From the NCBI RefSeq assembly GCF_013791765.1, contig NZ_VMTC01000112.1: a stretch of DNA of 64,000 nucleotides. One strand, given 5' to 3'. The notes below the pieces were generated by a model that was not told the origin of the DNA, made no database searches, and saw only the letters and a list, made by a program, of their open reading frames with translations. Positions 1-64,000 of this stretch are shown here, piece by piece. The stretch comes from Rhodoferax sp. (lineage in GTDB: Bacteria; Pseudomonadota; Gammaproteobacteria; Burkholderiales; Burkholderiaceae_C). The stretch's first letter is position 1. Each line of letters opens with the position of its first letter. The position numbers and the translations under genes were made by a program.

Positions 1-2057
1 ATTTCAGTCAGCGCCGTACCTGCGTTATCCGACAGCTTGGCGCCTTCCACCACCCCTTGGGTTGAGCGCTCCATGGCGCCCACGGCATCCTGGGTGTCGG
101 TCTGAATCGCCTTCACCAGTGCCGAAATCTGACGCGTCGCATCGGCCGATCGCTCAGCGAGTCGCTGCACTTCCTCGGCCACCACAGAAAAGCCCCGTCC
201 GGCTTCACCTGCTGATGCCGCTTGAATCGCAGCGTTGAGCGCCAGCACGTTAGTCTGCTCGGTAATGTCAGAGATCAGCTCCGTGATTTCACCAATCTCC
301 TGGGACGATTCGCCCAGCCGCTTGATGCGCTTGGATGTTTCCTGGATCTGGTCCCGAATCGAGTTCATGCCCCCAATGGTGTTTTGCACCGCCTTCAAAC
401 CGACTTCCGCAGCCTGTAGGGACTGCCGGGCCACCGAGGCCGACTCCTGCGCCTGCACCGACACGTCATTGATTCGCGACGCCATGTCCACGACTGAACG
501 ACCCGTTTCCCGAATTTCATGCAACTGTTCGTTAGAAGCGGCCAGCAACTCCGTTGACGTGGTGTCCACGTCGGCCGTTGTTTGCGCCACACGGGTTACC
601 GTACTTTGCACGTTGCCTACCAAAGACCGCAATTCTTCTACCGTGTAATTCACGGAATCGGCGATGGCCCCGGTGATGTCTTCTGTCACAGTGGCTTCTT
701 GTGTCAAATCACCTTCAGCGACAGTTTGCAGCTCGTTCATCAAGCGCAAAATGGCCGCCTGATTGGCATCGTTCACGCGCTTGGCCTCTTTCTCCTGGCG
801 CTCGGCCTCCAGGCGCTGCGCCTCTGCTGCGAGTTGGCGCTTGCGGCTGTCGAGCAACTGAACATAGGACAGGCCACCGGCACACAGAAGCGCCAGCAGG
901 ACCGAACCTACCAGCATTGACAAGGAGCCTGCGCCAATACCTGCCTGTGATGACAGTTTGCCCTGCAATTCTTCAAGACTGCGACGCAAAGGTTCACTGT
1001 CGGTCACGATAGAAACCTGTGCTTCACGGGCCGAAACCAGCCCTTGCAGATTTCCCAGAATGGCGCCAGCCTGCTTGCGGGTTTCCTCAAACAGATCGAT
1101 CAAGGCCGCCAACTGCTCACGTGTCTGGGCATCTTTGGACGCACTCAAGCGCAATTCGGAGTTGCCGTCCAGCATGCCTTGAGCGATTTCCTTGAATGTG
1201 TTCAAGTCCTTGCCCAGCAGGAACACGGCCTCTGGACTCACGCCCTCAGCGGTTAGAAACTCATTGGAAGACTTGCCAATGCGTTGTGTCAACATCACCA
1301 ACTGACCAGCTGCAGATATTTCGGTGGCGGCGGCATTTTGCTGCAGCTTGAGCGAGGAAATCGTTTCTGCGATTTCCAGCAAATCTGAAGATTGACGGTT
1401 GATGAGCCGCAGCGCTGTACCCACTTGGGTTAATATTTTTTGTTGGCCCACGACAACCCCTGCATTTTTCTCCGCTCGCTCCGTCAGAGGCGCAATTTTG
1501 TCAAGTTCCGGCGAGTAATCTTCACTCAATGCGCTAAGGCTCAATTGCTCGTCACCGGCCTTCAAGCCCCGCACTGACTTCGCCAGAACGCCCGAACTCT
1601 CCACCACGTCAGGGAATGCTTCTGCACCGCCGACTAGCGCTTGCGAAACCGACTTCGCCAGACGCTGCGACTGCATCAGGGCTTGCCCCGTGGCCCCCAA
1701 CTGTTGAGCAACCTTGTTGGCCTGGCTTAATGCAAATGAGGTGAAGATGACGAGCAATATCAGTGCCAACCCCAACATCATGGAGAGCAAGCGCTGATGC
1801 TGCACAACCGTCTTTGTTCCAAGCACGGGAAGGGTGATCAGGTTACCAGCTTCTTCGTTCGTCGCCGCTCCTGCGTCTGCGCCAGATTGGCCCGACGCAA
1901 CCGAGGCTCTTTGCCCGTCGTCTGTTGTGCCTGTCACGTGATCCATGTCCATGGGGTAGACGGTGGCGCCCGGCATGCCAAGACTCAAGCGAGAATCTTG
2001 ATCCGACTCAGGCGCCTTTTTGCCAAACAAAATTTTCAGTTGATCAACGACGGACAT
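1..2057 (-). CDS. pilJ: Methyl-accepting chemotaxis protein of the Pil-Chp twitching-motility system (PilJ-like); the 3' end runs off the left edge
   Basis: Absent from the ORF track because no stop lies in the window. Reverse-strand reading from ATG 2057-2055 gives [14 protein letters not shown]... and a TM-like segment [19 protein letters not shown]. In the same frame, about nt 60-300 encode the canonical MCP hairpin [45 protein letters not shown]. It lies directly downstream of pilG-pilH-pilI. Confidence 0.85.
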
Positions 2058-2078
2058 GGTGAAACCCTTGGTAAAGAC

Positions 2079-2609
2079 TTAAGCGCTAATGCTGAGAAAT
2101 TCTGGAAGTTGAGACAAAGACTGCAAGTTGATTTCCTGCCAGTGCGCGCCGCTGAGATCGGTGTACCGGGTACCAAAAAACACCGGAGAACCTTCAGGTG
2201 GCAATTGAGCCTCGGAAAAAGCGTCGCGTTTGCGAAGTCCGGACAGACTGTCCACCATCAAAGCACAGTTGAGTTCCAGCGCTGAGTTAAAAGTAATCAC
2301 ACTGTGCTCGGCGAGTGATTGTTCTGTTCTCGGTCGCGAGGATTTGTTGCTCAGGAAGGCAGCCAGATCAACAACGCCGAAAAGGCCGCCACGCAAATTG
2401 ACAACACCCATGAACCAGGGCTGACAGTAGGGCACCAGTTGGACGTTGAGTAGCGGAAAAATCTCGCCGGATTGCGCCAGTGGAAAAAGATAGTTTGACT
2501 CGCCTGCCTTGACGGCCAGCCAGGCAACCGACACGCCACCAGAGCGAGCCGCCTGCAATCGGCTGGCGAGGCGGGTCTGGAGTTCTCGAAGTGCTTCGCG
2601 ATTAGCCAT
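2079..2609 (-). CDS. pilI: CheW-like coupling protein (PilI-like), 176 aa
   Basis: ORF track 2079..2609(-). CheW-domain-like sequence (YLFPLAQSGEIFPL...VVNLRGGLFGVVDL). Its position between the CheY-like genes and the MCP matches the canonical pilGHIJ order. Confidence 0.8.
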   Translation of the reverse strand: MANREALRELQTRLASRLQAARSGGVSVAWLAVKAGESNYLFPLAQSGEIFPLLNVQLVPYCQPWFMGVVNLRGGLFGVVDLAAFLSNKSSRPRTEQSLAEHSVITFNSALELNCALMVDSLSGLRKRDAFSEAQLPPEGSPVFFGTRYTDLSGAHWQEINLQSLSQLPEFLSISA

Positions 2610-2624
2610 GCGATCCTGAGGATT

Positions 2625-2990
2625 TCAGCCCAGCGCCTTGATCTTGACCATCAATTCGGCGGCATCAACCGGCTTGGTGATGTAGTCGCGTGCGCCTTGA
2701 CGCATGCCCCATACCCGGTCTGTTTCCAGGCTTTTGCTGGTGCACATGATGATCGGGATGTCCGAATACTCGGGCGTACGGTTAATTGAGCGCGTCAGCT
2801 GAAATCCATTTTGACCGGGCATCACGACGTCCATAAGGATTAGATCTGGCTTTTCTTCTGCGAGACGGCGCAAGGCTTCATCAGCGCCTTCTGCCGTGCG
2901 AACTGACATACCGTTTTTTTGCAGCAAATTGGTCATGAACATCAACTCGGTTTTGGAGTCGTCCACGATCAGTACTTTATGAATAGCCAT
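2625..2990 (-). CDS. pilH: Single-domain CheY-like response regulator (PilH-like), 121 aa
   Basis: Receiver signature KVLIVDDS...DLILMDVVMPGQNGF...MCTSK...ITKP. Its ATG overlaps the pilG stop by 1 nt (TAATG). Confidence 0.85.
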   Translation of the reverse strand: MAIHKVLIVDDSKTELMFMTNLLQKNGMSVRTAEGADEALRRLAEEKPDLILMDVVMPGQNGFQLTRSINRTPEYSDIPIIMCTSKSLETDRVWGMRQGARDYITKPVDAAELMVKIKALG

Positions 2991-3388
2991 TAGTTAACTC
3001 CTTGGGTGACTTTGCCGAACTGCTGTACAGCTTGCAACAATTGGTCTTTGGTAAATGGTTTTGTCAGATAATCCTGAGCCCCGACCATGCGCCCACGCGC
3101 TTTGTCAAAGACGCCATCTTTGGACGACAGCATGACAATGGGAACATCTGAATACTTGGCATTGCGTTTGATGATCGCACAGGTCTGGTACCCATCCAAT
3201 CGGGGCATCAGGATGTCGCAAAAAATGAGATGGGGCTGGTAGTCATTGACCTTTGCCAAAGCATCAAACCCGTCTTCCGCGAGCATGACTTCGTGCCCAC
3301 CCTGCTTCAGAAAAATTTCAGCGCTACGCCGGATGGTGTTGCTGTCGTCAATCACCAGAACTTTGAAGGTCGATCCAGTCGTATTCAC
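2990..3388 (-). CDS. pilG: Single-domain CheY-like response regulator (PilG-like), 132 aa
   Basis: Receiver signature KVLVIDDSNT...HLIFCDILMPRLDGY...MLSSKDG...LTKPF. First gene of the pilGHIJ block. Confidence 0.85.
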   Translation of the reverse strand: MNTTGSTFKVLVIDDSNTIRRSAEIFLKQGGHEVMLAEDGFDALAKVNDYQPHLIFCDILMPRLDGYQTCAIIKRNAKYSDVPIVMLSSKDGVFDKARGRMVGAQDYLTKPFTKDQLLQAVQQFGKVTQGVN

Positions 3389-3449
3389 AAAACAATGCTC
3401 CTGAATTGGTGATTAATTTCCGCGATAGTACACATTTCAATCATGGCGC

Positions 3450-3623
3450 CTAAATTTGCACCATTTCGAAATCCTCCTTGCGGGCCCCACAGTCTGGACA
3501 AGTCCAGTTCACAGGCACTTCACTCCATGCCGTTCCCGGCGCCACGCCGTGTTCGGGATCCCCGGTCTCTTCGTCATAGATCCACCCACAAATCAGACAC
3601 ATCCACGTGTTGGTCAATTTCAC
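3450..3623 (-). CDS. Rubredoxin (about 50-57 aa, below the 60-aa ORF-track cutoff)
   Basis: My own reverse-strand translation gives (V)KLTNTWMCLICGWIYDEETGDPEHGVAPGTAWSEVPVNWTCPDCGARKEDFEMVQI*, with the two rubredoxin CxxCG knuckles. Stop is at 3450-3452. The start is either GTG 3623 or ATG 3602. Confidence 0.8.
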   Translation of the reverse strand: MKLTNTWMCLICGWIYDEETGDPEHGVAPGTAWSEVPVNWTCPDCGARKEDFEMVQI

Positions 3624-3849
3624 AGCCTAAAGAGCCTTCGAATAGAATGCAGACACAAAAAAGGGGCCATTCGCGAGCTCCGCTGAACGCCAGACAGTGT
3701 TCCATTTTGCCTGAAGAAATTTCTTAAATCGCGTACATCACCCCCCATGCTTTCCCTAGTAGCCAAACACTTGACTGGGTCTTTGCTAAAGCGCTGACGG
3801 CGCGGCGGGTTGCCTCATTTGTTTATCTCCACTCTGAGACTCTTTCCCC

Positions 3850-5172
3850 ATGACACCTCATACCGATAACAACCAAGTCCTGTTCGAACGCGCCAAGCGC
3901 GTGATTCCTGGGGGTGTCAATTCGCCTGTCAGGGCCTTCAAAGCGGTGGGCGGCACGCCACGCTTTGTCAAACGTGCCCAAGGCGCCTATTTCTGGGATG
4001 CCAACGACCAGCGCTACACCGACTTCATTGGGTCCTGGGGACCCATGATTCTGGGGCACGGCCACCCGGCAGTCGTGCACGCAGTGCAGGCTGCCGTGCT
4101 TGAAGGCTTTTCTTACGGCGCGCCAACTGAGCGCGAAGTGGAACTGGCCGAAGAGATCTTGCGCCTGGTTCCGTCCATGGACATGGTGCGCCTCGTCAGT
4201 TCAGGGACCGAGGCCGCCATGAGCGCGATCCGCCTGGCCCGCGGCGCCACGGGGCGCAGCAAGTTCATCAAATTTGAGGGCTGCTACCACGGGCACGCGG
4301 ACGCACTTTTGGTCAAGGCGGGCTCAGGCCTGGCCACTTTCGGCAACCCCACCAGCGCTGGCGTGCCGCCTGAGGTGGTGCAACACACTGTGGTGCTGGA
4401 ATACAACAACATAGAACAGCTTGAGGCAGCCTTTGCCGTTCAAGGCGATGAAATTGCCTGTCTGATGATGGAGCCGATTTGCGGCAATATGAATTTTGTG
4501 CGGGCGAGCGTGCCGTTTGTGAAGCGCTGCCGCGAGCTCTGCACCCAGTACGGCGCGCTGCTGGTGTTTGACGAGGTTATGACCGGATTTCGCGTCGCGC
4601 TGGGCGGCGCACAAAGCGTCTATGCCAAAGAAATCCCCGGTTTTGAGCCGGACATGACTGTGTTGGGCAAGGTGATCGGAGGCGGCATGCCATTGGCCGC
4701 TTTTGGCGCCAAGCGCGCGGTCATGGAGCATCTGGCGCCTTTGGGCTCCGTCTATCAGGCTGGCACACTGTCAGGTAACCCCGTGGCGACCGCCTGCGGC
4801 CTGGCCACCCTGAGCGAAATCAGCAAGCCCGGGTTTTATGAAAAACTTTCGCGCACCACGCGTTCACTCACTGATGGCTTGAAAGCAGCCGCAGTCGCCG
4901 AAGGCGTGGCTTTTAGCGCCGATAGCGAAGGCGGCATGTTTGGTTTCTTTCTGCTGGACACCTTGCCGCAGAATTATGTCCAGGTCATGAAGTCAGACAG
5001 CGCGCGCTTTAACCAGCTTTTTCACGGACTACTTGATCGCGGTGTGTACATCGCACCAGCACTGTACGAGGCTGGATTTGTCAGCGCAGCCCACACCGAC
5101 GACGACATCGCTGCCACTGTGGCAGCAGCGCGCGCGGTATTCAGTGCTGTGCGTTTACATCATGCCCGCTAA
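3850..5172 (+). CDS. hemL: Glutamate-1-semialdehyde 2,1-aminomutase, 440 aa
   Basis: Full-length ORF. Typical HemL N-terminus [25 protein letters not shown] and class-III aminotransferase body ([10 protein letters not shown]...GKVIGGGMP). Confidence 0.95.
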
Positions 5173-5225
5173 GCCGCATGGACGCCAGGTAGTTGGTTTT
5201 CATGTTTCCTCGTGACCCGTAACGC

Positions 5226-5573
5226 TCACACAGACTGGGTCGGAGAACCCTTTGGGAGGCTTGCGCTCAGCGCTTCATGGCCCGCAGCATCCAGGCGCTT
5301 GATCTCGGCGCGCATTTCGACGCGCAGCTTGGCGTCGAGGTTGATCAAGGGCTCATCAAACAAAAACAGTTGCGGGTCACGCGCCAGGGCACGCCCCATG
5401 GCGACGCGCCGACGCTGGCCACCCGAGAGCTGCGCCGGTCGGCGGTCCAGCAGTTGCTCGATCTGCAACATGGCGGCCACCTCATGGATGCGTTTGAGGC
5501 GCGCCGCTTTGGCCATGTTGTGCAAACCGACGGTGATCGGCTTGCTGTCAGCGCAGCTGAACGCCACCCCGTT
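5226..5573 (-). pseudogene. Internal fragment of a sugar-type ABC transporter ATPase (MalK/UgpC-like)
   Basis: Only the Q-loop to Walker B part is present ([54 protein letters not shown]). There is no Walker A. The C-terminal sequence then degenerates and stops. Confidence 0.75.
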
Positions 5574-5663
5574 TCAGATCATGAAGCCGTAGATGAAGGC
5601 GAAGCCCAGGACAAAGCCCGGCGCGATCACCAGCTTGGGGAGCACGGTTTCAAATGATTTCAT
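5574..5663 (-). pseudogene. 29-codon N-terminal stub of an ABC sugar permease
   Basis: MKSFETVLPKLVIAPGFVLGFAFIYGFMI* looks like the first TM helix of a MalF/GtsB-type permease. It abuts the ATPase fragment, which implies an internal deletion of most of two permease genes. Confidence 0.55.
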
Positions 5664-5737
5664 AAACACGTTGGCTTTTGGGTTAAGAGCCGGGAACCCT
5701 TGTTGGAATACCTGCGCTACCATAGAACCTGACGAGC

Positions 5738-6031
5738 CGGGTGTTGCACTACGTTCGTGTCCCCCGCCAGAAAGCTTCCGGCTTTCTGGCTCCTCCTTGA
5801 CCTCACTTCGCGCAACACCCGACTCATCAGGTTCCGGCACGGTTTTGGTTTGCCCACATGCAAATCCAAATCCAAATCCAGATTTGAATTCAGATTTGAA
5901 TTCAGATTTGAATTTAAATCCAAACCTGAGCGTCTAGCAGTAGGGTTGGGGTGCGTGCCATAGCGAAGTCAAGGAGGAGCCCGGAACGGGCGGGGGACAT
6001 GAGCGGCGGTACGCACCCCGACCCTGCTGTG
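5738..6031. repeat. Composite nested-palindrome element with a central microsatellite
   Basis: An about 90-nt unit is present twice in inverted orientation (5738-5826 and 5938-6031). The shared blocks are TGTCCCCCGCC and GGCTCCTCCTTGAC. Each unit is closed by its own stem: CGGGTGTTGC/GCAACACCCG and CAGTAGGGTTGGGGTGCGTGC/GTACGCACCCCGACCCTGCTG. Confidence 0.8.
5861..5926. repeat. Tandem microsatellite (AAATCC)x3 followed by (GATTTGAATTCA)x about 3
   Basis: Read directly: caaatccaaatccaaatcca gatttgaattca gatttgaattca gatttgaattt aaatcc. The two repeat types are partly complementary (CAAATC/GATTTG). Confidence 0.9.
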
Positions 6032-6112
6032 GGTAATCGTCACAACGGTTAGCCACAAAACGCCTTCAAGAAGTGTTTGCAGGCAACGCCTTTAACAGAA
6101 GCGAACCCCAAC

Positions 6113-6936
6113 TTACTTGGTCGCCGCCGCCTTCGCGATGTTCTTCACACCGTCAGTCACAGAGATTTTGTCGTCATTCCAGAACTGGCTGATCGCGTCT
6201 TTAATGGCGCCCTCAGCCGCCGGGCTGATCGCCATGGCGTGCGCTACCGACGGCACCAGGCCGCCGGCTTTGGCCGTTGCCACAAAATCCTTGCTCGATA
6301 ACTTGGCGCAGTCGTCAAACTTGGCCATCTCCATGTTCAGGCGCACGGGAATGGAGCCCTTATTCAGGTTGAACACTTCCTGAAATTCCGTTCCCATGAT
6401 GGCAGCGGCCAGGTCAGCCTGCGCCTTTTGCGCGCCGACATCTTTCAGCTTGAACATCACAAAGGAGTCCACGTTGAAGGTGAAGGCGTTGGCCGTACCC
6501 GGCGCGCCGGCGCAGTTGTAGCCCTTGCCCGGCACCTTGCCAGCGGCGCTGAACTCGCCTTTGGCCCAGTCACCCATGAGCTGGAATGAGGCTTTTTCCT
6601 GAATCACCAGGGCCGTGGCCAGGTTCCAGGCTCGTCCCGGCGACGCTGCATCGGTGTAGCCCTTGATCCTGCGGAATGTCTCTAGCGACCTGCTCATGGA
6701 CAAGCCCTTAGTGCCTTTCGATCCAGCTTGACAAGTGCGTCGCTGTAAAACTTGGCGCCGCCAACACCCAGCACCACGTCTTCAAAGGTGGTGAAGTCCT
6801 GCCAGTTCTGGCCACCGCGCGCGACCGCAATCAGACCGGCCTTCTTGACCTTTTCAGCTGCAGCGAAAAAATCCTCCCAGGTCTTGGGAACGCCCGCCAC
6901 ACCGGCTCTTTTCAGCACGGCGGCGTTGGCCCACAT
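6113..6936 (-). pseudogene. Frameshifted, 5'-truncated periplasmic sugar-binding protein of a glucose/mannose-type ABC transporter
   Basis: Two overlapping ORFs in different frames (6694..6936 and 6113..6703) together read like the C-terminal about 270 aa of an extracellular solute-binding protein (WANAAVLKRAGV...KTWEDFFAAAEKVKKAGLIAVA... / ...GYTDAASPGRAWNLATALV...MGDWAKGEF...). No signal peptide or N-terminal about 100 aa is present. Only 168 bp remain before the next gene. Confidence 0.75.
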
Positions 6937-7103
6937 CCAGTTGACTCCTGATTTGCCAGCTTCTCAAGCACGCAAAGCGACGAAGCAGCGGGTTGATTCG
7001 TGCAAACACGGTGCTGCTCAAATTAATTAATTGTCTACCATCCACAAGAGGGGGATTTACCCCAAGGATGTTCTGCAGAACATTCCTAGGATGAAAAGTG
7101 GGC

Positions 7104-8105
7104 TCAAGCCACCAGGGCCAGTGCGCCAAAGTCACCGACCTGCTCACCCAGGCCGGCGCTCACCAGCTCGCAGCCATCGGTCAGGGCCGGTAACTTGCCG
7201 TGGATATGGGCCTGCAATTTGGGCAGCAGCAAGGCACGGTGATGCCAGTAAACGCTGCCCCCCAAGCTGATGCGCTCCAGGTCAAGCGTCACGATCAGGT
7301 TGTACAAGGTGCGGCCCATGATCCGACAAAATTCATCAATAATGGCTGTAGCCCCCGTATCACCTTCGTAAGCAGCTTTGAAAAGAATAGCAGGATCGGT
7401 ATAGCCCAAGGTGCCGAAGCGCCTCGGAATGGCGTTGCCGGCAATCAGACCTTCCACATCCCCGATGTTGCCGCAGCCGCACAGGGCGTCATCGTTGTCG
7501 CTCACAAACAGATGGCCAGCGTGGCCGGCATTGCCGTTCTTGCCGCGCAGCACATGGTCGTCCACACACAGGCCGACGCCAACGCCGGTGCTCCAAGTCA
7601 CGTAGGCGCAGTTCGCCATTGGCTGGCCGTTGCGCTGCAGCGCGCCCCAGCGCCGTTCGGCCTCCAAGGCGCCGATGCCATCGTTTTCAACCCGCACCCG
7701 GGCAAACACCTGGCGCAATGGCGCCTCCAGCAAGGCGGTCTGCCAGTCATTGGGCAGGCCGCGTGCCTTGCCCGCCAGGCCACCGCAAATATTGGGCGCC
7801 GCCAGTTCAACCAAGCCCTGGTTCAGCACAAAGGGGCCGCAGGAGGCCACGCCCAGCGCCGACAGATCGCCGGGGGTCACGCCTGATGCAGCGCAACTCT
7901 GTCCGATCAGACGGATGATTTGCAGGGCCAATGCATCATGCGCACCTTCTTTGGCGGTGGGCTCGGTCACCCGGCCGCGCACGCCGTGCGCGTCAGCGAT
8001 GCTGACCGCCACTTTGGTGCCACCAATGTCAACGCAAGCAACTGGCGCGGCGTCCGGTGCCAGGCGAAAGCCGTGCAGTAAAACGTTTTGATTCATGGTG
8101 TTCAT
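7104..8105 (-). CDS. ROK-family sugar kinase (probable glucokinase), 333 aa
   Basis: N-terminal ATP-binding motif VDIGGTKVAV and the ROK zinc motif HAGHLFV...CGCGNIGDVEGLIAG. The neighbours are sugar-transport remnants and hexR-zwf. Confidence 0.85.
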   Translation of the reverse strand: MNTMNQNVLLHGFRLAPDAAPVACVDIGGTKVAVSIADAHGVRGRVTEPTAKEGAHDALALQIIRLIGQSCAASGVTPGDLSALGVASCGPFVLNQGLVELAAPNICGGLAGKARGLPNDWQTALLEAPLRQVFARVRVENDGIGALEAERRWGALQRNGQPMANCAYVTWSTGVGVGLCVDDHVLRGKNGNAGHAGHLFVSDNDDALCGCGNIGDVEGLIAGNAIPRRFGTLGYTDPAILFKAAYEGDTGATAIIDEFCRIMGRTLYNLIVTLDLERISLGGSVYWHHRALLLPKLQAHIHGKLPALTDGCELVSAGLGEQVGDFGALALVA

Positions 8106-8306
8106 TTCAGCAAAGGTGCAGCGTCAAAGCAAGGAAGGGGAAAGCGTCGATCACGTCCGACTGTAGTCGTCACGCAGGCGCACGGTGTCATCCTCGCCCA
8201 AATAGGTTCCAAACTGTACTTCAATGATTTCAGCCGGAGCCGGGCTGTGGGTGTAGTCAATGAGCCCCGATGCTAATCGCTCAGCGTTGCCTGAGTTACG
8301 GCGGCG

Positions 8307-8750
8307 TTACCGTTGTGGCTGCTGTGCCTGCGCCCAGCGCACGATGTCAGCAGCGCCCATGGCCCCGGCCTGACGAGCCAGCTCTTTGCCATTGGAGAAC
8401 AAGGCCAGCGTCGGAATGCTGCGGATGTTAAAGCGCGCGCCCAGCGCCTGCGCCTCTTCGGTGTTGACCTTGGCCAGGCGAAAGCGCGGTTCCAGCTGCT
8501 TTGCTGCCTGCTCAAACGCAGGCGCCATCTGGCGGCACGGCCCGCACCACGGCGCCCAAAAATCCACCAGCACCGGAATCTGGCTGCGGCTGATGTGGCG
8601 CTCGAAATTACTTTCATCAAGCGCCAGCGAATGCGCTGTGAAAAGCGGTTGGTGGCAACTGCCGCAATCGGGTGCGTTGACCAGATCGTCACTGCGCACC
8701 CGATTTGTGGTGTGACAGTGCGGACAAACAATGTGCAGAGAGTCAGTCAT
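8307..8750 (-). CDS. trxC: Thioredoxin 2 type thioredoxin with N-terminal zinc finger, 147 aa
   Basis: N-terminal CPHC...CGSC zinc-finger cysteines followed by the WAPWCGPCR active site. Confidence 0.9.
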   Translation of the reverse strand: MTDSLHIVCPHCHTTNRVRSDDLVNAPDCGSCHQPLFTAHSLALDESNFERHISRSQIPVLVDFWAPWCGPCRQMAPAFEQAAKQLEPRFRLAKVNTEEAQALGARFNIRSIPTLALFSNGKELARQAGAMGAADIVRWAQAQQPQR

Positions 8751-8960
8751 GATAAATATCCCTTTCTGGACCCCACATGGCGGCTAGAGCGCTGATCTTC
8801 AAGCCCACCCAGGGCAGCGCCTTGTCCAGCGCAATGACACTATAAAAAAGAGCGCAACATCTATGCTACACGAGGGATAGACGCCAAAAAAACTCGAAAT
8901 ATTGCAGTTGATTCGCACCCTGGCGTGGCGCAGCCGTCGATACCGCGTGTGCGCGCTCCC

Positions 8961-9809
8961 TCATGTGTAGCGCTTGCTGCGCAGGTTGTTCTTCATTTCG
9001 CTCAGCAGCGGTTGCAGCTTGTCGCCGCCAATCGCCAGGGCCACGCAAGTGGCCAGGATGTCGATGATCAGCAAATGCAGCAGGCGCGACACCATCGGGC
9101 TGTAACGATCGAAGCCCTCAGGGTGATCGGCCGCCAGGTGAATGTGGCCGGCCGCTGCCAGCGGTGAGCCGCTGGCGGTGATGACAATGGTGGTGGCACC
9201 ATGCTTGCGCGCAATGTCGCAGGCGTCCATCAGATCGCGGGTGCGCCCTGAGTTGGAGATGATGACGACGCAGTCACCCGGGCGCAGCAGCGTCGCCCCC
9301 ATCACCTGCATGTGGCCGTCGCTGTAGGCGACGGTGTTGATTCCTAAGCGAAAGAACTTGTGCTGCGCATCCTGGGCCACGATGCCGGAGTTGCCCACGC
9401 CAAAAAACTCGATGCGTGTGCCCTGCGCGTAGGCCTGCATCAGCGCGCTGGTGGCCTTGTCCATGGCTGCGGCTCTGGCGTCGTTGCGGTACTTCAAGAA
9501 GGCGGCCACCGTGTTGTCGATGACCTTGACCATGATGTCGCTGGTCTTGTCGTCGGCATCGACGCTGCGGTGAATGAAGGGCACGCCCTCGCTCACGCTA
9601 CCGGCCAGTTTGAGCTTGAAGTCCGACAACCCGTCGTAGCCGACGCTGCGGCAAAAACGCACCACCGTGGGCTTGCTCACATGGGCACGCTGCGCCAGTT
9701 CGCTGATCGGCTGCTGTGCAAAACTGCGCGGATCACTGAGCACGAGCTTGGCCACGCGCTGTTCAGCCGGCGCCAGTGACGGCAGGCAGGCTTTGATGCG
9801 GTCAAGCAT
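8961..9809 (-). CDS. hexR: RpiR/HexR-family transcriptional regulator (HTH + SIS domain)
   Basis: The track ORF 8961..9833 starts at GTG. I prefer the ATG at 9809, which gives the typical MLDRIKACLPSLAPAEQRVAKLVL N-terminus. SIS-domain body (FFGVGNSGIVAQDAQHKF...). Located next to zwf. Confidence 0.85.
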   Translation of the reverse strand: MLDRIKACLPSLAPAEQRVAKLVLSDPRSFAQQPISELAQRAHVSKPTVVRFCRSVGYDGLSDFKLKLAGSVSEGVPFIHRSVDADDKTSDIMVKVIDNTVAAFLKYRNDARAAAMDKATSALMQAYAQGTRIEFFGVGNSGIVAQDAQHKFFRLGINTVAYSDGHMQVMGATLLRPGDCVVIISNSGRTRDLMDACDIARKHGATTIVITASGSPLAAAGHIHLAADHPEGFDRYSPMVSRLLHLLIIDILATCVALAIGGDKLQPLLSEMKNNLRSKRYT

Positions 9810-10025
9810 GAAGATGGCCCCCACACTTGTCACAACGCGCGCTGCGCGAGGCCTTGCAGGCCGCGGCTCGCGAGACGCTTCGCCTCTGTCGCCTGTCCAA
9901 GCCTGCGCAAGCAGGCTTGGAGCCGCAGGCTCCAGCCCCTCGGGAGCTAATTTTGGCTTTCGCCGAACTTCGCTTCCTTGGGGCGGCCCGGCGGAAAATT
10001 GCCCTCGTCCGTGGCTCCCACGGGC

Positions 10026-11480
10026 TCAGCATTCTTCAGCCCAGCAATAACCGTCACGCGCGATCATGGCGCTGGACGCACTCGGCCCCCAAGTGCCGGC
10101 CGCGTACAGGCGGGGGCCCTGGGCGTCGTTTTGCCAGTGATCCAGAATGGGTTCGACCCAGCGCCAGGCTTCTTCCTGCTCGTCACTGCGCACAAACAGG
10201 TTCAGGCGCCCGTCGATGACATCCAGCAGCAGGCGTTCATAGGCGCCAACGCGCCCGGAGCCAAAGCGCGTGTCAAAGTCAAGATCAAGTTGCACCGGCG
10301 ACAGGGTCTGGGAGTTGCGCCGGTTGCTTTGCCCCTGCGCCAACAGGTGCAGTTCCAGCCCGTCCTTGGGCTGCAGGTTGATCACCAGCCGATTGGCATC
10401 GCCAATTTGCGAATTGAAGATGGCATGTGGCGTTGGGCGAAAGTTCACCACAATGCGGGCGTCGCGCCCGGCCAGGCGCTTGCCGGTGCGGATGTAAAAG
10501 GGCACGCCAGCCCAGCGCCAGTTCGAGATTTCAGTGCGCAGCGCGACAAAGGTCTCGGTCCGGCTGTGTGGGTCAACCCCTGGCTCGTCGCGGTAGGCTG
10601 CCACGGGTGCGCCGTCGATGGAGCCCGCTGCGTACTGACCGCGTATTACGTCCTGCGCGAGCGATTCGGCGCTCCAGGGTTTGAGCGAGCGCAGCACCTT
10701 GAGCTTTTCGTCGCGAATGGCATCGGCATGGGTGTTGATGGGCGGCTCCATGCCAATGGCGCACAGCAACTGCAGCGCGTGGTTTTGCACCATGTCGCGC
10801 AGCGCGCCAGTGGTCTCGTAAAAGGCACCGCGAGTCTCCACACCCAATTCTTCAGCAATCGTGATCTGGATATTGGCAATGTGCTCGCGCCGCCACAAGG
10901 GCTCAAACAGCGCATTGCCAAAGCGCAGCGCAAACAGGTTTTGCACCGAGGGCTTGCCCAGGTAGTGGTCGATGCGAAAAATATGCTTCTCGCCAAACAC
11001 CTGGCTGACGGTGTGGTTGATGGCGCGGTTGCTGGCAAGATCATGGCCCAGCGGCTTTTCCAGCACCACGCGGGTTTGCGGCGTATTCAGGCCACAAACA
11101 GCCAACTGCTCGCACACGGTGGTGAACAGCGCGGGTGCGGTGGCAACGTACATCACCACGGTGTCGGCCGGGCGCTCGGCCAGTTTGCCCACCAGACGGG
11201 CGTAGTCTGCGGGGTGGGACAAATCCATCTGCACGAATTCAAGCAGCGTCGCGAACCGGCAGAACTCTTCTTGGCTGGGGCGCTTGGCCAACTCCACCTG
11301 GTCGAAGCGCGCACAAATCTGGGCCCGGTACTGCTCTTTGCTGAGGTCGTCGCGGCCCACGCCAATGATGCGGCCATCCGCTGGCAGCGTGCCATGGCGA
11401 AAGGCTTGAAACAGCGCCGGCATCAACTTGCGCCAGGCGAGGTCGCCAGTGCCGCCAAACAAAACAAGGTCAAAACTCAT
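10026..11480 (-). CDS. zwf: Glucose-6-phosphate 1-dehydrogenase, 484 aa
   Basis: LVLFGGTGDLAWRKLMPALF NADP-binding N-terminus and the RIDHYLGK active-site motif. Confidence 0.95.
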   Translation of the reverse strand: MSFDLVLFGGTGDLAWRKLMPALFQAFRHGTLPADGRIIGVGRDDLSKEQYRAQICARFDQVELAKRPSQEEFCRFATLLEFVQMDLSHPADYARLVGKLAERPADTVVMYVATAPALFTTVCEQLAVCGLNTPQTRVVLEKPLGHDLASNRAINHTVSQVFGEKHIFRIDHYLGKPSVQNLFALRFGNALFEPLWRREHIANIQITIAEELGVETRGAFYETTGALRDMVQNHALQLLCAIGMEPPINTHADAIRDEKLKVLRSLKPWSAESLAQDVIRGQYAAGSIDGAPVAAYRDEPGVDPHSRTETFVALRTEISNWRWAGVPFYIRTGKRLAGRDARIVVNFRPTPHAIFNSQIGDANRLVINLQPKDGLELHLLAQGQSNRRNSQTLSPVQLDLDFDTRFGSGRVGAYERLLLDVIDGRLNLFVRSDEQEEAWRWVEPILDHWQNDAQGPRLYAAGTWGPSASSAMIARDGYCWAEEC

Positions 11481-11516
11481 GCTTGAAAATAGATTGGAAT
11501 GAAAAAAGAACCTGAA

Positions 11517-11531
11517 TGTAACTTAGTTTCA
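11517..11531. promoter_or_regulatory. Candidate HexR operator half-palindrome in the zwf/tal divergent promoter region
   Basis: TGTAAC-TTA-GTTTCA is one mismatch from a perfect TGTAAC-N3-GTTACA palindrome. It resembles the TGTAAT..ATTACA-type HexR boxes I recall for proteobacteria. Weak, from memory only. Confidence 0.25.
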
Positions 11532-11597
11532 TGATTATTAAAAAATCTTGTAACCAGTCTGTGCGCGGTGTCGATGGCAGCGCCTGATAATGAGTGC

Positions 11598-12545
11598 ATG
11601 AACCAACTCGATGCGCTCAAACAATTCACCACCGTAGTGGCCGACACCGGCGACTTCAAGCAGATTGAAGCCTACCAGCCCACGGATGCCACGACCAACC
11701 CGTCGCTGGTCCTCAAGGCAGTGCAAAAGCCCGATTACCGCACGCTGCTCACGGACACCGTGGCGCAGTTCCGGGGGCGCCCGCTCGATGAGCTGATGGA
11801 CCGCTTGCTGGTGCGTTTTGGCTGCGAGATTCTGTCGATCATTCCCGGACGCGTCTCGACCGAAGTGGATGCGCGCCTGAGTTTTGACACCGTCGCCAGC
11901 GTGGTGCGCGCCGAGCGCCTGATCGAGTTGTACCAGGCGCAGGGCATTCACATCGACCGGGTGTTGATCAAGGTGGCCGCCACCTGGGAGGGCATGCTGG
12001 CTGCCGAGCAGCTGGAGCGCCGTGGCATTCACACCAACCTGACGCTGCTGTTCTCGTTCTGCCAGGCGGTGGTGTGCGCGCAGGCCAAGGCGCAGTTGAT
12101 TTCGCCCTTTGTCGGGCGCATTTACGACTGGTACAAAAAGTCAGCCGGTGCGGACTGGGTCGAGGCTGACAACGCCGGCGCCAACGATCCCGGCGTGCGG
12201 TCGGTGACGCAGATCTACAACTACTACAAGAAGTTTGGCATTGCCACCGAGATCATGGGCGCGAGCTTTCGCAATGTGGGGCAGATCACCGCGCTGGCGG
12301 GTTGCGACCTGCTCACTATCAGCCCGGATTTGCTCTCTACCCTGGCCGCGAGCCAGGCGCCGCTGCCGTGCGCGCTCGACGCCAACGCCGCCAAAGCGCT
12401 GGACCTGAGTCCGGTGAATTATGACGAAGCGAGCTTTCGCTTTGCGCTCAATGAAGATGCCATGGCGACAGAAAAGCTGGCCGAAGGCATCCGCGCCTTT
12501 TGCGTGGATGCGGCCAAGCTGGACCAGCTGCTGCTGGCGGCCTGA
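11598..12545 (+). CDS. tal: Transaldolase (TalB type), about 315 aa
   Basis: [20 protein letters not shown]...ATTNPSL typical N-terminus from ATG 11598. The track ORF starts 30 nt earlier. Confidence 0.92.
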
Positions 12546-12567
12546 TCAATCAATGGAGGAATTCGCC

Positions 12568-14220
12568 ATGACAAGCACCCGTTGTGACCGCAGCGCTGCC
12601 TGGAGCGCCTTGCAGACGGCCTATGCCCAGAAAGGCCAGGCTTTCGACCTGCGCCAGGCCTTTGCCCAGGACGCGGGCCGCTTTGCGGCCTTGAGCCAAA
12701 GCGCCCCCCATGTGTTTGCGGATTTGTCCAAGAACCTGATCGACGACACAACCCAGCAACTGCTGCTGGAGCTGGCGCGCCAGACCGGGGTGGCGCAGCA
12801 CCGCGACGCGATGTTTGCCGGCGAAAGAATCAACAGCACCGAAGAGCGTGCGGTCATGCACTGGTTGCTCAGGACGCCGCCGATTGATCCCGCCATGCCG
12901 GCGCAGTCCGTGCACCGGCACATGGCCGAGACGCTGCACGAGGTCCACAGGACGCTGGACGCCATGCTGGCGTTTGCTGAAGTGGTGCGTGCGGATGAGC
13001 GCATCACCGACATCGTCAACATCGGCATTGGCGGCTCCGACCTCGGGCCGCAGATGGCGGTGCTGGCGCTGGACGCGTTTGTGCTACCGGGCAAACGTTT
13101 TCACTTCGTCTCGAATGTGGACGGGCATGAACTGGCCGGCGTGCTCAGCAAAGTCAAGCCCGAAAGCACGCTGTTCCTGATTGCCAGCAAGACCTTCACC
13201 ACCATCGAGACCATGACCAATGCCGAGTCGGCCAAGCGCTGGTTCCTGCGCGAAGGTGGCACGGACATTGGTCGGCATTTCGCGGCACTCACGACCAACG
13301 TGGCAGCCGCCAACGACTTTGGCGTCAAGACCACCTTCGGCTTTTGGGACTGGGTGGGCGGGCGCTATTCAGTCTGGTCGGCCATTGGCCTGCCGCTGGC
13401 GATTGCCATTGGCGCTGCAGGCTTTCGCCAATTTCTGGCCGGTGCGCACGCCATGGACGAGCACTTCCGCAGCGCACCGCTGGAACGCAATCTGCCGGTG
13501 CGCCTGGGGCTGCTCGACGTCTGGTACCGCAACTTTCACGGTTTCACCAGCCGCAGCATTGCGCCGTACCACAGCGCGCTCAAGCGCTATCCGGCCTATT
13601 TGCAGCAGTTGGAAATGGAGAGCAACGGCAAGCGCGTCGATGCGAATGGGGAGGCGCTGCCCTATGACACGGCGCCGGTGCTGTGGGGCGAGCCCGGCAC
13701 CAACGGCCAGCACGCCTATTTTCAGATGCTGCACCAGGGCACGGACGTGGTGCCGGTCGAGTTCGTTGCGGTCAAGCACCCAAAACACGACTTGCCCGGC
13801 CACCACGACTTGTTGCTGGCCAATGCGCTGGCACAGGCGCAGGCGCTGATGGTCGGCAAGAGCGCCGACGCCGGGCCGCCCCAAGGCGGCGCAGCCCCCC
13901 CGGGGGGAAGCGATCCACATGCAATGGGCGAGCGTGGGGGTCATGTACATGCGGGCGGGCACAAGGACTTTCCTGGCAACCGGCCCAGCACCTTTTTGCT
14001 GCTCGATGAACTGAGCCCCGCCAGTCTGGGCGCACTGATTGCCTTGCAGGAGCATCGTGTCTTTGTTAGCGGATCGGTCTGGGGCATCAACAGCTTTGAC
14101 CAATGGGGCGTGGAACTGGGCAAGGTGCTGGCCAGGGATGTGGCGGCGCGTCTGGCCGCCGGCAACGTCACAGGGCTCGATGGCTCCACGGCGGGACTGC
14201 TGGCTCGATTGCGGGATTGA
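12568..14220 (+). CDS. pgi: Glucose-6-phosphate isomerase, 550 aa
   Basis: ATG 12568 is preceded by GGAGGA. The track ORF 12421.. is an upstream extension overlapping tal. Pgi motifs IGIGGSDLGP, FIASKTFTT and ESNGK are present. Confidence 0.92.
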   Translation: MTSTRCDRSAAWSALQTAYAQKGQAFDLRQAFAQDAGRFAALSQSAPHVFADLSKNLIDDTTQQLLLELARQTGVAQHRDAMFAGERINSTEERAVMHWLLRTPPIDPAMPAQSVHRHMAETLHEVHRTLDAMLAFAEVVRADERITDIVNIGIGGSDLGPQMAVLALDAFVLPGKRFHFVSNVDGHELAGVLSKVKPESTLFLIASKTFTTIETMTNAESAKRWFLREGGTDIGRHFAALTTNVAAANDFGVKTTFGFWDWVGGRYSVWSAIGLPLAIAIGAAGFRQFLAGAHAMDEHFRSAPLERNLPVRLGLLDVWYRNFHGFTSRSIAPYHSALKRYPAYLQQLEMESNGKRVDANGEALPYDTAPVLWGEPGTNGQHAYFQMLHQGTDVVPVEFVAVKHPKHDLPGHHDLLLANALAQAQALMVGKSADAGPPQGGAAPPGGSDPHAMGERGGHVHAGGHKDFPGNRPSTFLLLDELSPASLGALIALQEHRVFVSGSVWGINSFDQWGVELGKVLARDVAARLAAGNVTGLDGSTAGLLARLRD

Positions 14221-14340
14221 TCGTGGCGATGCGGGGAGCTCGGAACAGCGACTGCGCGGCGGGCTCATGCTGCCAAATGCGCAGAAATCGCCCGCCACGC
14301 AGCCGCTGCTCCCGTGAGGCATAGCAGCCTGAAATGTCCG

Positions 14341-14976
14341 ATGACTATCGTTTTTGACTTTGGCGCGGTGCTGTTCACCTGGCGACCGGCGGACCTGCTG
14401 CGTCGTCATTTTCCAGTGCGCGCGGCCTCAGCGCCTCAGGCGGCAGAACTGGCGCAGGCGGTGTTTTCTCACGCCGACTGGCACCAGTTTGACCGGGGCG
14501 TGCTGGCGATGGATGCCGTGGTGACGCGGACCGCCGCGCGGCTTGGCCTGGCGCCCGCTGCGCTCACGCGGATGATGGAAAGCATCCCGGACCATCTGGC
14601 GCCGATGCAAGATACCCTGGCCCTGCTGACGCAGTTGCGCGCGCTGCTCGAGCAGCAGGCCCAGGCGTCCAAGCTCTACTTTTTGTCCAATATGCCCGCG
14701 CCCTACGCCCGCGCGCTGGTGCAGCGCCATGATTTTTTACAGTGCTTTGACGGCGGCGTCTTCTCCAGTGAGGTGGCGCTGATCAAGCCCGAAGCCGAAA
14801 TCTACGCGCTGATAGAGCGACGCTACGCCTTGGCGCCAGCCAGCACTATTTTCATTGATGACAATGCGGCCAATGTGCACGCGGCGCAGGCGCGGGGCTG
14901 GCGGGGCATCCGGTTTGAATCGGCGTCGCAACTGCAAGCTGAGTTAGCTCAGCATGACCTGGTGTTGTGGCCCTGA
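14341..14976 (+). CDS. HAD-superfamily hydrolase, about 211 aa
   Basis: MTIVFDFGAVLF (HAD motif I DxG), later SNMP and FIDDNAANV motifs. ATG 14341 is preferred over the track start 14314. Confidence 0.75.
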   Translation: MTIVFDFGAVLFTWRPADLLRRHFPVRAASAPQAAELAQAVFSHADWHQFDRGVLAMDAVVTRTAARLGLAPAALTRMMESIPDHLAPMQDTLALLTQLRALLEQQAQASKLYFLSNMPAPYARALVQRHDFLQCFDGGVFSSEVALIKPEAEIYALIERRYALAPASTIFIDDNAANVHAAQARGWRGIRFESASQLQAELAQHDLVLWP

Positions 14977-14994
14977 CAGGGAGTCGTATTTGAA

Positions 14995-15235
14995 GTGACG
15001 CAGCGTCGCTTGCTAGGTCGCGCGGCCGACGTCCTGCATGTCACTGCGGTGAAGGCCGACTCCAGAATCAGCGCGCCGCAATCCTGAGGCGCCTTTAAGC
15101 GGCTGACCAGGCCCACTGCAACACTGCTGCCCATGGCGTGGCCGTAGAGGACTCGCTGGCTGACGTGCGGTTCTCGTCCCAGGCGGGGAGCGCCATTACC
15201 GGGCTTTTTGGCACTGCAGGCTTGATGTGTCAGCT
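14995..15235 (-). pseudogene. Possible relic of an alpha/beta-hydrolase gene
   Basis: Reverse-strand reading gives ...AKKPGNGAPRLGREPHVSQRVLYGHAMGSSVAVGLVSRLK....GALILESAFTAV... This resembles the nucleophile-elbow region of alpha/beta hydrolases, but with Ala in the Ser position. There is no start codon, a stop lies upstream, and the tail is degenerate. Confidence 0.3.
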
Positions 15236-15261
15236 CAACGCCTCATTCAAATGAGAGCGCA

Positions 15262-15337
15262 ATAATGGCGAGATTTATGAATGAAATCTGCCTCTAGCCC
15301 GCGTCGAATAACAACAAGTAGCTATATATTAAATAGC
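15262..15337 (+). repeat. Copy 1 of the dispersed AT-rich element (core GCCTCTAGCCC-N18-TAGCTAT)
   Basis: GCCTCTAGCCC at 15290-15300, an exact 18-nt spacer, TAGCTAT at 15319-15325, and AT-rich flanks. Intergenic, just beyond the groEL terminator. Confidence 0.8.
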
Positions 15338-15367
15338 AAAAAACCCGCAAAGCGCGAGCCCTGCGGG
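15338..15367 (-). terminator. Rho-independent terminator downstream of groEL
   Basis: Stem CCCGCA/TGCGGG with a 12-nt loop, followed on the minus strand by T6. Confidence 0.65.
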
Positions 15368-15504
15368 TTTATTGATTTGGTATCGAGCGCCATAACGCCG
15401 CTCAACGCCGCATGACGGTCTACAGCTAGGCGTCTGGGTGCAGACTGTAGCAGCGCGACAGTCAACCCAAACAACGACACCGCAGGCCGTCAAGCCAGGC
15501 ACAC

Positions 15505-17166
<1,662 letters not shown>

Positions 17167-17241
17167 CTAAAATTTAAGTGAAATGAATCGCCAGCCCGCA
17201 TGGATCATGCGTAGCTCGCTATTAATTTAGTTTTGAATTGC

Positions 17242-17532
17242 TTACTTCTCGACAACCGCAAACAGGTCGTCTTCTTTCATGACCAACAGTTCGTCGCCCG
17301 CCACCTTGACGGTTTGGCCGCTGTACTTGCCGAACAGGACGCGGTCGCCGACCTTGACGGCCATCGGGCTGATTTCACCCTTGTCGTTCTTCTTGCCAGG
17401 GCCAACGGCCAGCACTTCACCTTGATCGGGCTTTTCAGCAGCGCTGTCAGGAATGACGATGCCAGAGGCGGTTTTGGTTTCGTTTTCTACGCGTTTGACA
17501 ATCACGCGATCGTGCAGGGGACGAAGTTTCAT
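17242..17532 (-). CDS. groES: Co-chaperonin GroES, 96 aa
   Basis: [16 protein letters not shown]... from ATG 17532, preceded by AAGGAG. The track ORF is extended upstream to 17640. Confidence 0.97.
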
Positions 17533-17633
17533 GGGAGCTCCTTGGTTTTGAAACAGGGGTTTAAGGCATGAACTGCCAATAATCTGGCAGCCATCGTTAA
17601 CTTGAAGCGCTAAAGCGCAAAGATTTGACTCTG

Positions 17634-17660
17634 TTAGCACTCAACGCTTACGAGTGCTAA
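17634..17660. promoter_or_regulatory. CIRCE operator (HrcA binding site) upstream of groES
   Basis: TTAGCACTC-N9-GAGTGCTAA is a perfect match to both arms of the CIRCE consensus, about 100 nt upstream of the groES ATG. Confidence 0.9.
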
Positions 17661-17688
17661 TGATAAGGCCGTTTGAGAGACTTTCAAG
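17660..17688 (-). promoter_or_regulatory. Candidate sigma-32 type heat-shock promoter of groESL
   Basis: The minus strand reads CTTGAAA-N13-CCTTATCAT (consensus CTTGAAA-N13/14-CCCCATNT). The -10 element abuts CIRCE. Confidence 0.5.
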
Positions 17689-17864
17689 AGGCAGTTCGTA
17701 AAAACTGCCGGGCCGCTATTGACTGGCTGCCATTGATTGTGGCAAGCGGGGTGCTCTTTGACCCCTTGAAGACAGCACCGAGTCACCCGGTGCCAGCTGA
17801 CATTGGGTCAGCGTTTTACGAACACATATCAGGGCTGCGGAACTGCGCAAATTTCTAATTTCGT

Positions 17865-17952
17865 TGGCGGAAGCTTAGGGATTCGAACCCTAGAAACCTT
17901 TCGGTTTGCCGGTTTTCAATACCGGTGCAATCGACCACTCTGCCAAGCTTCC
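17865..17952 (-). tRNA. tRNA-Ser (anticodon UGA), 88 nt with long variable arm and encoded CCA
   Basis: The reverse complement is GGAAGCTTGGCAGAGTGGTCGATTGCACCGGTATTGAAAACCGGCAAACCGAAAGGTTTCTAGGGTTCGAATCCCTAAGCTTCCGCCA. It has a 7-bp acceptor stem, anticodon loop ATTGAAA and a GGTTCGAATCC T-arm. Confidence 0.93.
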
Positions 17953-18130
17953 AAGTCGCATATTCTAGCTGGCTTACTGCCCGGTGCTGGCTCTTGCGAC
18001 AAGGCATTGAGTTGGCACCGCCCTCACTCAAAGGGCCAACGCGTACCACGCGGCGCTCGTCGGTGGCCAAGATGCGTGACCCATGACTGCGTCTACCGAC
18101 GGTTCCTGCAGTCGGTGCCAAAATCAAGGC

Positions 18131-18433
18131 ATGCAAAAGCCTCATCTACCACCGAGTGCGCCACCTGGCGCGGCCCCCACCCAAGTCCGCAACCCTCTGC
18201 ATGGGCTGACCCTGGAGACCATTGTTACCGCCCTGGTCGCGCACTATGGCTGGCTGGGACTTGCCGAGCGCATCCCAGTGCGTTGTTTCATGAGCGACCC
18301 CAGCATTGCGTCAAGTCTGAAATTTTTGCGTAAAACGCCCTGGGCCCGCGACAAAGTGGAGGGCCTCTATCTCTTCATGTTGCGCGAAGCGCGTCGTGGC
18401 GGCATTGCTCGTTCACCAGTGCCACGGGTCTGA
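18131..18433 (+). CDS. VF530/DUF2132-family small protein, about 100 aa
   Basis: NPLHGLTLETIVTALVAHYGWLGLAERIPVRCFMSDPSIASSLKFLRKTPWARDKVEGLY matches my memory of the DUF2132 family. ATG 18131 is preferred. Confidence 0.65.
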   Translation: MQKPHLPPSAPPGAAPTQVRNPLHGLTLETIVTALVAHYGWLGLAERIPVRCFMSDPSIASSLKFLRKTPWARDKVEGLYLFMLREARRGGIARSPVPRV

Positions 18434-18725
18434 ATCTGCCGGCCTACAGCAGGAGCTCATTGATGATGCTGACTTGGGGCTTGATCATCTTGATTGCCGT
18501 GGTGCTACTTTGGGCTGGGCCGTGTTCGCATTGCCGATCCCGCGTTGCAGCACATGCAGCTGGTGGAAGTCAGCGCGGGAAAGATTGGGTCGATTAGCTC
18601 GACAACAGTGCATTTTTTACAGCCGGAGCGTTTGCTAACGTTGCAGTTGAGCGCGAGGCCCCCTGAGCCTGTTACTGACACAATGCCGGGTATACGCCGC
18701 AGCCCGGCCCTTTTGGAGTTTCAAC

Positions 18726-19103
18726 ATGAAGACACGACCTGTTAACAGCCTTCGCCATTTTTCGCGTATCCCCTTTGCCGCTGAGGTGTCGCTGCAATTG
18801 CACGACCGCACCCTCCAGGTGCACCTGATCGACATCGCGCTCAAGGGCGCCTTGGTTCAGAGCCCATCAGCGCAAGCGCTGACGTTGCAGGAAAAATGCC
18901 GTTTGCTGCTGCCGCTGGCCGACGGGGGCGAGGCGATCGAGATGGCCGGAAAGGTTGTGCACCTGGAAGGTGAGCGCATTGGCATTGAGTGTCAGGACAT
19001 TGATGTACTCAGCATGACCCGCTTGCGCCGACTGCTTGAACTCAATGCAGGGGACGCCGATCAGATCAACCTGGAGCTTGCCCAGTTGTTTGCCAGGCCA
19101 TGA
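18726..19103 (+). CDS. PilZ-domain protein (c-di-GMP receptor type), 125 aa
   Basis: RHFSR (RxxxR) followed by DIALKGALV (D/NxSxxG-like) about 25 residues later. Confidence 0.7.
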   Translation: MKTRPVNSLRHFSRIPFAAEVSLQLHDRTLQVHLIDIALKGALVQSPSAQALTLQEKCRLLLPLADGGEAIEMAGKVVHLEGERIGIECQDIDVLSMTRLRRLLELNAGDADQINLELAQLFARP

Positions 19104-19151
19104 GCGGCGCCGGTGAAGCGGGGCGCATGCCGAAGCACGATTCGCGAAGAA

Positions 19152-19228
19152 CTTTAGATGTTTTAGGCTTCTAGCCCACGCAGAATAAGCATTCTTTGCT
19201 ATCTAAATAATATCTTTAAAAGTGTTTC
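19152..19228 (+). repeat. Copy 2 of the dispersed AT-rich element
   Basis: TTTAGATGTTTTAG-GCTTCTAGCCC (19167-19177), an exact 18-nt spacer, TTGCTAT (19196-19202), and an AT-rich tail. Intergenic, after the PilZ gene. Confidence 0.75.
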
Positions 19229-19243
19229 TGCAGATCGATCAGA

Positions 19244-19618
19244 TCATTGGCTTGCCAGTTGCTGGCTTGGGGTATTGGTGAAGCTGTTGTCGTTGGCGAG
19301 CAAGTTCAATTGCAGCAGGCAACGGTCGCTGGCGTCCCGACCCGGCAAAACTTTGCAGCGCATCATCTCCGCCGTCTGATGGGCGTTGGCCTTGTGCCGC
19401 AATTGACCTTGCTGGACGGCGTCATGCACGACCTGATGAAAGACCATCAGCATGCCCAGTATGACAAGACTGCCAAAAAGGGTGAGCCAAAGCGGTGACT
19501 GCATCCCAGCTGCTAAGAGGTCCCGGCCTAGCGGAGGAGTGCGTTGACGTGCGGCGAAGTCGTCGACTTGGCCGGGCGGCAAAGTGAGGCTGGTGCTAAG
19601 GTGTTTCATGAAGGGCAT
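19244..19618 (-). CDS. Hypothetical membrane protein, 124 aa
   Basis: Track ORF with one clear hydrophobic helix (LWLTLFGSLVILGMLMVF). No recognisable family. Confidence 0.45.
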   Translation of the reverse strand: MPFMKHLSTSLTLPPGQVDDFAARQRTPPLGRDLLAAGMQSPLWLTLFGSLVILGMLMVFHQVVHDAVQQGQLRHKANAHQTAEMMRCKVLPGRDASDRCLLQLNLLANDNSFTNTPSQQLASQ

Positions 19619-19790
19619 ACTGATTCGGCAGCGCGGAGTGCGTACCGGTTGGATGCGAATGTAGGGAGGCCTTGCCTGGGCGTCTGTGCGCTAGCTCACG
19701 TTGTAGCAAATTCGCGACTGAGGCGACTCGGACCTTGTCTTGGCTTGGCCCAAATGGGGTTCGGACCGAAACTTCGGGTCCAATACGGGC

Positions 19791-20009
19791 ATGGACAAAC
19801 TGAACGATACCGAACAACGCTTGATGGAACTTGAGGTCAAGGCCTCTTTCACCGAAGACCTGCTGGATCAGTTGGACCAGGTCATCGTGCGTCAACAGGA
19901 GCAGATTGATCAGCTGGTTCGTGAATTGGCGCAGCTTCGCCAGCAGCCTGGTGACGCGGGCTCAGGCGGACTGCGCCCCGCGAGCGAAGATTTGCCACCT
20001 CACTATTGA
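19791..20009 (+). CDS. slyX: SlyX-family coiled-coil protein, 72 aa
   Basis: MDKLNDTEQRLMELEVKASFTEDLLDQLDQVIVRQQEQIDQLVRELAQLRQQ is the typical SlyX pattern. ATG 19791 lies within track ORF 19740..20009. Confidence 0.8.
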   Translation: MDKLNDTEQRLMELEVKASFTEDLLDQLDQVIVRQQEQIDQLVRELAQLRQQPGDAGSGGLRPASEDLPPHY

Positions 20010-20020
20010 GACGGGTCGAC

Positions 20021-21688
20021 TCAACCGGGTGTAGCGGTGGCAGTTGCCTTAGCGGGCGTAGCGCCGCTGCGCAGGGTTAAACCGCCGGCCTGGCGCTTTT
20101 GTTCCCCCATGGCCGTTCGATTGCTGCTGGTGCCAAAACGCGTGCGCAACTCGTGCACGGCTTCCCCCAGGCTGTGCGCGTCGGCAATTTTTTCGGTGTA
20201 GCGATGCAGCACCAGGTAGGCGGTTTCGATTAACTTTGCGTTCAGCGTGGCATTGCCATGAAACAGCAAATGCTTGACTGAGGCCTGGGGGTCCCCGCCC
20301 ATGCTCAGCGAGACCGCATATTCGGTGATCTTCAGAATTTGGTTGTGGGCTGCGCGGACGCGCTCGGCATAGACCGGGTGGATCGCTGCAGCACCGGCGA
20401 GCAACTCGCTCAGGGCGATGTTGGTGCAAAAACGCAGTGCCAGTGCATCAACAAAATTCTGAACCTCGTCGAGTTGAATTGCTTTGTTGGCCAATTGCGC
20501 CATCAGGGCCAGTTGGTTGGAAGCGGATTCAAAATCAAAACCAGGCGACTTGACCGTGCGAGCCATGCTGCGGATCGCATCGACGGCCTGGGCAAACTGG
20601 CTTTGCTGAATCGATGACAGTACTTCGACAATGCCCGACAGGCGCTGCATGCGCTCGTTCTTCGGGCTTTTTTCGATCAGGCGGGCGAAGTCGTCTCGAC
20701 AGCGTTGCAGGCCTTTGCGGTCGCCGCTCTCAAGGCGGGTGAAGGCCAGTAAAACCAGTGTCTGGCAATCGAACATTTTAGAGTCCAGCCCCAACCTGGT
20801 GGTACGGTCAAGTATTTTCTCGGCTTCCTGGCGGTCGCCCGCGTAGTAGCTCATCATGCCCAAATTTTGCAAACGGCTGATGGACGCGGGCGTCAGTTCC
20901 GCCGCCATTTTGTAGGTGGCCAGCGCCTGGTCAAACTTGCCAAGTTCGAACTGGGCGCGACCCATCACGTCATAGGCATCGCTGTAGCTAGGGTCTTCGC
21001 TGATCAGGTTTTCCAGCGTGCTTGCAGCGCGGGCGGTCTGGCCCGAGTCCAGCAAGGATCGGGCTACGCCGAGTTTGGCCCAGGGCAGGGTTTTGGCTTG
21101 TACCACCGCTTCGTACATGGTCTGGGCTTGGGCATGCTTGCCGGTGCGTAGCAACAACTCAGCCCCTACGCGCGCGGCATAAAGCCAGAACAACCCTTTG
21201 GACTCAAAGCGCCGCTGGCAGAGCAGGGCTGCACGCTCAAATTCGTCCGATTCAATGGCGGCAAAGATGTCCTGTAGGGATATTTTTCGAATTCGGGCCT
21301 GGCGCAACCGGTCCCCCAGTTGGGTGGCCTTATGCGGCTTGAGTAAATAGCCATCCAGCGCAGACTCGGCAGCCTCTGCCACCTTGGCGTAGGTGGCCTC
21401 ACCCGTCACCATAATGAACACAGTTGAAAACGGCAGCAACTGGTTGCGCCGTAAGTCATCGAGCAAATCCTGGCCAGAAGAGGCCTCATTGGCAAAGTGA
21501 TGCTCGCACAGCACGACATCAAAAGAGCGGTACTCCAGTTGACGGCGCGCATCGGCCAGTCGGGCGCATTGCACCACACTGCCCATGCCGAAGTCCCGCA
21601 ACTGTGATACCAGAATCGAACGTGATGTCGGGTTGCTGTCAATAACCAGCGCCTGCGAGGCCGACAAGTCATCCTCAGGCAGCGCCAT
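20021..21688 (-). CDS. Receiver-domain plus TPR-repeat protein, 555 aa; atypical receiver with Glu at the phospho-acceptor position
   Basis: N-terminal CheY-like fold (ALVIDSN...FDVVLCEHHF...FIMVTGE...YLLKP), then TPR-like helical repeats (AYDVMGRAQFELGKFDQALATYKMAAEL...). Confidence 0.75.
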   Translation of the reverse strand: MALPEDDLSASQALVIDSNPTSRSILVSQLRDFGMGSVVQCARLADARRQLEYRSFDVVLCEHHFANEASSGQDLLDDLRRNQLLPFSTVFIMVTGEATYAKVAEAAESALDGYLLKPHKATQLGDRLRQARIRKISLQDIFAAIESDEFERAALLCQRRFESKGLFWLYAARVGAELLLRTGKHAQAQTMYEAVVQAKTLPWAKLGVARSLLDSGQTARAASTLENLISEDPSYSDAYDVMGRAQFELGKFDQALATYKMAAELTPASISRLQNLGMMSYYAGDRQEAEKILDRTTRLGLDSKMFDCQTLVLLAFTRLESGDRKGLQRCRDDFARLIEKSPKNERMQRLSGIVEVLSSIQQSQFAQAVDAIRSMARTVKSPGFDFESASNQLALMAQLANKAIQLDEVQNFVDALALRFCTNIALSELLAGAAAIHPVYAERVRAAHNQILKITEYAVSLSMGGDPQASVKHLLFHGNATLNAKLIETAYLVLHRYTEKIADAHSLGEAVHELRTRFGTSSNRTAMGEQKRQAGGLTLRSGATPAKATATATPG

Positions 21689-21840
21689 CAGTCAGGCTCC
21701 GGCAATGATCGGGATGCTAGAGTTGAATAATAAATTTGCTCACCTCTTTGTATTTTTGAAAATGATAGCACCAAGGTCAGCCATTGTCAGGTTAGCGGCC
21801 GCCGTACAACAACCAAATTATCAGGAAGCCGGGCGCGCGG

Positions 21841-22452
21841 TCATCGACGTATCAGCCGCACGGCCAATTCATGCGAGAGATTAGGGTGCAAGACCTTGGT
21901 GTATGGCGGCTTTGGCCAATCCCATTCCTTTTGCGGGAACAGCGCGCGCATGGCATTGATGTCGCAGTGGTAGGGCGGCCCCTGAATCTGGCCCTCCTCA
22001 GTGGCGCCCGGGCGAATCATCTGCATGAACAGTATCCAAAGACTGCCCTGCGGCTCCAGCCATTGGTGCAGTTGCCGCGCATAGTCGAACCAGTGTTCGG
22101 GATGAATGGCACACAAGCAGGTTTGCTCGTAAATGGCGGCAAATTTCCTCTCGGGCTGGTAGCTCAGCACGTCTGCCTGAACGACATCGGCCTTCAGGCC
22201 CCGGGCAGCACAAAGCGCATGGGTTCGCTCAGTCGCCGCCGCGGTGTAGTCCAGCCCGGTGACCTCAAAGCCGCGCTGCGCAAGCTCCGCCACTTCCCAT
22301 CCACCGCCGCAGCCAGGCACCGCGATCCGACACGGCTGCAGCTCACTGCTGTCCAGCCAGGCCAGCAGTTGAGGGCTGGTGTTGCCACGGTCCCAGCCGG
22401 TTTCTCTTTTTTCAAAACGCTCCTGCCAAAATTGAGTTGTTGGGCCAGCCAT
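21841..22452 (-). CDS. TPMT-like SAM-dependent methyltransferase, about 203 aa
   Basis: FWQERFEKRETGWDRG...RIAVPGCGGGWEVAELAQRGFEVTGLDY has a thiopurine/halide methyltransferase-like N-terminus and SAM motif I. ATG 22452 is preferred over the alternative-start track ORF (22560). Confidence 0.7.
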   Translation of the reverse strand: MAGPTTQFWQERFEKRETGWDRGNTSPQLLAWLDSSELQPCRIAVPGCGGGWEVAELAQRGFEVTGLDYTAAATERTHALCAARGLKADVVQADVLSYQPERKFAAIYEQTCLCAIHPEHWFDYARQLHQWLEPQGSLWILFMQMIRPGATEEGQIQGPPYHCDINAMRALFPQKEWDWPKPPYTKVLHPNLSHELAVRLIRR

Positions 22453-22667
22453 GTCAAATACCTCGTAAATACCAAACACCGTGCCACCGACGAAGCCGAT
22501 GCCCCTGTATTTTGCCAGCGGCTCAGCGTGGGTGATCAGGGTTTTCGCTGTGCGCAACAAGCTCTTGAATTGACGCTGAAACTGATCGGCAATGGCCTGC
22601 GGGTTGACGGACCAACTGCTGCGTCATCGGTCCAAAGCCCGCTGGCGTGAAAAAGCCATGAACTGCA

Positions 22668-23570
22668 TCAGCCGCGCCGACTGACCGAGAGGCTTTGCGT
22701 AGCCCGGCCAATGAAGCCGTGACTGTCGTAGAGCGCCGACTCCGCCAGACCGCCGCCGTCCGGGCCGAGGTAGGTCCGCGCATCCAGGCAGATCCATTGA
22801 CCTTGCGGTCGCCGCAACAAATTGATCGTCAGATCCGAGTTGACAAAGCTGTAATTTTTTAAGTCAAGAATCGCGCTGATGCCATTGCCCGAGTCAGCCG
22901 CAACGGCGACGCGCTGGTAGACGCTGGGCAACTCGTTGGCCAGCAGCGGATGACGCAAGCGGAACCAGACCGCACAAGGGCCGTGGAACAAGCGGCCCTG
23001 CGCCACCCGGGTTTCGACCAAATCAGCGTAGCCCACATGCTCAGACGCGAAGGGGAAGACGTCCAATGGCGACTCGTCCGGCACTTTGGGTGCCAGCGGC
23101 AATGGGTGCCCCGGCAGGCCTTCAGGGAGGCCCACCTCGCTTTCGCGTTGGGCCAGCGCCGTGAAGCGCGCGACTTCCTTGCCGCCAGCCATTAATCGTG
23201 CTGAAAAATGACCAGCGTTGCGTCCGGCATAGTCGGTGGCGAGCTCGATATCGAGCTCGCCAATGGGCACGGGGCGCAGCAAATTGGCAGTCAGACGCGA
23301 GATGTGAGTCAATCCATGGCCTGCCGCGACACGCTCAATGGCGCGGCACACCAGCGCGATCGGTGGACCGGCGTGCTGGTGCTCGGGGTGCCAGGGACCG
23401 CGCGTGAGCAGGCTGGCACGGTAGCAGCCGTTGTCAAGCAATTCGTAAGCGCTGGTGGGCAACACGCGGCGGGTTGCATCCATCATGGTCACCGCCGTGC
23501 TGGGCAGGTCGCCCAAGTGCATGAAAGCGAGCCTGGCTGGTGATTCAACATATTCCAACATCCATTTCAA
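22668..23570 (-). CDS. Thioesterase-family (double hot-dog, acyl-CoA thioesterase-like) protein, 300 aa
   Basis: The track ORF sequence resembles TesB-like/4HBT_3 proteins (GPWHPEHQHAGPPIALVCRAIE...). Assigned from memory of the family only. Confidence 0.55.
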   Translation of the reverse strand: MKWMLEYVESPARLAFMHLGDLPSTAVTMMDATRRVLPTSAYELLDNGCYRASLLTRGPWHPEHQHAGPPIALVCRAIERVAAGHGLTHISRLTANLLRPVPIGELDIELATDYAGRNAGHFSARLMAGGKEVARFTALAQRESEVGLPEGLPGHPLPLAPKVPDESPLDVFPFASEHVGYADLVETRVAQGRLFHGPCAVWFRLRHPLLANELPSVYQRVAVAADSGNGISAILDLKNYSFVNSDLTINLLRRPQGQWICLDARTYLGPDGGGLAESALYDSHGFIGRATQSLSVSRRG

Positions 23571-23782
23571 TTTTGACGTTCAGGCCATGATTGAACGCTC
23601 GGGCAAAGTTGTAGATCGGCGAAAAACACCCGCATCCGTGTTCATTTTTACGTCAATCATGAGACTATGCCTGACTCAAGCCAGACGCCGTTGCGACAGT
23701 GCTCGGTCGCGCCGGTTGAACGCGGTGCCCAAGGCAGCAACGCACGCGTGCCAAACGCGCTGTCTGGGGCTGGCGGGGGGGC

Positions 23783-24127
23783 TCAGACTTTCGTTTTGGG
23801 CTTGGCGGGCGCAGCGGGGGCGGTGCTGGCGGCTGGTGCGGCTATGTTTGAGTCTTCCTCAAGTACTTCTTCAAACTCGGCCAATTCTTTGCCTATGGCG
23901 GCAAATTTCTTGGACTTTGCTCTGTTGTCGATCCATTGCAGTGCAGCTGCTTCCAGGTCTTCTTTGAAGTGCGCGAGTGCTGATTCTTTGATGGCCTTTG
24001 TTGCCGTGTTTGCGGTACTGGACCAGAGATCAATTAGCTCTGACAGAGCGTTGTCAAAGTCCTCAAAAGTTTCAAGGCGTATCCACTGGCCGCTTTTATC
24101 AAACATTTTGTCTTTCGGTAATTGCAT
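23783..24127 (-). CDS. Hypothetical acidic helical protein with Ala/Pro-rich basic tail, about 114 aa
   Basis: Track ORF 23783..24187. The internal ATG 24127 gives MQLPKDKMFDKSGQWIRLETFEDF... No family recognised. Lies in a lower-GC stretch. Confidence 0.45.
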   Translation of the reverse strand: MQLPKDKMFDKSGQWIRLETFEDFDNALSELIDLWSSTANTATKAIKESALAHFKEDLEAAALQWIDNRAKSKKFAAIGKELAEFEEVLEEDSNIAAPAASTAPAAPAKPKTKV

Positions 24128-24334
24128 GTGTTTCAGTTTAGGGGGGGATGGGCCTAGGTCGAGGCATCCACGTTGCCGACAACCCATGCATGCATTGGTG
24201 CATTAGATGGTTTGAAGAGCCCAGCACCAACATAGGCTTGCGAGAAATTTTGATCAAGCTAGCGAAAGCAGCCAAAACCAAGCCGGACCGAATTTGGTTA
24301 TTGGCCGTCGAAACGCGCAGTTGAGTGAAGTCAG

Positions 24335-24514
24335 TCAGTCAGAATTCCGCGATGACGCAGGACGATCCAAGTCTTTTGGAGCCTGGTCCACTTTCCTTTG
24401 ATTGAACTTGACCGCTGCTGCGGCCAACTTTTGCTTTCGCTCCAGGTTGAGTCTCTCCAACTCTGCGCTGTTGCTTTTTTTGATGTTTGGGTCTTTGCCA
24501 AATCTGGTTGCCAT
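24335..24514 (-). CDS. Possible small basic protein, 59 aa (below track cutoff)
   Basis: GAAGGAAGG lies 7 nt upstream of ATG 24514. Reads MATRFGKDPNIKKSNSAELERLNLERKQKLAAAAVKFNQRKVDQAPKDLDRPASSRNSD*. It competes with the 66-aa track ORF 24331..24531 in another frame. Confidence 0.3.
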   Translation of the reverse strand: MATRFGKDPNIKKSNSAELERLNLERKQKLAAAAVKFNQRKVDQAPKDLDRPASSRNSD

Positions 24515-24769
24515 AGTGTGCCTTCCTTCACTTTAGTCTAACTGAGAAAGTTAAGCTAGCTATTGACTACCCCAAAAAGCTGGAGCAGAATTTGCTTGCG
24601 ACCGAGTCTGTACCCTCGGTGAAGGAGCCTCATACATGACCATGGACCCTACTTACGCTCACACCTAAATGGCGGTTTTCCGTCACTATGCTTCCCATAC
24701 TTGAGGAAGCAAATCAAAGGGCTGGGGTTTGTTATGAGCCCTGCCCTTTTTCATGTTTCTGCCGTCCTT

Positions 24770-24964
24770 CTAGCCCGACTTACCGCTGCGCGGCCCAAGG
24801 AAGTACCAGAGCAGCAGACCCAGAACAGGCAGCAACACGACGACGATTATCCAGATCAATTTTTTTTCGTTGGATGCCGAGCTTTGAAAAATGTTGAGAA
24901 TGGCCCAAATGTCCCCGGCAAGCACCAGTACGCCGATGAGCCCGTTGTATCCATATTGCATCAT
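24770..24964 (-). CDS. PLDc_N-type small two-helix membrane protein, 64 aa
   Basis: LIGVLVLAGDIWAILNIFQS...KLIWIIVVVLLPVLGLLLWYFLGPR matches the short cardiolipin-synthase N-terminal (PLDc_N) family pattern. Confidence 0.65.
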   Translation of the reverse strand: MMQYGYNGLIGVLVLAGDIWAILNIFQSSASNEKKLIWIIVVVLLPVLGLLLWYFLGPRSGKSG

Positions 24965-25037
24965 TTCAGGTTCCTTTTCCTAGTAGCACAAGTCGCAGTG
25001 CGTGAGTATCAGGCAATGTAGCTTGAATATGCCCTCA

Positions 25038-25496
25038 TCAATCCTTGCGAAATTGGTTGTGGCATGTTTTGCAACTGTGTTGGACATCATTGACAGCCGT
25101 TTTGACAATGTCTAGATTGCCATCCTCCGCCGCCTTGACGAGTTGGCTCACCGCAGCCTGATAATTTTCCTGCGCGTATTTGAATTCGCTGGACTGCATC
25201 CAGACCGCGGGTTTGGCACGTGTCGGCGGGTAATTGCTGTCCGATGTGAAATAACCCCAGGGCTGCATCGCCAGTTTTTGCAGAGCCAACGCGCTAATGT
25301 GGAATTCACGCGGGTCGTAGTCCTTGCGATCACGGGCAACCATGCCCATGGGTTCCAACGTGCGCGTGAATTCCTTAAAAATTGCCCTGCGCTTGGTGAC
25401 AAGTTGATCGGGGTGCTTGTCGGGCGCTTCGCCACAGGCAGTTAGCGCAAGTACGGCAGCAATGGCAACCAGAGAGGTCGATTTTAGTATTGGCAT
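25038..25496 (-). CDS. Class II (c-prime/c556-like) cytochrome c lipoprotein, 152 aa
   Basis: Lipobox LALTAC at the N-terminus and a single C-terminal haem site CKTCHNQFR, typical of four-helix-bundle class II cytochromes c. Confidence 0.75.
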   Translation of the reverse strand: MPILKSTSLVAIAAVLALTACGEAPDKHPDQLVTKRRAIFKEFTRTLEPMGMVARDRKDYDPREFHISALALQKLAMQPWGYFTSDSNYPPTRAKPAVWMQSSEFKYAQENYQAAVSQLVKAAEDGNLDIVKTAVNDVQHSCKTCHNQFRKD

Positions 25497-25601
25497 GGAT
25501 TTCTTGACTCACAGGAAGACGTCTACGATGGCCGACCTCCGCATCCACCCGACCGAAGCAATGCAGGGCTCAGTGGTTTGCAATGAGTCAACGCGGACAA
25601 G

Positions 25602-25633
25602 AAAAAAGCACTTAAGGCAAAAACTTAAGTGCT
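25602..25633 (-). terminator. Hairpin terminator downstream of tRNA-Asn (bidirectional shape)
   Basis: AGCACTTAAG-N7-CTTAAGTGCT is a perfect 10-bp stem flanked by A6 on one side and T-rich sequence on the other. Confidence 0.65.
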
Positions 25634-25651
25634 TGATTCGTTTTTGAATTT

Positions 25652-25727
25652 TGGCTCCTCGACCTGGGCTCGAACCAGGGACCTACGGATTAACAGTCCG
25701 GCGCTCTACCAACTGAGCTATCGAGGA
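25652..25727 (-). tRNA. tRNA-Asn (anticodon GUU), 76 nt with encoded CCA
   Basis: The reverse complement is TCCTCGATAGCTCAGTTGGTAGAGCGCCGGACTGTTAATCCGTAGGTCCCTGGTTCGAGCCCAGGTCGAGGAGCCA. Cloverleaf arms are readable. Confidence 0.93.
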
Positions 25728-25933
25728 ATATCTTTTGATCAACAGCTTCTTTTTTCGATGCTGGCAACAGTCATCGCCTAGCAATGAACGTTGAGACAGC
25801 GAGAATTATAGGGTACTTTTTTGGCTGCAATTCATTGCTCTTAGCAGACTGTGCGATTTGAATACTTCTAACCCATTGACGCCAGTGCATCGGCCTTTCA
25901 TTTCAACGAAACAGGTCGTAAACGACTGGTGCT

Positions 25934-27844
25934 TCAGCTTTCCCGATTTGCCGTGGGCCAGGAGCGGACGCAGTTGCGGCCGTCATGCTTGGCCTGATAG
26001 AGCGCTTTGTCCGCCTGGGCCAATAGCGCTTGTGGGCTCAGGTATTGGTTGGGTATGCCACTGGCCACGCCAAAGCTGGCGGTAACACGAATCGTGCGCC
26101 CTTCAAATGGGATAGCAAGTTTTTCAATGTCTGCGCGGAATCCCTCGGCCAGTGCCATTGAATCCTTCATGCTGCTGTCAATGAGCAGCATGACAAATTC
26201 TTCACCACCATAACGGGCCAGGACATCACCGACACGTTGAATTCGAGGCCGCATCAGCCCGGCCAAGGCGCGCAGGCAAGCATCACCGCCCAGGTGGCCG
26301 TAAGTGTCGTTAACCAGCTTGAAGTGATCAAGATCAATCATGACTACCGAAAGCGAACTTTTGGCTCGGTCCGCTCTGCGATGTTCCGCGGCCAGGGCGC
26401 TGTCAAAGAACGCGCGGTTGCTGATTTGGGTGAGCCCGTCCACGCTGGACAAGCGTTGCAACTGATCGTTGGCCAGCTGGAGTTGATCCAGCGTGAGGTT
26501 CAGGTCATTGGTGCGTGCCGTGACCCGTTGTTCCAGCTCGCGGTTTGCCTCTTCTTTTGTCTTGAGCAGCGCCTCCTGCGCGGAGCGTGCCCAGCGCTCA
26601 TGGCCAAGTGCCACCGCCTGCGCATTGATCCTGAGCGTACGATCATGGTTGATCCGGTCAGTCAGTGTGAACGACAGAAACAGAACCAGCAGGACAATGC
26701 CAATCTGGGAGGCATTTTCGGTCCAGATGTTGGACGGGACCAAGCCAAATTTGCCGGCATTCAGAACGCTTAGGCTAATCAGCACGGTGGTCCAGGCGAT
26801 GCAGTAATAGCGCGCAAATTTGGCGCCGCGCCACCAGCGCCAGTAACCCAGCGCCAATGCCGTCAGGCAAATGGGAATGGTGAACGCGGCGCCTACACGC
26901 ACTGTCCAGCTGTAAGGTAAAACAAAAGTCAGCGCAACCAGCAAGGCGCTTGCGATGACCAGCGCCCGCGTCAGGTAATGCGCTGGCCTGGAAAACGCGC
27001 TCAGCCGAAGAAAGCTCCCGGCAAACAGACTGGCGAACAACTCTGAACTGGCCACGAAGGTTGAGATGGCAATGCTGTTCCAGCGTACTGCGGCCGGCCA
27101 GACATAGGCAAAGGCGTAGCCGTTCAAGCTTACGTGAAAGAATAGGTAGCTCGCCACAAATCCAATGTAATAGAGGTAGTTGACGTCACGGGTTGAAAAG
27201 TAGACGAACAGGTTGTAGAAGATCATGATTAACAAGATGCCAATCACAAGACCCTGCAACAATTTGTCATCATCGTTCGCTTCGTAAAAACGGGTTGGAT
27301 CCCAGATTCGAAAAGGCGCCTCGATCGTGCCAGATGAGGCCAGACGGATGTAGATCAAATTGGCCCCAGGCGCCAGATTCAGGGGCATGACAAAATTCTG
27401 GTGTCGAACAACGCGCTGTGCAAAGGGCATTTCATCGCCCAAGCGGTAGCTGGTTTTGAGTTGGCCAGCCGTGTAGTGGTACAACTGCACATCGTCAATG
27501 AACGGTATCGGCAATTCAATGAAGCGGGCGGCGTCTTGCTGACCGAGGTTGTCGATCTGGAAGCGAAACCAGTAAGCGTCGTTGGTGAATCCAAAATTGG
27601 GCGATCGACGGGTGATGGTCTGCCACACTTTTGCCGGTGCCATGACCTGATCTGGCGCCAACGCTCTGGTGCTGTCGACCAGCAGGCCCATGTGGGATTC
27701 AACGTCGATTCGCCCGGGTGTCTGCGCCGACACCTCAAAGACTGGAAAACTGGAGTCTGGTGCGATCGGCGATGCGTTCAGCGCGGCGCTAGCCAGGCAC
27801 AGTAGGCTTGCCAATATGTAAAGGACAACGGCTTTCAAATTCAA
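25934..27844 (-). CDS. 7TMR-DISM sensor diguanylate cyclase (extracellular DISMED2 domain, 7 TM helices, GGDEF), about 636 aa
   Basis: YWFRFQIDN... extracellular domain, seven hydrophobic helices, a coiled coil, then GGDEF with an intact RYGGEEF A-site and RVGD (RxxD) I-site five residues upstream. I prefer the TTG 27844 start (GGAGA 9 nt upstream, giving the signal-like M-NLKAVVLYILASLLCLASA). The track start 28045 would overlap dnaX and the SRP-RNA motif. ATG 27961 is an alternative. Confidence 0.8.
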   Translation of the reverse strand: MNLKAVVLYILASLLCLASAALNASPIAPDSSFPVFEVSAQTPGRIDVESHMGLLVDSTRALAPDQVMAPAKVWQTITRRSPNFGFTNDAYWFRFQIDNLGQQDAARFIELPIPFIDDVQLYHYTAGQLKTSYRLGDEMPFAQRVVRHQNFVMPLNLAPGANLIYIRLASSGTIEAPFRIWDPTRFYEANDDDKLLQGLVIGILLIMIFYNLFVYFSTRDVNYLYYIGFVASYLFFHVSLNGYAFAYVWPAAVRWNSIAISTFVASSELFASLFAGSFLRLSAFSRPAHYLTRALVIASALLVALTFVLPYSWTVRVGAAFTIPICLTALALGYWRWWRGAKFARYYCIAWTTVLISLSVLNAGKFGLVPSNIWTENASQIGIVLLVLFLSFTLTDRINHDRTLRINAQAVALGHERWARSAQEALLKTKEEANRELEQRVTARTNDLNLTLDQLQLANDQLQRLSSVDGLTQISNRAFFDSALAAEHRRADRAKSSLSVVMIDLDHFKLVNDTYGHLGGDACLRALAGLMRPRIQRVGDVLARYGGEEFVMLLIDSSMKDSMALAEGFRADIEKLAIPFEGRTIRVTASFGVASGIPNQYLSPQALLAQADKALYQAKHDGRNCVRSWPTANRES

Positions 27845-27887
27845 GAGCAGAATTCTCCAGGGTTGTACTTTGGAATGAGGTTGACGA

Positions 27888-27980
27888 GCCTTGACCCCGG
27901 CACTGGCTTCACAGTTAGGGCTGCTTGGTTCCCCATCTGACCCGGTTGGCCGCTTCACCATGCGGGAAGGCCCGTCAAGA
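27888..27980 (-). ncRNA. ffs: Probable signal recognition particle RNA (4.5S, ffs); ends approximate
   Basis: The minus strand at 27943-27918 reads GGGUCAGAUGGGGAACCAAGCAGCCC. The E. coli 4.5S domain IV is GGUCAGGUCCGGAAGGAAGCAGCC. The GGAA tetraloop and both conserved loop strands (UCAG../AGCAG) are the same, and the closing stem covaries (UGG/CCA instead of UCC/GGA). The outer stem CUUGAC...GUCAAG bounds about 90 nt. Confidence 0.5.
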
Positions 27981-28050
27981 GAAATTATATGGCAGAGTGG
28001 CTGCTTCGGTTTTCTTGGCTGGCACTGGTCGCACCTTAGAATCAAGCCCC

Positions 28051-30024
28051 ATGTCCTACCTCGTGCTCGCCCGCAAGTACCGCCCCCGCAACTTCACTGA
28101 AATGGTGGGGCAGGACCACGTGGTGCAGGCGCTCACCAACGCGCTTACCACGCAGCGGCTGCATCACGCTTATTTGTTCACCGGCACGCGCGGCGTCGGT
28201 AAGACCACGGTGTCGCGCATTCTGGCCAAGTCGCTTAATTGCCAGGGTGTGGACGGGCAGGGCGGCATCACCGCCACGCCCTGTGGGGTGTGCCAGGCGT
28301 GCAGCGACATTAATGCAGGCCGCTTCGTTGACTACACCGAGCTTGACGCAGCCTCCAACCGCGGCGTTGACGAGGTGCAGGCGCTCTTGGAGCAGGCGGT
28401 CTACAAACCGGTGCAAGGGCGCTTCAAGGTCTTCATGATCGACGAGGTCCACATGCTCACGGGCCACGCCTTCAACGCGATGTTAAAGACGCTGGAAGAG
28501 CCGCCAGAGTACCTCAAATTTGTGTTAGCCACCACCGATCCGCAGAAGGTGCCGGTTACGGTGCTGTCTCGCTGTTTGCAGTTCAACCTGCGCCCGATTG
28601 CGCCCGAGACCATTCGTGAGCATCTACAGACGGTCTTGCAGGCTGAAAACGTGGCGGCCGATGTGCCGTCGCTCAAACTGCTGGCGCGCGCGGCGCACGG
28701 CTCGATGCGCGACGCCTTGAGTCTGGCGGATCAGGCGATTTCGTTTGGTGCTGGGCAGATTGAAGAGGCGACGGTGCGCCAGATGCTGGGCAGCGTCGAC
28801 CGTTCCTATGTCTTTCGCCTGCTCGAGGCCTTGGCCCGGTGCGATGGCAAGACTGTGGTTGAGACGTCTGAAGCTTTGCGCCTGAATGGCCTGAGTGCGG
28901 CTGCCACGCTGGAAGAAATGAGCATGGTGCTGCAGCGCATGGCTGTTTTGCAGCTTGTGCCCAGCGCCTTTGATGCGGATGAATCCGACCCGCAGGCGTT
29001 GGATGTGGCGCGTTTGGCAGCTTTGATGCCGGCCGACGAGACGCAGTTGCTCTACAGCATCTGCCTGCATGGGCGCGCGGAGCTGGGCCTGGCGCCGGAC
29101 GAGTACGCCGCATTGACCATGGTGTTGCTGCGACTGCTGGCTTTCAAACCTGGCGCTGGCAATGCGCCTGTGGCTGAAAAAAAAACTGTAAATGACGCGC
29201 GGATGGGGTCGGCGACTGTCGCGTTGCGTGCGCAGCCAGCCGCAGCACAGGTACCTGGGCCGGCGCCACCGAATGGGTCATTTCTTGAAGATAAACAGGC
29301 TGCAGCCCACGTCGAATATGAACAGTCTGCTATAAAAATAGTATCTTTTTCAGAGCTGAAGACCGATAGACAAACAAAGGCTGCATCAGAGTTTGGCCTC
29401 ACGACCGAGCAGGCAGCACCGTCAACGACCTCGCAGTCGCCCCCGCCAGGCCAGCACCTGCATGTGGTGCAACTCCCGCCAGCGCCGGGAAATTCCCTCG
29501 CATCTGAAGAAAAGAAGGCTCCAGCCTCCGTGCAATATGCACAAGAAGCTGTAGAAGTAATAGCAATTCCGGTGCGCGTACAGGCCGATTCCCGCACCGA
29601 GGCGGTCGCTGGTCAAACAGCGGCGCCGGTGCTGGTGCCAACCGAAGAAGGGGCGTTCTGGCACACCACGGTAAGCCAGCTCATCGCCCAGGATGTGATC
29701 ACTGCCATGGTGCGGGAACTGGCTTTGCAGTCGCAGTTGATCGCACGCGACACCGACCAGTGGCTGTTGCGGGTCGAGCGCGAGTCGCTGAACCAGCCGG
29801 GCAGTCGAGACCGCCTGGCGACCGCATTGCAGTCTGCGGGTCATGCGGTGCGCCTGGTGGTCGAAATTGGGCGCGTGACCGACAGCCCGGCCCGGCGCAA
29901 CGCCGCGCTGGTGGCCGAGCGGCAACTGGCGGCAGAAAAAATCATTTTTGATGATCCGTTCGTGCAGACCTTAATGCGCGATTTTGGCGCGAAAATTGTG
30001 CCAGGCAGCATTAGCCCGGGCTGA
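28051..30024 (+). CDS. dnaX: DNA polymerase III subunits tau/gamma, 657 aa
   Basis: MSYLVLARKYRPRNFTEMVGQDHVVQAL...GTRGVGKTT (Walker A), zinc module CGVCQAC, DEVHML. ATG 28051 lies within track ORF 27925..30024. Confidence 0.95.
   Translation: MSYLVLARKYRPRNFTEMVGQDHVVQALTNALTTQRLHHAYLFTGTRGVGKTTVSRILAKSLNCQGVDGQGGITATPCGVCQACSDINAGRFVDYTELDAASNRGVDEVQALLEQAVYKPVQGRFKVFMIDEVHMLTGHAFNAMLKTLEEPPEYLKFVLATTDPQKVPVTVLSRCLQFNLRPIAPETIREHLQTVLQAENVAADVPSLKLLARAAHGSMRDALSLADQAISFGAGQIEEATVRQMLGSVDRSYVFRLLEALARCDGKTVVETSEALRLNGLSAAATLEEMSMVLQRMAVLQLVPSAFDADESDPQALDVARLAALMPADETQLLYSICLHGRAELGLAPDEYAALTMVLLRLLAFKPGAGNAPVAEKKTVNDARMGSATVALRAQPAAAQVPGPAPPNGSFLEDKQAAAHVEYEQSAIKIVSFSELKTDRQTKAASEFGLTTEQAAPSTTSQSPPPGQHLHVVQLPPAPGNSLASEEKKAPASVQYAQEAVEVIAIPVRVQADSRTEAVAGQTAAPVLVPTEEGAFWHTTVSQLIAQDVITAMVRELALQSQLIARDTDQWLLRVERESLNQPGSRDRLATALQSAGHAVRLVVEIGRVTDSPARRNAALVAERQLAAEKIIFDDPFVQTLMRDFGAKIVPGSISPG
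29177..29185 (+). other. A9 homopolymer: candidate dnaX recoding (frameshift or transcriptional slippage) site
   Basis: The zero frame is GAA AAA AAA ACT at codons 376-379, just after domain III (LLRLLAFKP). The -1 frame stops after 3 codons (TGA 29193-29195). The +1 frame stops after 1 codon (TAA 29189-29191). Confidence 0.4.
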
Positions 30025-30120
30025 TGTTCAAATGATTGGGCCCGTTGGCGCAGTTCGCTCACAGGTCCTATTGCTTTTCTTTTTTCCTATCAGTATCTCA
30101 ATCTCAACCAAGGACTCCCC

Positions 30121-30453
30121 ATGTTCAACAAAGGACAACTCGCCGGCCTCATGAAGCAGGCCCAGGCGATGCAGGACAACATGAAGAAAGCCCAGGACGA
30201 ACTGGGCAACGTTGAAGTCACCGGAGAATCCGGCGCCGGTCTGGTCAAGGTTCTGATGACCTGCAAGCATGACGTGCGCCGTGTCACCATCGACCCCAGC
30301 TTGCTGGCCGAGGACAAAGACATGCTCGAAGACCTGGTGGCGGCAGCTTTTAACGCGGCCGTACGCAAGGCCGAAGAAACGTCAAGCGACAAGATGGGCA
30401 AGATCACCGCCGGGATGCCAGGCCTGCCCGGTGGCATGAAGTTCCCCTTTTGA
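30121..30453 (+). CDS. ybaB: Nucleoid-associated protein YbaB/EbfC, 110 aa
   Basis: [18 protein letters not shown]...[17 protein letters not shown]. Sits in the conserved dnaX-ybaB-recR arrangement. Confidence 0.92.
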
Positions 30454-30593
30454 GGTTGGCTACCGAGCAAGCGTGAGGCGTCGTTGCGGGGCCCGTCGGG
30501 CAATCCTCATGGACGGGTAGTCCATTCCGGTTCCCCGCCACCCGCGCCTAGCCTGACGCTCGCTCGCTACGCCCTCTACGATTTTTGATAGAC

Positions 30594-31184
30594 ATGTCCA
30601 ACGCAAATTCCCTCGACGTCCTGATCCAGGCGCTGCGGCGCCTGCCCGGCGTGGGCGTGAAGTCGGCCTCGCGCATGGCGTTTCACCTGCTGCAGCATGA
30701 TCGGCCCGGTGCGCTGGCGTTGTCCCGAGCCCTGCAGGTTGCCGCCGACAACACGCGCCACTGTGAGCGCTGCCACACCTTCACGCAGGCCGATATTTGC
30801 GCCACCTGTCTGGACCCGCGGCGCGATGCCTCCAAATTGTGTGTGGTGGAAACGCCGGCAGATCAGTCGGCACTGGAGCGCACTGGCGCCTATCAAGGGC
30901 TGTACTTTGTGCTGATGGGCAAACTCAGCCCGCTGGACGGAATCGGCCCCAAAGACATTGGCCTGAAGGTTTTGTTTGACCGGGCTTGTGACGGCATCGT
31001 GCAAGAGGTGATTCTGGCCACCAACTTCACCGCTGAAGGCGAGGCCACTGCGCATGTGATAAGCGAGGGCCTGAAAAGCCGCGGCTTGCGCCTGACACGC
31101 TTGGCACGTGGTGTGCCCGTAGGTAGCGAATTGGAGTATGTCGACTTGGGCACCATTGCCCACGCCCTGCTGGATCGGCGCTAG
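30594..31184 (+). CDS. recR: Recombination protein RecR, 196 aa
   Basis: [24 protein letters not shown] (HhH), a C4 zinc finger CERCHTF...CATC, and a Toprim domain. ATG 30594. Confidence 0.95.
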
Positions 31185-31347
31185 TAGTTCGTTTCATCAA
31201 AAGAGATACAAAATGAAATTGACGGATTTTTTCGCCAGGCTAGGCGAGAGGAGGCGTCATAGCCGTAGCTATGGCAACGACGAGCAACGACGCATGGCGG
31301 AAAAAGACGAGATTTCATGTATCGGTTTTGGTGAAACGGACTACTAG
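31181..31347. mobile_element. 167-bp MITE-like element with about 39-bp imperfect terminal inverted repeats
   Basis: Left end is CTAGTAGTTCGTTTCATCAAAAGAGATACAAAATGAAAT. The right end reverse-complemented is CTAGTAGTCCGTTTCACCAAAACCGATACA---TGAAATCTC. That is about 34 of 39 positions identical with one 3-nt gap. It is AT-rich relative to its flanks, and its left end contains the recR stop codon. Confidence 0.6.
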
Positions 31348-31441
31348 GTAAAAACCCCTGCGGGATGTTCCCGATGCGCAAGTCAGTGCCGCTGGCTATG
31401 CTCAAGCCCCAAGAAATGGCAAGAGCCCAAGAGAATTGACC

Positions 31442-32488
31442 ATGAACAATATCCCGTGTCGCCGTCGAACCTTGGCCGCAGTCGCGGCGTGGGCGGCCGC
31501 GTCGGTGGCTGCGCCCGCGCTGTGGGCGCAGCCACACCCAGAAAAGACGAAGATAGCCATTGCTGTGGGCGGCAAGGCAGCGTTCTACAACCTGCCCTTG
31601 ACGATTGCCGAGCAGCTTGGGTATTTCAAGGCGGAAGGTTTGGATGTTGATATCAGTGACTTTGCAGGCGGTTCGCAGGCATTGGCAACGGTTGAAGGCG
31701 GCTCCGCCGATGTTGTTTCGGGTGCCTATGAGAACACCATCACCCTGCAGGCCCGCGGGCAGAATTTTCAAGCTTTTGTATTGCAGGGCCGCGCGCCCGC
31801 CATTGCCCTTGGTATCTCTGTCAAGTCCATGCCTCATTACAAAACCATCGCCGATCTCAAGAGAAAAAGAATCGGCGTCTCGGCGCTTGACTCGTCAACT
31901 CATCGGATGGCGCAGCTGATTTTGTCACGTGCCGGGCTGAAGGCCGATGATGTGAACTACATTGGCGTGGGCACGGCAGGGGGCGCCTTGAGCGCTTTTC
32001 GCAGCGGGCAGATTGATGCCTTGAGTACAGTGGACCCGGTGATGACCGTGTTGGAGCAACGAGGCGAGATTCGCATCATCGCGGATACCCGCACGCTCAA
32101 AGGCTCGGCCGAGGTCTTTGGCGGTGTCATGCCCGCGGGTTGTTTGTACGCGCCGCTGGATTTTGTAAAAAACAACCCCATTACTGTCCAAGCGCTGACC
32201 AATGCCATCGTGCACAGCCTGAAGTGGCTGCAAACGGCCGGACCGAGCGACATTATTAAAGTCGTTCCAGAAGCTTATTTGCTGCGGGATCGAGCGGTCT
32301 ACCTGGCCGCTTTCAACAAGGTGCGCGAGGCCATTTCACCCGACGGTGTGATCCCTGAAGAGGGGCCGCAGACGGCGGCCCGCGCGCAGGCCCGTTTGGA
32401 CCCTACGTTCAAGTTGGGCAGCATCGACTTGGCCAAGACCTACATCAATGTGTTTGCCGTCAGGGCCAAGCAACGCTTCAACGCCTGA
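31442..32488 (+). CDS. Orphan periplasmic substrate-binding protein, NMT1/SsuA/TauA-like (nitrate/sulfonate/bicarbonate ABC family), Tat signal
   Basis: MNNIPCRRRTLAAVAAWAAASVAAPALWA is a twin-arginine signal. The body resembles aliphatic-sulfonate-type binding proteins. No permease or ATPase gene is adjacent. Confidence 0.75.
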   Translation: MNNIPCRRRTLAAVAAWAAASVAAPALWAQPHPEKTKIAIAVGGKAAFYNLPLTIAEQLGYFKAEGLDVDISDFAGGSQALATVEGGSADVVSGAYENTITLQARGQNFQAFVLQGRAPAIALGISVKSMPHYKTIADLKRKRIGVSALDSSTHRMAQLILSRAGLKADDVNYIGVGTAGGALSAFRSGQIDALSTVDPVMTVLEQRGEIRIIADTRTLKGSAEVFGGVMPAGCLYAPLDFVKNNPITVQALTNAIVHSLKWLQTAGPSDIIKVVPEAYLLRDRAVYLAAFNKVREAISPDGVIPEEGPQTAARAQARLDPTFKLGSIDLAKTYINVFAVRAKQRFNA

Positions 32489-32533
32489 AGCCCAACCATT
32501 CATCTGACCGGCGTGCGCTCGGAGAAAAGATGC

Positions 32534-34060
32534 TCAAGGCTGTTTGGCAAGCCGGGTTGGCTTGCCCACCTTGCTGCGCGATTTTTTGCTGGCTGATTGA
32601 TTCTTGCTGGCTGTCTTGCGTTGAACCAGAGACTTGGCCCGCACCGGCAGAAACATCACCACCTTCTGTCCGGTCTTGAAAACCGCTGCCGCGCTGACAT
32701 TGTTCCACTCGGCGACGCTGGCGGCGCTGACACGGTAGCGGCTGGCCACTTTGGCGACAGAATCTTTTTTCCCCGCTTTGATCAAGGTGCGTTTCAAGAT
32801 GACATCGGGCGCCAGGGACAGTTGGCCGTTGTCGGCCACATGCACGGCGACATCGGCGTCCAGTTGGGTCGGCCGCGGCACCAGAAGGCTCGAGCCAGCC
32901 CTGATCACCACCCGGGGTGGAATCTTGTTGATGCTGCGCATATCGGCCTCGGTCATGCCGACCCGTTTGGCCGCCTCGGCCGGGTTCATGGTGCTGGGTG
33001 CGCGCCAGACCGTCCAACTGGCCAGGCGGCCACCGTTAAAGTCTTTCAGGTTGCTCTGAAAGATGATGGCGTTGTCCCAGGGCAGCAGTATTTGCGGTGT
33101 TCCAGCGGCCAGGATGACGGGTTGACTGCCGCCCGAGGGGTTCAGTGCCTTGAAATTGTCTACCGTCACGTCGGCCAGCTTGGCCACCAGCGCCACGTCG
33201 ATATCGTGCTTGATGTCCACGGTTTGGAAGTACGGGTGGTTGCCAATCAAGGGCAGGCGTGTGTTGAAGGCCTGCGGGTTGCTTACGATGTTTTTGACGG
33301 CCTGCAGCTTGGGCACGTAAAGACGGGTTTCTGCCGGCATGGTGAGGTCGGTGTACGCCAGGCCCAGCCCGGCCCGTTTGTTTTTGGCAATGGCGCGCCC
33401 GACACTGCCCTCCCCCCAGTTATAGGCGGCCAGCGCCAGGTTCCAGTCGCCAAACATGCCATAGAGCCTTTGCAGGTAGTCCAGCGCTGCCCGGGTGGAC
33501 GCCAGCACGTCGCGCCGGTCATCGCGAAAGGCGTTTTGCTTCAAATCGAAGTCTTTGCCGGTCGCGGGCATGAATTGCCAAATACCGGCGGCTTTGGCGC
33601 TGGAGACCGCCTGTGGGTTGAATGCACTTTCGATAAATGGCAGCAGCGCCAGTTCGGAGGGCATGTTGCGCCGCTCCAGTTCCTCCACAATGTGGAAAAG
33701 GTATTTATTCGAGCGCTCCGTCATGCGCAACATGTAGTCGGGCCGTCTGCTGTACCACTGCTCGCGGTCAAGCACCAGATCACTCTCGAGGTTGGGCATG
33801 CCGTAGCCGCGCCGGATTCGCTCCCAGATGTCGGCGGGCGGCGCCAGTTCGGTGACGGCGCGGGAGGCTGCCTGTGCAGCTGTGATGGGCTGCAGCTTGC
33901 CACTGGGAATCAGCGGGCTGTAGGCCCTATCGGTGGCCCGGTGACCGGAGGTGGCGTCGGCCGCCGCTGGCCCGTGAATGGCATCCGGGCCGGTGGTGAC
34001 GCTGGCGCAGCCGGTTAGCCACAACAAGGCGCCCAGGCAGGCAAGTTTATAAAGTTTCAT
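32534..34060 (-). CDS. mltD: Membrane-bound lytic murein transglycosylase D-like lipoprotein with C-terminal LysM repeats
   Basis: MKLYKLACLGALLWLTGC lipobox from ATG 34060, an SLT catalytic region (LPFIESAFNPQAVSSAKAAGIWQFMPATG), and repeated LysM-like segments toward the C-terminus. Confidence 0.88.
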   Translation of the reverse strand: MKLYKLACLGALLWLTGCASVTTGPDAIHGPAAADATSGHRATDRAYSPLIPSGKLQPITAAQAASRAVTELAPPADIWERIRRGYGMPNLESDLVLDREQWYSRRPDYMLRMTERSNKYLFHIVEELERRNMPSELALLPFIESAFNPQAVSSAKAAGIWQFMPATGKDFDLKQNAFRDDRRDVLASTRAALDYLQRLYGMFGDWNLALAAYNWGEGSVGRAIAKNKRAGLGLAYTDLTMPAETRLYVPKLQAVKNIVSNPQAFNTRLPLIGNHPYFQTVDIKHDIDVALVAKLADVTVDNFKALNPSGGSQPVILAAGTPQILLPWDNAIIFQSNLKDFNGGRLASWTVWRAPSTMNPAEAAKRVGMTEADMRSINKIPPRVVIRAGSSLLVPRPTQLDADVAVHVADNGQLSLAPDVILKRTLIKAGKKDSVAKVASRYRVSAASVAEWNNVSAAAVFKTGQKVVMFLPVRAKSLVQRKTASKNQSASKKSRSKVGKPTRLAKQP

Positions 34061-34827
34061 CAATACTGGTTCTTCCATTGGCGAAGGGCGGCAAAGATGC
34101 TCACCTCATCGCGGGCTGATGCGTCGACTGCCTGGACTGCCTGGATGACAGTGGCCTGGCGCGTACGCAAAAAAGGGTTGATCTGCTGCTCCAGCGAGAT
34201 GCTTGAAGGCAGGGTGGGTTGTTGCTGCAAACGCAGTGAGGTGGCGCTCACCAGGTAGTCGGCCAGCGCCTGGTTGTGGGGCTCCACAGCGCAAGCAAAT
34301 TTCAGGTTGCTCAAGGTGTACTCATGGGCACAGCATACGCGCGTTGCACCGGGCAAGGCTGCCAAGGTGTCCAGCGAGGCCAGCATTTGGGCTGGGCTGC
34401 CTTCAAACAGACGACCACATCCAGCGCTGAAGAGCGTGTCGCCACAAAACAGCAGTGGCGCAGTTTCCATGTCCGCACAAAAATAGGCGATGTGGCCCGC
34501 AGTATGGCCGGGCACGTCGATCACCTGGAAGATCAAACCCAGCGCCTTGAGCTTGTCGCCGCCTTTGATCCGGGTTAGCGGCTCCGGCATGGCTTCGCGG
34601 GCCGGGCCAAAAACCTGGGCGCCGGTTGCTGCGCGCAAGTCCGCCACGCCACCAGTGTGGTCGCCGTGGTGGTGCGTGACTAAAATGACGTCCAACTGCA
34701 GACCCAGTCGTTGCAGGACCTCCTGCACAGCTTGTGCATCACCGGGGTCAACCACCAGCGCACGGCGTTCGTCATGCACCATCCAGATGTAGTTGTCAGT
34801 AAAAGCGGGTAGTGGAATTAGCTGCAT
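34060..34827 (-). CDS. gloB: Hydroxyacylglutathione hydrolase (glyoxalase II), 255 aa
   Basis: PAFTDNYIWMV...THHHGDHTGG metallo-beta-lactamase motif. Its stop overlaps the mltD ATG by 1 nt. Confidence 0.93.
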   Translation of the reverse strand: MQLIPLPAFTDNYIWMVHDERRALVVDPGDAQAVQEVLQRLGLQLDVILVTHHHGDHTGGVADLRAATGAQVFGPAREAMPEPLTRIKGGDKLKALGLIFQVIDVPGHTAGHIAYFCADMETAPLLFCGDTLFSAGCGRLFEGSPAQMLASLDTLAALPGATRVCCAHEYTLSNLKFACAVEPHNQALADYLVSATSLRLQQQPTLPSSISLEQQINPFLRTRQATVIQAVQAVDASARDEVSIFAALRQWKNQY

Positions 34828-35614
34828 GAGTGATCAAATTATAGGTTTGCATGATTGGCTTGAGTCGCCCGCGGGGCGCTATCTGCTGGCCTGGGAGCGA
34901 GCCCAGCTGGATCTGGCGGTGGCTGATATTTTTGGATTTCATGCGCTGCAGCTGGGTTTGCCCGAGCTTGATGCCTTGGCCGCCAACCGCATGCCGCACC
35001 GCTGGCTGGCCAGCCAAACCCTTACGCCGGGTGCGGTTTTCGTGACTGATTTTTCGGCGCTGCCGTTCCCGGCCAACAGCCTGGACCTGGTGGTGTTGCC
35101 GCATTCTCTGGAACTGGCACGCGACCCGCACACCACATTGCGTGAAGTTGAGAGGGTGCTGGTGCCCGAAGGGCGGGTTGTTATTTGTGGCCTGAACCCG
35201 ACTTCGCTTTGGGGTTTGCGCCAGCGCCATGCGCACGCACGTCATCGAGCGGGCGGGCAGAACTTGTTTTTACCGGAGGCGGGAGAATTCATCGGCTATT
35301 GGCGCTTGCGCGACTGGCTGTGCTTGCTGGGTTTTGAAGTCGAAGTCGGACATTTCGGCTGTTACCGACCCGCGTTTTCCAGTGAAAAGTGGTCGCAACG
35401 GTTTGAGTGGATGGAGCGGGCGGGTGCGCGTTGGTGGCCGATCCTGGGCGGCGCGTATTTTTTGGTCGCGGTCAAGCGGGTGCGCGGCATGACGCTGCTG
35501 AGCCCGACCTGGAAGGCCAACCGTGCTTTGGCAAATGCACCTGTTTCTGTAGCAAACAGTTCAACAATGACGAGGGCTAACGCCCCAAATGATAAAAAGG
35601 TGACACGTTTATGA
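34826..35614 (+). CDS. Class I SAM-dependent methyltransferase (YafS-like position between gloB and rnhA), about 262 aa
   Basis: The conserved gloB / methyltransferase / rnhA arrangement, and [11 protein letters not shown]...[15 protein letters not shown]. The start is uncertain, because ATG 34826 overlaps the divergent gloB ATG. Confidence 0.7.
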
Positions 35615-35624
35615 GGAAGCAGCT

Positions 35625-36074
35625 TTGAACACCATAGAAATTTACACCGATGGCGCCTGCAAGGGCAATCCGGGGCCGGGCGGCTGGGGCGCACTGCTCA
35701 AGTCGGTGGATTCGCAAAAGGAGTTGTTTGGGGGTGAACTCGGCACTACCAACAACCGCATGGAGATGACAGCGGTGATTGAAGCCCTGACGGCCTTGAA
35801 GCGTCCGTGCCATGTGACGCTGCATGTGGACAGCCAATATGTGCTCAAAGGCATGACCGAGTGGCTGGCTGGTTGGAAGGCGCACGGCTGGAAGACAGCC
35901 GCCAAGCAGCCGGTGAAGAATGTGGACCTTTGGCAGCGGCTCGACGCGCTGGTCAATACCGCGGGTCACAAGATCGACTGGCGCTGGGTCAGGGGGCACA
36001 ACGGCGACCCCGGCAATGAGCACGCCGACATGCTTGCCAACCGCGGCGTGGAGCAGGCGCTGCGCCAGCGCTGA
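35625..36074 (+). CDS. rnhA: Ribonuclease HI, 149 aa (TTG start)
   Basis: [22 protein letters not shown]...[14 protein letters not shown]...DSQYV...[17 protein letters not shown] lies upstream of TTG 35625. Confidence 0.93.
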
Positions 36075-36114
36075 GCTGCCGTCGGATTTTGTACAAATAA
36101 ATAGCCCTGCGCTC

Positions 36115-37320
36115 ATGACAAATAAATTGATTTATCCCCTGATTGCCGTCGTCGGCATCGCCGGCGCGTCGGGCGCTGCCTGGTGGTACCAGTCCCAGCC
36201 GAAAAGCGCCCAGCAAGTCACGCAGGCGCCGAGCGTGCGCGGTGCCTCCGGCAAAGCCGCGTCTGCCGGTGCCATACCCCGCGTTGCGGGGGTGGAGGTC
36301 GCCCAGGTCGAGCGCGTCTCGCTGCAGGACGATGCCCAGTCCGTGGGGACTTTGCGCTCGCGCCAAAGTGTCATGCTGCGCCCGGAAGTGGCCGGGCGTG
36401 TCAAGGCTCTGGGTTTTCGCGATGGCGCGCGCGTGCGCAAAGGCCAGTTGCTGGTGCAGCTCGACGACACGCTGCAGCGGGCCGAGGTGCGCCAGGCGCA
36501 GGCGCAGGTCTCGATCGCGCAGGCGACGCTCAAACGCAACCAGGAACTGGTGGCAGAAAACTTCGTGGCGCAGCGGGTGCTCGATGAAAGTGCCGCCAAT
36601 GTGCAGGTGGTTCAGGCGCAGTTGGCGCTGGCCAATGCGCGCCTGTCGCGCATGGCGATCGTGGCCCCGTTCAATGGCACCGTGGGTATTCGCAACGTGA
36701 GTCTGGGGGACTATGTGAAGGATGGCGCGGACCTGGTCAATCTGGAGGACATCAGCAGCCTGTATGTCGACTTTCGCTTGCCCGAGCGCTACCAGGGCAA
36801 GCTAAAGCCGCAGCAAGCCGTTGCGCTCACGCTGGACGCCTTGCCAGGGCGCACTTTTGAAGCCCGAGTCGAGGCCATTGACCCGCTGCTGGACGCCAAT
36901 GGCCGCTCGGTCGGTGTGCGCGCCGTGTTGCCCAATACGCTGAGTGACAAACGCCCGGGCATGTTTGCCCGTGTGACGGTGCTTTTTTCTGTCAATGCCA
37001 ATGCCTTGGTGGTGCCGGAAGAAGCCATCGTGCCACAGGGCGAGCGCCAGTTTGTGATTAAGGTGGTGGCGCCCTCAAACCTGCCGCCCGCCACGGCCAA
37101 GCCGCCACCCGATACCCAGTGGGTCTCGCAGCGGCAAGAGGTGAGGCTGGGCGTGCGCCGGGCCGGCCAGGTCGAAATCACCGAGGGGTTGGCAGAAGGT
37201 CAGCGCGTGGTCGTGGCTGGCCAGCAGCGCTTGCAGCGCGACGGCACCCCGGTGCGCATCGTGACGCTGGATCGGCCCGCGCCAGCGGCGTCTGCCCCAG
37301 TGCCAGCGGCCAGCCTTTGA
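36115..37320 (+). CDS. RND efflux periplasmic adaptor (membrane fusion protein), 401 aa
   Basis: ATG 36115 gives MTNKLIYPLIAVVGIAGASGAAWWY (membrane anchor), followed by HlyD/AcrA-like hairpin and barrel regions. The track ORF is over-extended into rnhA. Confidence 0.85.
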   Translation: MTNKLIYPLIAVVGIAGASGAAWWYQSQPKSAQQVTQAPSVRGASGKAASAGAIPRVAGVEVAQVERVSLQDDAQSVGTLRSRQSVMLRPEVAGRVKALGFRDGARVRKGQLLVQLDDTLQRAEVRQAQAQVSIAQATLKRNQELVAENFVAQRVLDESAANVQVVQAQLALANARLSRMAIVAPFNGTVGIRNVSLGDYVKDGADLVNLEDISSLYVDFRLPERYQGKLKPQQAVALTLDALPGRTFEARVEAIDPLLDANGRSVGVRAVLPNTLSDKRPGMFARVTVLFSVNANALVVPEEAIVPQGERQFVIKVVAPSNLPPATAKPPPDTQWVSQRQEVRLGVRRAGQVEITEGLAEGQRVVVAGQQRLQRDGTPVRIVTLDRPAPAASAPVPAASL

Positions 37321-37338
37321 CCGCAACAGGAGCCCACC

Positions 37339-40300
37339 ATGCAACTGGCTGAAACCTCCATCCGGCGCCCGGTCTTTGCCACCGTGCTGTCGCTGCTGAT
37401 TGTGCTGATTGGCGCGGTCTCATTCAACAGCCTGACGGTGCGCGAGTACCCCAAGATTGACGAACCCGTGGTGTCGGTCACCACCACCTTTGCCGGTGCG
37501 TCCAGTGAGGTCATGGAGGCCCAGGTCAGCAAGGTACTGGAAGACTCGCTCTCGGGCATTGAAGGGGTGGATGTGATCACCTCCGCCAGCCGGCAGGAAC
37601 GCAGCCAGATCAGCGTGCGCTTTGCCCTGAGCCGCGATGCCGATGCCGCAGCCGCCGATGTGCGCGACAAGGTCACCCGGGTGCGCCAGCGCCTGCCGCA
37701 AGGCATTGACGAGCCGGTGATTGCCAAGGTGGAGGCCGAGTCGTTTCCGGTGATTTTTCTGGCGCTCAGTTCAGACACGCACAACGCCCTGCAACTCTCC
37801 GAGATGGCCAACACGCTGGTTAAACCGGTGTTGCAGACCGCGCCGGGTGCCGCCGAAGTCAATATCTATGGCGAGCGCAAATTTTCCATGCGCATTTGGG
37901 TCGATCCCGACAAACTCGCTGCTTACAAACTCACCGTGCAAGACCTGGAAGACGCGCTGCGCCGTGCCAACCTGGAAGTGCCCGCCGGACGCATTGAGAG
38001 CGCGCAACGCGAATTCGATGTAACCGCCGCCACCGACCTGCAGCGCCCGCAGGAATTCGCTCAGGTGGTGATTCGCAGTGTCAACGGCCAGCCCATCCGC
38101 ATTGGCGACGTGGCCCGGGTGCAGGAGGCGCCGGTCGATGAGCGCTCCTTTGTGCGCTTGAACGGCCGCGACGCCGTGGGCGTGGGCGTGGTGCGCCAGA
38201 GCACCGCCAACCCGCTGGACCTGTCCAAGGGTGTGCGCGCCTTGCTCGACAAGTTGCGCCGTGATTTGCCGCCGGGTGTGCAGATTGAAGTGGCCAACGA
38301 CAACTCGGTGTTCATTGACCAGTCCATCAAAGCCGTCTTCATTACCATTGTGGAAGCCGCCGTGCTGGTGGCCTTGGTGATCTTTGTGTTTTTGCGCACG
38401 CTGCGTGCCTCGCTGATTCCGCTCATCACCATCCCGGTGTCGCTGATTGGCACCTTTGCCATGATGGCGCTGGCCGGTTTCAGCATCAACACCCTGACAC
38501 TGCTGGCGCTGGTGCTGGCCATTGGCCTGGTGGTGGACGACGCCATCGTTATGCTGGAGAACATCTACCGCCACATTGAAGAAGGTTTGCCGCCGTTTCA
38601 AGCCGCCATTAAGGGTGCGCGCGAGGTCGGTTTTGCCATTGTGGCCATGACCATGACGCTGGTGGCGGTGTACGCGCCGCTGGCGTTTTCACCTGGGCGC
38701 ACCGGGCGCCTGTTCACCGAATTTGCCCTGGCGCTGGCGGGTGCCGTGGTCATCTCAGGTGTTGTGGCGCTCACCTTGTCACCCATGTTGTCGTCACTGC
38801 TGCTCCGGCACAACCCCAAACCCAGCTGGTTTGACACCCACATGGACGCGCTGCTGAACCGGGTTACCGGCGCGTACAGCCGCTGGTTAGTTTGGTCGCT
38901 TGGCAAACGTTACCTGGTGCTGGTGGTGATGCTGGCCAGCGGCGTCGTGTCATGGTGGGTGCTGGGCGACATCAAGCGTGAACTGGCCCCGCTGGAAGAC
39001 CGTGGTGTGGTGTTGGCCCGGGTCAATGCGCCCGACGGCGCCACGCTGGCTTACACCGACCGTTATGTGCGCAGCGTCGAGCGCATTGCCGAAGACTACC
39101 CCGAATTTGACCGCATCTTTGCCACTGTGGGCAACCCGACTGTGTCGCAGGCGAACGTTTTTTTCAGGGCCAAGCCGTGGGAGGAACGCAGCCGCACCAC
39201 GCTGGAGATGGCGCGCACCATGTCACCCAAATTTGCTGCGGTGCCGGGCGTGAGCGCGGCGCCCATCACGCCGCCGTCGCTGGGGCAGGGGTTTCGCAGT
39301 CAGCCGATTGAATTCGTCATCATCACATCAGACAGTTACCAGGAACTTGCCAAAACCGTGCGCTCGTTTCAGGATGAGTTGGCCAAAAACCCTGGCTTTG
39401 TGCAGGTGGACACCGATTTGCGTCTGAACAAGCCCGAAATCAAGCTGGAAGTGGACCGCGAGCGTGCCGCCGACATGGGCGTCAACGTCGACGTGATAGC
39501 GCGCGCCATCGAGACCCTGCTGGGCGGGCGCAAGGTCACGCGCTACAAGCGCGGCGGCGAGCAATACGACGTGATCGTGCAAACCACCGCAAGCGGGCGC
39601 GACACCCCCGACGACATTGAAAAAATTTTCGTGCGCGGCAAGGCCGCCGAGTTGGTGCCTCTGTCGGCCCTGGTGAAAATCCGTGAAGTGGTGGTGCCGC
39701 GTGAGCTGATTCACTTTGGCCAGCGCCGCTCGGCCACCATCACCTCCAACCTGTCGACCGACTACTCGGTGGGCGAAGCGCTTGCTTTCATGGACGCCAC
39801 CGCCAAGAAAGTGCTCAAGCCCGGTTACGCCACCGACTTGAACGGCATCAGCCGCGAATTCAAGAAGTCGTCGGACTCGCTCTCGCTGGTGTTTGCGCTG
39901 GCGCTGTTGTTCATCTTTTTGGTGCTGGCGGCCCAGTTCGAGAGCTTTGTCGACCCCTTTGTGATCTTGTTCAGCGTACCGCTCTCCATGGCGGGGGCGC
40001 TGCTGGCGCTCAAATGGTCGGGTGGCACGCTCAATGTGTTCAGCCAGATCGGACTCATCACGCTGGTAGGCCTGATCACCAAGCACGGCATTTTGATTGT
40101 CGAGTTTGCCAACCAGTTACGCGAGCAGGGCATGGACACCGTGGCCGCCATCCAGCAATCAGCCGTGCAGCGCCTGCGCCCGATCATGATGACCACCGGC
40201 GCCATGGTGCTGGGCGCGGTGCCGCTGGCCCTTGCAACAGGCGCTGGCGCCGAGAGCCGCCAGCAAATTGGCTGGGTGATTGTGGGCGGCATGAGCCTGG

Positions 40301-40455
40301 GGACACTGCTCACCGTGTTTGTGGTGCCGACCATGTACACGCTGCTTGCGCGCAAACAGGCGCCAGGACCACGCAAGGACGCGGCGCTGGGGCCGCCAGC
40401 GCATGCTGCGCCGGTTGCGGGGTTGCCCGTCAGGCCAGGGCCAGACCCGATCTGA
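37339..40455 (+). CDS. RND family efflux transporter permease (AcrB/MdtB-like), 1038 aa
   Basis: MQLAETSIRRPVFATVLSLLIVLIGAVSF is a typical AcrB N-terminus. Twelve-TM architecture with two large periplasmic loops. Follows the adaptor gene by 18 nt. Confidence 0.92.
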   Translation: MQLAETSIRRPVFATVLSLLIVLIGAVSFNSLTVREYPKIDEPVVSVTTTFAGASSEVMEAQVSKVLEDSLSGIEGVDVITSASRQERSQISVRFALSRDADAAAADVRDKVTRVRQRLPQGIDEPVIAKVEAESFPVIFLALSSDTHNALQLSEMANTLVKPVLQTAPGAAEVNIYGERKFSMRIWVDPDKLAAYKLTVQDLEDALRRANLEVPAGRIESAQREFDVTAATDLQRPQEFAQVVIRSVNGQPIRIGDVARVQEAPVDERSFVRLNGRDAVGVGVVRQSTANPLDLSKGVRALLDKLRRDLPPGVQIEVANDNSVFIDQSIKAVFITIVEAAVLVALVIFVFLRTLRASLIPLITIPVSLIGTFAMMALAGFSINTLTLLALVLAIGLVVDDAIVMLENIYRHIEEGLPPFQAAIKGAREVGFAIVAMTMTLVAVYAPLAFSPGRTGRLFTEFALALAGAVVISGVVALTLSPMLSSLLLRHNPKPSWFDTHMDALLNRVTGAYSRWLVWSLGKRYLVLVVMLASGVVSWWVLGDIKRELAPLEDRGVVLARVNAPDGATLAYTDRYVRSVERIAEDYPEFDRIFATVGNPTVSQANVFFRAKPWEERSRTTLEMARTMSPKFAAVPGVSAAPITPPSLGQGFRSQPIEFVIITSDSYQELAKTVRSFQDELAKNPGFVQVDTDLRLNKPEIKLEVDRERAADMGVNVDVIARAIETLLGGRKVTRYKRGGEQYDVIVQTTASGRDTPDDIEKIFVRGKAAELVPLSALVKIREVVVPRELIHFGQRRSATITSNLSTDYSVGEALAFMDATAKKVLKPGYATDLNGISREFKKSSDSLSLVFALALLFIFLVLAAQFESFVDPFVILFSVPLSMAGALLALKWSGGTLNVFSQIGLITLVGLITKHGILIVEFANQLREQGMDTVAAIQQSAVQRLRPIMMTTGAMVLGAVPLALATGAGAESRQQIGWVIVGGMSLGTLLTVFVVPTMYTLLARKQAPGPRKDAALGPPAHAAPVAGLPVRPGPDPI

Positions 40456-40461
40456 AGCTGA

Positions 40462-41820
40462 TCAGATCACGCCTTCAAACAACATCACACTGACTTCATC
40501 GCCAAGGCTCACATCACCCTGGCTGTGGGGCAGCACGATCAGACCATTGGCGCGCACCATGGAACTGAGCACGCCCGAGCCCTGGTTGCCGGTGGTCTTG
40601 ACGCGCAGCATGCCATCGGCATCGATGCTGACCACGCCGCGCTGGTACTCGGTGCGCCCTGGCTTCTTGCGAATGGCTTCACTGCTGCGCGCCTTGAGCA
40701 AAGGCGGCGCTGAGGCTGTGCTGCCCATCATGCGTAGCAGCGCCGGGCGCACAAAGGCCAGAAAAGTCACCATCACCGCCACCGGGTTGCCCGGCAGACC
40801 AAACAATATGGCTGCTTCTGACGCCCTTGACAACGCATAATTAGTATCATTTTGATAGCTATTAGCGCTTGTTTCATAAGGGCTAGAGGCTGATTTATCT
40901 CTAAAAATACGGCCAACCGCCATGGGTCGACCCGGGCGCATGGCGATCTTCCAGAAAGCGACGTCGCCGAGTTTCTTCATCATGGCTTTGGTGTAGTCGG
41001 CCTCGCCCACGCTCACGCCACCGCTGGTGATGATGGCGTCGCTCACCGAGGCAGCGTGGGTAAAGGCGGCTTCCAGGAGCGCTGGTTCATCGCGCACCAC
41101 GCCCATGTCAATGACCTTGCAGCCCAGTCGCGTCAACAGGCCAAACACGGTGTAACGGTTGCTGTCATAGACGGCACCTTCGCGCGGCGCTTCACCCAGG
41201 CTCAGAATCTCGTCGCCGGTGGAAAAATAGGCAACCCGCAGGCGGCGCCAAACTTGGAGAGTTTCAATGCCCAAACTGGCCATTAACCCAAGCGCGGCGG
41301 GCGTTAGTAGCTCTCCTTTTTGAAGTGCCGGCTGGCCTTGGAGCAGGTCTTCACCCAGTTGCCGGCGGTTGTCGCCAGGCTGCACCGTGGCGGGCGCCAG
41401 GGTGATGAACGCGGTGTCGGCCCCCTGTTTGACCAACTCCTGCGGCACCACGGTGTCGAGCCCCTGCGGCATCACGGCGCCGGTCATGATCTTGACACAT
41501 TCACCGCGCTGCACCTGGCCCGTCCATATCTTGCCAGCCAGCGCTGTTCCGACCACTTTGAGGGTCAAGGGGGCTTGCGCAGTCAACTGGGCGCCATCAA
41601 ACGCAAAGCCGTCCATGGCTGAATTGTCGTGCGGCGGCACGCTGATGGGCGAGATAACATCTACCGCCAGCACGCGCCCCAGCGCCTGGAAAATGCCCAC
41701 TTCTTCCTGCTGTGTCACGGGCTCCACCAGACGCGCCAAAAAGGCGCTACCGGTATCCACGCTCAAGGCTTGCGCGTCGTAGCCCACCAACTCTGCGGCG
41801 ATGCTGTCTATGGATTTCAT
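40462..41820 (-). CDS. moeA: Molybdopterin molybdenumtransferase MoeA, 452 aa, carrying an about 30-aa in-frame insertion derived from a dispersed repeat
   Basis: MoeA pattern throughout (...[12 protein letters not shown]...[11 protein letters not shown]...), interrupted by the AT-rich-encoded [30 protein letters not shown]. Overlaps the mobA stop (ATGA). Confidence 0.9.
40832..40912 (-). repeat. Copy 3 of the dispersed AT-rich element, located inside the moeA reading frame
   Basis: On the minus strand: TTTTTAGAGATAAATCA-GCCTCTAGCCC (40890-40880), an exact 18-nt spacer, TAGCTAT (40861-40855), and an AT-rich tail. A local AT-rich island within a GC-rich gene. Confidence 0.8.
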
Positions 41821-42452
41821 GCGGGGCTGTTTTCCAGTTGCTGCAAGTCCGCCAGCGTGTTGGCGTTGAAGAAGGCGCGCGGGTCGTCATGGGGCAGATC
41901 AAATGGCACCAGCGCTGTTTTGTGCAAGGCCGTCCAAGCGTCAATCTTGCGCCCGCCAGCCTGGGTGAAGCTGAGCAGACTCTCCAACAGTTCAATGCGC
42001 AGCAAGCAAAACACCGGCTGGGCGCGCAGGCGCACGTGGCCGTCTTTGCCAGGTTCGGGGGCGGCGGCCATGGCAATGTCTGCGCCTTCGGCTTGCAGCG
42101 CTGCGGCCAGGCGGGGCACCAAATCGAGGGGGAATAAGGGCGTGTCGCAGGGCACGGTCATTAGAAAAGGCGTTTTACAGCGCTCAAGACCGCTCAAGAA
42201 CCCTGCCAGCGGTCCGGCATAGTCGGCCATGCCGTCGGGCCAGACAGGCACGCCAAAGGACTCATAAGCCGCCAGATTGCGGTTGGCGTTGATGATGATC
42301 TGAGCGACGCCGGCGCCCATCTGCAGGCGCATCAAGGTGTGCAGCGCCAGCGGCATGCCGTTGAAGCTTTGAAGTCCCTTGTCCACGCCGCCCATGCGCG
42401 AGCCCCGCCCGCCCGCCAGAATCAGGCCGCTAATGTCTTGTGCAGCAATCAA
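41817..42452 (-). CDS. mobA: Molybdenum cofactor guanylyltransferase MobA, 211 aa
   Basis: [20 protein letters not shown]-terminal nucleotide-binding motif, and moa/moe operon context. Confidence 0.9.
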
Positions 42453-42453
42453 A

Positions 42454-43614
42454 TCAACCTCCGATGTAGCTCATTTCAACGCGCCGGCCACCAAAGCCCG
42501 TGTCAGGTGCCAGGGCGCTGCGCAACTCGGAATAGCGGTCGCTTCGGCCCTGCCAGATGTGGCCAATGGCAGAGCTCAGGTCGGCGTCGGATGCGTCCCC
42601 TCGGATAAGCGAGCGCAGGTCGTAGCCCTTCGAGGCAAACAGGCACAGGAACAGCTTGCCTTCAGTGGACAGACGGGCGCGGTTGCAGCTGCCACAAAAG
42701 GCCTGCGTCACGCTGCTGATGACGCCGATTTCACCCAGTGCCTTGTCGTGCTGGCCGCAGGCGTCAGCATAACCCCAGCGCGCCGCGGTTTCGCCCGGGT
42801 TGCTGGGCTCAAGCTGCACCAGGGGCAGCTCGGCGTGGATGAGCTTGACCACCTCGCTGGACGGCAACACTTCGTTCATGCGCCAGCCGTTGGTGGCGCC
42901 CACGTCCATGTACTCGATAAAGCGCAACACGATGCCCGAACCCCTGAAGTGGCGCGCCATCGGGAGAATTTCATGCTCGTTGGTGCCGCGCTTGACCACC
43001 ATGTTGATCTTGATCGGCCCCAGCCCTGCGGCTTGCGCGGCCTCAATTCCGGCCAGCACGTCGGCCACCGGAAAATCAACATCGTTCATGCTGCGAAACA
43101 CCGTGTCATCAAGCCCATCGAGGCTGACGGTGACGCGTTGCAGACCGGCGGCCTTGAGCTCGCGCGCCTTGCGGGCCAGCAGTGATCCGTTGGTCGTGAG
43201 TGTGATGTCAAGCGCTTGGCCTTGCGGTGTGCGCAGCGCAGCCAGCTGCTCGACCAGCAGTTCAACATTTTTGCGCAGCAGCGGCTCGCCTCCGGTGAGG
43301 CGAATTTTTTGCACGCCATGCGCCACAAAGACTTTCGCAACCCGGGTAATTTCCTCAAACGACAACAACGCCTGGTGCGGCAGGTAGGCATAGTCTTTGT
43401 CAAAAATGGCTTTGGGCATGCAGTAATTGCAACGAAAATTGCAGCGGTCGGTGACGCTGATGCGCAGATCGCGCAAGGGGCGCCCGAGCGTGTCCGTCAG
43501 TTGGCCGGTGCCGCTGATGCGTGACTCTGGCAAATGGTCAGTCACTGGCATTGGCAATGCGCTCAATCGCAAATCAATCAGCGGCACAATGCGGGGCAGG
43601 TCACGGTCGTTCAT
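42454..43614 (-). CDS. moaA: GTP 3',8-cyclase MoaA (radical SAM), 386 aa
   Basis: [18 protein letters not shown] radical-SAM cluster motif and a C-terminal CxxCxxxxC...GG tail. ATG 43614 is preferred over track start 43713. Confidence 0.92.
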
Positions 43615-43719
43615 GGGGATATTGGTACATAGTGAGCGTTGATTCTGGCACGATTTCGCGGCCGCGACGTGGTCGATAATTATGGTCTTAAGCAAGCTAA
43701 ACCCCAGAGGCATTCATTG

Positions 43720-44550
43720 ATGACACTCACCGAACTGCTCGCTTCCAAGGCGGCGCTGCCCAGCATTCCGAAGGTCATCGCCTTGCTGCTCAACGAGTTG
43801 GACCGCGAAGAGCCCGAGCTCGTCAAAATCAGCCAGCTCATCAATACCGACCCGGTGCTGGCCACGCGCTTGCTGCAACTGGCCAATTCGGCGCAGTTTC
43901 AGCTGTCAACCCAGATCAGCAGCGTGTCTGAAGCGCTGGCCCTCATGGGGCTCAATCAGGTCAAGACGCTTGCCACGGCCGCCGCAATCGCTGGGGCGTT
44001 CAGCGCGATCCCGGGCATGGATATGCGCCAGTTCTGGCGCTACAGCCTCAATACCGCGAAACTGGCACGCGCACTGGGCGGCATGGTGCAGCAAAACCAG
44101 CCCGCTGCGTTTACCGCCGGCCTGATTCACGCCACCGGTGAGTTGGTGCTGTACCTGGGAATGCCCGATGCCATGGTCCTGCTGGACCAGCAAGTGCCGG
44201 CCCTCGGTTTGAAGCGCGCTGGCGCCGAACGCAAATTGCTTGGCTTTTGCTATGCCGATGTGGGCGCTGGTTTTGCCCGCAGCTGGCAGTTTCCCCAGCC
44301 TATCGTTGATGCACTGGAGCACCAACACGCCCCGTTTGAAAACAATGTTTACGAACCGCTGGCAGGCGTTCTGCACTTGGCCGCATGGCGCGCGCGCGCC
44401 TGGGAAGCCAACTACGATGAGCAGGACTTGATTGACAACTTTCCCGATATTGTTGCGCTGGCGCTGGGTATTGACATCGACATGGCCTTGCAGCAGGATC
44501 CGATTGACTGGACAACCAAAGCCGAGGTGGCGGTCCTGGCAAAGACCTGA
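43720..44550 (+). CDS. HDOD-domain signalling protein, 276 aa
   Basis: LPSIPKVIALLLNELDREEPELVKISQLINTDPVLATRLLQLANSAQF is the characteristic HDOD N-terminal pattern. ATG 43720. Confidence 0.75.
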   Translation: MTLTELLASKAALPSIPKVIALLLNELDREEPELVKISQLINTDPVLATRLLQLANSAQFQLSTQISSVSEALALMGLNQVKTLATAAAIAGAFSAIPGMDMRQFWRYSLNTAKLARALGGMVQQNQPAAFTAGLIHATGELVLYLGMPDAMVLLDQQVPALGLKRAGAERKLLGFCYADVGAGFARSWQFPQPIVDALEHQHAPFENNVYEPLAGVLHLAAWRARAWEANYDEQDLIDNFPDIVALALGIDIDMALQQDPIDWTTKAEVAVLAKT

Positions 44551-44581
44551 GCGGCGCATCCAAGCTTCGGCGCGCGCCTGA

Positions 44582-45145
44582 CTACAGTGGCGTCATCTGG
44601 GTGGGTGCAAAATTGGACAGCTCAGTGCTTGCGAGCGGTGGCGACGGCTCAATCGGTACGGTCTTGGGTACGCGTCGGGTGTGGCGTCGGTCCAGCACTG
44701 AAACAGGGGCCTGCTCCACTTGCGGCATGGCGCTTTGACGCCACGACTTGGGATCGGGCATAAAAGGAAACGGACAACCACAGTCGGGCGACAAGCGCCA
44801 CGAAAAGATGTATCTGGAATGGTCAATCGACGGGTCAAAGCGATCCAGGCCCAGGCGTAACTGCTGTTGCAGTGCGGATGCATAACGCAAGAGTTGCTCG
44901 TTCCATTTCATCATCACCAATTGAATATGCAGTTCTTCCTCGCCAGGGGCGCGCGCGACAATGATGACCTCGCAGGCGAGCAAGCCGAAGGGCACACCGT
45001 GCAGCCGCAGCGTGTCTTTCAGTACGACCCGGATCAGTTCGCGTCGAACGTCGTTGTGCTGGTTACTGCTGTCGGGCAAGACCGAGATCGTTGCAGGCGT
45101 TGCGCTTTCGTCTTTGCGGGGTTTGCTTTTTAGAAATTCAAACAT
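44582..45145 (-). CDS. Hypothetical protein, about 187 aa
   Basis: Track ORF 44582..45157. No motif recognised. Confidence 0.5.
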   Translation of the reverse strand: MFEFLKSKPRKDESATPATISVLPDSSNQHNDVRRELIRVVLKDTLRLHGVPFGLLACEVIIVARAPGEEELHIQLVMMKWNEQLLRYASALQQQLRLGLDRFDPSIDHSRYIFSWRLSPDCGCPFPFMPDPKSWRQSAMPQVEQAPVSVLDRRHTRRVPKTVPIEPSPPLASTELSNFAPTQMTPL

Positions 45146-45230
45146 ATCCTGCCTCAATATTGCTGACTAATTCGAGGCAAAGCTTAGCCTATTTTGCGCA
45201 AATATGCGCCCAAACCCGCTGGGCTTTCTT

Positions 45231-45806
45231 TTAGCGGTCTATGACCATGGCCGGTCCAACGTCCTGCAAGGGCCCTAGGGGGTTGGTCTGGACCTCGATG
45301 TCGCTAACACGAGGTTGTCCGCCCCAAGCGCGGTAGACCACCACGTCATTAATCAGCAAGATCAAGGCGTTGAAGCGCCAGCCGGTGGTCTCTGAGCGAC
45401 GTGAAAAATTGGTGAAGTCGGCCCAAAAATTGCCGGTTCGTTCTTTTTTGATTCGTGCCGCGGTGATCTCCCAGCCGCGACAGGCATCGCGCGCCTCCAG
45501 GCAAGCCAGTACCCCCGGATCGAGATCCTCGCGCTTGAGCAGTGAGCTTGGGATAAAGCGCCGCACGACGTCGGCGTGCGTCAGGATGGCCGTATTGGGC
45601 TGTTGTACCGGCGTGATGCCGAGCCGCGTCAGGGCCGCGACATCACTGTGCATCGGCACCAGGCCCTCAATGGCCTGACGCGCCTCATCAAAGCTGCTGA
45701 ACGGTGATGACTCGCTGCGCGCGCGTGGCAGCATGGAGGAGCAGCCGACCAGCTGCAGCGCAAGTAGCAGCAGGCACGTGCCATAGATGAATTTGTATTG
45801 ATTCAA
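45231..45806 (-). CDS. Hypothetical lipoprotein, 191 aa
   Basis: Signal peptide with lipobox (LLLALQLVGCSS). No family recognised. Confidence 0.6.
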   Translation of the reverse strand: MNQYKFIYGTCLLLLALQLVGCSSMLPRARSESSPFSSFDEARQAIEGLVPMHSDVAALTRLGITPVQQPNTAILTHADVVRRFIPSSLLKREDLDPGVLACLEARDACRGWEITAARIKKERTGNFWADFTNFSRRSETTGWRFNALILLINDVVVYRAWGGQPRVSDIEVQTNPLGPLQDVGPAMVIDR

Positions 45807-45960
45807 AGTCGCCCCCTTTTACAGATCGTGTCTGATCATGCTAGCGCTTGAGCGCCGTCGCGACTTGACATTCATCATGGGGCAAGGCAAGGCATAGCGG
45901 GCGTCATGCGCTTGGAGTCATGGGCAGCAATGGTGCAAAGCCCCATCATGCGGCAACGAG

Positions 45961-46782
45961 CTATCTGGGCCTCATGACCAAATAGACCTCAGTGTGGCTT
46001 TGCAACCATTGATGGGACAAATCGCTCGCAAGCTGGCTAGGGTGGAAGCCGGGCCGCTTGTAGGCGCGCCAAGGTTGGTAGCTTTGTCGGATCATCCCGC
46101 GCTGGCCGAACAGAAATCCGGCAGCACTGCGCCAGGTGCGCCACTTCCATGGCGTGCCATCGCGGTGCAGGTTGCCCGCGGTCTGACGCAAAAGGTCGGA
46201 CAAAAACATGAAGGTGATTCGTTTGAACCACTTGATGCGCGACGCATCGGTGCCGCCGAGTGCGCGGTACAGGTCAAATGCGGTGGATTTATGCTCTGAC
46301 TCCTCGGCGCTGTGCCACAGCCACAGGGTTTTCAGGCGTTCCTCAGTGCCGTCGAACCACTGCGGGTTGCGCAGCATCCAGTCGGGAAATACGGCGGTGA
46401 AGTGTTCGGTGGCAGCGGTGATGGCCAGCCAGTGGCGCGGATGGAAGTCTTTCAGGAACTTCAGTCGCTCGCGCGCCCGTGGCTCCCAGGCGTTGACCAG
46501 TCCATGCTTTTCGATTTGCAGGTTGAACAGGCCATGAATCCGCCGATGGGTGGCTTCCTGACCGATGAATCCCTGGGCCTCAAGCAGGTACTTGGCCTGT
46601 TCTTCATCGGGCAGGGTCTTGAGCCCGCTGCGCACCGAGTCTATAAAAAACTGTTCCCCAACTGGGAAACTCATGGACAGGGCATTAAACAGCGCGGTGC
46701 GGAACGCATCGCCACCAAACCAGTGACGCGCCACGGGGGAATCAAGGTCAATCAGCAGGCGACGTACAGCAAGGTCAGTCAT
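45961..46782 (-). CDS. Predicted metal-dependent hydrolase family protein (COG3687-like), about 273 aa
   Basis: ARHWFGGDAFRTALFNALSMSFPVGEQFFIDSV...EATHRRIH...WHSAEESEHK resembles that family as I remember it. ATG 46782 is preferred. Confidence 0.55.
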   Translation of the reverse strand: MTDLAVRRLLIDLDSPVARHWFGGDAFRTALFNALSMSFPVGEQFFIDSVRSGLKTLPDEEQAKYLLEAQGFIGQEATHRRIHGLFNLQIEKHGLVNAWEPRARERLKFLKDFHPRHWLAITAATEHFTAVFPDWMLRNPQWFDGTEERLKTLWLWHSAEESEHKSTAFDLYRALGGTDASRIKWFKRITFMFLSDLLRQTAGNLHRDGTPWKWRTWRSAAGFLFGQRGMIRQSYQPWRAYKRPGFHPSQLASDLSHQWLQSHTEVYLVMRPR

Positions 46783-46834
46783 TGGCTTTCGGCTCCAAAA
46801 TTTTCTACAGTAGTGGGTAACTTTAAGGCAAACC

Positions 46835-46864
46835 AAAAAAAGCCCGCGCTAGCGGGCTTTTTTC
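46835..46864 (-). terminator. Rho-independent terminator after hppA (bidirectional shape)
   Basis: A6-AGCCCGC-GCTA-GCGGGCT-T6, 17 nt beyond the hppA stop. Confidence 0.8.
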
Positions 46865-46880
46865 TTGTTCCCAGCGGGTA

Positions 46881-48950
<2,070 letters not shown>

Positions 48951-49181
48951 ATAAATCTCCTGTGTGTTGCTTCGCTGAGTAGGGGTGCAACGCAATCGGC
49001 ACCACCGCTGCGTTGCTTCCTCGCTGCGAAACATCAACCAAGGATTGACGTCGACGATTGGCCAACGCGCGGACTGTACCGTGAAAAGTCCCTGTTTTGG
49101 GGCGAGGCAAGTCGGGCGTAAGTAAAATCAGGGTTAATCCTTAGGTTTTTGTGATTTAACTCAACCTGTAAAGAAGCCACC

Positions 49182-49718
49182 ATGTCTCTTGATAACGTTA
49201 CCCCCGGTAAAGACTGTCCCGAAGCTTTTAATGTCATCATTGAAATCCCGATGAACGCCGACCCCATTAAGTACGAAGTCGACCATGAAACCCATGCCAT
49301 TTTTGTGGATCGTTTCATGAGCACGGCCATGCATTACCCGACCAACTACGGCTATGTGCCCCAGACCATCAGCGGCGATGGCGACCCGGTCGACGTGCTG
49401 GTGATCACGCCGGTGCCGCTCATTCCTGGTGTGGTGGTGACCTGTCGCGCCATTGGTATTTTGAAGATGGAAGACGAGGCCGGCATGGACGGCAAGGTGC
49501 TGGCGGTGCCGATCGACAAGATTTTGTCGCTCTACACCCGTTGGAAGAAGCCTGAAGACTTAAGCCCGGTGCGCCTGAAGACCATTGCGCACTTTTTCGC
49601 GCACTACAAGGACCTGGAGGAGAACAAGTGGGTCAAGATATTGGGCTGGGAAGGGCCGGAATCTGCCAAGACTGAAATCATGGATGGCATTGCCAACTAC
49701 AAAAAGTCACTTTCCTGA
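49182..49718 (+). CDS. ppa: Soluble inorganic pyrophosphatase (family I), 178 aa
   Basis: NVIIEIPMNADPIKYEVD...YPTNYGYVPQT...DGDPVDVLV signature. Confidence 0.95.
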   Translation: MSLDNVTPGKDCPEAFNVIIEIPMNADPIKYEVDHETHAIFVDRFMSTAMHYPTNYGYVPQTISGDGDPVDVLVITPVPLIPGVVVTCRAIGILKMEDEAGMDGKVLAVPIDKILSLYTRWKKPEDLSPVRLKTIAHFFAHYKDLEENKWVKILGWEGPESAKTEIMDGIANYKKSLS

Positions 49719-49719
49719 A

Positions 49720-49792
49720 GTTTTTAGATCATTTTGGCCTCTAGCCCTCATACAACGGGCGTGAGTAGCTATTAAAAATAAAGCGACTTCTG
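49720..49792 (+). repeat. Copy 4 of the dispersed AT-rich element
   Basis: TTTTTAGATCATTTTG-GCCTCTAGCCC (49737-49747), an exact 18-nt spacer, TAGCTAT (49766-49772), then TAAAAATAAAG. Starts 2 nt after the ppa stop. Confidence 0.8.
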
Positions 49793-49829
49793 GTGGTCGC
49801 ACAGCGCCTGAGTTTCTTTGCGCGCAGCC

Positions 49830-50681
49830 TCAGCGCATTGGGTTTGGAAAGATCAGCCCATGCAAGCCACCCTTGTGGGCAAACGGTTGCCACTGACCTT
49901 CAGCCTGCGCCAACCGGTCAGCCACGGCCCACCACGCGCTGGGGTTGAGGCCGAGCCCGACATGGCTGGCAATCACTTCAATGTTTTCAGTCAGCAGATT
50001 GATCTTGCAAGGTGCCTGGATGCTGGCGGGCCATGCGACGATGCCATCGGTGCGGGAGAAGATGGAACTGGTCGGCACCGGGGGCGCCCCCGGCAAATCA
50101 AACTGTTCCACCTCGCGGTGAATGTCGCGCCCGCTCACGAGTTGGTACAAGTGCCAGGCGTTGGTGCTTTCATGTGACCCGGCAAACGGCGTGCCCAGTG
50201 TGATGACATCACGCACATAGTCGGGCAGTTCCTTGGCGATTTCCCGGGCGTAGATGCCGCCCAGGCTCCAGCCGACCAGACTCACTTTGTGGCCCGTCAC
50301 CTGGCAGGTGTCGATGACTTGTTGCTTGGCGGCTTGCAGCACGCCCGCGCGGGGGCCGAAGTTGGAGCCTTGGTTCCAGCCCGAGACGTCGTGCCCCAGT
50401 TTTTCCAGAAAGCTGCGCATCGGCAAGGTGGACGAGTCACTGGCCGAGAGGCCCGGAAACACAATCACCGAGTGCCCGTCGCCGGTTGGCGCTTTGCGCA
50501 AGAAGGGCCAGGCGGGCAGAACAGCCCCCAATTCCCAAAAAGCGCGAAATTCAAGCGCCATCAGCCAAGCGCTGGGCGCTCCTTGCGCTGGGCTGTTGTC
50601 AGCAGGGGATTTGAGGACGCGTTTGCTTGCCATGTTCGGGATCGGGTTGCTGTTGGGGTCTGACTCAATTCGGGTTTTCAA
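49830..50681 (-). CDS. Alpha/beta-fold hydrolase (esterase/lipase-like), about 267-283 aa
   Basis: GWSLGG nucleophile elbow with a downstream Asp/His-containing region. The start is uncertain (50681 or ATG 50633). Confidence 0.7.
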   Translation of the reverse strand: MKTRIESDPNSNPIPNMASKRVLKSPADNSPAQGAPSAWLMALEFRAFWELGAVLPAWPFLRKAPTGDGHSVIVFPGLSASDSSTLPMRSFLEKLGHDVSGWNQGSNFGPRAGVLQAAKQQVIDTCQVTGHKVSLVGWSLGGIYAREIAKELPDYVRDVITLGTPFAGSHESTNAWHLYQLVSGRDIHREVEQFDLPGAPPVPTSSIFSRTDGIVAWPASIQAPCKINLLTENIEVIASHVGLGLNPSAWWAVADRLAQAEGQWQPFAHKGGLHGLIFPNPMR

Positions 50682-50766
50682 CTCGAATCACCTGAATCTG
50701 AACACTAGCAGCTTTGATGAGCTCCCGTGTGCGGTTGATCGAGTTTTAAGAACATGATTCCCGCGT

Positions 50767-52281
50767 TCATGTCGCTTTCGTGACTGCGCTTGCGGCTTGA
50801 ACCGCATTTTGGCGAGCGCTTCTCTTTTTGCGTGGCCCTGCGGGTGCCTCGACCATCAAACTGCGCCCTTCTGCAAAGGCCCGGGTCAATGCATCGGTCA
50901 ATTCATGGACTTGCGCGAGCGCCTGTTTGTCGGCAATGACGCCAAAGTCCACGGAGCCGGCGTAAGTCTGGATCGTGATGTTGAGCGCGACACCATGGAT
51001 GACGATGGACATTGGATGATTGGTGAGCATTCTGGCGCCCGCCATGTACAAAGGCACTTGCGGGCCAGGCACGTTGCTGATGACCAGGTTGGCCAGCATC
51101 GGCAAGCGGTGCGACAGACCGGTGGCGCTGTACGCCTTGAAGGCTGCTTTTGCAATGCCGCCGACGATCCACGGTGCCAGCAGGGACGGGTAATCGGTGG
51201 GGAGAACCCCTTTGAGATCGACCATCGCGGTCTTGACCTTGCCAGTAGACGCCATGATGGCCCTCAGGCGCTTCATCGGGTCGGTAAATTGCGTGCCGAG
51301 TTCCACCACCGTCATCGAGGCCTGCGTATTGAGCTCTTGATTGCCCTCGGCGCGCAGGCTGATTGGCATGGCGGCCAGCAATGATTTTTTTGGTATGCCA
51401 CCGTGTTGCGCCAAGTAAGTTCGCAGCGCAGTGGCGCAAATCCACAAAACAATGTCATTGAATGATCCTCCGACGGCTTTGGCCATGGCGCGGCAGTCGA
51501 CAAAGGGCAGACTGACCGTGCCGAAGCTGCGTTCGCGCGTGACTGCCACGTTGAAATCGGTCATGGGCGCGAGACGCAGGGGTGACTTTGGTTTCTTGCT
51601 CGCGCCAGAACCACTGAAAGATTGCTTGACCACCGTGCTGCCCAAGGCGCGTGCCGCTTGGGGAATGGCCTTGATCAGACTGACGTATTGCGCCAGGGAA
51701 TTGGAAAAAACCGCGCCTATCATTTGCCCCATATTGGGTGCGTGTTGACTGCTCTTATCGGGACTCGGGGTCGCAGGGGGCACGTCCCGTGGCGTTGCCT
51801 GCATGTCCATGATGGCCTGGGTCAGCGCGGTGCCTGCCTTGCCGTCTAATGCCGCGTGGTGGACCTTGGAATACACGCCCGCGCACAGGCTACCATCCGG
51901 TCGCTTGATGCGCTCAAACACATGGAATTCCCACAGCGGGTGATCGCGATCCATCAGTTGTGCGTGCAACTCAGCGCAGACGGCCTCGGCCTGGCGCACT
52001 GTCAAACTCTTTCTTTTGACCTGTCGAACATGAAACTCCAGGTCAACATCATCAACCTCAACCCACATGGGGTGCCCCAAGTCCAGCGGCATGAAGCCGA
52101 GCTTATGGTTGAAGATGGTCGCCAGATGCAGACGCTGCGCAATATGTGCTTTAAGCGCCTTGTGCAAGCTGCCTTTGAAGCCCTCTGGCAACTCATAAAG
52201 ACAAAACGAACCCACGTGCATGGGCATTTCGGGTGTCTCAAGGTAGAGGAAAGAGGCGTCAAGGCCGCTGAGCGTGTTCAT
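50767..52281 (-). CDS. Wax ester synthase/diacylglycerol acyltransferase (WS/DGAT) family, 504 aa
   Basis: N-terminal DASFLYLETPEMPMHVG and the catalytic HHAALDG (HHxxxDG) motif. Confidence 0.88.
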   Translation of the reverse strand: MNTLSGLDASFLYLETPEMPMHVGSFCLYELPEGFKGSLHKALKAHIAQRLHLATIFNHKLGFMPLDLGHPMWVEVDDVDLEFHVRQVKRKSLTVRQAEAVCAELHAQLMDRDHPLWEFHVFERIKRPDGSLCAGVYSKVHHAALDGKAGTALTQAIMDMQATPRDVPPATPSPDKSSQHAPNMGQMIGAVFSNSLAQYVSLIKAIPQAARALGSTVVKQSFSGSGASKKPKSPLRLAPMTDFNVAVTRERSFGTVSLPFVDCRAMAKAVGGSFNDIVLWICATALRTYLAQHGGIPKKSLLAAMPISLRAEGNQELNTQASMTVVELGTQFTDPMKRLRAIMASTGKVKTAMVDLKGVLPTDYPSLLAPWIVGGIAKAAFKAYSATGLSHRLPMLANLVISNVPGPQVPLYMAGARMLTNHPMSIVIHGVALNITIQTYAGSVDFGVIADKQALAQVHELTDALTRAFAEGRSLMVEAPAGPRKKRSARQNAVQAASAVTKAT

Positions 52282-52392
52282 GGTTCATCTCCATTTTTGT
52301 GGATAACGCCGCTTGGAGCGCTGCGCGATCGGGGCTGGTGTTGCCCGTGTATCATGCCCTACCGAACCACCCGCCGTAAAGGAATCGAAGCC

Positions 52393-52911
52393 ATGGAAAC
52401 GATGCAAAAGAAGCCCGCCAACACCTTTCAGTCGGGCACCCCTGTCGCCAAAACCGTGGTCGATGGCGGTCAATACCTCACGCTACGCCTCGGTGGTGAA
52501 GAATACGCCATCGATATCCTGCGCGTGCAGGAAATTCGCTCTTATGAAGAACCCACCCGTATGGTCAATGCGCCCTCTTTCATCAAGGGTGTGGTTAATC
52601 TGCGTGGCGTCATTGTGCCGATTGTCGATTTGCGCCTGAAGCTCAATATCGACAAGGTCGAGTACAACGAATTCACGGTGGTCATCATCTTGAATGTGCG
52701 TGGTACCGTCATCGGCGCTGTGGTGGACTCGGTTTCGGATGTGGTCACTTTGACCTCGCAGTCCATCAAGCCTGCACCCCAGTTCGACACCGCCATTGAC
52801 TCCCGCTTCATTACCGGCCTGGCTAATATTGGCGATCGCATGCTGATTGTGATGAACATGGAAGCATTGATGAGCAATGCCGAGATGGGCATGCTGGCGG
52901 CTGTCGCCTGA
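52393..52911 (+). CDS. cheW: Chemotaxis coupling protein CheW, 172 aa (orphan)
   Basis: ATG 52393. QYLTLRLGGEEYAIDILRVQEIR...IKGVVNLRGVIVPIVDLR. The track ORF 51856.. is an upstream antisense-run extension. Confidence 0.88.
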   Translation: METMQKKPANTFQSGTPVAKTVVDGGQYLTLRLGGEEYAIDILRVQEIRSYEEPTRMVNAPSFIKGVVNLRGVIVPIVDLRLKLNIDKVEYNEFTVVIILNVRGTVIGAVVDSVSDVVTLTSQSIKPAPQFDTAIDSRFITGLANIGDRMLIVMNMEALMSNAEMGMLAAVA

Positions 52912-52963
52912 GCCAGGTTGCCTCATTTGAGTTGATTTATGGCGTGCTACAATTCACGCTTTC

Positions 52964-53040
52964 GCGGCTGTAGCTCAGTTGGATAGAGTACTTGGCTACG
53001 AACCAAGGGGTCGTGGGTTCAATTCCTGCCAGCCGCACCA
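52964..53040 (+). tRNA. tRNA-Arg (anticodon ACG), 77 nt with encoded CCA
   Basis: GCGGCTGTAGCTCAGTTGGATAGAGTACTTGGCTACGAACCAAGGGGTCGTGGGTTCAATTCCTGCCAGCCGCACCA. Acceptor stem GCGGCTG/CAGCCGC, anticodon loop CTACGAA. Confidence 0.93.
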
Positions 53041-53050
53041 GTAAAGACAA

Positions 53051-53084
53051 GGGTTAGTACGTTAGCGCGTACTAACCCTTTTGT
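53051..53084 (+). terminator. Rho-independent terminator after tRNA-Arg
   Basis: GGGTTAGTACG-TTAGCG-CGTACTAACCC is an 11-bp stem followed by TTTTGT. Confidence 0.75.
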
Positions 53085-53407
53085 CCGTCTAAGACCCAGA
53101 CCTGACTCGGCGTCAATGCAGTGTCTAGAAGTCGGGCCGGCCGTGGGGGTTGGTGCGTGATTTATGAGCACTGCAGCAGAAACGGTGCTCCGCTTGCTCA
53201 GTTGACATTCATCGGCGTGTTCTGTGTCACTGGTTCATAAGTGGCACGTCTGGATTGGCTCCGCTTTTGTTTCAAGAACTCGCGTCAGTAGCCTCCATGC
53301 CGAGCCTGTGATCTTCTTCTTTGAAAAGCAGCTCCTTCGACGAAAATGCCTTTTGGATTGAGCGACAAAGGAGTCAAGAGTTTGTTGTGATCTCTTGCAA
53401 CCCATTC

Positions 53408-53424
53408 GCTGAATTCAATTCAGC
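53408..53424. promoter_or_regulatory. Perfect 17-bp palindrome in the AT-rich leader of the giant gene (possible operator)
   Basis: GCTGAATT-C-AATTCAGC, about 140 nt upstream of ATG 53563. No cognate regulator is identifiable. Confidence 0.2.
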
Positions 53425-53562
53425 CAAGCTTCTATACACCTTTTTTCATTTTTTGTCTTTGATGGCACTCCTGGGCAATAGCAGGTATTATTCACAATTG
53501 CGACAATTTGTATCTTTTCGCGGTGAAAAAATAATGTTGTTGAGCAATTGAGGGGTAAAGAC

Positions 53563-56500
53563 ATGAAGGCAGTAAAAAGAACCGTGGCTTCGCGAATTCG
53601 TGATGCGTTGCGTCGTGATGCGTTTCGGATTGAGCCTTTGGAGCCGCGTGTCTTGCTTTCGGCAGACCCTATCTTTGCGCCAATGATGGCAGTGCTGGCG
53701 CCAGATCGCACTGATATCCAAAGTATCACCGAAGCCTACGCTGCAGCGCAAGCCTCAAGTAGCCCGTCCATCTCCGTGCCGTTGATGGCCCGCCTGCTCT
53801 CCAGTCCTGCCGCCAATAGCTCGGCACAGACATTTGCAGTGGATGCGGTCTTGTTTGACTTGGGGCAAATGTCTTTGCAAGCGGGTTTTTTGGATACGTC
53901 TTTGCGCGTTGCTGCCAATGAGGTGTTGGGTGGTAGCGGTTCGTTTAACGTTGATTTATTTAATACTGGATTGGTCAGTCCCGGATACTCCCCCGGCGTG
54001 CAAGACGTTGCTAGTTTCACCCAAGATGCCAGTGGAACGCTGCTGATTGAGCTTGGTGGAAGCACGGCGGGCACTGGCGACGGCCATTACGATCAAATTA
54101 ACATCAGTGGCGCCGCTGTTTTGGGCGGGACTTTGAATGTGGCGTTGTATGGCGGGTACAAGCCGCAAGATGGAGAAACGTTCACCGTCATGAACTACGG
54201 TTCTGTTACCGGTAAGTTTGACGTGGGTTCTGGCTTGCTTAAGACAGGCGATGGCTTGTTCTTTGAGGTCACTCAGGGTGCGACCAGTCTGGTCTTAACT
54301 GCGCACACCATAGATCCGTCACTTGGCTATGTGCTGGACGTGCTGGACGGTGAGCCGTCTGACCAGATCGGGCAGTGGCTCAACTTCAACTATTTTCAGG
54401 ATATTGCCCCGGTTGCCTTCGCCGGTAGTCTCAATCTGGGTGGCAATCTTACGGCCCAAGGCCAATTCACCCTGGCCTATAACGCCGATGAGAGTTTCAC
54501 GCCAATCGGCGGCAGCGCACTGAACACGAATGTCTGGAGCCTGAGCGCAAGCAATGTTGATGCATTTTTGGGAGTTTCCGGTCAAGGCCTGGCACTCGGT
54601 GGTCTGGACCTAAATCTGGCTTTTGTGCAGGTTGACACTGCGGGTTATGGCTGGGTCTTGGGCCAGGGACTCATCGACACGGCAACTGTCAGTGGCTTGA
54701 CCGGGGTGAGCCTGCAAGGGACCAACCTTGCGCTAGACATCAACTGGGGCTATGGCAATTTGCCAAGCGGCGGCGCTAACAGTTCGTTGCTGGACCTGAG
54801 CTTGAGCCCTATTACAGTGGGCAGCGCCACCTTCAATTCGAACGGCGCGACCGGCCCCTACTTGTTGGCCTCCGGCACACTGGCGGGCTCGGTAGCTGAT
54901 GTCACCCTAAACGCCACGGTGGGGGTGTCGGTGCTGGGCGACTCCTTTGTCATGGCAGGCAAAAACGTCACTGCTAGCCTGGCTGCGGGCGGTGTTGCGG
55001 TGGGTGTCAGCAATGGCGCTTTTGGCTTTTTGGCCGACAGTTCCGGTATGGCGTTTGAAGCAACCGGTGCTTTGGCTTTGACAGGTGGCGGGTTTGCCAG
55101 CGTCAGTGCCGATGCCGTCAGAGTGGTCATCAACCGCACAGGTACCTTGCAGACCGGGCGCGTGCTCAGCTTTGCCGGCGACTACAGCTACACCTTCGCA
55201 GACGTAGTCGCCTCCAGTGGCTTGCAGGCTGTTGGAGTTGTCGGTTTGCAGGCATCACTGGGCGCGGGCTTGAACGTCAGCGGCAATTTTTCGTTTGAAA
55301 AGGACGGCAGCACCAACACCATGCGCGTGGTCGCCCAGGGCGCATCAGCCCAGGTGGCGGCAGGCAGTTTCAAGGTTGGTGTACAGCATGCCAATTTAGG
55401 GCTGACCATCTCCGCAGCGGGTCGCGTACTGGAAGCCAGCGGCGCTATTAGTGCCAATTTGGGCGAAGAAATGACGCTTTCCGCCAGCCAGGTGACGCTG
55501 CGTTTGAACGAAACCACCGATGACGCAAGCGGCGCTGTCATTTCAGCTGCAGGCCAGAGCTACACTTTTAGCAGCGCGATGCAGGCAGGCATGCATGAGT
55601 TGTCCATCGTCGGCGGAGAGCTGTCGTTGGCCGGTTTTGTTCAGGCATCTGGTTCGCTGGCGGTACGCTGGGCGGGGCAGCCTGCTAGCCTTAGTCTGGC
55701 TGACGGTACCACACGCTCGGTCAACCAAATTTGGGTTGCTGGCACTGGCTTGGCGGCCGCTGTTGGCCTGAATGCCGGCAAGCCCGAATTTGTGGGTTTC
55801 AGCGCGACGGGGCTTGAGTTCGTGCTCGGCCTGTTTTCAGACACTGCCAACACTGCAAATCAATGGACCAGCCTGTCAGGCACCATGGGTGGTTCAAAGC
55901 TTTCCGGATTGACCGGCGTTACCCTGGCCGCCAATGCGCTGGCCTTGACCTACAACTCCGCTTCCAGTGGCCAACGCGTGGCGGATTTCACGGGTAGCAA
56001 TGCCAAGGGCATCACCTTAGCCGGCAAGACCTTGAATTTGTCTGCCGATGGCAGCAAAGGTGAACTGTTGCAGGCCAGTGGACAACTCAATCTTGATTTA
56101 CTCGGATTTGTTCAAGTCAGCGGTGATTTTGCGTTGGAGAGCAAGACGCAGGCTGTGACACTGGCCGACGGCAGTGATGTGACCACGCAAATGCTGACCA
56201 TTGGCGCTAAGGGTGTGGCCGCTTTCGTTGGTCTGAATGGTGGTCAAACGGAAGAAATGGGCTTGCGTGTCAGCGATGCTGAGTTTGGTTTTGTTGTCGC
56301 TAGCGACCAAGCAGACCCCGCGCGTCGTTGGGTCAGCCTGCAGGCGGTGGCTACTGCTGCCAGCATGCAGGGTGTCAGCGGTCTGAAGATGACTGCCTCG
56401 GATCTGCTCGTCAGTGTGAATCGGGCGGCTACCGATGGCTCGGTCATTGACTACCAGGCTGCGCCTTTGGGTGTGGTTACGGATAGTGGCGGGACCGAGT

Positions 56501-59500
56501 TGCTCCTGGACATGGACGGCAGCAAGGGCGCACTTACTCAGGTGCAAGTGGGCCGCGCCACGTTGGCCGTGTCTGACTATATTTATGTTAGTGGTGGCTT
56601 CTACATGGAAATGGCTGACACCATTGCGGTAGATGTAGCAACCGGTTTACCAGCCACTTACCCTGCCGGCATGAATGCGGCTTTGCAGACCGGTTTGGGC
56701 AAGGTGGACGGCTTGTCGGCTGACCACAGCCGGATTGAAGATTTGCAGGTTAAACCACTGACGCTGAGCTTTACCGATGTGGATGTGTTTGCGGGCATCG
56801 GGCCCTACTTCGTTGATGCCAACGGCAATGGACTCATGGATGTCGGCGAAGTCGTCAACCCGGACCGCATGGGCATCACGCTGGACAACATTGATCTGGC
56901 CCTGGTTCTGATGGACTCGACCCTGCTGGCCGACCCTGACTCCGTCATACCCAAGTTTTACGCCCTGCAGCTGGACTGGAAAACGCCCTTGGATGTGGAT
57001 TGGGACTACTTCAAGTTCCAGATTGATGACTTGCAAGTGCAGGCCAACCAAGGTGGCCAATGGAAAGGTGCGCCCACGCTTTCCACGCCGTACATCGACT
57101 TCGCGAGCAGCTTTGGTGCTACCGGCTATGAGATACCGACTTCGGGCGACTCCGTTTTTCTCAACTACGACAAGTCTTTTGTTGGCGTCTCGATTGGCCA
57201 CGCATTACTCAATGTGGGTAACTTCTTCCAGGTTGAGGGCAGCTTTGCTCTGGAGAAGGTCGGTGGCCAGAAGGTCGACGTGGTCACTGGATTGCCCAGC
57301 AACCTCACCGGCAGTCCGGCCGCGAGCTTGGCCTCCGAACTGACAGCACTCAAACAAAAGGGTTACCTGTCTGCGAATAATGCATTGCTAAGCGACTTGC
57401 CGGTGGACATGCTCACCATTGGCGCATCGGACGTGACCATCACCATTGGCAATCCCGGCGACCCGCTGCTCGTGCTTGACAATATTGATGTGGCCTTCAG
57501 CACCATGAAGGCCACCGCAGATGCCGACCCGAGCCGAATCATTCCGCGTTTGTATGGCGCCAAGGCTTTCTGGGCCACACCGCTGGATGTGGACTGGGGT
57601 TTCATGCAACTCAAGGTTGACGACCTTCAAGTGCAAATGAACAAGGGTGCCAATTGGCAAGGCACTCAGTTATCGCCTTACCTTGACTATCAGTCGAGCT
57701 TTGGCCCGAGCGGCCTTAACGTAGCCACGGGTGGCGCCCCGATTTCCCTGGACTTCAACCGCTCCATGTTTGGCGTGTCGGTGGGCCATGCCCTGGTCAA
57801 GATTGATGACTTTTTTCACCTGGAAGGTGGCTTTGCCATTGAGAAGTCCAGCAGCGTTCAGGTCGACATTGCCACCGGTTTCAATAGCCGCCTGGAAGGC
57901 GGAACTGCGCTCAATTCGTTGGTCGGCAAGGGGCTTTCCGTAGACGGTACCCGAATTGACGATCTGACGATGAATGCCGTTACGCTGGGCTTTTCCAATG
58001 TCAAGCTATTTGCTGGGTCTGGTCCCTATTTTGTCGATAGCAATGATGACGGTGTCAGTGATAGCACCAGCTCGGATGCCGTCGGATTGGTGGTAGAGAA
58101 CCTCGACCTCGGCCTTGTAATTTACACCGCAGCCGATGCCTCGGTCACCTTACCCAAGCTTTGGGCGCTCAAAGCAACAGCGGATCAAGCGGCCTTTGTT
58201 GGCGTTGACTTTCTGACGCTCAGCGCCGAAGGTGTCACCGTGGTTGCGAATCAGGGAGCGCTCTGGAGTGGGAGTACGGTCAAGCCCTACGTGGATTTTG
58301 CGAGTACTTACGGGGCTGATGGCCTGTCGATTTCCACCGGCGGTGACCCCATGGCCCTGGCCTACCAGAGTGGCTACTTTGGTGTGCAAGTGGCCAAGGC
58401 GACTTTGCGGATCGATGAATTTGTCTATGTCCAGGGCGCCTTCAGTTTCGAAAAAGGCCAGCGCCAGCGCGTCACGGTCGATACCGGCATCACCGTGACT
58501 GATATTGGTATGGCGGCCACCATCGCCAGTCTGTCCACTTCCGCGGGTCAAGGGGCTGTGGTGTCGGCCGATTGGTCCACTGTGTCCAATCTGGAAGTCG
58601 AGGCCATGACCTTTGGCATGAATAATGTCAACGTTTTTGTTGGCTATGGCGTGCCTGATTTTGACTCAGTCAAACCGGTTAAAGACCAGGCTGGCGTGTT
58701 CGGAGTGGCCATCAAAGACGTGGATTTGGCCTTGGCCATTCTCACCCCTACCGCCAAATCACTCAACTTGCCAAAATTTACTGCACTCAAAGCGACCGCC
58801 AGTGAATTCGTGGTGGCCGGCGGTGAAGGTATTTTTGAGTTGTCTGGCAATGACATTGCAGTGAACCTGAACTGGGGTTCAGCCTGGCAAGCCGCCCCGG
58901 CCAAGCGTGCCACCGTCGATTTTGTGGAAAGCTTTGGTGCGGGTGGTTTGCTCGTGCCTACGGGTGCAACCCCGATGGCTTTGAATTTCACCGAGACACT
59001 GATAGAAGCCAAGGTATCGAGCGCCTTGTTGGCCATTTCGGAATTTGTTCACGTATCGGGCGACTTTTCGTTCCGCAAGAGCGGCACCACCGAGACCACT
59101 GTCAAGCAGGGGCTTAACAGTATTGCGGGCGTCAAGGTCAACGCCATTGACATCGGCGCCAACAATGTTCACGCGTTTGTCGGTTTGAATGGCCCCACCA
59201 GTGATGTCAACCTTGACGGTGTCATCAATACCGACGACTTGACCGACCAAGCCATTGGCCTCAAAGTAAACGACTTCGACTTTGGCCTGTCGATATTGGT
59301 CGCCCAGGCAGACATCACCAAGCCCACCATAGCCCAGGGCACAAAATTTACGGCACTCAAAGCCCACGCCAATGACATCGCCTTTGTGGGCTTCGGTGAC
59401 TTTATCGAATTTGATCTTAACGACGTCAGCGTCGCTATCAACCAGGGTAGCGTTGCTGGCATGGTGGCTGACTTCACCCAGGGCGGCTCGGTGGCGGGTC

Positions 59501-62500
59501 GCACCGTTCAAACCGGCGGTGTTCCGATTCTGCTGGACTTCAATTCTGAACTGATTGAGGCTTCGGTCGGACTGGCGACCGCCAATGTCGCTGGTATTGT
59601 GAGTTTGCAAGGCGGCTTTGCGTTCCAGAAACGCACGCTTGACCGTATCGGGTTTAACCTGGCAGGTATGGAGGTGATCGCACCGGCGGACGCACTCGTG
59701 GTTGCCGGCATGGATGTGCAGGCATTCGCTGGCTTCAACGGCCCATACAAGACGCTCAGCAAAGACCCCGCTACCGGCGCGTTGATTGCCAGCGAACCCA
59801 ATACCGATGCAGTGGGCTTCGCCATCGACAACCTCGATTTTGTTTTGGCCATGCTGACACCGTCCAAGGCCTCAGGTTTTGCGGTCCCCGGTGTAAATTT
59901 CTACAGCCTGTATGCCAGCGCCGACAAGGCCGGCCTGGTCGGCACTGACCCCTACCTGACGCTTGAGGGTACTGATGTCGTGCTCAAGCTCAATGGCGCG
60001 GTGGCTGGTGATTACCCCATTCCAAGCTTATACGTGGACTACACCGAGCTGCCCGGTGGCAAGCTGACCGTGCCGGTGGGCACGGCAGGTAACAATATCA
60101 GCCTGGACTACAACTCCAACCTGTTAGGCCTGCAGATCAATGCCAAGCTGGGCATTTTTGATTTGTTTGATATCAGCTACGACTTCAGTTTCGACTTTGA
60201 GATGCCCAGCATCAACCTGGGCAACCTGGGCTTGCCCAGCGTTACGCTGCCCAATTTTGATTTGCTGGACTTCAAGCTGCCGTCCTTGCAGTTGATGGAG
60301 TTTGAGCTGCCGTCCCTGCTCGACCTGCGCTTTGAAATTCCCAACTTCACTCTACCGACACTGCCGGGTGTGGACTGGGTTGCTCTGCTGGAGTTGCCCG
60401 GTTTCGATGTCAACTTGCCCACTTTCACCCTGCCGGCCTGGAGCAAGCTGGTCTTGAACTGGCCCAAGCTCGCCCTGGATTTCCCGTCAGTGGATTTCCC
60501 TGCGTTGCCCGATTTCCCGTCCTTGAACTTGTTTGGTTTGCCAAACATCGACTTGAGCCTGCCAGACTTCAGCCTTGGCATACCCAAGTTTGACATTGGC
60601 AGTCTGCGGGCGCTTTACGCAGCCTGGCCCGATTTGAGTCTGCAGTTTCCTGACATCGCTTTCCCGGCGCTGCCGGCGTTTCCGGACTTGTCGTTCGGAT
60701 TGGGCTTTGGCATGCCCGTGTTTGATTTGCCAAACCTGAATTTGCCTGATTTGCGCGCACTCTACGCGGCTTGGGCAAATATTCAAGTCAACTTCCCGGA
60801 TTTCAACTTGCCCGCCCTGCCGGCATTCCCTGATTTCGACATCTTTAATTTGCCGTCTCTCAACTGGGATGCGCCAAGAATTGATTTGTCGGCCTTGAGC
60901 AATCTGGTGCTGAACTGGCCTGACTTCAAACTCCAGTTTCCCGATATTGTTTTCCCAGAGCTGAGCCTGCCAGATTTCGGTCTGAGCATGCCAAGCTTCG
61001 ATTTGCCCACCGGCTTCATGCCGACCATCAGTCTGAAGGGCTTGACCGACCTTCTGCCGGAAATGCCCGATGTGGGCTTCCTCAAAGACGCGTTCAACTT
61101 CATCAGCAATCTCGACTTGTCCATCGGCTTTGACATCAACCTGGGCGTGATCGTTCTGGGCAAGATATCGTTACCCGACGTCAACCTGAGTTTGGGAGAT
61201 TTTGTACACCTCAGCGGTGACTTTGAGCTCAACCTGGGCAAGACCTTTAACGGCACCATGTACACCGGTCTGCCCGCTGACCTGAGCGTCCTGGAGTCCG
61301 CGCTGGGTAGCACTGCCGACACCATCATTGATGGCATCAAGAGCCTGGGTGGTATTTCTGCGGATTATTCACGCGTCAGCAATGTTGATTTCAAGGGCCT
61401 CACGCTGGGCGGCTCTGATATTTACGCCTTCATTGGCGCGGGCACACCTGATTTCACCCGGCCATTGTCAGAGCAAGCCGGTCTGACCGGTTTTGGTCTT
61501 GAAAATCTCGACCTGGGCCTTGGCATCTTTAAAGCCGATCTGCCGGACTTTTTCAAGGCGCAGAATTTTTATTCGCTGACGGCACATGCCGATCAACTTG
61601 GCACCTACGGCTTTGGCGACATCCTCAAACTCACCGCGCAAGACATCACGCTGCAAGTGAACGCAGGCGGGGAGTTGTTTGGTGGTGTCATGCGCTCACG
61701 CGCTGACTTCAAGACAACATTCCCCGCCGTGGTAGATACGGCGACGCCGACCAACAGTAAGCCGGTCGGTTACAAAATTGCCACGGGTGGCACGCCGGTT
61801 TACCTCGATTTTGGCGGCGAAGACATCATTGGACTGGACATTGGCATGGCCGAGATCCAGGTGTCCGAGTTCTTGAGCTTGCGCGGCTCGCTCGCTTTCC
61901 GCCAGGGAGAGCGTTTCACCGTGGACGTCAACCCAGGCGGGCTCTCCACGCTGCTGTCTGAACTGGGCACTGGCCCAACCATTCCCATGCAGGTTGAGGC
62001 GATGACTCTGGGCGGCGCCAACCTGACCGGTTTCGCCGGCGTGGGCGGCCCCTATCGCTATGGTGTAGACGCAAATGGCGACGGTCTGTTGGACAGCATC
62101 AATGACGGCGCGATCGGTTTGGCGATTGATGATGTGGACTTCGGTCTGGCCATCATGACGCCGACCTTGCTGACGGCCAGCCCCTCGCTCAAGGCCAATG
62201 CGCCGAAGTTCATTTCGGTCAAAGCCAGCGTGGGCGATGCGTTCCTCACCGGCATTGATGCGAGCTTGCTCGACGTCCAGGCGCATGACGTTGAGGTCAA
62301 TATCAACACCTTTGTCGTGCCCGGTGGCCCCATCCCCAATGCCGCCTTGCAGCTGATCGGCCCACCGTCGATCAACTACCAAACCAGTACCAGCTTCAAG
62401 AATTCGCCAGAAGATAAAAATGGCAACGGCGTTCTGGACGCAGGTGAAGACCGCAATGGCGACAACCACCTCGCTGCCTATGGCTTTGCAGTTCCGGCGG

Positions 62501-64000
62501 GCGGCAATAACGCGGTCATCATTGATTTCAATGAAGAAATCATACAGGCCAAGGTGGGTTACGCCCAAATTAACTTGGCCGGCTTTGTGCAGTTATCTGC
62601 CTCGATGGCATTCACCAAAAAAGGCTCGGAAACCGTCACGCTTTCCAATGGTGAAGTGACAGAAGTCAGCACATTGGCGATTGGCATCAATGATGCCTAC
62701 GGGTTTGTAGGTGTCGGCGCCTACTGGCGTGACACCAGTGCGGTAGGCACGCCAGGGTATGGCCGCATCGAAGAAACGGACACACCCGACACCAGTGCCG
62801 TTGGCCTGGCCATTGAAAACCTCGACTTGGGCGTCGTGGTGGCGCGCGAGCTCAAGATTGGCTTAGGCGGACTGACCGTTGGCGTCTATCTGGCCGCTCA
62901 AGCCAATATTGACACCATTGGATTGGTCGGCATCGACGACGTCACACTGCAGGCCACAGGTCTGCAGTTGGACCTCAATACCGGTGCGCGCACCGTGATT
63001 TCTTCGGGTTACGTCAAAGACGCGGCTACTGGCGCAGTCTCTTTTGACAATGCCAGCGCCACCTTTGCGCTCACCACCATCGACTTTTCCAAAAGCAACT
63101 GGAAAGACATGTCACTGGCCGTCAATCAAGACAGCGACCAGACCAATGATGTCGTGAACGCCGGTTATGCGATTCCTACCGGAAATCCGTCTGAGCCGAT
63201 CGTTCTTGACTATTCGGAGCAACTGCTTCGCATCTTTGGTCAAGCCAAACTCGACATGTTTGGCTTGGTCAAAATGGACGGTGTGCTGGACTTCCAGTTC
63301 AGCCAGAGTGAGGGATTGACGGTGTTTGCGGACGTCTCAGCCCGCATCGGCGCTGGTTCTTTTGCTATTGAAAGAGATGCGACTGGGCTGCTTGTCATCG
63401 GCAAGCGCAATGGCACGGTGGGTGCCGCGATGCGACTCGAACTCGATGGTGGCTTTGATCTGGGTAGTCTGGCCAGTTTGGACGTGAAGTTTGACCTGAC
63501 GCTCAACACCTTCGGTGAAACGATTGTTTACGACATCCCCGATGCCTTCAAAGCCGCGTTAGATACCGACACCAATTTGGCAACTGCACCTGCTCAGTTC
63601 CCCAACTGGCAGTACACCATCAGCGCCACGCCAACTGGAAAACCCAGTTGGACGGGCATGTATGTCCAGTTGTTGGGCCAAGGCAAACTTGACATGCTGG
63701 ACGGGGCTCTCAAGCTCAATGGAAATTTCGGAATCATCGTATCCGAAACCGGTATGGAACTAGGGGTCACTGCGACTCTGGATTTGCCCTTGCTCAATCC
63801 TTTGGATGTCACTGGCACCCTGGGCATTGTGCAGGCCGGCATCTACGGCAGTCTGCAAGTTGGTTCGCCAGGGCAAAAGCTGTTGGACATTGCCGGTGCA
63901 TTCTCGATTGAAGCCAGCGTCCTGCTGCAAATCAACACCACCAGTAGCGCTCAGTCGGTCAAGACACTCAAGCTTGATGCCAATAAGGCCATCCTGCGCG
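53563..64000 (+). CDS. Giant repetitive LEPR-x-LL-motif protein (putative secreted or surface protein), 5' part only: >3,479 codons, open to the window end
   Basis: GAGGGG lies 7 nt upstream of ATG 53563. I read the frame codon by codon from 53563 to about 60200 without meeting a stop. Beyond that I read it less rigorously, and no stop-terminated ORF in this frame appears in the track. The N-terminus is MKAVKRTVASRIRDALRRDAFRIEPLEPRVLLSADP. The body is Gly/Ala/Thr/Asp-rich repeated modules. Confidence 0.85.
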   Translation, partial: MKAVKRTVASRIRDALRRDAFRIEPLEPRVLLSADPIFAPMMAVLAPDRTDIQSITEAYAAAQASSSPSISVPLMARLLSSPAANSSAQTFAVDAVLFDLGQMSLQAGFLDTSLRVAANEVLGGSGSFNVDLFNTGLVSPGYSPGVQDVASFTQDASGTLLIELGGSTAGTGDGHYDQINISGAAVLGGTLNVALYGGYKPQDGETFTVMNYGSVTGKFDVGSGLLKTGDGLFFEVTQGATSLVLTAHTIDPSLGYVLDVLDGEPSDQIGQWLNFNYFQDIAPVAFAGSLNLGGNLTAQGQFTLAYNADESFTPIGGSALNTNVWSLSASNVDAFLGVSGQGLALGGLDLNLAFVQVDTAGYGWVLGQGLIDTATVSGLTGVSLQGTNLALDINWGYGNLPSGGANSSLLDLSLSPITVGSATFNSNGATGPYLLASGTLAGSVADVTLNATVGVSVLGDSFVMAGKNVTASLAAGGVAVGVSNGAFGFLADSSGMAFEATGALALTGGGFASVSADAVRVVINRTGTLQTGRVLSFAGDYSYTFADVVASSGLQAVGVVGLQASLGAGLNVSGNFSFEKDGSTNTMRVVAQGASAQVAAGSFKVGVQHANLGLTISAAGRVLEASGAISANLGEEMTLSASQVTLRLNETTDDASGAVISAAGQSYTFSSAMQAGMHELSIVGGELSLAGFVQASGSLAVRWAGQPASLSLADGTTRSVNQIWVAGTGLAAAVGLNAGKPEFVGFSATGLEFVLGLFSDTANTANQWTSLSGTMGGSKLSGLTGVTLAANALALTYNSASSGQRVADFTGSNAKGITLAGKTLNLSADGSKGELLQASGQLNLDLLGFVQVSGDFALESKTQAVTLADGSDVTTQMLTIGAKGVAAFVGLNGGQTEEMGLRVSDAEFGFVVASDQADPARRWVSLQAVATAASMQGVSGLKMTASDLLVSVNRAATDGSVIDYQAAPLGVVTDSGGTELLLDMDGSKGALTQVQVGRATLAVSDYIYVSGGFYMEMADTIAVDVATGLPATYPAGMNAALQTGLGKVDGLSADHSRIEDLQVKPLTLSFTDVDVFAGIGPYFVDANGNGLMDVGEVVNPDRMGITLDNIDLALVLMDSTLLADPDSVIPKFYALQLDWKTPLDVDWDYFKFQIDDLQVQANQGGQWKGAPTLSTPYIDFASSFGATGYEIPTSGDSVFLNYDKSFVGVSIGHALLNVGNFFQVEGSFALEKVGGQKVDVVTGLPSNLTGSPAASLASELTALKQKGYLSANNALLSDLPVDMLTIGASDVTITIGNPGDPLLVLDNIDVAFSTMKATADADPSRIIPRLYGAKAFWATPLDVDWGFMQLKVDDLQVQMNKGANWQGTQLSPYLDYQSSFGPSGLNVATGGAPISLDFNRSMFGVSVGHALVKIDDFFHLEGGFAIEKSSSVQVDIATGFNSRLEGGTALNSLVGKGLSVDGTRIDDLTMNAVTLGFSNVKLFAGSGPYFVDSNDDGVSDSTSSDAVGLVVENLDLGLVIYTAADASVTLPKLWALKATADQAAFVGVDFLTLSAEGVTVVANQGALWSGSTVKPYVDFASTYGADGLSISTGGDPMALAYQSGYFGVQVAKATLRIDEFVYVQGAFSFEKGQRQRVTVDTGITVTDIGMAATIASLSTSAGQGAVVSADWSTVSNLEVEAMTFGMNNVNVFVGYGVPDFDSVKPVKDQAGVFGVAIKDVDLALAILTPTAKSLNLPKFTALKATASEFVVAGGEGIFELSGNDIAVNLNWGSAWQAAPAKRATVDFVESFGAGGLLVPTGATPMALNFTETLIEAKVSSALLAISEFVHVSGDFSFRKSGTTETTVKQGLNSIAGVKVNAIDIGANNVHAFVGLNGPTSDVNLDGVINTDDLTDQAIGLKVNDFDFGLSILVAQADITKPTIAQGTKFTALKAHANDIAFVGFGDFIEFDLNDVSVAINQGSVAGMVADFTQGGSVAGRTVQTGGVPILLDFNSELIEASVGLATANVAGIVSLQGGFAFQKRTLDRIGFNLAGMEVIAPADALVVAGMDVQAFAGFNGPYKTLSKDPATGALIASEPNTDAVGFAIDNLDFVLAMLTPSKASGFAVPGVNFYSLYASADKAGLVGTDPYLTLEGTDVVLKLNGAVAGDYPIPSLYVDYTELPGGKLTVPVGTAGNNISLDYNSNLLGLQINAKLGIFDLFDISYDFSFDFEMPSINLGNLGLPSVTLPNFDLLDFKLPSLQLMEFELPSLLDLRFEIPNFTLPTLPGVDWVALLELPGFDVNLPTFTLPAWSKLVLNWPKLALDFPSVDFPALPDFPSLNLFGLPNIDLSLPDFSLGIPKFDIGSLRALYAAWPDLSLQFPDIAFPALPAFPDLSFGLGFGMPVFDLPNLNLPDLRALYAAWANIQVNFPDFNLPALPAFPDFDIFNLPSLNWDAPRIDLSALSNLVLNWPDFKLQFPDIVFPELSLPDFGLSMPSFDLPTGFMPTISLKGLTDLLPEMPDVGFLKDAFNFISNLDLSIGFDINLGVIVLGKISLPDVNLSLGDFVHLSGDFELNLGKTFNGTMYTGLPADLSVLESALGSTADTIIDGIKSLGGISADYSRVSNVDFKGLTLGGSDIYAFIGAGTPDFTRPLSEQAGLTGFGLENLDLGLGIFKADLPDFFKAQNFYSLTAHADQLGTYGFGDILKLTAQDITLQVNAGGELFGGVMRSRADFKTTFPAVVDTATPTNSKPVGYKIATGGTPVYLDFGGEDIIGLDIGMAEIQVSEFLSLRGSLAFRQGERFTVDVNPGGLSTLLSELGTGPTIPMQVEAMTLGGANLTGFAGVGGPYRYGVDANGDGLLDSINDGAIGLAIDDVDFGLAIMTPTLLTASPSLKANAPKFISVKASVGDAFLTGIDASLLDVQAHDVEVNINTFVVPGGPIPNAALQLIGPPSINYQTSTSFKNSPEDKNGNGVLDAGEDRNGDNHLAAYGFAVPAGGNNAVIIDFNEEIIQAKVGYAQINLAGFVQLSASMAFTKKGSETVTLSNGEVTEVSTLAIGINDAYGFVGVGAYWRDTSAVGTPGYGRIEETDTPDTSAVGLAIENLDLGVVVARELKIGLGGLTVGVYLAAQANIDTIGLVGIDDVTLQATGLQLDLNTGARTVISSGYVKDAATGAVSFDNASATFALTTIDFSKSNWKDMSLAVNQDSDQTNDVVNAGYAIPTGNPSEPIVLDYSEQLLRIFGQAKLDMFGLVKMDGVLDFQFSQSEGLTVFADVSARIGAGSFAIERDATGLLVIGKRNGTVGAAMRLELDGGFDLGSLASLDVKFDLTLNTFGETIVYDIPDAFKAALDTDTNLATAPAQFPNWQYTISATPTGKPSWTGMYVQLLGQGKLDMLDGALKLNGNFGIIVSETGMELGVTATLDLPLLNPLDVTGTLGIVQAGIYGSLQVGSPGQKLLDIAGAFSIEASVLLQINTTSSAQSVKTLKLDANKAILR

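What the first reader, a model, noticed from the sequence alone, without database searches (positions are those of the whole stretch)
53563..64000. Giant (>3,479 codons, unfinished) LEPR-x-LL protein gene directly downstream of tRNA-Arg
One uninterrupted frame starts at ATG 53563 (GAGGGG Shine-Dalgarno) and is still open at 64000. The ORF track misses it only because it has no stop in the window. Every track ORF between 53.8 and 63.8 kb lies in another frame or is antisense. The N-terminus is basic and not hydrophobic, so there is no classical Sec signal. It carries FRIEPLEPRVLLSADP. As far as I know, this LEPR-x-LL motif marks the N-termini of very large repetitive proteobacterial proteins and has no established function or export route. 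The rest matches no adhesin family I can name (no RTX nonapeptides, no obvious cadherin/BIg/VCBS signature). Its position after a tRNA and an AT-rich leader suggests accessory DNA.
Basis: partly seen in the sequence, partly recalled or inferred. Interest (0 to 1): 0.75.

Follow-up and report, generated by a model that had tools for sequence, protein, structure and literature searches.

The report
Giant LEPR-XLL secreted protein gene
The window holds the first 3,479 codons of a gene longer than 11,533 codons for an acidic, cysteine-free, repeat-built giant protein, and in other bacteria its short N-terminal "LEPR-XLL" tag sits on giant proteins encoded right next to a conserved TolC-type export cassette that I could not find described, which suggests how this uncharacterised class of megaproteins leaves the cell.

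Summary
ATG 53563 opens a frame that is still open at 64000. On three other assemblies of the same organism (100% identical DNA) the gene is called at 11,087-11,533 codons, and each call runs into a contig end.

The product passes NCBIfam LEPR-8K. It has no Sec signal, no cysteine and a pI of 4.2. From about residue 365 it is built of a ~208-aa all-beta module absent from Pfam, NCBIfam and the PDB, yet present in 5,808 protein clusters. Rhodoferax and Polaromonas orthologues (59-82% identity) carry a true RTX block just past the window's end. "Accessory DNA at the tRNA" is not supported.

New lead: 13 of 14 neighbourhoods of a conserved cassette have a giant gene (up to 16,239 aa) directly upstream. 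The cassette is a TolC-family protein, two membrane-fusion proteins and a PqqD-like/M50(HExxH)/HlyD fusion, with a short SecA-like ATPase in 7 of 14 and no ABC transporter. Of eight readable giant N-termini, four carry canonical LEPR-XLL and two a sister motif. Two distant module-family relatives sit beside the cassette.

LEPR-XLL is therefore probably an N-terminal export leader. The cassette is not shown for this genome: it is absent from the window, and the gene's 3' end was unreachable.

The parts
52964..53040 (+). tRNA-Arg(ACG). A neighbour, not part of the gene; the adjacency is not conserved in the Polaromonas orthologue.
   Evidence: ARAGORN; Rfam RF00005 at 65.3 bits; no tRNA upstream of the orthologue
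53049..53080 (.). Palindromic hairpin with a 13-bp stem just after the tRNA; terminator-like
   Evidence: sequence read
53041..53562 (+). 522-nt leader. Holds a weak sigma-70-like site at 53462-53491 and the Shine-Dalgarno GAGGGG at 53550-53555. No known riboswitch or RNA family.
53563..64000 (+). 5' part (3,479 codons) of a giant gene longer than 11,533 codons; still open at the window's end
53563..53670 (+). Residues 1-36: basic N-region (8 K/R) followed by the LEPR-XLL motif FRIEPLEPRVLLSADP; proposed export leader
   Evidence: NCBIfam NF012209 at 32.1 bits; 39 intact family N-termini share the motif 9-41 residues from the Met; predicted disordered
53671..53946 (+). Residues 37-128: low-confidence, probably flexible linker
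   Evidence: AlphaFold2 pLDDT below 50
53950..54312 (+). Residues ~130-250: confident beta-helix N-domain resembling the autotransporter autochaperone/passenger cap
   Evidence: pLDDT ~90; Foldseek hits 7jvi (E 4.8e-4), IcsA autochaperone 3ml3 (prob 0.99, TM 0.41 on the target) and 5ke1
54655..56562 (+). Residues 365-1000: divergent copies of the ~208-aa module (about 150-aa self-repeats)
   Evidence: self-BLAST; module HMM
56569..60144 (+). Residues 1003-2194: six canonical ~208-aa all-beta modules; three of them carry a DxNxDG-type Ca-loop motif
   Evidence: AlphaFold2 pLDDT 82.6 and pTM 0.74; no PDB or viral fold match; no Pfam hit
60163..61197 (+). Residues 2201-2545: L/P/F/D-rich insert with LP/FP every five residues; conserved in the orthologues
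61192..63237 (+). Residues 2544-3225: three to four further modules
63238..63999 (+). Residues 3226-3479: start of the family-wide conserved 'post-module' region. In the orthologues it continues into an RTX block, beta-helix-like stretches and '...AQKxAVAxxLGY' repeats.

Best explanation
The ORF is the 5' third or less of a gene longer than 34.6 kb in a Rhodoferax/Polaromonas-like Comamonadaceae bacterium. It encodes an extracellular or surface-attached giant fibre protein of the LEPR-XLL class.

Shown:
- The product has a basic N-region plus LEPR-XLL motif, a disordered linker, a beta-helix cap, at least 13 copies of an undescribed ~208-aa all-beta module, and a P/F/L/D-rich insert.
- In the orthologues it continues into an RTX block and further repeat types.
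- It is acidic, has no cysteine, and has neither a Sec signal nor a TM segment.

Inferred, about 0.85: it is exported unfolded and folds outside the cell with Ca2+.

Inferred from gene neighbourhoods in other bacteria, about 0.5 for this gene: the N-terminal LEPR-XLL motif is a leader recognised by a dedicated envelope-spanning cassette. The cassette consists of a TolC-family duct, two membrane-fusion proteins, and an inner-membrane protein that fuses a PqqD/RRE-like leader-binding segment, an M50 intramembrane metalloprotease domain (invariant HExxH) and a HlyD-type periplasmic domain. A short SecA-like ATPase often accompanies it, as do DUF3467 or SapC. It has no ABC transporter.

Speculative:
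- The SecA-like motor threads the chain N-terminus first.
- The M50 domain removes the leader near LLSADP.
- The N-terminal autochaperone-like beta-helix emerges first and seeds folding of the modules.
For: Gene and product:
- Open frame, start codon and length.
- LEPR-8K hit.
- Zero Cys in 3,479 residues here and in 6,393, 6,996 and 6,029 orthologous residues; pI 4.2-4.7; DxNxDG loops.
- RTX block in the orthologues above the Pfam cut-off.
- No hydrophobic signal or TM segment.
- Module family is real and large: 5,808 clusters at E <= 1e-3 and 253 at E <= 1e-30.
- Orthologues at 59-82% identity are open for more than 6,000 codons.

Cassette:
- It lies directly downstream of giant genes in 13 of 14 neighbourhoods read.
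- Components are homologous one for one.
- HExxH is invariant in 13 of 13 fusion proteins; PqqD scores 22.8 and 19.9 bits against a cut-off of 23.4.
- A SecA-like gene is present in 7 of 14.

Link to LEPR-XLL:
- Four of eight readable N-termini are canonical: Thalassospira and Pseudosulfitobacter pass NCBIfam (28.6 and 32.6 bits); Mesorhizobium and Methylosinus score 22.9 and 17.3 bits on a local HMM, against a maximum of 6.9 in 2,250 shuffles.
- Two more carry a sister motif, ALE[AS]Rx[ML]FD[AG]AA.
- These giants share nothing with the window's protein except the motif, as expected of a portable signal.

Link to the window's family:
- The giants on L016 and L017 carry 9-16 copies of the same module and match the orthologues' post-module region.
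- A Comamonadaceae genome (Variovorax) has the cassette next to a 16,239-aa gene.

N-terminus-first idea: autochaperone-like beta-helix at the N-terminus, and a disordered leader.
Against: - The cassette is not shown in this organism. None of its components is in the 64-kb window. The gene's 3' end and what follows it could not be reached.
- No single locus shows all three together: LEPR-XLL, the 208-aa module and the cassette. The N-termini of the L016 and L017 giants are cut off by their contigs.
- One cassette (Methylococcaceae) has no giant gene beside it.
- Two cassette-adjacent giants show no motif, though their annotated starts are doubtful.
- The PqqD signal is just below Pfam's cut-off.
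- My sample of 14 neighbourhoods was picked from a hit list, not drawn at random.
- RTX repeats and the published Vibrio LEPR-XLL protein with a C-terminal RTX/serralysin region fit a classical ABC-type T1SS equally well.
- No experiment exists for any step.
Confidence: 0.5

Rival explanations
1. It is a classical RTX-type giant adhesin, like LapA, MpIBP or SiiE. An ABC/MFP/TolC type I system encoded downstream or elsewhere exports it C-terminus first using a C-terminal signal. The LEPR-XLL end and the beta-helix emerge last and act as a retention plug or anchor rather than as a leader.
For: - Acidic, cysteine-free, with Ca-loop motifs.
- Pfam-positive RTX block in the orthologues.
- HemolysinCabind in relatives P0033 and one of 12 long relatives.
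- Published Vibrio LEPR-XLL protein with C-terminal RTX/serralysin domains (PMC10868602).
- T1SS is the established route for such megaproteins (general knowledge; review PMC8277102).
Against: - No ABC exporter in the 53 kb upstream.
- No ABC exporter beside any of the 13 cassette-linked giants, including four canonical LEPR-XLL proteins on closed replicons.
- The RTX block in the orthologues is internal: about 2,850 or more residues follow it.
- NCBIfam finds no retention-module family at the N-terminus.
- C-terminal tails of cassette-linked giants are not conserved, although T1SS signals are poorly conserved anyway.
Confidence: 0.27
2. The gene is recently acquired accessory DNA, inserted as an island at tRNA-Arg.
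For: - It starts 522 nt after a tRNA gene.
- The leader is somewhat AT-richer than its surroundings.
- The Polaromonas orthologue sits in a different context, so the gene's position is not fixed within the family.
Against: - GC 0.56 and GC3 0.66 lie within the neighbours' range of 0.655-0.79.
- No integrase or mobility gene lies between the tRNA and the gene.
- The flanks are housekeeping genes.
- Orthologues occur in several Rhodoferax and Polaromonas genomes.
- The far boundary is unseen, so direct repeats could not be sought.
Confidence: 0.12
3. It goes out by a Sec-dependent route (two-partner secretion or autotransporter, T5SS), given the autotransporter-like beta-helix N-domain.
For: Foldseek matches of residues ~130-250 to the IcsA autochaperone/passenger, IgA1 protease and EspC.
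Against: - No signal peptide and no TM segment.
- No TPS domain or any T5SS Pfam/NCBIfam hit.
- The TM-scores are low (0.2-0.41).
- A length above 11,533 aa exceeds known T5SS passengers (general knowledge).
Confidence: 0.03
4. It is an assembly artefact or a decaying pseudogene with no product.
For: Every assembly breaks inside it. One distant relative carries a frameshift.
Against: - Three independent assemblies are 100% identical over the shared 21.5 kb.
- Frames of more than 6,000 codons stay open in three other genera or species at 59-82% protein identity.
- Strict avoidance of cysteine is maintained.
Confidence: 0.02

Closest known systems
NCBIfam NF012209 'LEPR-XLL domain-containing protein' (LEPR-8K)
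   Same: The N-terminal motif scores above the cut-off. It sits at the extreme N-terminus of a very long repetitive protein. Close relatives are already named this way by PGAP, in Rhodoferax, Methylococcaceae and Verrucomicrobiota.
   Different: The family is defined only by a motif of about 24 residues and has no described function. The bodies of LEPR-XLL proteins are unrelated to one another: the Thalassospira and Pseudosulfitobacter proteins share nothing else with this one.
RTX giant adhesins exported by type I secretion (LapA, MpIBP, SiiE, FrhA)
   Same: Size class, acidity, lack of cysteine, Ca-binding motifs, long arrays of extender repeats, an RTX block in the orthologues, and a likely TolC-family exit duct.
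   Different: No BIg, cadherin or VCBS extender domains and no retention-module family hit. The RTX block is internal rather than C-terminal. No ABC transporter lies beside LEPR-XLL giants; a PqqD-M50-HlyD fusion with or without SecA-like is there instead. The signal appears to be N-terminal.
Leader-peptide-dependent exporters of bacteriocins and RiPPs (C39-peptidase ABC transporters; PqqD/RRE leader recognition; daptide-type M50 intramembrane protease)
   Same: The logic: a short N-terminal leader, a leader-binding RRE-like segment, a membrane protease with an intact HExxH, and MFP plus TolC partners.
   Different: Here the putative substrates are proteins of 4,000-16,000 aa, not peptides. 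There is no ABC domain, and the protease is fused to a HlyD-type periplasmic domain. Nothing has been tested.
Omnitrophota and Actinobacteria giant proteins with embedded SecA-like domains (West-Roberts et al. 2023, bioRxiv 10.1101/2023.11.21.568195)
   Same: A SecA motor (DEAD, preprotein-binding and P-loop domains) that lacks the C-terminal scaffold and wing domains and is associated with giant proteins.
   Different: Here it is a separate gene of about 650 aa inside a TolC/MFP cassette in Proteobacteria and Campylobacterota-like contigs. It is not a domain of the giant protein. The window's product has no TM segments.
Autotransporter autochaperone / passenger beta-helix (IcsA 3ml3, 5ke1)
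   Same: The predicted fold of residues ~130-250.
   Different: It sits at the N-terminus rather than at the C-terminal end of a passenger. There is no signal peptide and no known barrel. The structural similarity is modest.

Membership tests
LEPR-XLL domain-containing proteins (NF012209) | HMM match above the curated cut-off | tested here: met
   32.1 bits against a cut-off of 17, residues 21-41
LEPR-XLL domain-containing proteins (NF012209) | Motif at the extreme N-terminus of a very long repetitive protein | tested here: met
   The motif starts at residue 26. The gene is longer than 11,533 codons. The same layout is seen in 39 intact N-termini.
RTX adhesins / classical T1SS substrates | RTX nonapeptide repeats (PF00353) | tested here: inconclusive
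   None in the window's 3,479 residues. Present above the cut-off in the Rhodoferax and Polaromonas orthologues just beyond the window's end.
RTX adhesins / classical T1SS substrates | C-terminal secretion signal | not testable with these tools
   The C-terminus lies beyond every available contig
RTX adhesins / classical T1SS substrates | Adjacent ABC transporter, MFP and TolC genes | tested here: inconclusive
   Absent from the 53 kb upstream, which holds only an RND pump at 35.9-40.5 kb. The downstream side is unseen.
RTX adhesins / classical T1SS substrates | N-terminal retention module, or BIg/cadherin/VCBS extender domains | tested here: not met
   Pfam and NCBIfam report nothing but LEPR-8K. 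Twelve long relatives likewise.
Substrates of the TolC + 2 MFP + PqqD-M50-HlyD fusion cassette (proposed here) | N-terminal basic stretch followed by a LEPR-XLL-type motif | tested here: met
   The same motif is on four of eight cassette-adjacent giants, and a sister motif on two more.
Substrates of the TolC + 2 MFP + PqqD-M50-HlyD fusion cassette (proposed here) | Cassette encoded next to the gene or elsewhere in the genome | not testable with these tools
   Not in the window. The rest of the genome and the gene's 3' flank were out of reach.
Substrates of the TolC + 2 MFP + PqqD-M50-HlyD fusion cassette (proposed here) | Giant, acidic, cysteine-poor protein without a Sec signal | tested here: met
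   Cassette-adjacent giants have 0-3 Cys and pI about 4.05.
Two-partner secretion / autotransporters (T5SS) | Sec signal peptide plus a TPS domain or C-terminal barrel | tested here: not met
   No signal peptide and no TPS hit. The C-terminus is unseen.
tRNA-linked genomic island | Integrase next to the tRNA, deviant composition, empty site in relatives | tested here: not met
   No integrase. GC and GC3 are like the neighbours'. The far boundary and empty sites are not testable.

The most novel reading that the evidence does not exclude
LEPR-XLL is the N-terminal leader of an undescribed, ABC-independent, TolC-dependent secretion system dedicated to giant proteins. A PqqD/RRE-like segment of an inner-membrane M50-HlyD fusion binds the leader. 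A short SecA-like ATPase (where present) pushes the unfolded chain N-terminus first through an MFP/TolC duct. The M50 site removes the leader. The window's gene of more than 11,533 codons would be one of its substrates. Its N-terminal autochaperone-like beta-helix would come out first and seed folding of a fibre built from a new 208-aa module.
Probability: 0.3. Interest if true: 0.9.

Novelty: new variant of a known kind. Interest (0 to 1): 0.7.

Why it matters
Giant repeat proteins are among the least understood bacterial gene products. Assemblies break inside them, and annotation leaves them as "hypothetical, partial". This locus gives three things.

1. A gene longer than 34.6 kb in a common groundwater and freshwater lineage.
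2. An all-beta module of about 208 aa that builds thousands of such proteins across phyla and is absent from Pfam, NCBIfam and the PDB.
3. A testable answer to what the LEPR-XLL tag is for. It co-occurs with a conserved cassette that lacks the ABC transporter of type I secretion. In its place the cassette has a leader-binding/protease/adaptor fusion and often a SecA-like motor.

If the proposal holds, it would add a new way of moving megadalton proteins across two membranes. It would also explain a named but functionless NCBI family. Tractable carriers exist for experiments: E. coli IncF plasmids, Cupriavidus metallidurans CH34, Variovorax paradoxus and Mesorhizobium ciceri.

Tried and rejected
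- Whole-protein word-index search timed out. Searches with two modules and with the distal Polaromonas stretch returned only 4-5 short fragments. Giant proteins seem to be missing from that index, so rarity was rejected once exhaustive HMMER found 5,808 clusters.
- A module alignment was too divergent for the search for related loci.
- Both metagenome scans found nothing, so the gene could not be extended in this organism.
- Exact look-ups of three upstream ORFs failed, probably because the starts were wrong.
- Sequence searches of the PDB with the module profile and the N-terminus found nothing. Foldseek of the module against the PDB and BFVD found nothing.
- No Rfam family (for example a c-di-GMP riboswitch) in the leader. 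No DNA tandem repeats in the window part of the gene.
- tblastn of the modules against plasmids found no match. None of the plasmid-borne giants has the module.
- P0073 has a true stop, but its contig ends 81 nt later. P0058 is followed only by glmS.
- The idea that every copy of the cassette is tied to a giant gene was rejected: Methylococcaceae has the cassette alone.
- The idea that SecA-like is an obligatory part was rejected: it is absent within reach in 7 of 14 loci.
- Literature searches for the cassette's component combination returned nothing relevant.
Full report
**1. The observation**

Window 53563-63999 translates into 3,479 codons without a stop. The start is pinned. An in-frame TGA lies at 53524, and only TTG 53548 and ATG 53563 follow it. 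GAGGGG sits 7 nt before the ATG. The Polaromonas orthologue begins at the equivalent Met, and nucleotide similarity between the two loci starts there.

tRNA-Arg(ACG) lies at 52964-53040. All other ORFs of at least 100 aa in the region are antisense or out of frame.

An exact look-up of the neighbouring WS/DGAT protein found the same locus on an NCBI MAG (GCA_018899575.1), a JGI contig and an ENA contig. All are 100% identical to the window over 21.5 kb. The giant gene is called there at 11,094, 11,087 and 11,533 residues. By coordinate arithmetic each call ends at the contig end. The gene is therefore longer than 34.6 kb, and its end is unknown.

**2. What the product looks like**

- NCBIfam finds only LEPR-8K (NF012209: 32.1 bits, cut-off 17, residues 21-41). 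Pfam finds nothing.
- Self-comparison and an iterated HMM show that from about residue 365 the protein consists of a ~208-aa module. There are 13 copies or part-copies. They are interrupted at residues 2201-2545 by an L/P/F/D-rich insert with a five-residue LP/FP rhythm.
- AlphaFold2 models the module with confidence (pLDDT 82.6, pTM 0.74) as an all-beta unit with strands of up to 23 residues. Foldseek finds no counterpart in the PDB or BFVD. A profile of the module finds nothing in PDB sequences.
- In the N-terminal model, residues 1-128, including the LEPR motif, are predicted disordered. Residues ~130-250 form a confident beta-helix. Its best matches are a metagenomic beta-helix domain (7jvi) and the IcsA autochaperone/passenger region.
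- The 3,479 residues contain no cysteine. The pI is 4.18, there are five DxNxDG-type loops, and no segment is hydrophobic enough for a signal peptide or TM helix.

**3. Relatives**

The word-index search returned five fragments. The exhaustive HMMER search over 1.84 billion representatives found 5,808 clusters at E <= 1e-3 and 253 at E <= 1e-30, many of them 5,000-7,900 aa and nearly all cut by contig ends. Thirty-nine intact N-termini, including the window and Polaromonas, share one design: a basic stretch, then [F/L]x[V/I/L][E/D]x-LE[P/Q/E]R[V/I/L]LL-SADP, 9-41 residues from the Met. PGAP already names close relatives "LEPR-XLL domain-containing protein, partial". Twelve long relatives (about 45,000 residues) have almost no Pfam domain.

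A scan of species-representative genomes found orthologues in Rhodoferax (82% and 69% identity) and Polaromonas (78% and 61%). The Polaromonas sp. CG9_12 copy has the same N-terminus and is still open after 6,393 codons. Past the point where the window ends, the orthologues carry:
- a block that passes Pfam's RTX model when scanned alone (36.3 and 30.0 bits, cut-off 23);
- beta-helix-like low-complexity stretches;
- repeats of the type "...AQKxAVAxxLGY".

Pfam and NCBIfam recognise none of the latter two. All three orthologous stretches lack cysteine.

**4. Context and origin**

The 53 kb upstream hold housekeeping and signalling genes: aminotransferase, ROK, G6PD/PGI/transaldolase, GroES/EL, a GGDEF sensor, DnaX, SLT, an RND pump, MoeA/MobA/MoaA, HDOD, H+-PPase, PPase, WS/DGAT and CheW. 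There is no secretion system.

GC and GC3 of the giant gene lie within the neighbours' range. No integrase follows the tRNA. The Polaromonas orthologue has no tRNA upstream and unrelated flanking DNA. An island at tRNA-Arg is not supported, though not excluded. The leader holds no known RNA family.

**5. The export lead**

Two distant family members with true C-termini (P0060 on L016, P0144 on L017) are followed by the same five genes:
- a TolC-family OMF;
- a short MFP;
- a long MFP;
- a 716-aa fusion of an M50-type intramembrane metalloprotease and a HlyD-type domain;
- a 653-aa SecA-like ATPase that lacks the C-terminal third of SecA.

These giants carry 9-16 copies of the window's module and are collinear with the orthologues' post-module region. 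So are LEPR-bearing relatives P0033 and P0098. The fusion protein family is large and constant in length (2,232 hits, 714-720 aa).

A tblastn of the orthologue's distal part against closed plasmids hit a complete "LEPR-XLL domain-containing protein" (4,033 aa) in Thalassospira marina. It is followed by DUF3467, a long MFP, the fusion, a short MFP and TolC. Searching plasmids with that fusion gave 74 records.

I read 14 neighbourhoods in all, and 13 have a giant gene directly upstream on the same strand:
- L016, at least 9,933 aa
- L017, at least 5,252 aa
- Thalassospira, 4,033 aa
- Alisedimentitalea, 8,148 aa
- Variovorax paradoxus (Comamonadaceae), 16,239 aa
- Cupriavidus metallidurans CH34, at least 2,762 aa
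- Caballeronia, at least 2,717 aa
- Rhodobacteraceae M382, at least 3,331 aa
- Pseudosulfitobacter, 12,918 aa
- Methylosinus, 8,847 aa
- Mesorhizobium, 10,518 aa
- Azospirillum, 4,330 aa
- an E. coli IncF plasmid, 4,459 aa

The exception is a Methylococcaceae genome. None of the 13 has an ABC transporter in the cassette.

The fusion protein has an invariant HExxH (13 of 13), five to seven hydrophobic segments, a periplasmic HlyD-type domain and an N-terminal PqqD-like signal just under Pfam's cut-off. A SecA-like gene is present in 7 of 14 loci, often mislabelled "prepilin peptidase" or "DEAD/DEAH helicase".

Eight giant N-termini can be read:
- Four carry canonical LEPR-XLL. Two pass NCBIfam. 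Two score 17-23 bits on a local motif HMM, whose best score in 2,250 shuffles is 6.9.
- Two carry a sister motif after a basic stretch (ALEARYMFDAAA and ALESRQLFDGAA).
- Two have doubtful starts.

The plasmid-borne LEPR-XLL giants share nothing with the window's protein except the motif. That is what a portable targeting signal would look like.

**6. Interpretation**

The most economical reading has three parts:
- The window's gene encodes a secreted or surface-bound Ca2+-stabilised fibre.
- LEPR-XLL is an N-terminal export leader.
- The cognate machine is the TolC/MFP/MFP/PqqD-M50-HlyD cassette, with a SecA-like motor in many lineages.

N-terminus-first threading, leader removal by the M50 site and folding seeded by the N-terminal beta-helix are speculative steps. 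They fit the parts list but are untested.

The main rival is a classical ABC-type T1SS with a C-terminal signal. RTX repeats and the published Vibrio LEPR-XLL protein fit it (PMC10868602). The absence of ABC genes beside any LEPR-XLL giant I could read counts against it.

For this particular genome the decisive evidence is missing. No cassette component lies in the window, and the gene's 3' end and the rest of the genome were unreachable with the remaining quotas.

**7. Prior knowledge**

In the searchable library LEPR-XLL appears in two papers, in passing. SecA-like domains without scaffold and wing have been reported inside Omnitrophota and actinobacterial giants (bioRxiv 10.1101/2023.11.21.568195). 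SapC and TolC genes have been reported beside Chlorobium chlorochromatii giants (bioRxiv 10.64898/2026.03.19.712371). I found no description of the cassette or of a role for LEPR-XLL. Subscription-only literature was not searched.

**8. Verdict**

The feature is a new variant of a known kind (giant secreted repeat proteins of the LEPR-XLL family). It is built from an undescribed module, and it points to a candidate secretion system that can be tested directly.

Noticed in passing
window 60163-61197 (residues 2201-2545): An insert rich in L (20%), P (12.5%), F (11%) and D (10%), with LP/FP dipeptides every five residues. It is conserved in Rhodoferax (77%) and Polaromonas (57%). No family hit; function unknown.
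   Followed up: partly
window 25934-28045, ~43.7-44.5 kb, 52354-52911; L011: c-di-GMP and chemotaxis genes cluster upstream of the giant gene: a 7TMR-DISM GGDEF sensor, PilZ, HDOD and CheW. In LapA-type systems c-di-GMP controls adhesin retention; here the link is only circumstantial.
   Followed up: no
window 53049-53080: A perfect palindromic hairpin with a 13-bp stem directly after tRNA-Arg.
   Followed up: no
beyond the window: window-equivalent 86.8-88.2 kb on L001-L003 records: Three independent assemblies all break inside the gene within about 1.3 kb of each other. By my arithmetic the Rhodoferax MAG contig also ends while its orthologue would still be running. This suggests near-identical DNA repeats further along the gene.
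   Followed up: partly
P0138, P0022 (relatives): Some proteins built of the same 208-aa module start with classical hydrophobic signal peptides instead of LEPR-XLL. The module is therefore used with other export routes in other lineages.
   Followed up: no
P0058, P0060 (L016), P0144 (L017): Three distant giants share an acidic-aromatic C-terminal tail, '...EYEYWxE...'. Other cassette-adjacent giants have unrelated tails.
   Followed up: partly
L030 15080-17104; L032 14219-16135; L033 14177-16138: Public annotation labels the SecA-like ATPase 'prepilin peptidase' or 'DEAD/DEAH box helicase'. It labels the fusion protein variously 'PqqD family protein', 'biotin/lipoyl-binding protein', 'site-2 protease family protein', 'peptidase' or 'HlyD family...'. 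The inconsistent names hide the cassette.
   Followed up: yes
L025 (Variovorax paradoxus VAI-C, CP063167.1 19413-68132): A complete 16,239-aa gene ('tandem-95 repeat protein', 1 Cys, pI 4.05) followed by the cassette and then a full T2SS gene set.
   Followed up: partly
L035 (E. coli 0H23 IncF plasmid NZ_CP081687.1): E. coli plasmids (17 records among the hits) carry the cassette behind a 4,459-aa Ig-like protein whose N-terminus reads RFALESRQLFDGAA. This is a tractable system for experiments.
   Followed up: partly
L019-L021 (Methylococcaceae): Here the cassette stands without a giant gene or SecA-like gene. A 477-aa RTX/Peptidase_M10_C protein lies 7.5 kb away. A LEPR-XLL giant (P0123) exists in another Methylococcaceae MAG.
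   Followed up: no
L016 ~9.9-10.0 kb: The two adjacent giant ORFs (5,060 and 4,873 aa) are one gene interrupted by a frameshift inside a module.
   Followed up: yes
L026 33558-34355; L030 14266-15087; L022 25458-25754; L032; L033: SapC-family and DUF3467 genes recur in the cassette neighbourhoods. SapC is also reported beside Chlorobium chlorochromatii giant genes.
   Followed up: no
The word-index protein search returned 4-5 fragments where exhaustive HMMER found thousands of clusters. Giant proteins appear to be missing from that index, so 'few hits' there must not be read as rarity.
   Followed up: yes

What the first reader, a model, noticed from the sequence alone, without database searches (positions are those of the whole stretch)
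60200..61030. About 277-aa block of LPxF-type repeats with a roughly 5-residue period inserted in one module of the giant protein
The translation reads MPSINLGNLGLPSVTLPNFDLLDFKLPSLQLMEFELPSLLDLRFEIPNFTLPTLPG...FPSVDFPALPDFPSLNLFGLPNIDLSLPDFSLGIPKFD...LQFPDIAFPALPAFPDLSFGLGFGMPVFDLPNLNLPDL...NFPDFNLPALPAFPDFDIFNLPSLN...LQFPDIVFPELSLPDFGLSMPSFDLP. Nine consecutive units are in perfect 5-residue phase: LPSVT LPNFD LLDFK LPSLQ LMEFE LPSLL DLRFE IPNFT LPTLP. This gives hydrophobic residues at i-2 and i, as in pentapeptide-repeat beta-helices, but with Pro at i+1 and bulky Phe/Leu where the canonical repeats have Ala/Ser. Later units drift between periods of 5 and 6. There is also a higher-order duplication of about 45 aa (RALYAAWPDLSLQFPDIAFPALPAFPD vs RALYAAWANIQVNFPDFNLPALPAFPD). 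I know of no described repeat family with this consensus.
Basis: partly seen in the sequence, partly recalled or inferred. Interest (0 to 1): 0.65.

Follow-up and report, generated by a model that had tools for sequence, protein, structure and literature searches.

The report
Proline-punctuated hydrophobic repeat arm in giant protein
One module of a giant secreted-type bacterial protein carries a conserved 275-residue insert of short Leu/Phe strands, each ended by a proline; no family database describes it, its fold is still unknown, and its pattern is shared with AHNAK and with the proline-rich hairpin inserts of apolipoprotein B-100.

Summary
The correct frame starts at 60202, not 60200. Residues 2226-2500 of a >3,479-aa LEPR-XLL protein (nt 60202-61026) are 20% Leu, 14.5% Pro and 11% Phe.

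**Repeat structure**
- The local rule is (Phi-x)n-Phi-Pro-x with n = 0-2, which gives Pro-Pro spacings of 3, 5 and 7.
- The 5-residue period is significant (z about 5-6).
- These short units sit inside roughly 49-aa higher-order units. There are four clear ones and about seven by profile self-alignment.
- The block lies between two copies of the last strand of one ~200-aa module.

**It is not drifting low complexity**
- 37 of 38 prolines and 97% of hydrophobic positions are conserved in two Rhodoferax orthologues.
- dN/dS is about 0.07-0.10, similar to the flanks.
- Contigs from strains at 90-100% nucleotide identity show only one 2-aa indel.
- Among distant homologues the insert changes by whole units (122, 239, about 361 and 422 aa).

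**Family membership and fold**
- Pentapeptide-repeat and LRR membership tests fail.
- Both AlphaFold2 runs were uninformative (pLDDT about 30, flanks included), so the fold is unresolved.
- The same sequence pattern occurs in AHNAK repeats, in the proline-rich amphipathic beta-hairpin inserts of apoB-100 (the only PDB hit), and in unannotated LPDLx arrays of other LEPR-XLL and phage proteins.

Most likely this is an ordered amphipathic beta/PPII arm whose length can change by whole units. Interest is moderate to low.

The parts
53563..63999 (+). Giant ORF (>3,479 aa, runs off the window's 3' end). It is acidic (pI 4.2), has no Cys, and is built of ~200-aa beta-type modules. This is the host protein of the block.
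   Evidence: Open frame; composition; module alignment; orthologous ORFs of >4,721 and >7,561 aa in Rhodoferax MAG contigs.
53623..53685 (+). N-terminal LEPR-XLL motif (FRIEPLEPRVLLSADPIFAPM).
   Evidence: NCBIfam NF012209, 32.1 bits against a cutoff of 17, E 5.5e-8; coordinates checked.
59617..60147 (+). Body of the host module (aa 2031-2207), carrying the module anchor DNLDFVLAML.
   Evidence: Alignment of nine modules.
60148..60201 (+). Last strand of the module, LGIFDLFDISYDFSFDFE. This is the N-terminal border of the insert and the conserved anchor G[IV]FDLF.
60202..60420 (+). N part of the block (aa 2226-2298). It is a pentad/decad run, LPSxx-LxxFx, with nine pentads in phase.
   Evidence: Lag 10 z=5.7, lags 15 and 25 z=4.0, lag 5 z=3.1; sequence; dN/dS 0.04-0.11.
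60421..60600 (+). Higher-order unit U1 (60 aa): ...AWSKLVLNWPKLALDFPSVDFPALPDFP...
   Evidence: Unit alignment, 29-59% pairwise identity; W-anchored motif; hhalign self-matches.
60601..60747 (+). Higher-order unit U2 (49 aa): SLRALYAAWPDLSLQFPDIAFPALPAFPD...
   Evidence: A short helix is predicted at LRALYAAW in both AF2 runs, at low confidence.
60748..60891 (+). Higher-order unit U3 (48 aa): DLRALYAAWANIQVNFPDFNLPALPAFPD...
60892..61038 (+). Higher-order unit U4 (49 aa): ALSNLVLNWPDFKLQFPDIVFPELSLPDF...
61039..61161 (+). C part of the insert (GLTDLLPEMPDVGFLKDAFNFISNLDLSIGFDINLGVIVLG). It is the most conserved segment, is present in every homologue including the short-insert ones, and looks like a diverged unit.
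   Evidence: dN/dS 0.01-0.03; present in P0124, P0125 and L006; lies inside the hhalign self-match range.
61162..61242 (+). Return strand KISLPDVNLSLGDFVHLSGDFELNLGK. It is a second copy of the module's last-strand motif and forms the C-terminal border of the insert.
   Evidence: Module alignment; anchor GDF[KE]L[NT]LG.

Best explanation
**What it is (shown).** The block is a lineage-specific insert between strands, an 'arm', in one beta-module of a giant, acidic, Cys-free LEPR-XLL protein. The organism is a Rhodoferax-like groundwater betaproteobacterium. The arm is built from very short amphipathic strands, (Phi-x)n-Phi, each ended by Pro-x (n = 0, 1 or 2, giving units of 3, 5 or 7 residues). 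These are organised into roughly 49-aa higher-order units, each opening with a short amphipathic segment (L-R-A-L-Y-A-A-W). The arm grew by duplication of whole units from a short form of about 35-40 aa that still exists in distant homologues.

**How it most likely works (inferred).** It is an ordered structure, not a disordered one. The Leu/Phe side chains form one buried face, and the Asp/Asn/Ser/Thr positions are exposed and free to vary. The proline-x pairs make the kinks or turns between strands. The result would be a stack of proline-rich amphipathic beta-hairpins and PPII segments, as modelled for AHNAK repeats and seen in apoB-100 inserts 6 and 8. Functionally it would be a projecting arm whose length changes by whole units. 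Its hydrophobic face packs either on itself or on a hydrophobic partner such as lipid, membrane or a substrate surface.

**Status of each step.** Shown: the anatomy, the conservation pattern, the unit-wise length change and the failed family tests. Inferred: the fold and the function.
For: **Anatomy**
- Residue context around Pro is Phi-x-Phi-P-x-Phi-x-Phi, and Pro-Pro spacings are 3, 5 and 7.
- Periodicity statistics support the local period and the higher-order units.
- Four units share 29-59% identity.
- hhalign self-matches reach 98-99.8% probability over insert positions 13-351.
- The insert lies between duplicated last-strand motifs.

**Constraint**
- 37 of 38 Pro are invariant and 113 of 116 hydrophobic positions stay hydrophobic, while polar x positions are only about 51% identical against about 70% in the flanks.
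- dN/dS is 0.07-0.10 against 0.06-0.07 in the flanks.
- DNA copies are only 60-77% alike, so the duplications are old.
- Contigs are identical in runs X1 and X2 and carry only substitutions plus one 6-nt indel at 90-96% identity.

**Unit-wise growth**
- Anchor-to-anchor lengths are 122, 239, 359-364 and 422 aa among homologues.

**Against disorder**
- GRAVY is +0.41 and about 42% of residues are hydrophobic (LFIVMWY).

**Analogues**
- A shuffled block scores 0 bits or less against every analogue, so the likeness is in residue order, not composition.
- AHNAK-like proteins dominate the exhaustive search. Their repeat is described as a 7-residue motif with a central proline and alternating hydrophobic/hydrophilic residues, modelled as a beta-strand rod (PMC2196192).
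- The only PDB match is apoB-100 (E 3.4e-4, stretches 2589-2739, 3130-3313 and 3731-3882). The second stretch overlaps insert 6, which is marked by Cys3194-Cys3324. [quoted passage not shown]
Against: - There is no structural evidence. AF2 gave pLDDT 32 (single sequence) and 29.5 (7-sequence alignment), with the conserved flanking strands equally low.
- The matches to apoB-100 and AHNAK are sums of weak per-stretch scores (best apoB stretch i-E 0.23). They are best read as a convergent sequence pattern, not homology.
- dS is saturated (>1.5), so the dN/dS values are rough.
- The predicted helices come from low-confidence models.
- Nothing tested here bears directly on function, and the neighbouring genes are housekeeping and give no clue.
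Confidence: 0.45

Rival explanations
1. The block is a pentapeptide-repeat-type right-handed quadrilateral beta-helix, as the first reader leaned towards. Four Phi-x-Phi-P-x pentads would make one square coil, with the i and i-2 side chains pointing inward.
For: - Nine pentads are in perfect phase, and multiples of 5 dominate the N part.
- The hydrophobic pattern at i-2 and i fits the register.
- P0037, a true Pfam Pentapeptide protein (PF00805, 4e-44) with VDLPN repeats, aligns to block residues 1-78.
- Pro at i+1 fits the phi of about -60 of the type II turn (PMC2964730).
Against: - No strict consensus pentad is present. The i-2 residue is small in 5 of 39 cases and bulky in 26 of 39. The i+2 residue is Gly/Arg in 3 of 39.
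- PF00805 and PF13599 do not hit even at E<=1.
- Bulky i-2 substitutions abolish Qnr function.
- Beyond the first 73 aa the spacing is mixed (3, 5, 7), with a helix-like segment about every 49 aa.
Confidence: 0.1
2. The four ~49-aa units are a degenerate LRR-like solenoid with about 22-24 residues per turn, two turns per unit, in which the Asn ladder has been replaced by Pro.
For: - Bacteroidota-type LRR proteins (IPNFNLPNLQxLxLxxNQLSGS) align to the block unit by unit at 18-30 bits per stretch. One of them, P0126, carries several Pfam LRR families.
- Lag-22 self-similarity has z=4.3 in the unit part.
- The hydrophobic positions 1, 4, 6, 9, 12 and 19 of that LRR are kept in the aligned block segments (read).
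Against: - The defining LxxLxLxx[N/C]xL motif has no match.
- No Pfam LRR model hits at E<=1.
- The shared part is largely the two Phi-P-x-Phi-x pentads that these particular LRRs happen to contain.
- The N part has no 22-residue period.
Confidence: 0.15
3. The block is an intrinsically disordered, low-complexity Pro/Leu/Phe-rich linker that expands and contracts by slippage and has no defined fold.
For: - AF2 pLDDT is about 30.
- Composition is biased.
- Length differs among distant homologues.
- There is one 6-nt slippage-type indel inside a 9-nt tandem repeat at 60213-60231.
Against: - AF2 is equally unconfident on the conserved module strands, so it does not discriminate.
- 97% of Pro and hydrophobic positions are conserved while dS is saturated.
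- The composition is very hydrophobic (GRAVY +0.41).
- DNA repeats are old, at 60-77% identity.
- There is no unit-scale length change at 80-100% identity.
Confidence: 0.1
4. The block is specifically a lipid- or membrane-binding amphipathic beta-sheet of the apoB-100 kind. Its Leu/Phe face would lie on a membrane, vesicle or hydrophobic substrate and so anchor the giant protein or let it adhere.
For: - ApoB-100 is the only PDB match, in its proline-rich amphipathic beta-hairpin inserts on the lipid surface.
- There is strict Phi/polar alternation with one very hydrophobic face.
- The block occurs once in a protein of more than 7,500 aa, as a dedicated contact site might.
Against: - The match is weak and pattern-driven.
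- The authors suggest that inserts 6 and 8 may form compact structures detached from the particle surface.
- No lipid-related genes lie beside the locus apart from an unrelated WS/DGAT gene.
- No experimental handle is available here.
Confidence: 0.15

Closest known systems
AHNAK / AHNAK2 / periaxin-like central repeats (vertebrates)
   Same: Both use proline-punctuated alternation of hydrophobic and polar residues with 5- and 7-residue spacing, nested in larger units. These proteins dominate the exhaustive search (P0001 E 1e-94 over 18 stretches). The likeness disappears when the block is shuffled. [quoted passage not shown]
   Different: AHNAK is eukaryotic and cytoplasmic, has an N-terminal PDZ domain, 128-aa units, Lys/Glu/Asp at the polar positions and Val/Met/Leu at the hydrophobic ones. 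The window block is bacterial, has ~49-aa units, Asp/Asn/Ser/Thr polar positions and Leu/Phe/Trp hydrophobic positions. Homology is not shown and convergence is likely.
Apolipoprotein B-100 proline-rich amphipathic beta-hairpin inserts (insert 6, insert 8, arm-2 sheet of insert 4; PDB 9bd1)
   Same: This is the only solved structure matched by the insert profile (E 3.4e-4). Both are proline-rich amphipathic hairpin regions inserted between strands of a larger beta structure, and both are modelled poorly by AF2 (pLDDT 40-50 for insert 6).
   Different: The per-stretch scores are weak (i-E 0.23 or worse). ApoB-100 is a lipid-transfer-superfamily protein on a lipoprotein particle. It has no ~49-aa unit structure, and insert 6 has a disulfide bond whereas the window protein has no Cys.
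Pentapeptide repeat proteins (Pfam PF00805; Rfr/Qnr/MfpA fold)
   Same: Both have tandem 5-residue units with hydrophobic residues at i-2 and i. A true member with VDLPN repeats (P0037) aligns to the first 78 aa of the block.
   Different: The block has a bulky i-2 residue, Pro at i+1 and no Gly/Arg at i+2. The HMM does not hit. The pentad phase holds for only 9 units.
Regular LPD(L/F)x arrays in other LEPR-XLL giants (Verrucomicrobiota P0034 = MEM7791327.1, plus P0045, P0068, P0073) and in phage tape-measure-like proteins (PHROG 33360 region 687-752)
   Same: They share the Phi-P-x-Phi-x pentad and, in P0068 and P0073, the same ~200-aa module family as host. They are likewise unannotated in Pfam.
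   Different: Those arrays are far more regular, running for 200-430 aa of near-perfect pentads. They sit in a different loop of the module, between 'ITxxVN' and 'VDFxxSF' (read). They lack the ~49-aa units. They match PHROG 33360 (P0034 3e-30), whereas the window block does not.
Bacteroidota 22-residue leucine-rich repeats (IPNFNLPNLQxLxLxxNQLSGS)
   Same: The alignment runs unit by unit, there is a 22-residue sub-period, and the hydrophobic skeleton is shared.
   Different: The LRR signature Asn and the LxL motif are absent, and no LRR HMM hits.

Membership tests
Pentapeptide repeat proteins (PF00805/PF13599) | Tandem pentads matching [A/C/S/T/V][D/N][L/F][S/T/R][G/R], with a small residue at i-2. 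| tested here: not met
   No strict pentad was found. In the register that places Pro at i+1, i-2 is A/C/S/T/V in 5 of 39 cases and bulky in 26 of 39, i-1 is D/N in 13 of 39, i is L/F in 30 of 39, and i+2 is G/R in 3 of 39. The consensus is taken from PMC2964730.
Pentapeptide repeat proteins (PF00805/PF13599) | A match to the family HMM. | tested here: not met
   No Pfam family matched at E<=1. The positive control P0037 scored 4e-44.
Pentapeptide repeat proteins (PF00805/PF13599) | [quoted passage not shown] | tested here: inconclusive
   The AF2 models have pLDDT 32 and 29.5 and cannot be used. Lag 20 in the N part has z=2.6 only.
Leucine-rich repeats | The highly conserved segment LxxLxLxx[N/C]xL in each unit of 20-30 residues. 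| tested here: not met
   The regular expression found no match in the block, and no Pfam LRR model hit. Only a 22-residue self-similarity (z=4.3) and pairwise alignments to LRR proteins were seen.
AHNAK family | An N-terminal PDZ domain followed by tandem ~128-aa central repeat units in a eukaryotic protein. | tested here: not met
   The host protein begins with a LEPR-XLL motif, Pfam finds no PDZ domain, and the units are ~49 aa. Only the heptad/pentad pattern is shared.
LEPR-XLL domain-containing giant proteins (NCBIfam NF012209). This applies to the host protein, not the block. | An N-terminal LEPRxLL motif matching the HMM above its cutoff. | tested here: met
   The score is 32.1 bits against a cutoff of 17, at residues 21-41.
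Apolipoprotein B / large lipid transfer proteins | An N-terminal lipovitellin-like domain followed by a continuous amphipathic beta-belt. | tested here: not met
   There are no Pfam hits of that kind. The PDB profile match is limited to three weak stretches in proline-rich regions.

The most novel reading that the evidence does not exclude
The Phi-P-x-Phi-x motif could define an undescribed, widespread structural repeat class with its own solenoid or hairpin-stack fold, distinct from the pentapeptide-repeat and LRR folds. Its members would be this block, the long LPDLx arrays of other LEPR-XLL giants, the arrays in phage tape-measure-like proteins, and the 'LRLRFPxLxWPxLP' units of MORN-repeat, apparently eukaryotic, proteins. 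It would arise repeatedly as an insert in loops of beta-proteins that changes length by whole units. AHNAK and the apoB-100 inserts would then be eukaryotic counterparts of the same architecture.
Probability: 0.2. Interest if true: 0.6.

Novelty: new variant of a known kind. Interest (0 to 1): 0.35.

Why it matters
LEPR-XLL giant proteins are essentially unstudied. Only two papers in the searched library mention the term, each once, and the ~200-aa modules have no family model. This block is a well-delimited and strongly constrained element, so it is a tractable fragment for structural work.

If the fold were solved, it would give a first structural template for proline-punctuated amphipathic repeats. 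That would also bear on AHNAK, whose repeat has only a 1992 model, and on the poorly resolved proline-rich inserts of apoB-100.

On present evidence it is an unannotated repeat variant inside a surface-protein-like giant. It is not a new kind of system.

Tried and rejected
- **Finding's frame.** Translating 60200-61030 as given produced stop codons. The frame is 60202.
- **Word-indexed homologue search with the block alone.** It found nothing, because the candidate list was swamped. Searching with the flanks or with a profile found only P0005, P0124, P0125, P0024 and P0127 as true relatives.
- **AF2, single sequence and 7-row alignment.** Both were uninformative. I did not run fold search because the models are meaningless.
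- **PDB phmmer with the block.** No hit at E<=10.
- **Pfam, NCBIfam and PHROG scans on the block.** No hits.
- **Self-BLASTP of the giant protein.** It found no paralogous HSPs because the modules are too diverged, so I used motif anchors instead.
- **Global Fourier analysis.** No coherent period, because the phase drifts.
- **Recent DNA-level tandem expansion.** Rejected, since the copies are 60-77% alike.
- **Composition-only explanation of the AHNAK, LRR and array hits.** Rejected by the shuffle control.
- **Apparent absence of the block in run X8.** This is general contig fragmentation along the whole gene, not a deletion.
- **Literature searches for a solved or AlphaFold-based AHNAK repeat structure.** Nothing usable was found.
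- **Regular expression for counting helix-plus-FP units across homologues.** It was too strict and returned 0, so I compared lengths instead.
Full report
**1. Observation**

The + strand frame 53527-63999 is open for 3,491 codons and runs off the window. From Met at 53563 it encodes a protein whose residues 21-41 match the LEPR-XLL model NF012209 (32.1 bits, cutoff 17). It begins at nt 60202, not 60200, and the Leu/Pro/Phe-rich part ends at about nt 61026-61038.

The block is 20.4% Leu, 14.5% Pro, 10.9% Phe and 9.1% Asp, against 11%, 3.3%, 5.1% and 7.3% in the rest of the protein. It holds about 41 of the protein's 54 Phi-P-x-Phi motifs and occurs once per protein, also in orthologues of >4,721 and >7,561 aa.

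**2. Periodicity**

Against 1,000-2,000 composition-preserving shuffles:
- Hydrophobic residues recur at lag 5 (z=5.9) and at lags 10 and 15 (z=3.0). They avoid lags 1, 4 and 6.
- BLOSUM self-similarity gives lag 5 z=5.3 for the whole block.
- In the first 73 aa, lag 10 has z=5.7 and lags 15 and 25 have z=4.0.
- In the remainder, lags 97/104 have z=5.5, lag 22 has z=4.3 and lag 49 has z=3.9. The 99th percentile of the shuffle maxima is about 4, and a flanking control region shows nothing above 3.1.

The residue context of the 40 prolines is Phi-x-Phi-P-x-Phi-x-Phi, and Pro-Pro spacings are 5 (12 times), 7 (8 times), 3 (7 times) and 10 (5 times). The rule is therefore (Phi-x)n-Phi-P-x with n = 0, 1 or 2. 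In fact the proline spacing alternates among 3, 5 and 7, and 6 does not occur.

**3. Higher-order units**

Four units of 48-60 aa share 29-59% identity. Their consensus is L-x-x-L-(Y/V)-x-x-W-P-x-L-x-L-Q-F-P-D-I-x-F-P-x-L-P-x-F-P-D...

A profile self-alignment of the insert from three orthologues gives off-diagonal matches at 99.8%, 98.8% and 98.4% probability. The shifts are about 50, 104 and 155 residues and cover insert positions 13-351. The N-terminal pentad run and the conserved C-terminal part are therefore diverged copies of the same unit, about seven in all.

At the DNA level the copies are only 60-77% identical, and Tandem Repeats Finder sees only three trivial short arrays. The duplications are old.

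**4. Position in the protein**

From about aa 1050 onward the part of the protein in the window contains nine ~200-aa modules marked by the anchor D-N-[IL]-D-[LF]-x-L. The block follows the last strand of one module (LGIFDLFDISYDFSFDFE). It is closed by a second copy of that strand motif (LSLGDFVHLSGDFELNLGK). So it is an insert of about 330 aa between duplicated strands.

**5. Relatives and constraint**

Two Rhodoferax MAG contigs (L001, L002) carry the orthologous gene, with the block at 76-79% identity. It differs in length only by a 7-aa deletion, a 1-aa insertion and a 2-aa indel.

- In the three-way alignment, 37 of 38 Pro are invariant and 113 of 116 hydrophobic positions remain hydrophobic.
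- Polar positions are only about 51% identical, against about 70% in the flanks.
- dN is 0.15-0.17 in the block and 0.10-0.16 in the flanks, with saturated dS, giving dN/dS of about 0.07-0.10 against 0.06-0.07.

The window sequence comes from groundwater metagenomes.
- Five runs from three studies hold all of its sampled 31-mers. Single contigs from two of them, X1 and X2, match it exactly across the block.
- Populations at 90-96% nucleotide identity show substitutions only, plus one in-frame 6-nt insertion inside a 9-nt tandem repeat at 60213-60231.
- The block appeared to be missing from run X8. This is general contig fragmentation along the whole gene.

More distant homologues keep the insert at the same site but with different lengths between the two anchors:

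| Homologue | Anchor-to-anchor length (aa) |
|---|---|
| P0124, P0125, L006 | 122 |
| P0005 | 239 |
| window, L001, L002, L004, L005 (= P0006) | 359-364 |
| L003 | 422 |

These differences are close to multiples of one unit. The block does change length in evolution, but by whole units and slowly.

**6. Family tests**

Pfam, NCBIfam and PHROGs give no hit for the block, and PDB sequences give none at E<=10.

Pentapeptide repeats (consensus from PMC2964730):
- No strict pentad is present.
- i-2 is small in 5 of 39 cases and bulky in 26 of 39. i+2 is Gly/Arg in 3 of 39.
- A real member with VDLPN repeats (P0037, PF00805 4e-44) serves as positive control and aligns to block residues 1-78.
- The same paper shows that bulky i-2 substitutions (C72Y, A97Y) abolish Qnr activity.

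LRR:
- Bacteroidota LRR proteins with IPNFNLPNLQxLxLxxNQLSGS units align unit by unit at 18-30 bits, which fits the lag-22 signal.
- However, the LxxLxLxx[N/C]xL signature is absent and no LRR model hits.

**7. What else looks like it**

The exhaustive search of 1.84 billion representative proteins found 123 proteins at E<=0.001.

- Most are vertebrate AHNAK, AHNAK2 or periaxin-like proteins, with a PDZ-type N-terminus and MPKF motifs. AHNAK's repeat is described as a seven-residue motif with a central proline and alternating hydrophobic and hydrophilic residues, modelled as a beta-strand rod with hydrophobic residues inside (PMC2196192).
- Shuffled versions of the block score 0 bits or less against all these targets, so the likeness lies in residue order, not composition.
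- Other hits are LEPR-XLL proteins of Verrucomicrobiota (P0034 = MEM7791327.1; P0068 cluster), together with P0045 and P0073. They carry 200-430 aa of near-perfect LPDLx pentads. In these proteins the array lies in a different loop of the module, between 'ITxxVN' and 'VDFxxSF'. This is clearest in P0073, where a normal module can be compared directly with the array-bearing one.
- Phage-like proteins (P0129, P0130, P0133, P0134) and these regular arrays match positions ~687-752 of PHROG 33360, a tail tape measure family.
- Two MORN-repeat, apparently eukaryotic, proteins (P0082, P0086) have 'LRLRFPxLxWPxLP' units that resemble the window's units.
- None of these arrays is covered by Pfam.

**8. 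The only solved-structure lead**

A profile of the insert hits apolipoprotein B-100 (9bd1 and seven other entries) at E 3.4e-4. The match comes from three weak stretches, 2589-2739, 3130-3313 and 3731-3882.

[quoted passage not shown] They are placed between strands of the beta-belt. Insert 6 is marked by Cys3194-Cys3324 and has AF2 pLDDT of about 40-50. The second stretch overlaps insert 6. I could not verify the boundaries of the other two from the text. I read this as an analogue of architecture, not as homology.

**9. Structure prediction**

AF2 on 460 aa as a single sequence gave mean pLDDT 32.4, and on 400 aa with a 7-row alignment gave 29.5. The conserved module strands at both ends scored just as low, so these runs say nothing about order or disorder. 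The only feature seen in both runs is a short helix at each L-x-x-L-x-x-x-W segment.

**10. Interpretation**

The Pro/Phi skeleton is invariant while the polar positions are free. The composition is very hydrophobic (GRAVY +0.41). Selection is strongly purifying, and length changes come in whole units. Together these point to an ordered repeat whose Leu/Phe face is buried and whose acidic/polar face is exposed.

Each Pro-x pair shifts the hydrophobic alternation by one position, so it must be a kink or turn for the hydrophobic residues to stay on one side. That is the logic of the pentapeptide-repeat coil, of the AHNAK model and of proline-rich hairpins alike.

My preferred reading is a hairpin/PPII stack that forms a projecting arm of unit-tunable length (confidence 0.45). 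The rivals are:
- a true pentapeptide-repeat coil (0.10);
- an LRR-like solenoid (0.15);
- a disordered linker (0.10);
- a specific lipid- or surface-binding sheet (0.15), which is a functional refinement of the preferred reading rather than an exclusive alternative.

The host protein is acidic (pI 4.2), has no Cys, and carries Dx[DN]xDG-type loops. This fits a secreted or surface giant protein, but that is inference. The neighbouring genes are housekeeping.

**11. Novelty and score**

The block belongs to no described family. Its design principle is known, however, and similar but more regular arrays exist elsewhere. I rate it a new variant of a known kind, with interest 0.35.

The most novel reading not excluded is that Phi-P-x-Phi-x arrays form an undescribed, widespread fold class (probability about 0.2).

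Noticed in passing
window 56674-63999 (aa ~1050-3491 of the giant ORF): The ~200-aa modules that make up most of the giant protein match no Pfam or NCBIfam model. Many carry Asp/Asn-rich loops of the Dx[DN]xDG type (for example DANGNGLMD, DSNDDGVSD, DANGDGLLD) that look like Ca2+-binding sites.
   Followed up: partly
P0034, P0045, P0068, P0073: Other proteins, three of them from LEPR-XLL giants or sharing the window's module family, two from Verrucomicrobiota MAGs, hold 200-430 aa of near-perfect LPD(L/I/F)x pentads. These arrays are inserted in a different loop of the module (between 'ITxxVN' and 'VDFxxSF') from the one used in the window. The motif has therefore colonised at least two sites of this module family.
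   Followed up: partly
P0129, P0130, P0133, P0134; PHROG 33360 positions ~687-752: Phage-like proteins carry long LPDFN/LPEFD arrays, with about 20 consecutive pentads in P0130. These arrays match a segment of a tail tape measure PHROG. Pfam has no model for them.
   Followed up: partly
P0082, P0086: Apparently eukaryotic proteins, one of which (P0082) has MORN repeats, carry 'LRLRFPxLxWPxLPxLxLP' units that resemble the window's ~49-aa units (36-37 bits). Their origin and meaning are unknown.
   Followed up: no
window 60213-60231: A 9-nt tandem repeat (CAACCTGGG x2.1, encoding NLGNLG) is the site of the only indel seen in related populations. It is an in-frame 6-nt insertion after 60226 in run X11.
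   Followed up: partly
L001 versus window aa 1300-2225: Upstream of the insert-bearing module, L001 is only about 50% identical to the window protein, while L002 is 81% identical. Downstream, both are about 81-85% identical. This suggests a different module content or order in L001.
   Followed up: no
window 60364-60996, runs X6 and X7: A 534-nt Logan contig joins the reverse complement of 60488-60996 to 25 nt of 60364-60388. It has low depth and is identical in two runs. It is probably an assembly-graph artefact in the repeat, not a rearrangement.
   Followed up: no
window ~62950-63130 (module starting at aa 3027): The 'VN...DF' loop that hosts the regular arrays in the Verrucomicrobiota proteins carries a 17-30-aa non-repetitive insertion in the last module of the window. 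This loop seems tolerant of insertions.
   Followed up: no
window 59900-61400 and runs X1-X7: The window's sequence is present in groundwater metagenomes from several independent studies between 2018 and 2024. Two runs give contigs with no differences across the block, at depths up to about 74x. This points to a persistent and widespread groundwater population.
   Followed up: partly
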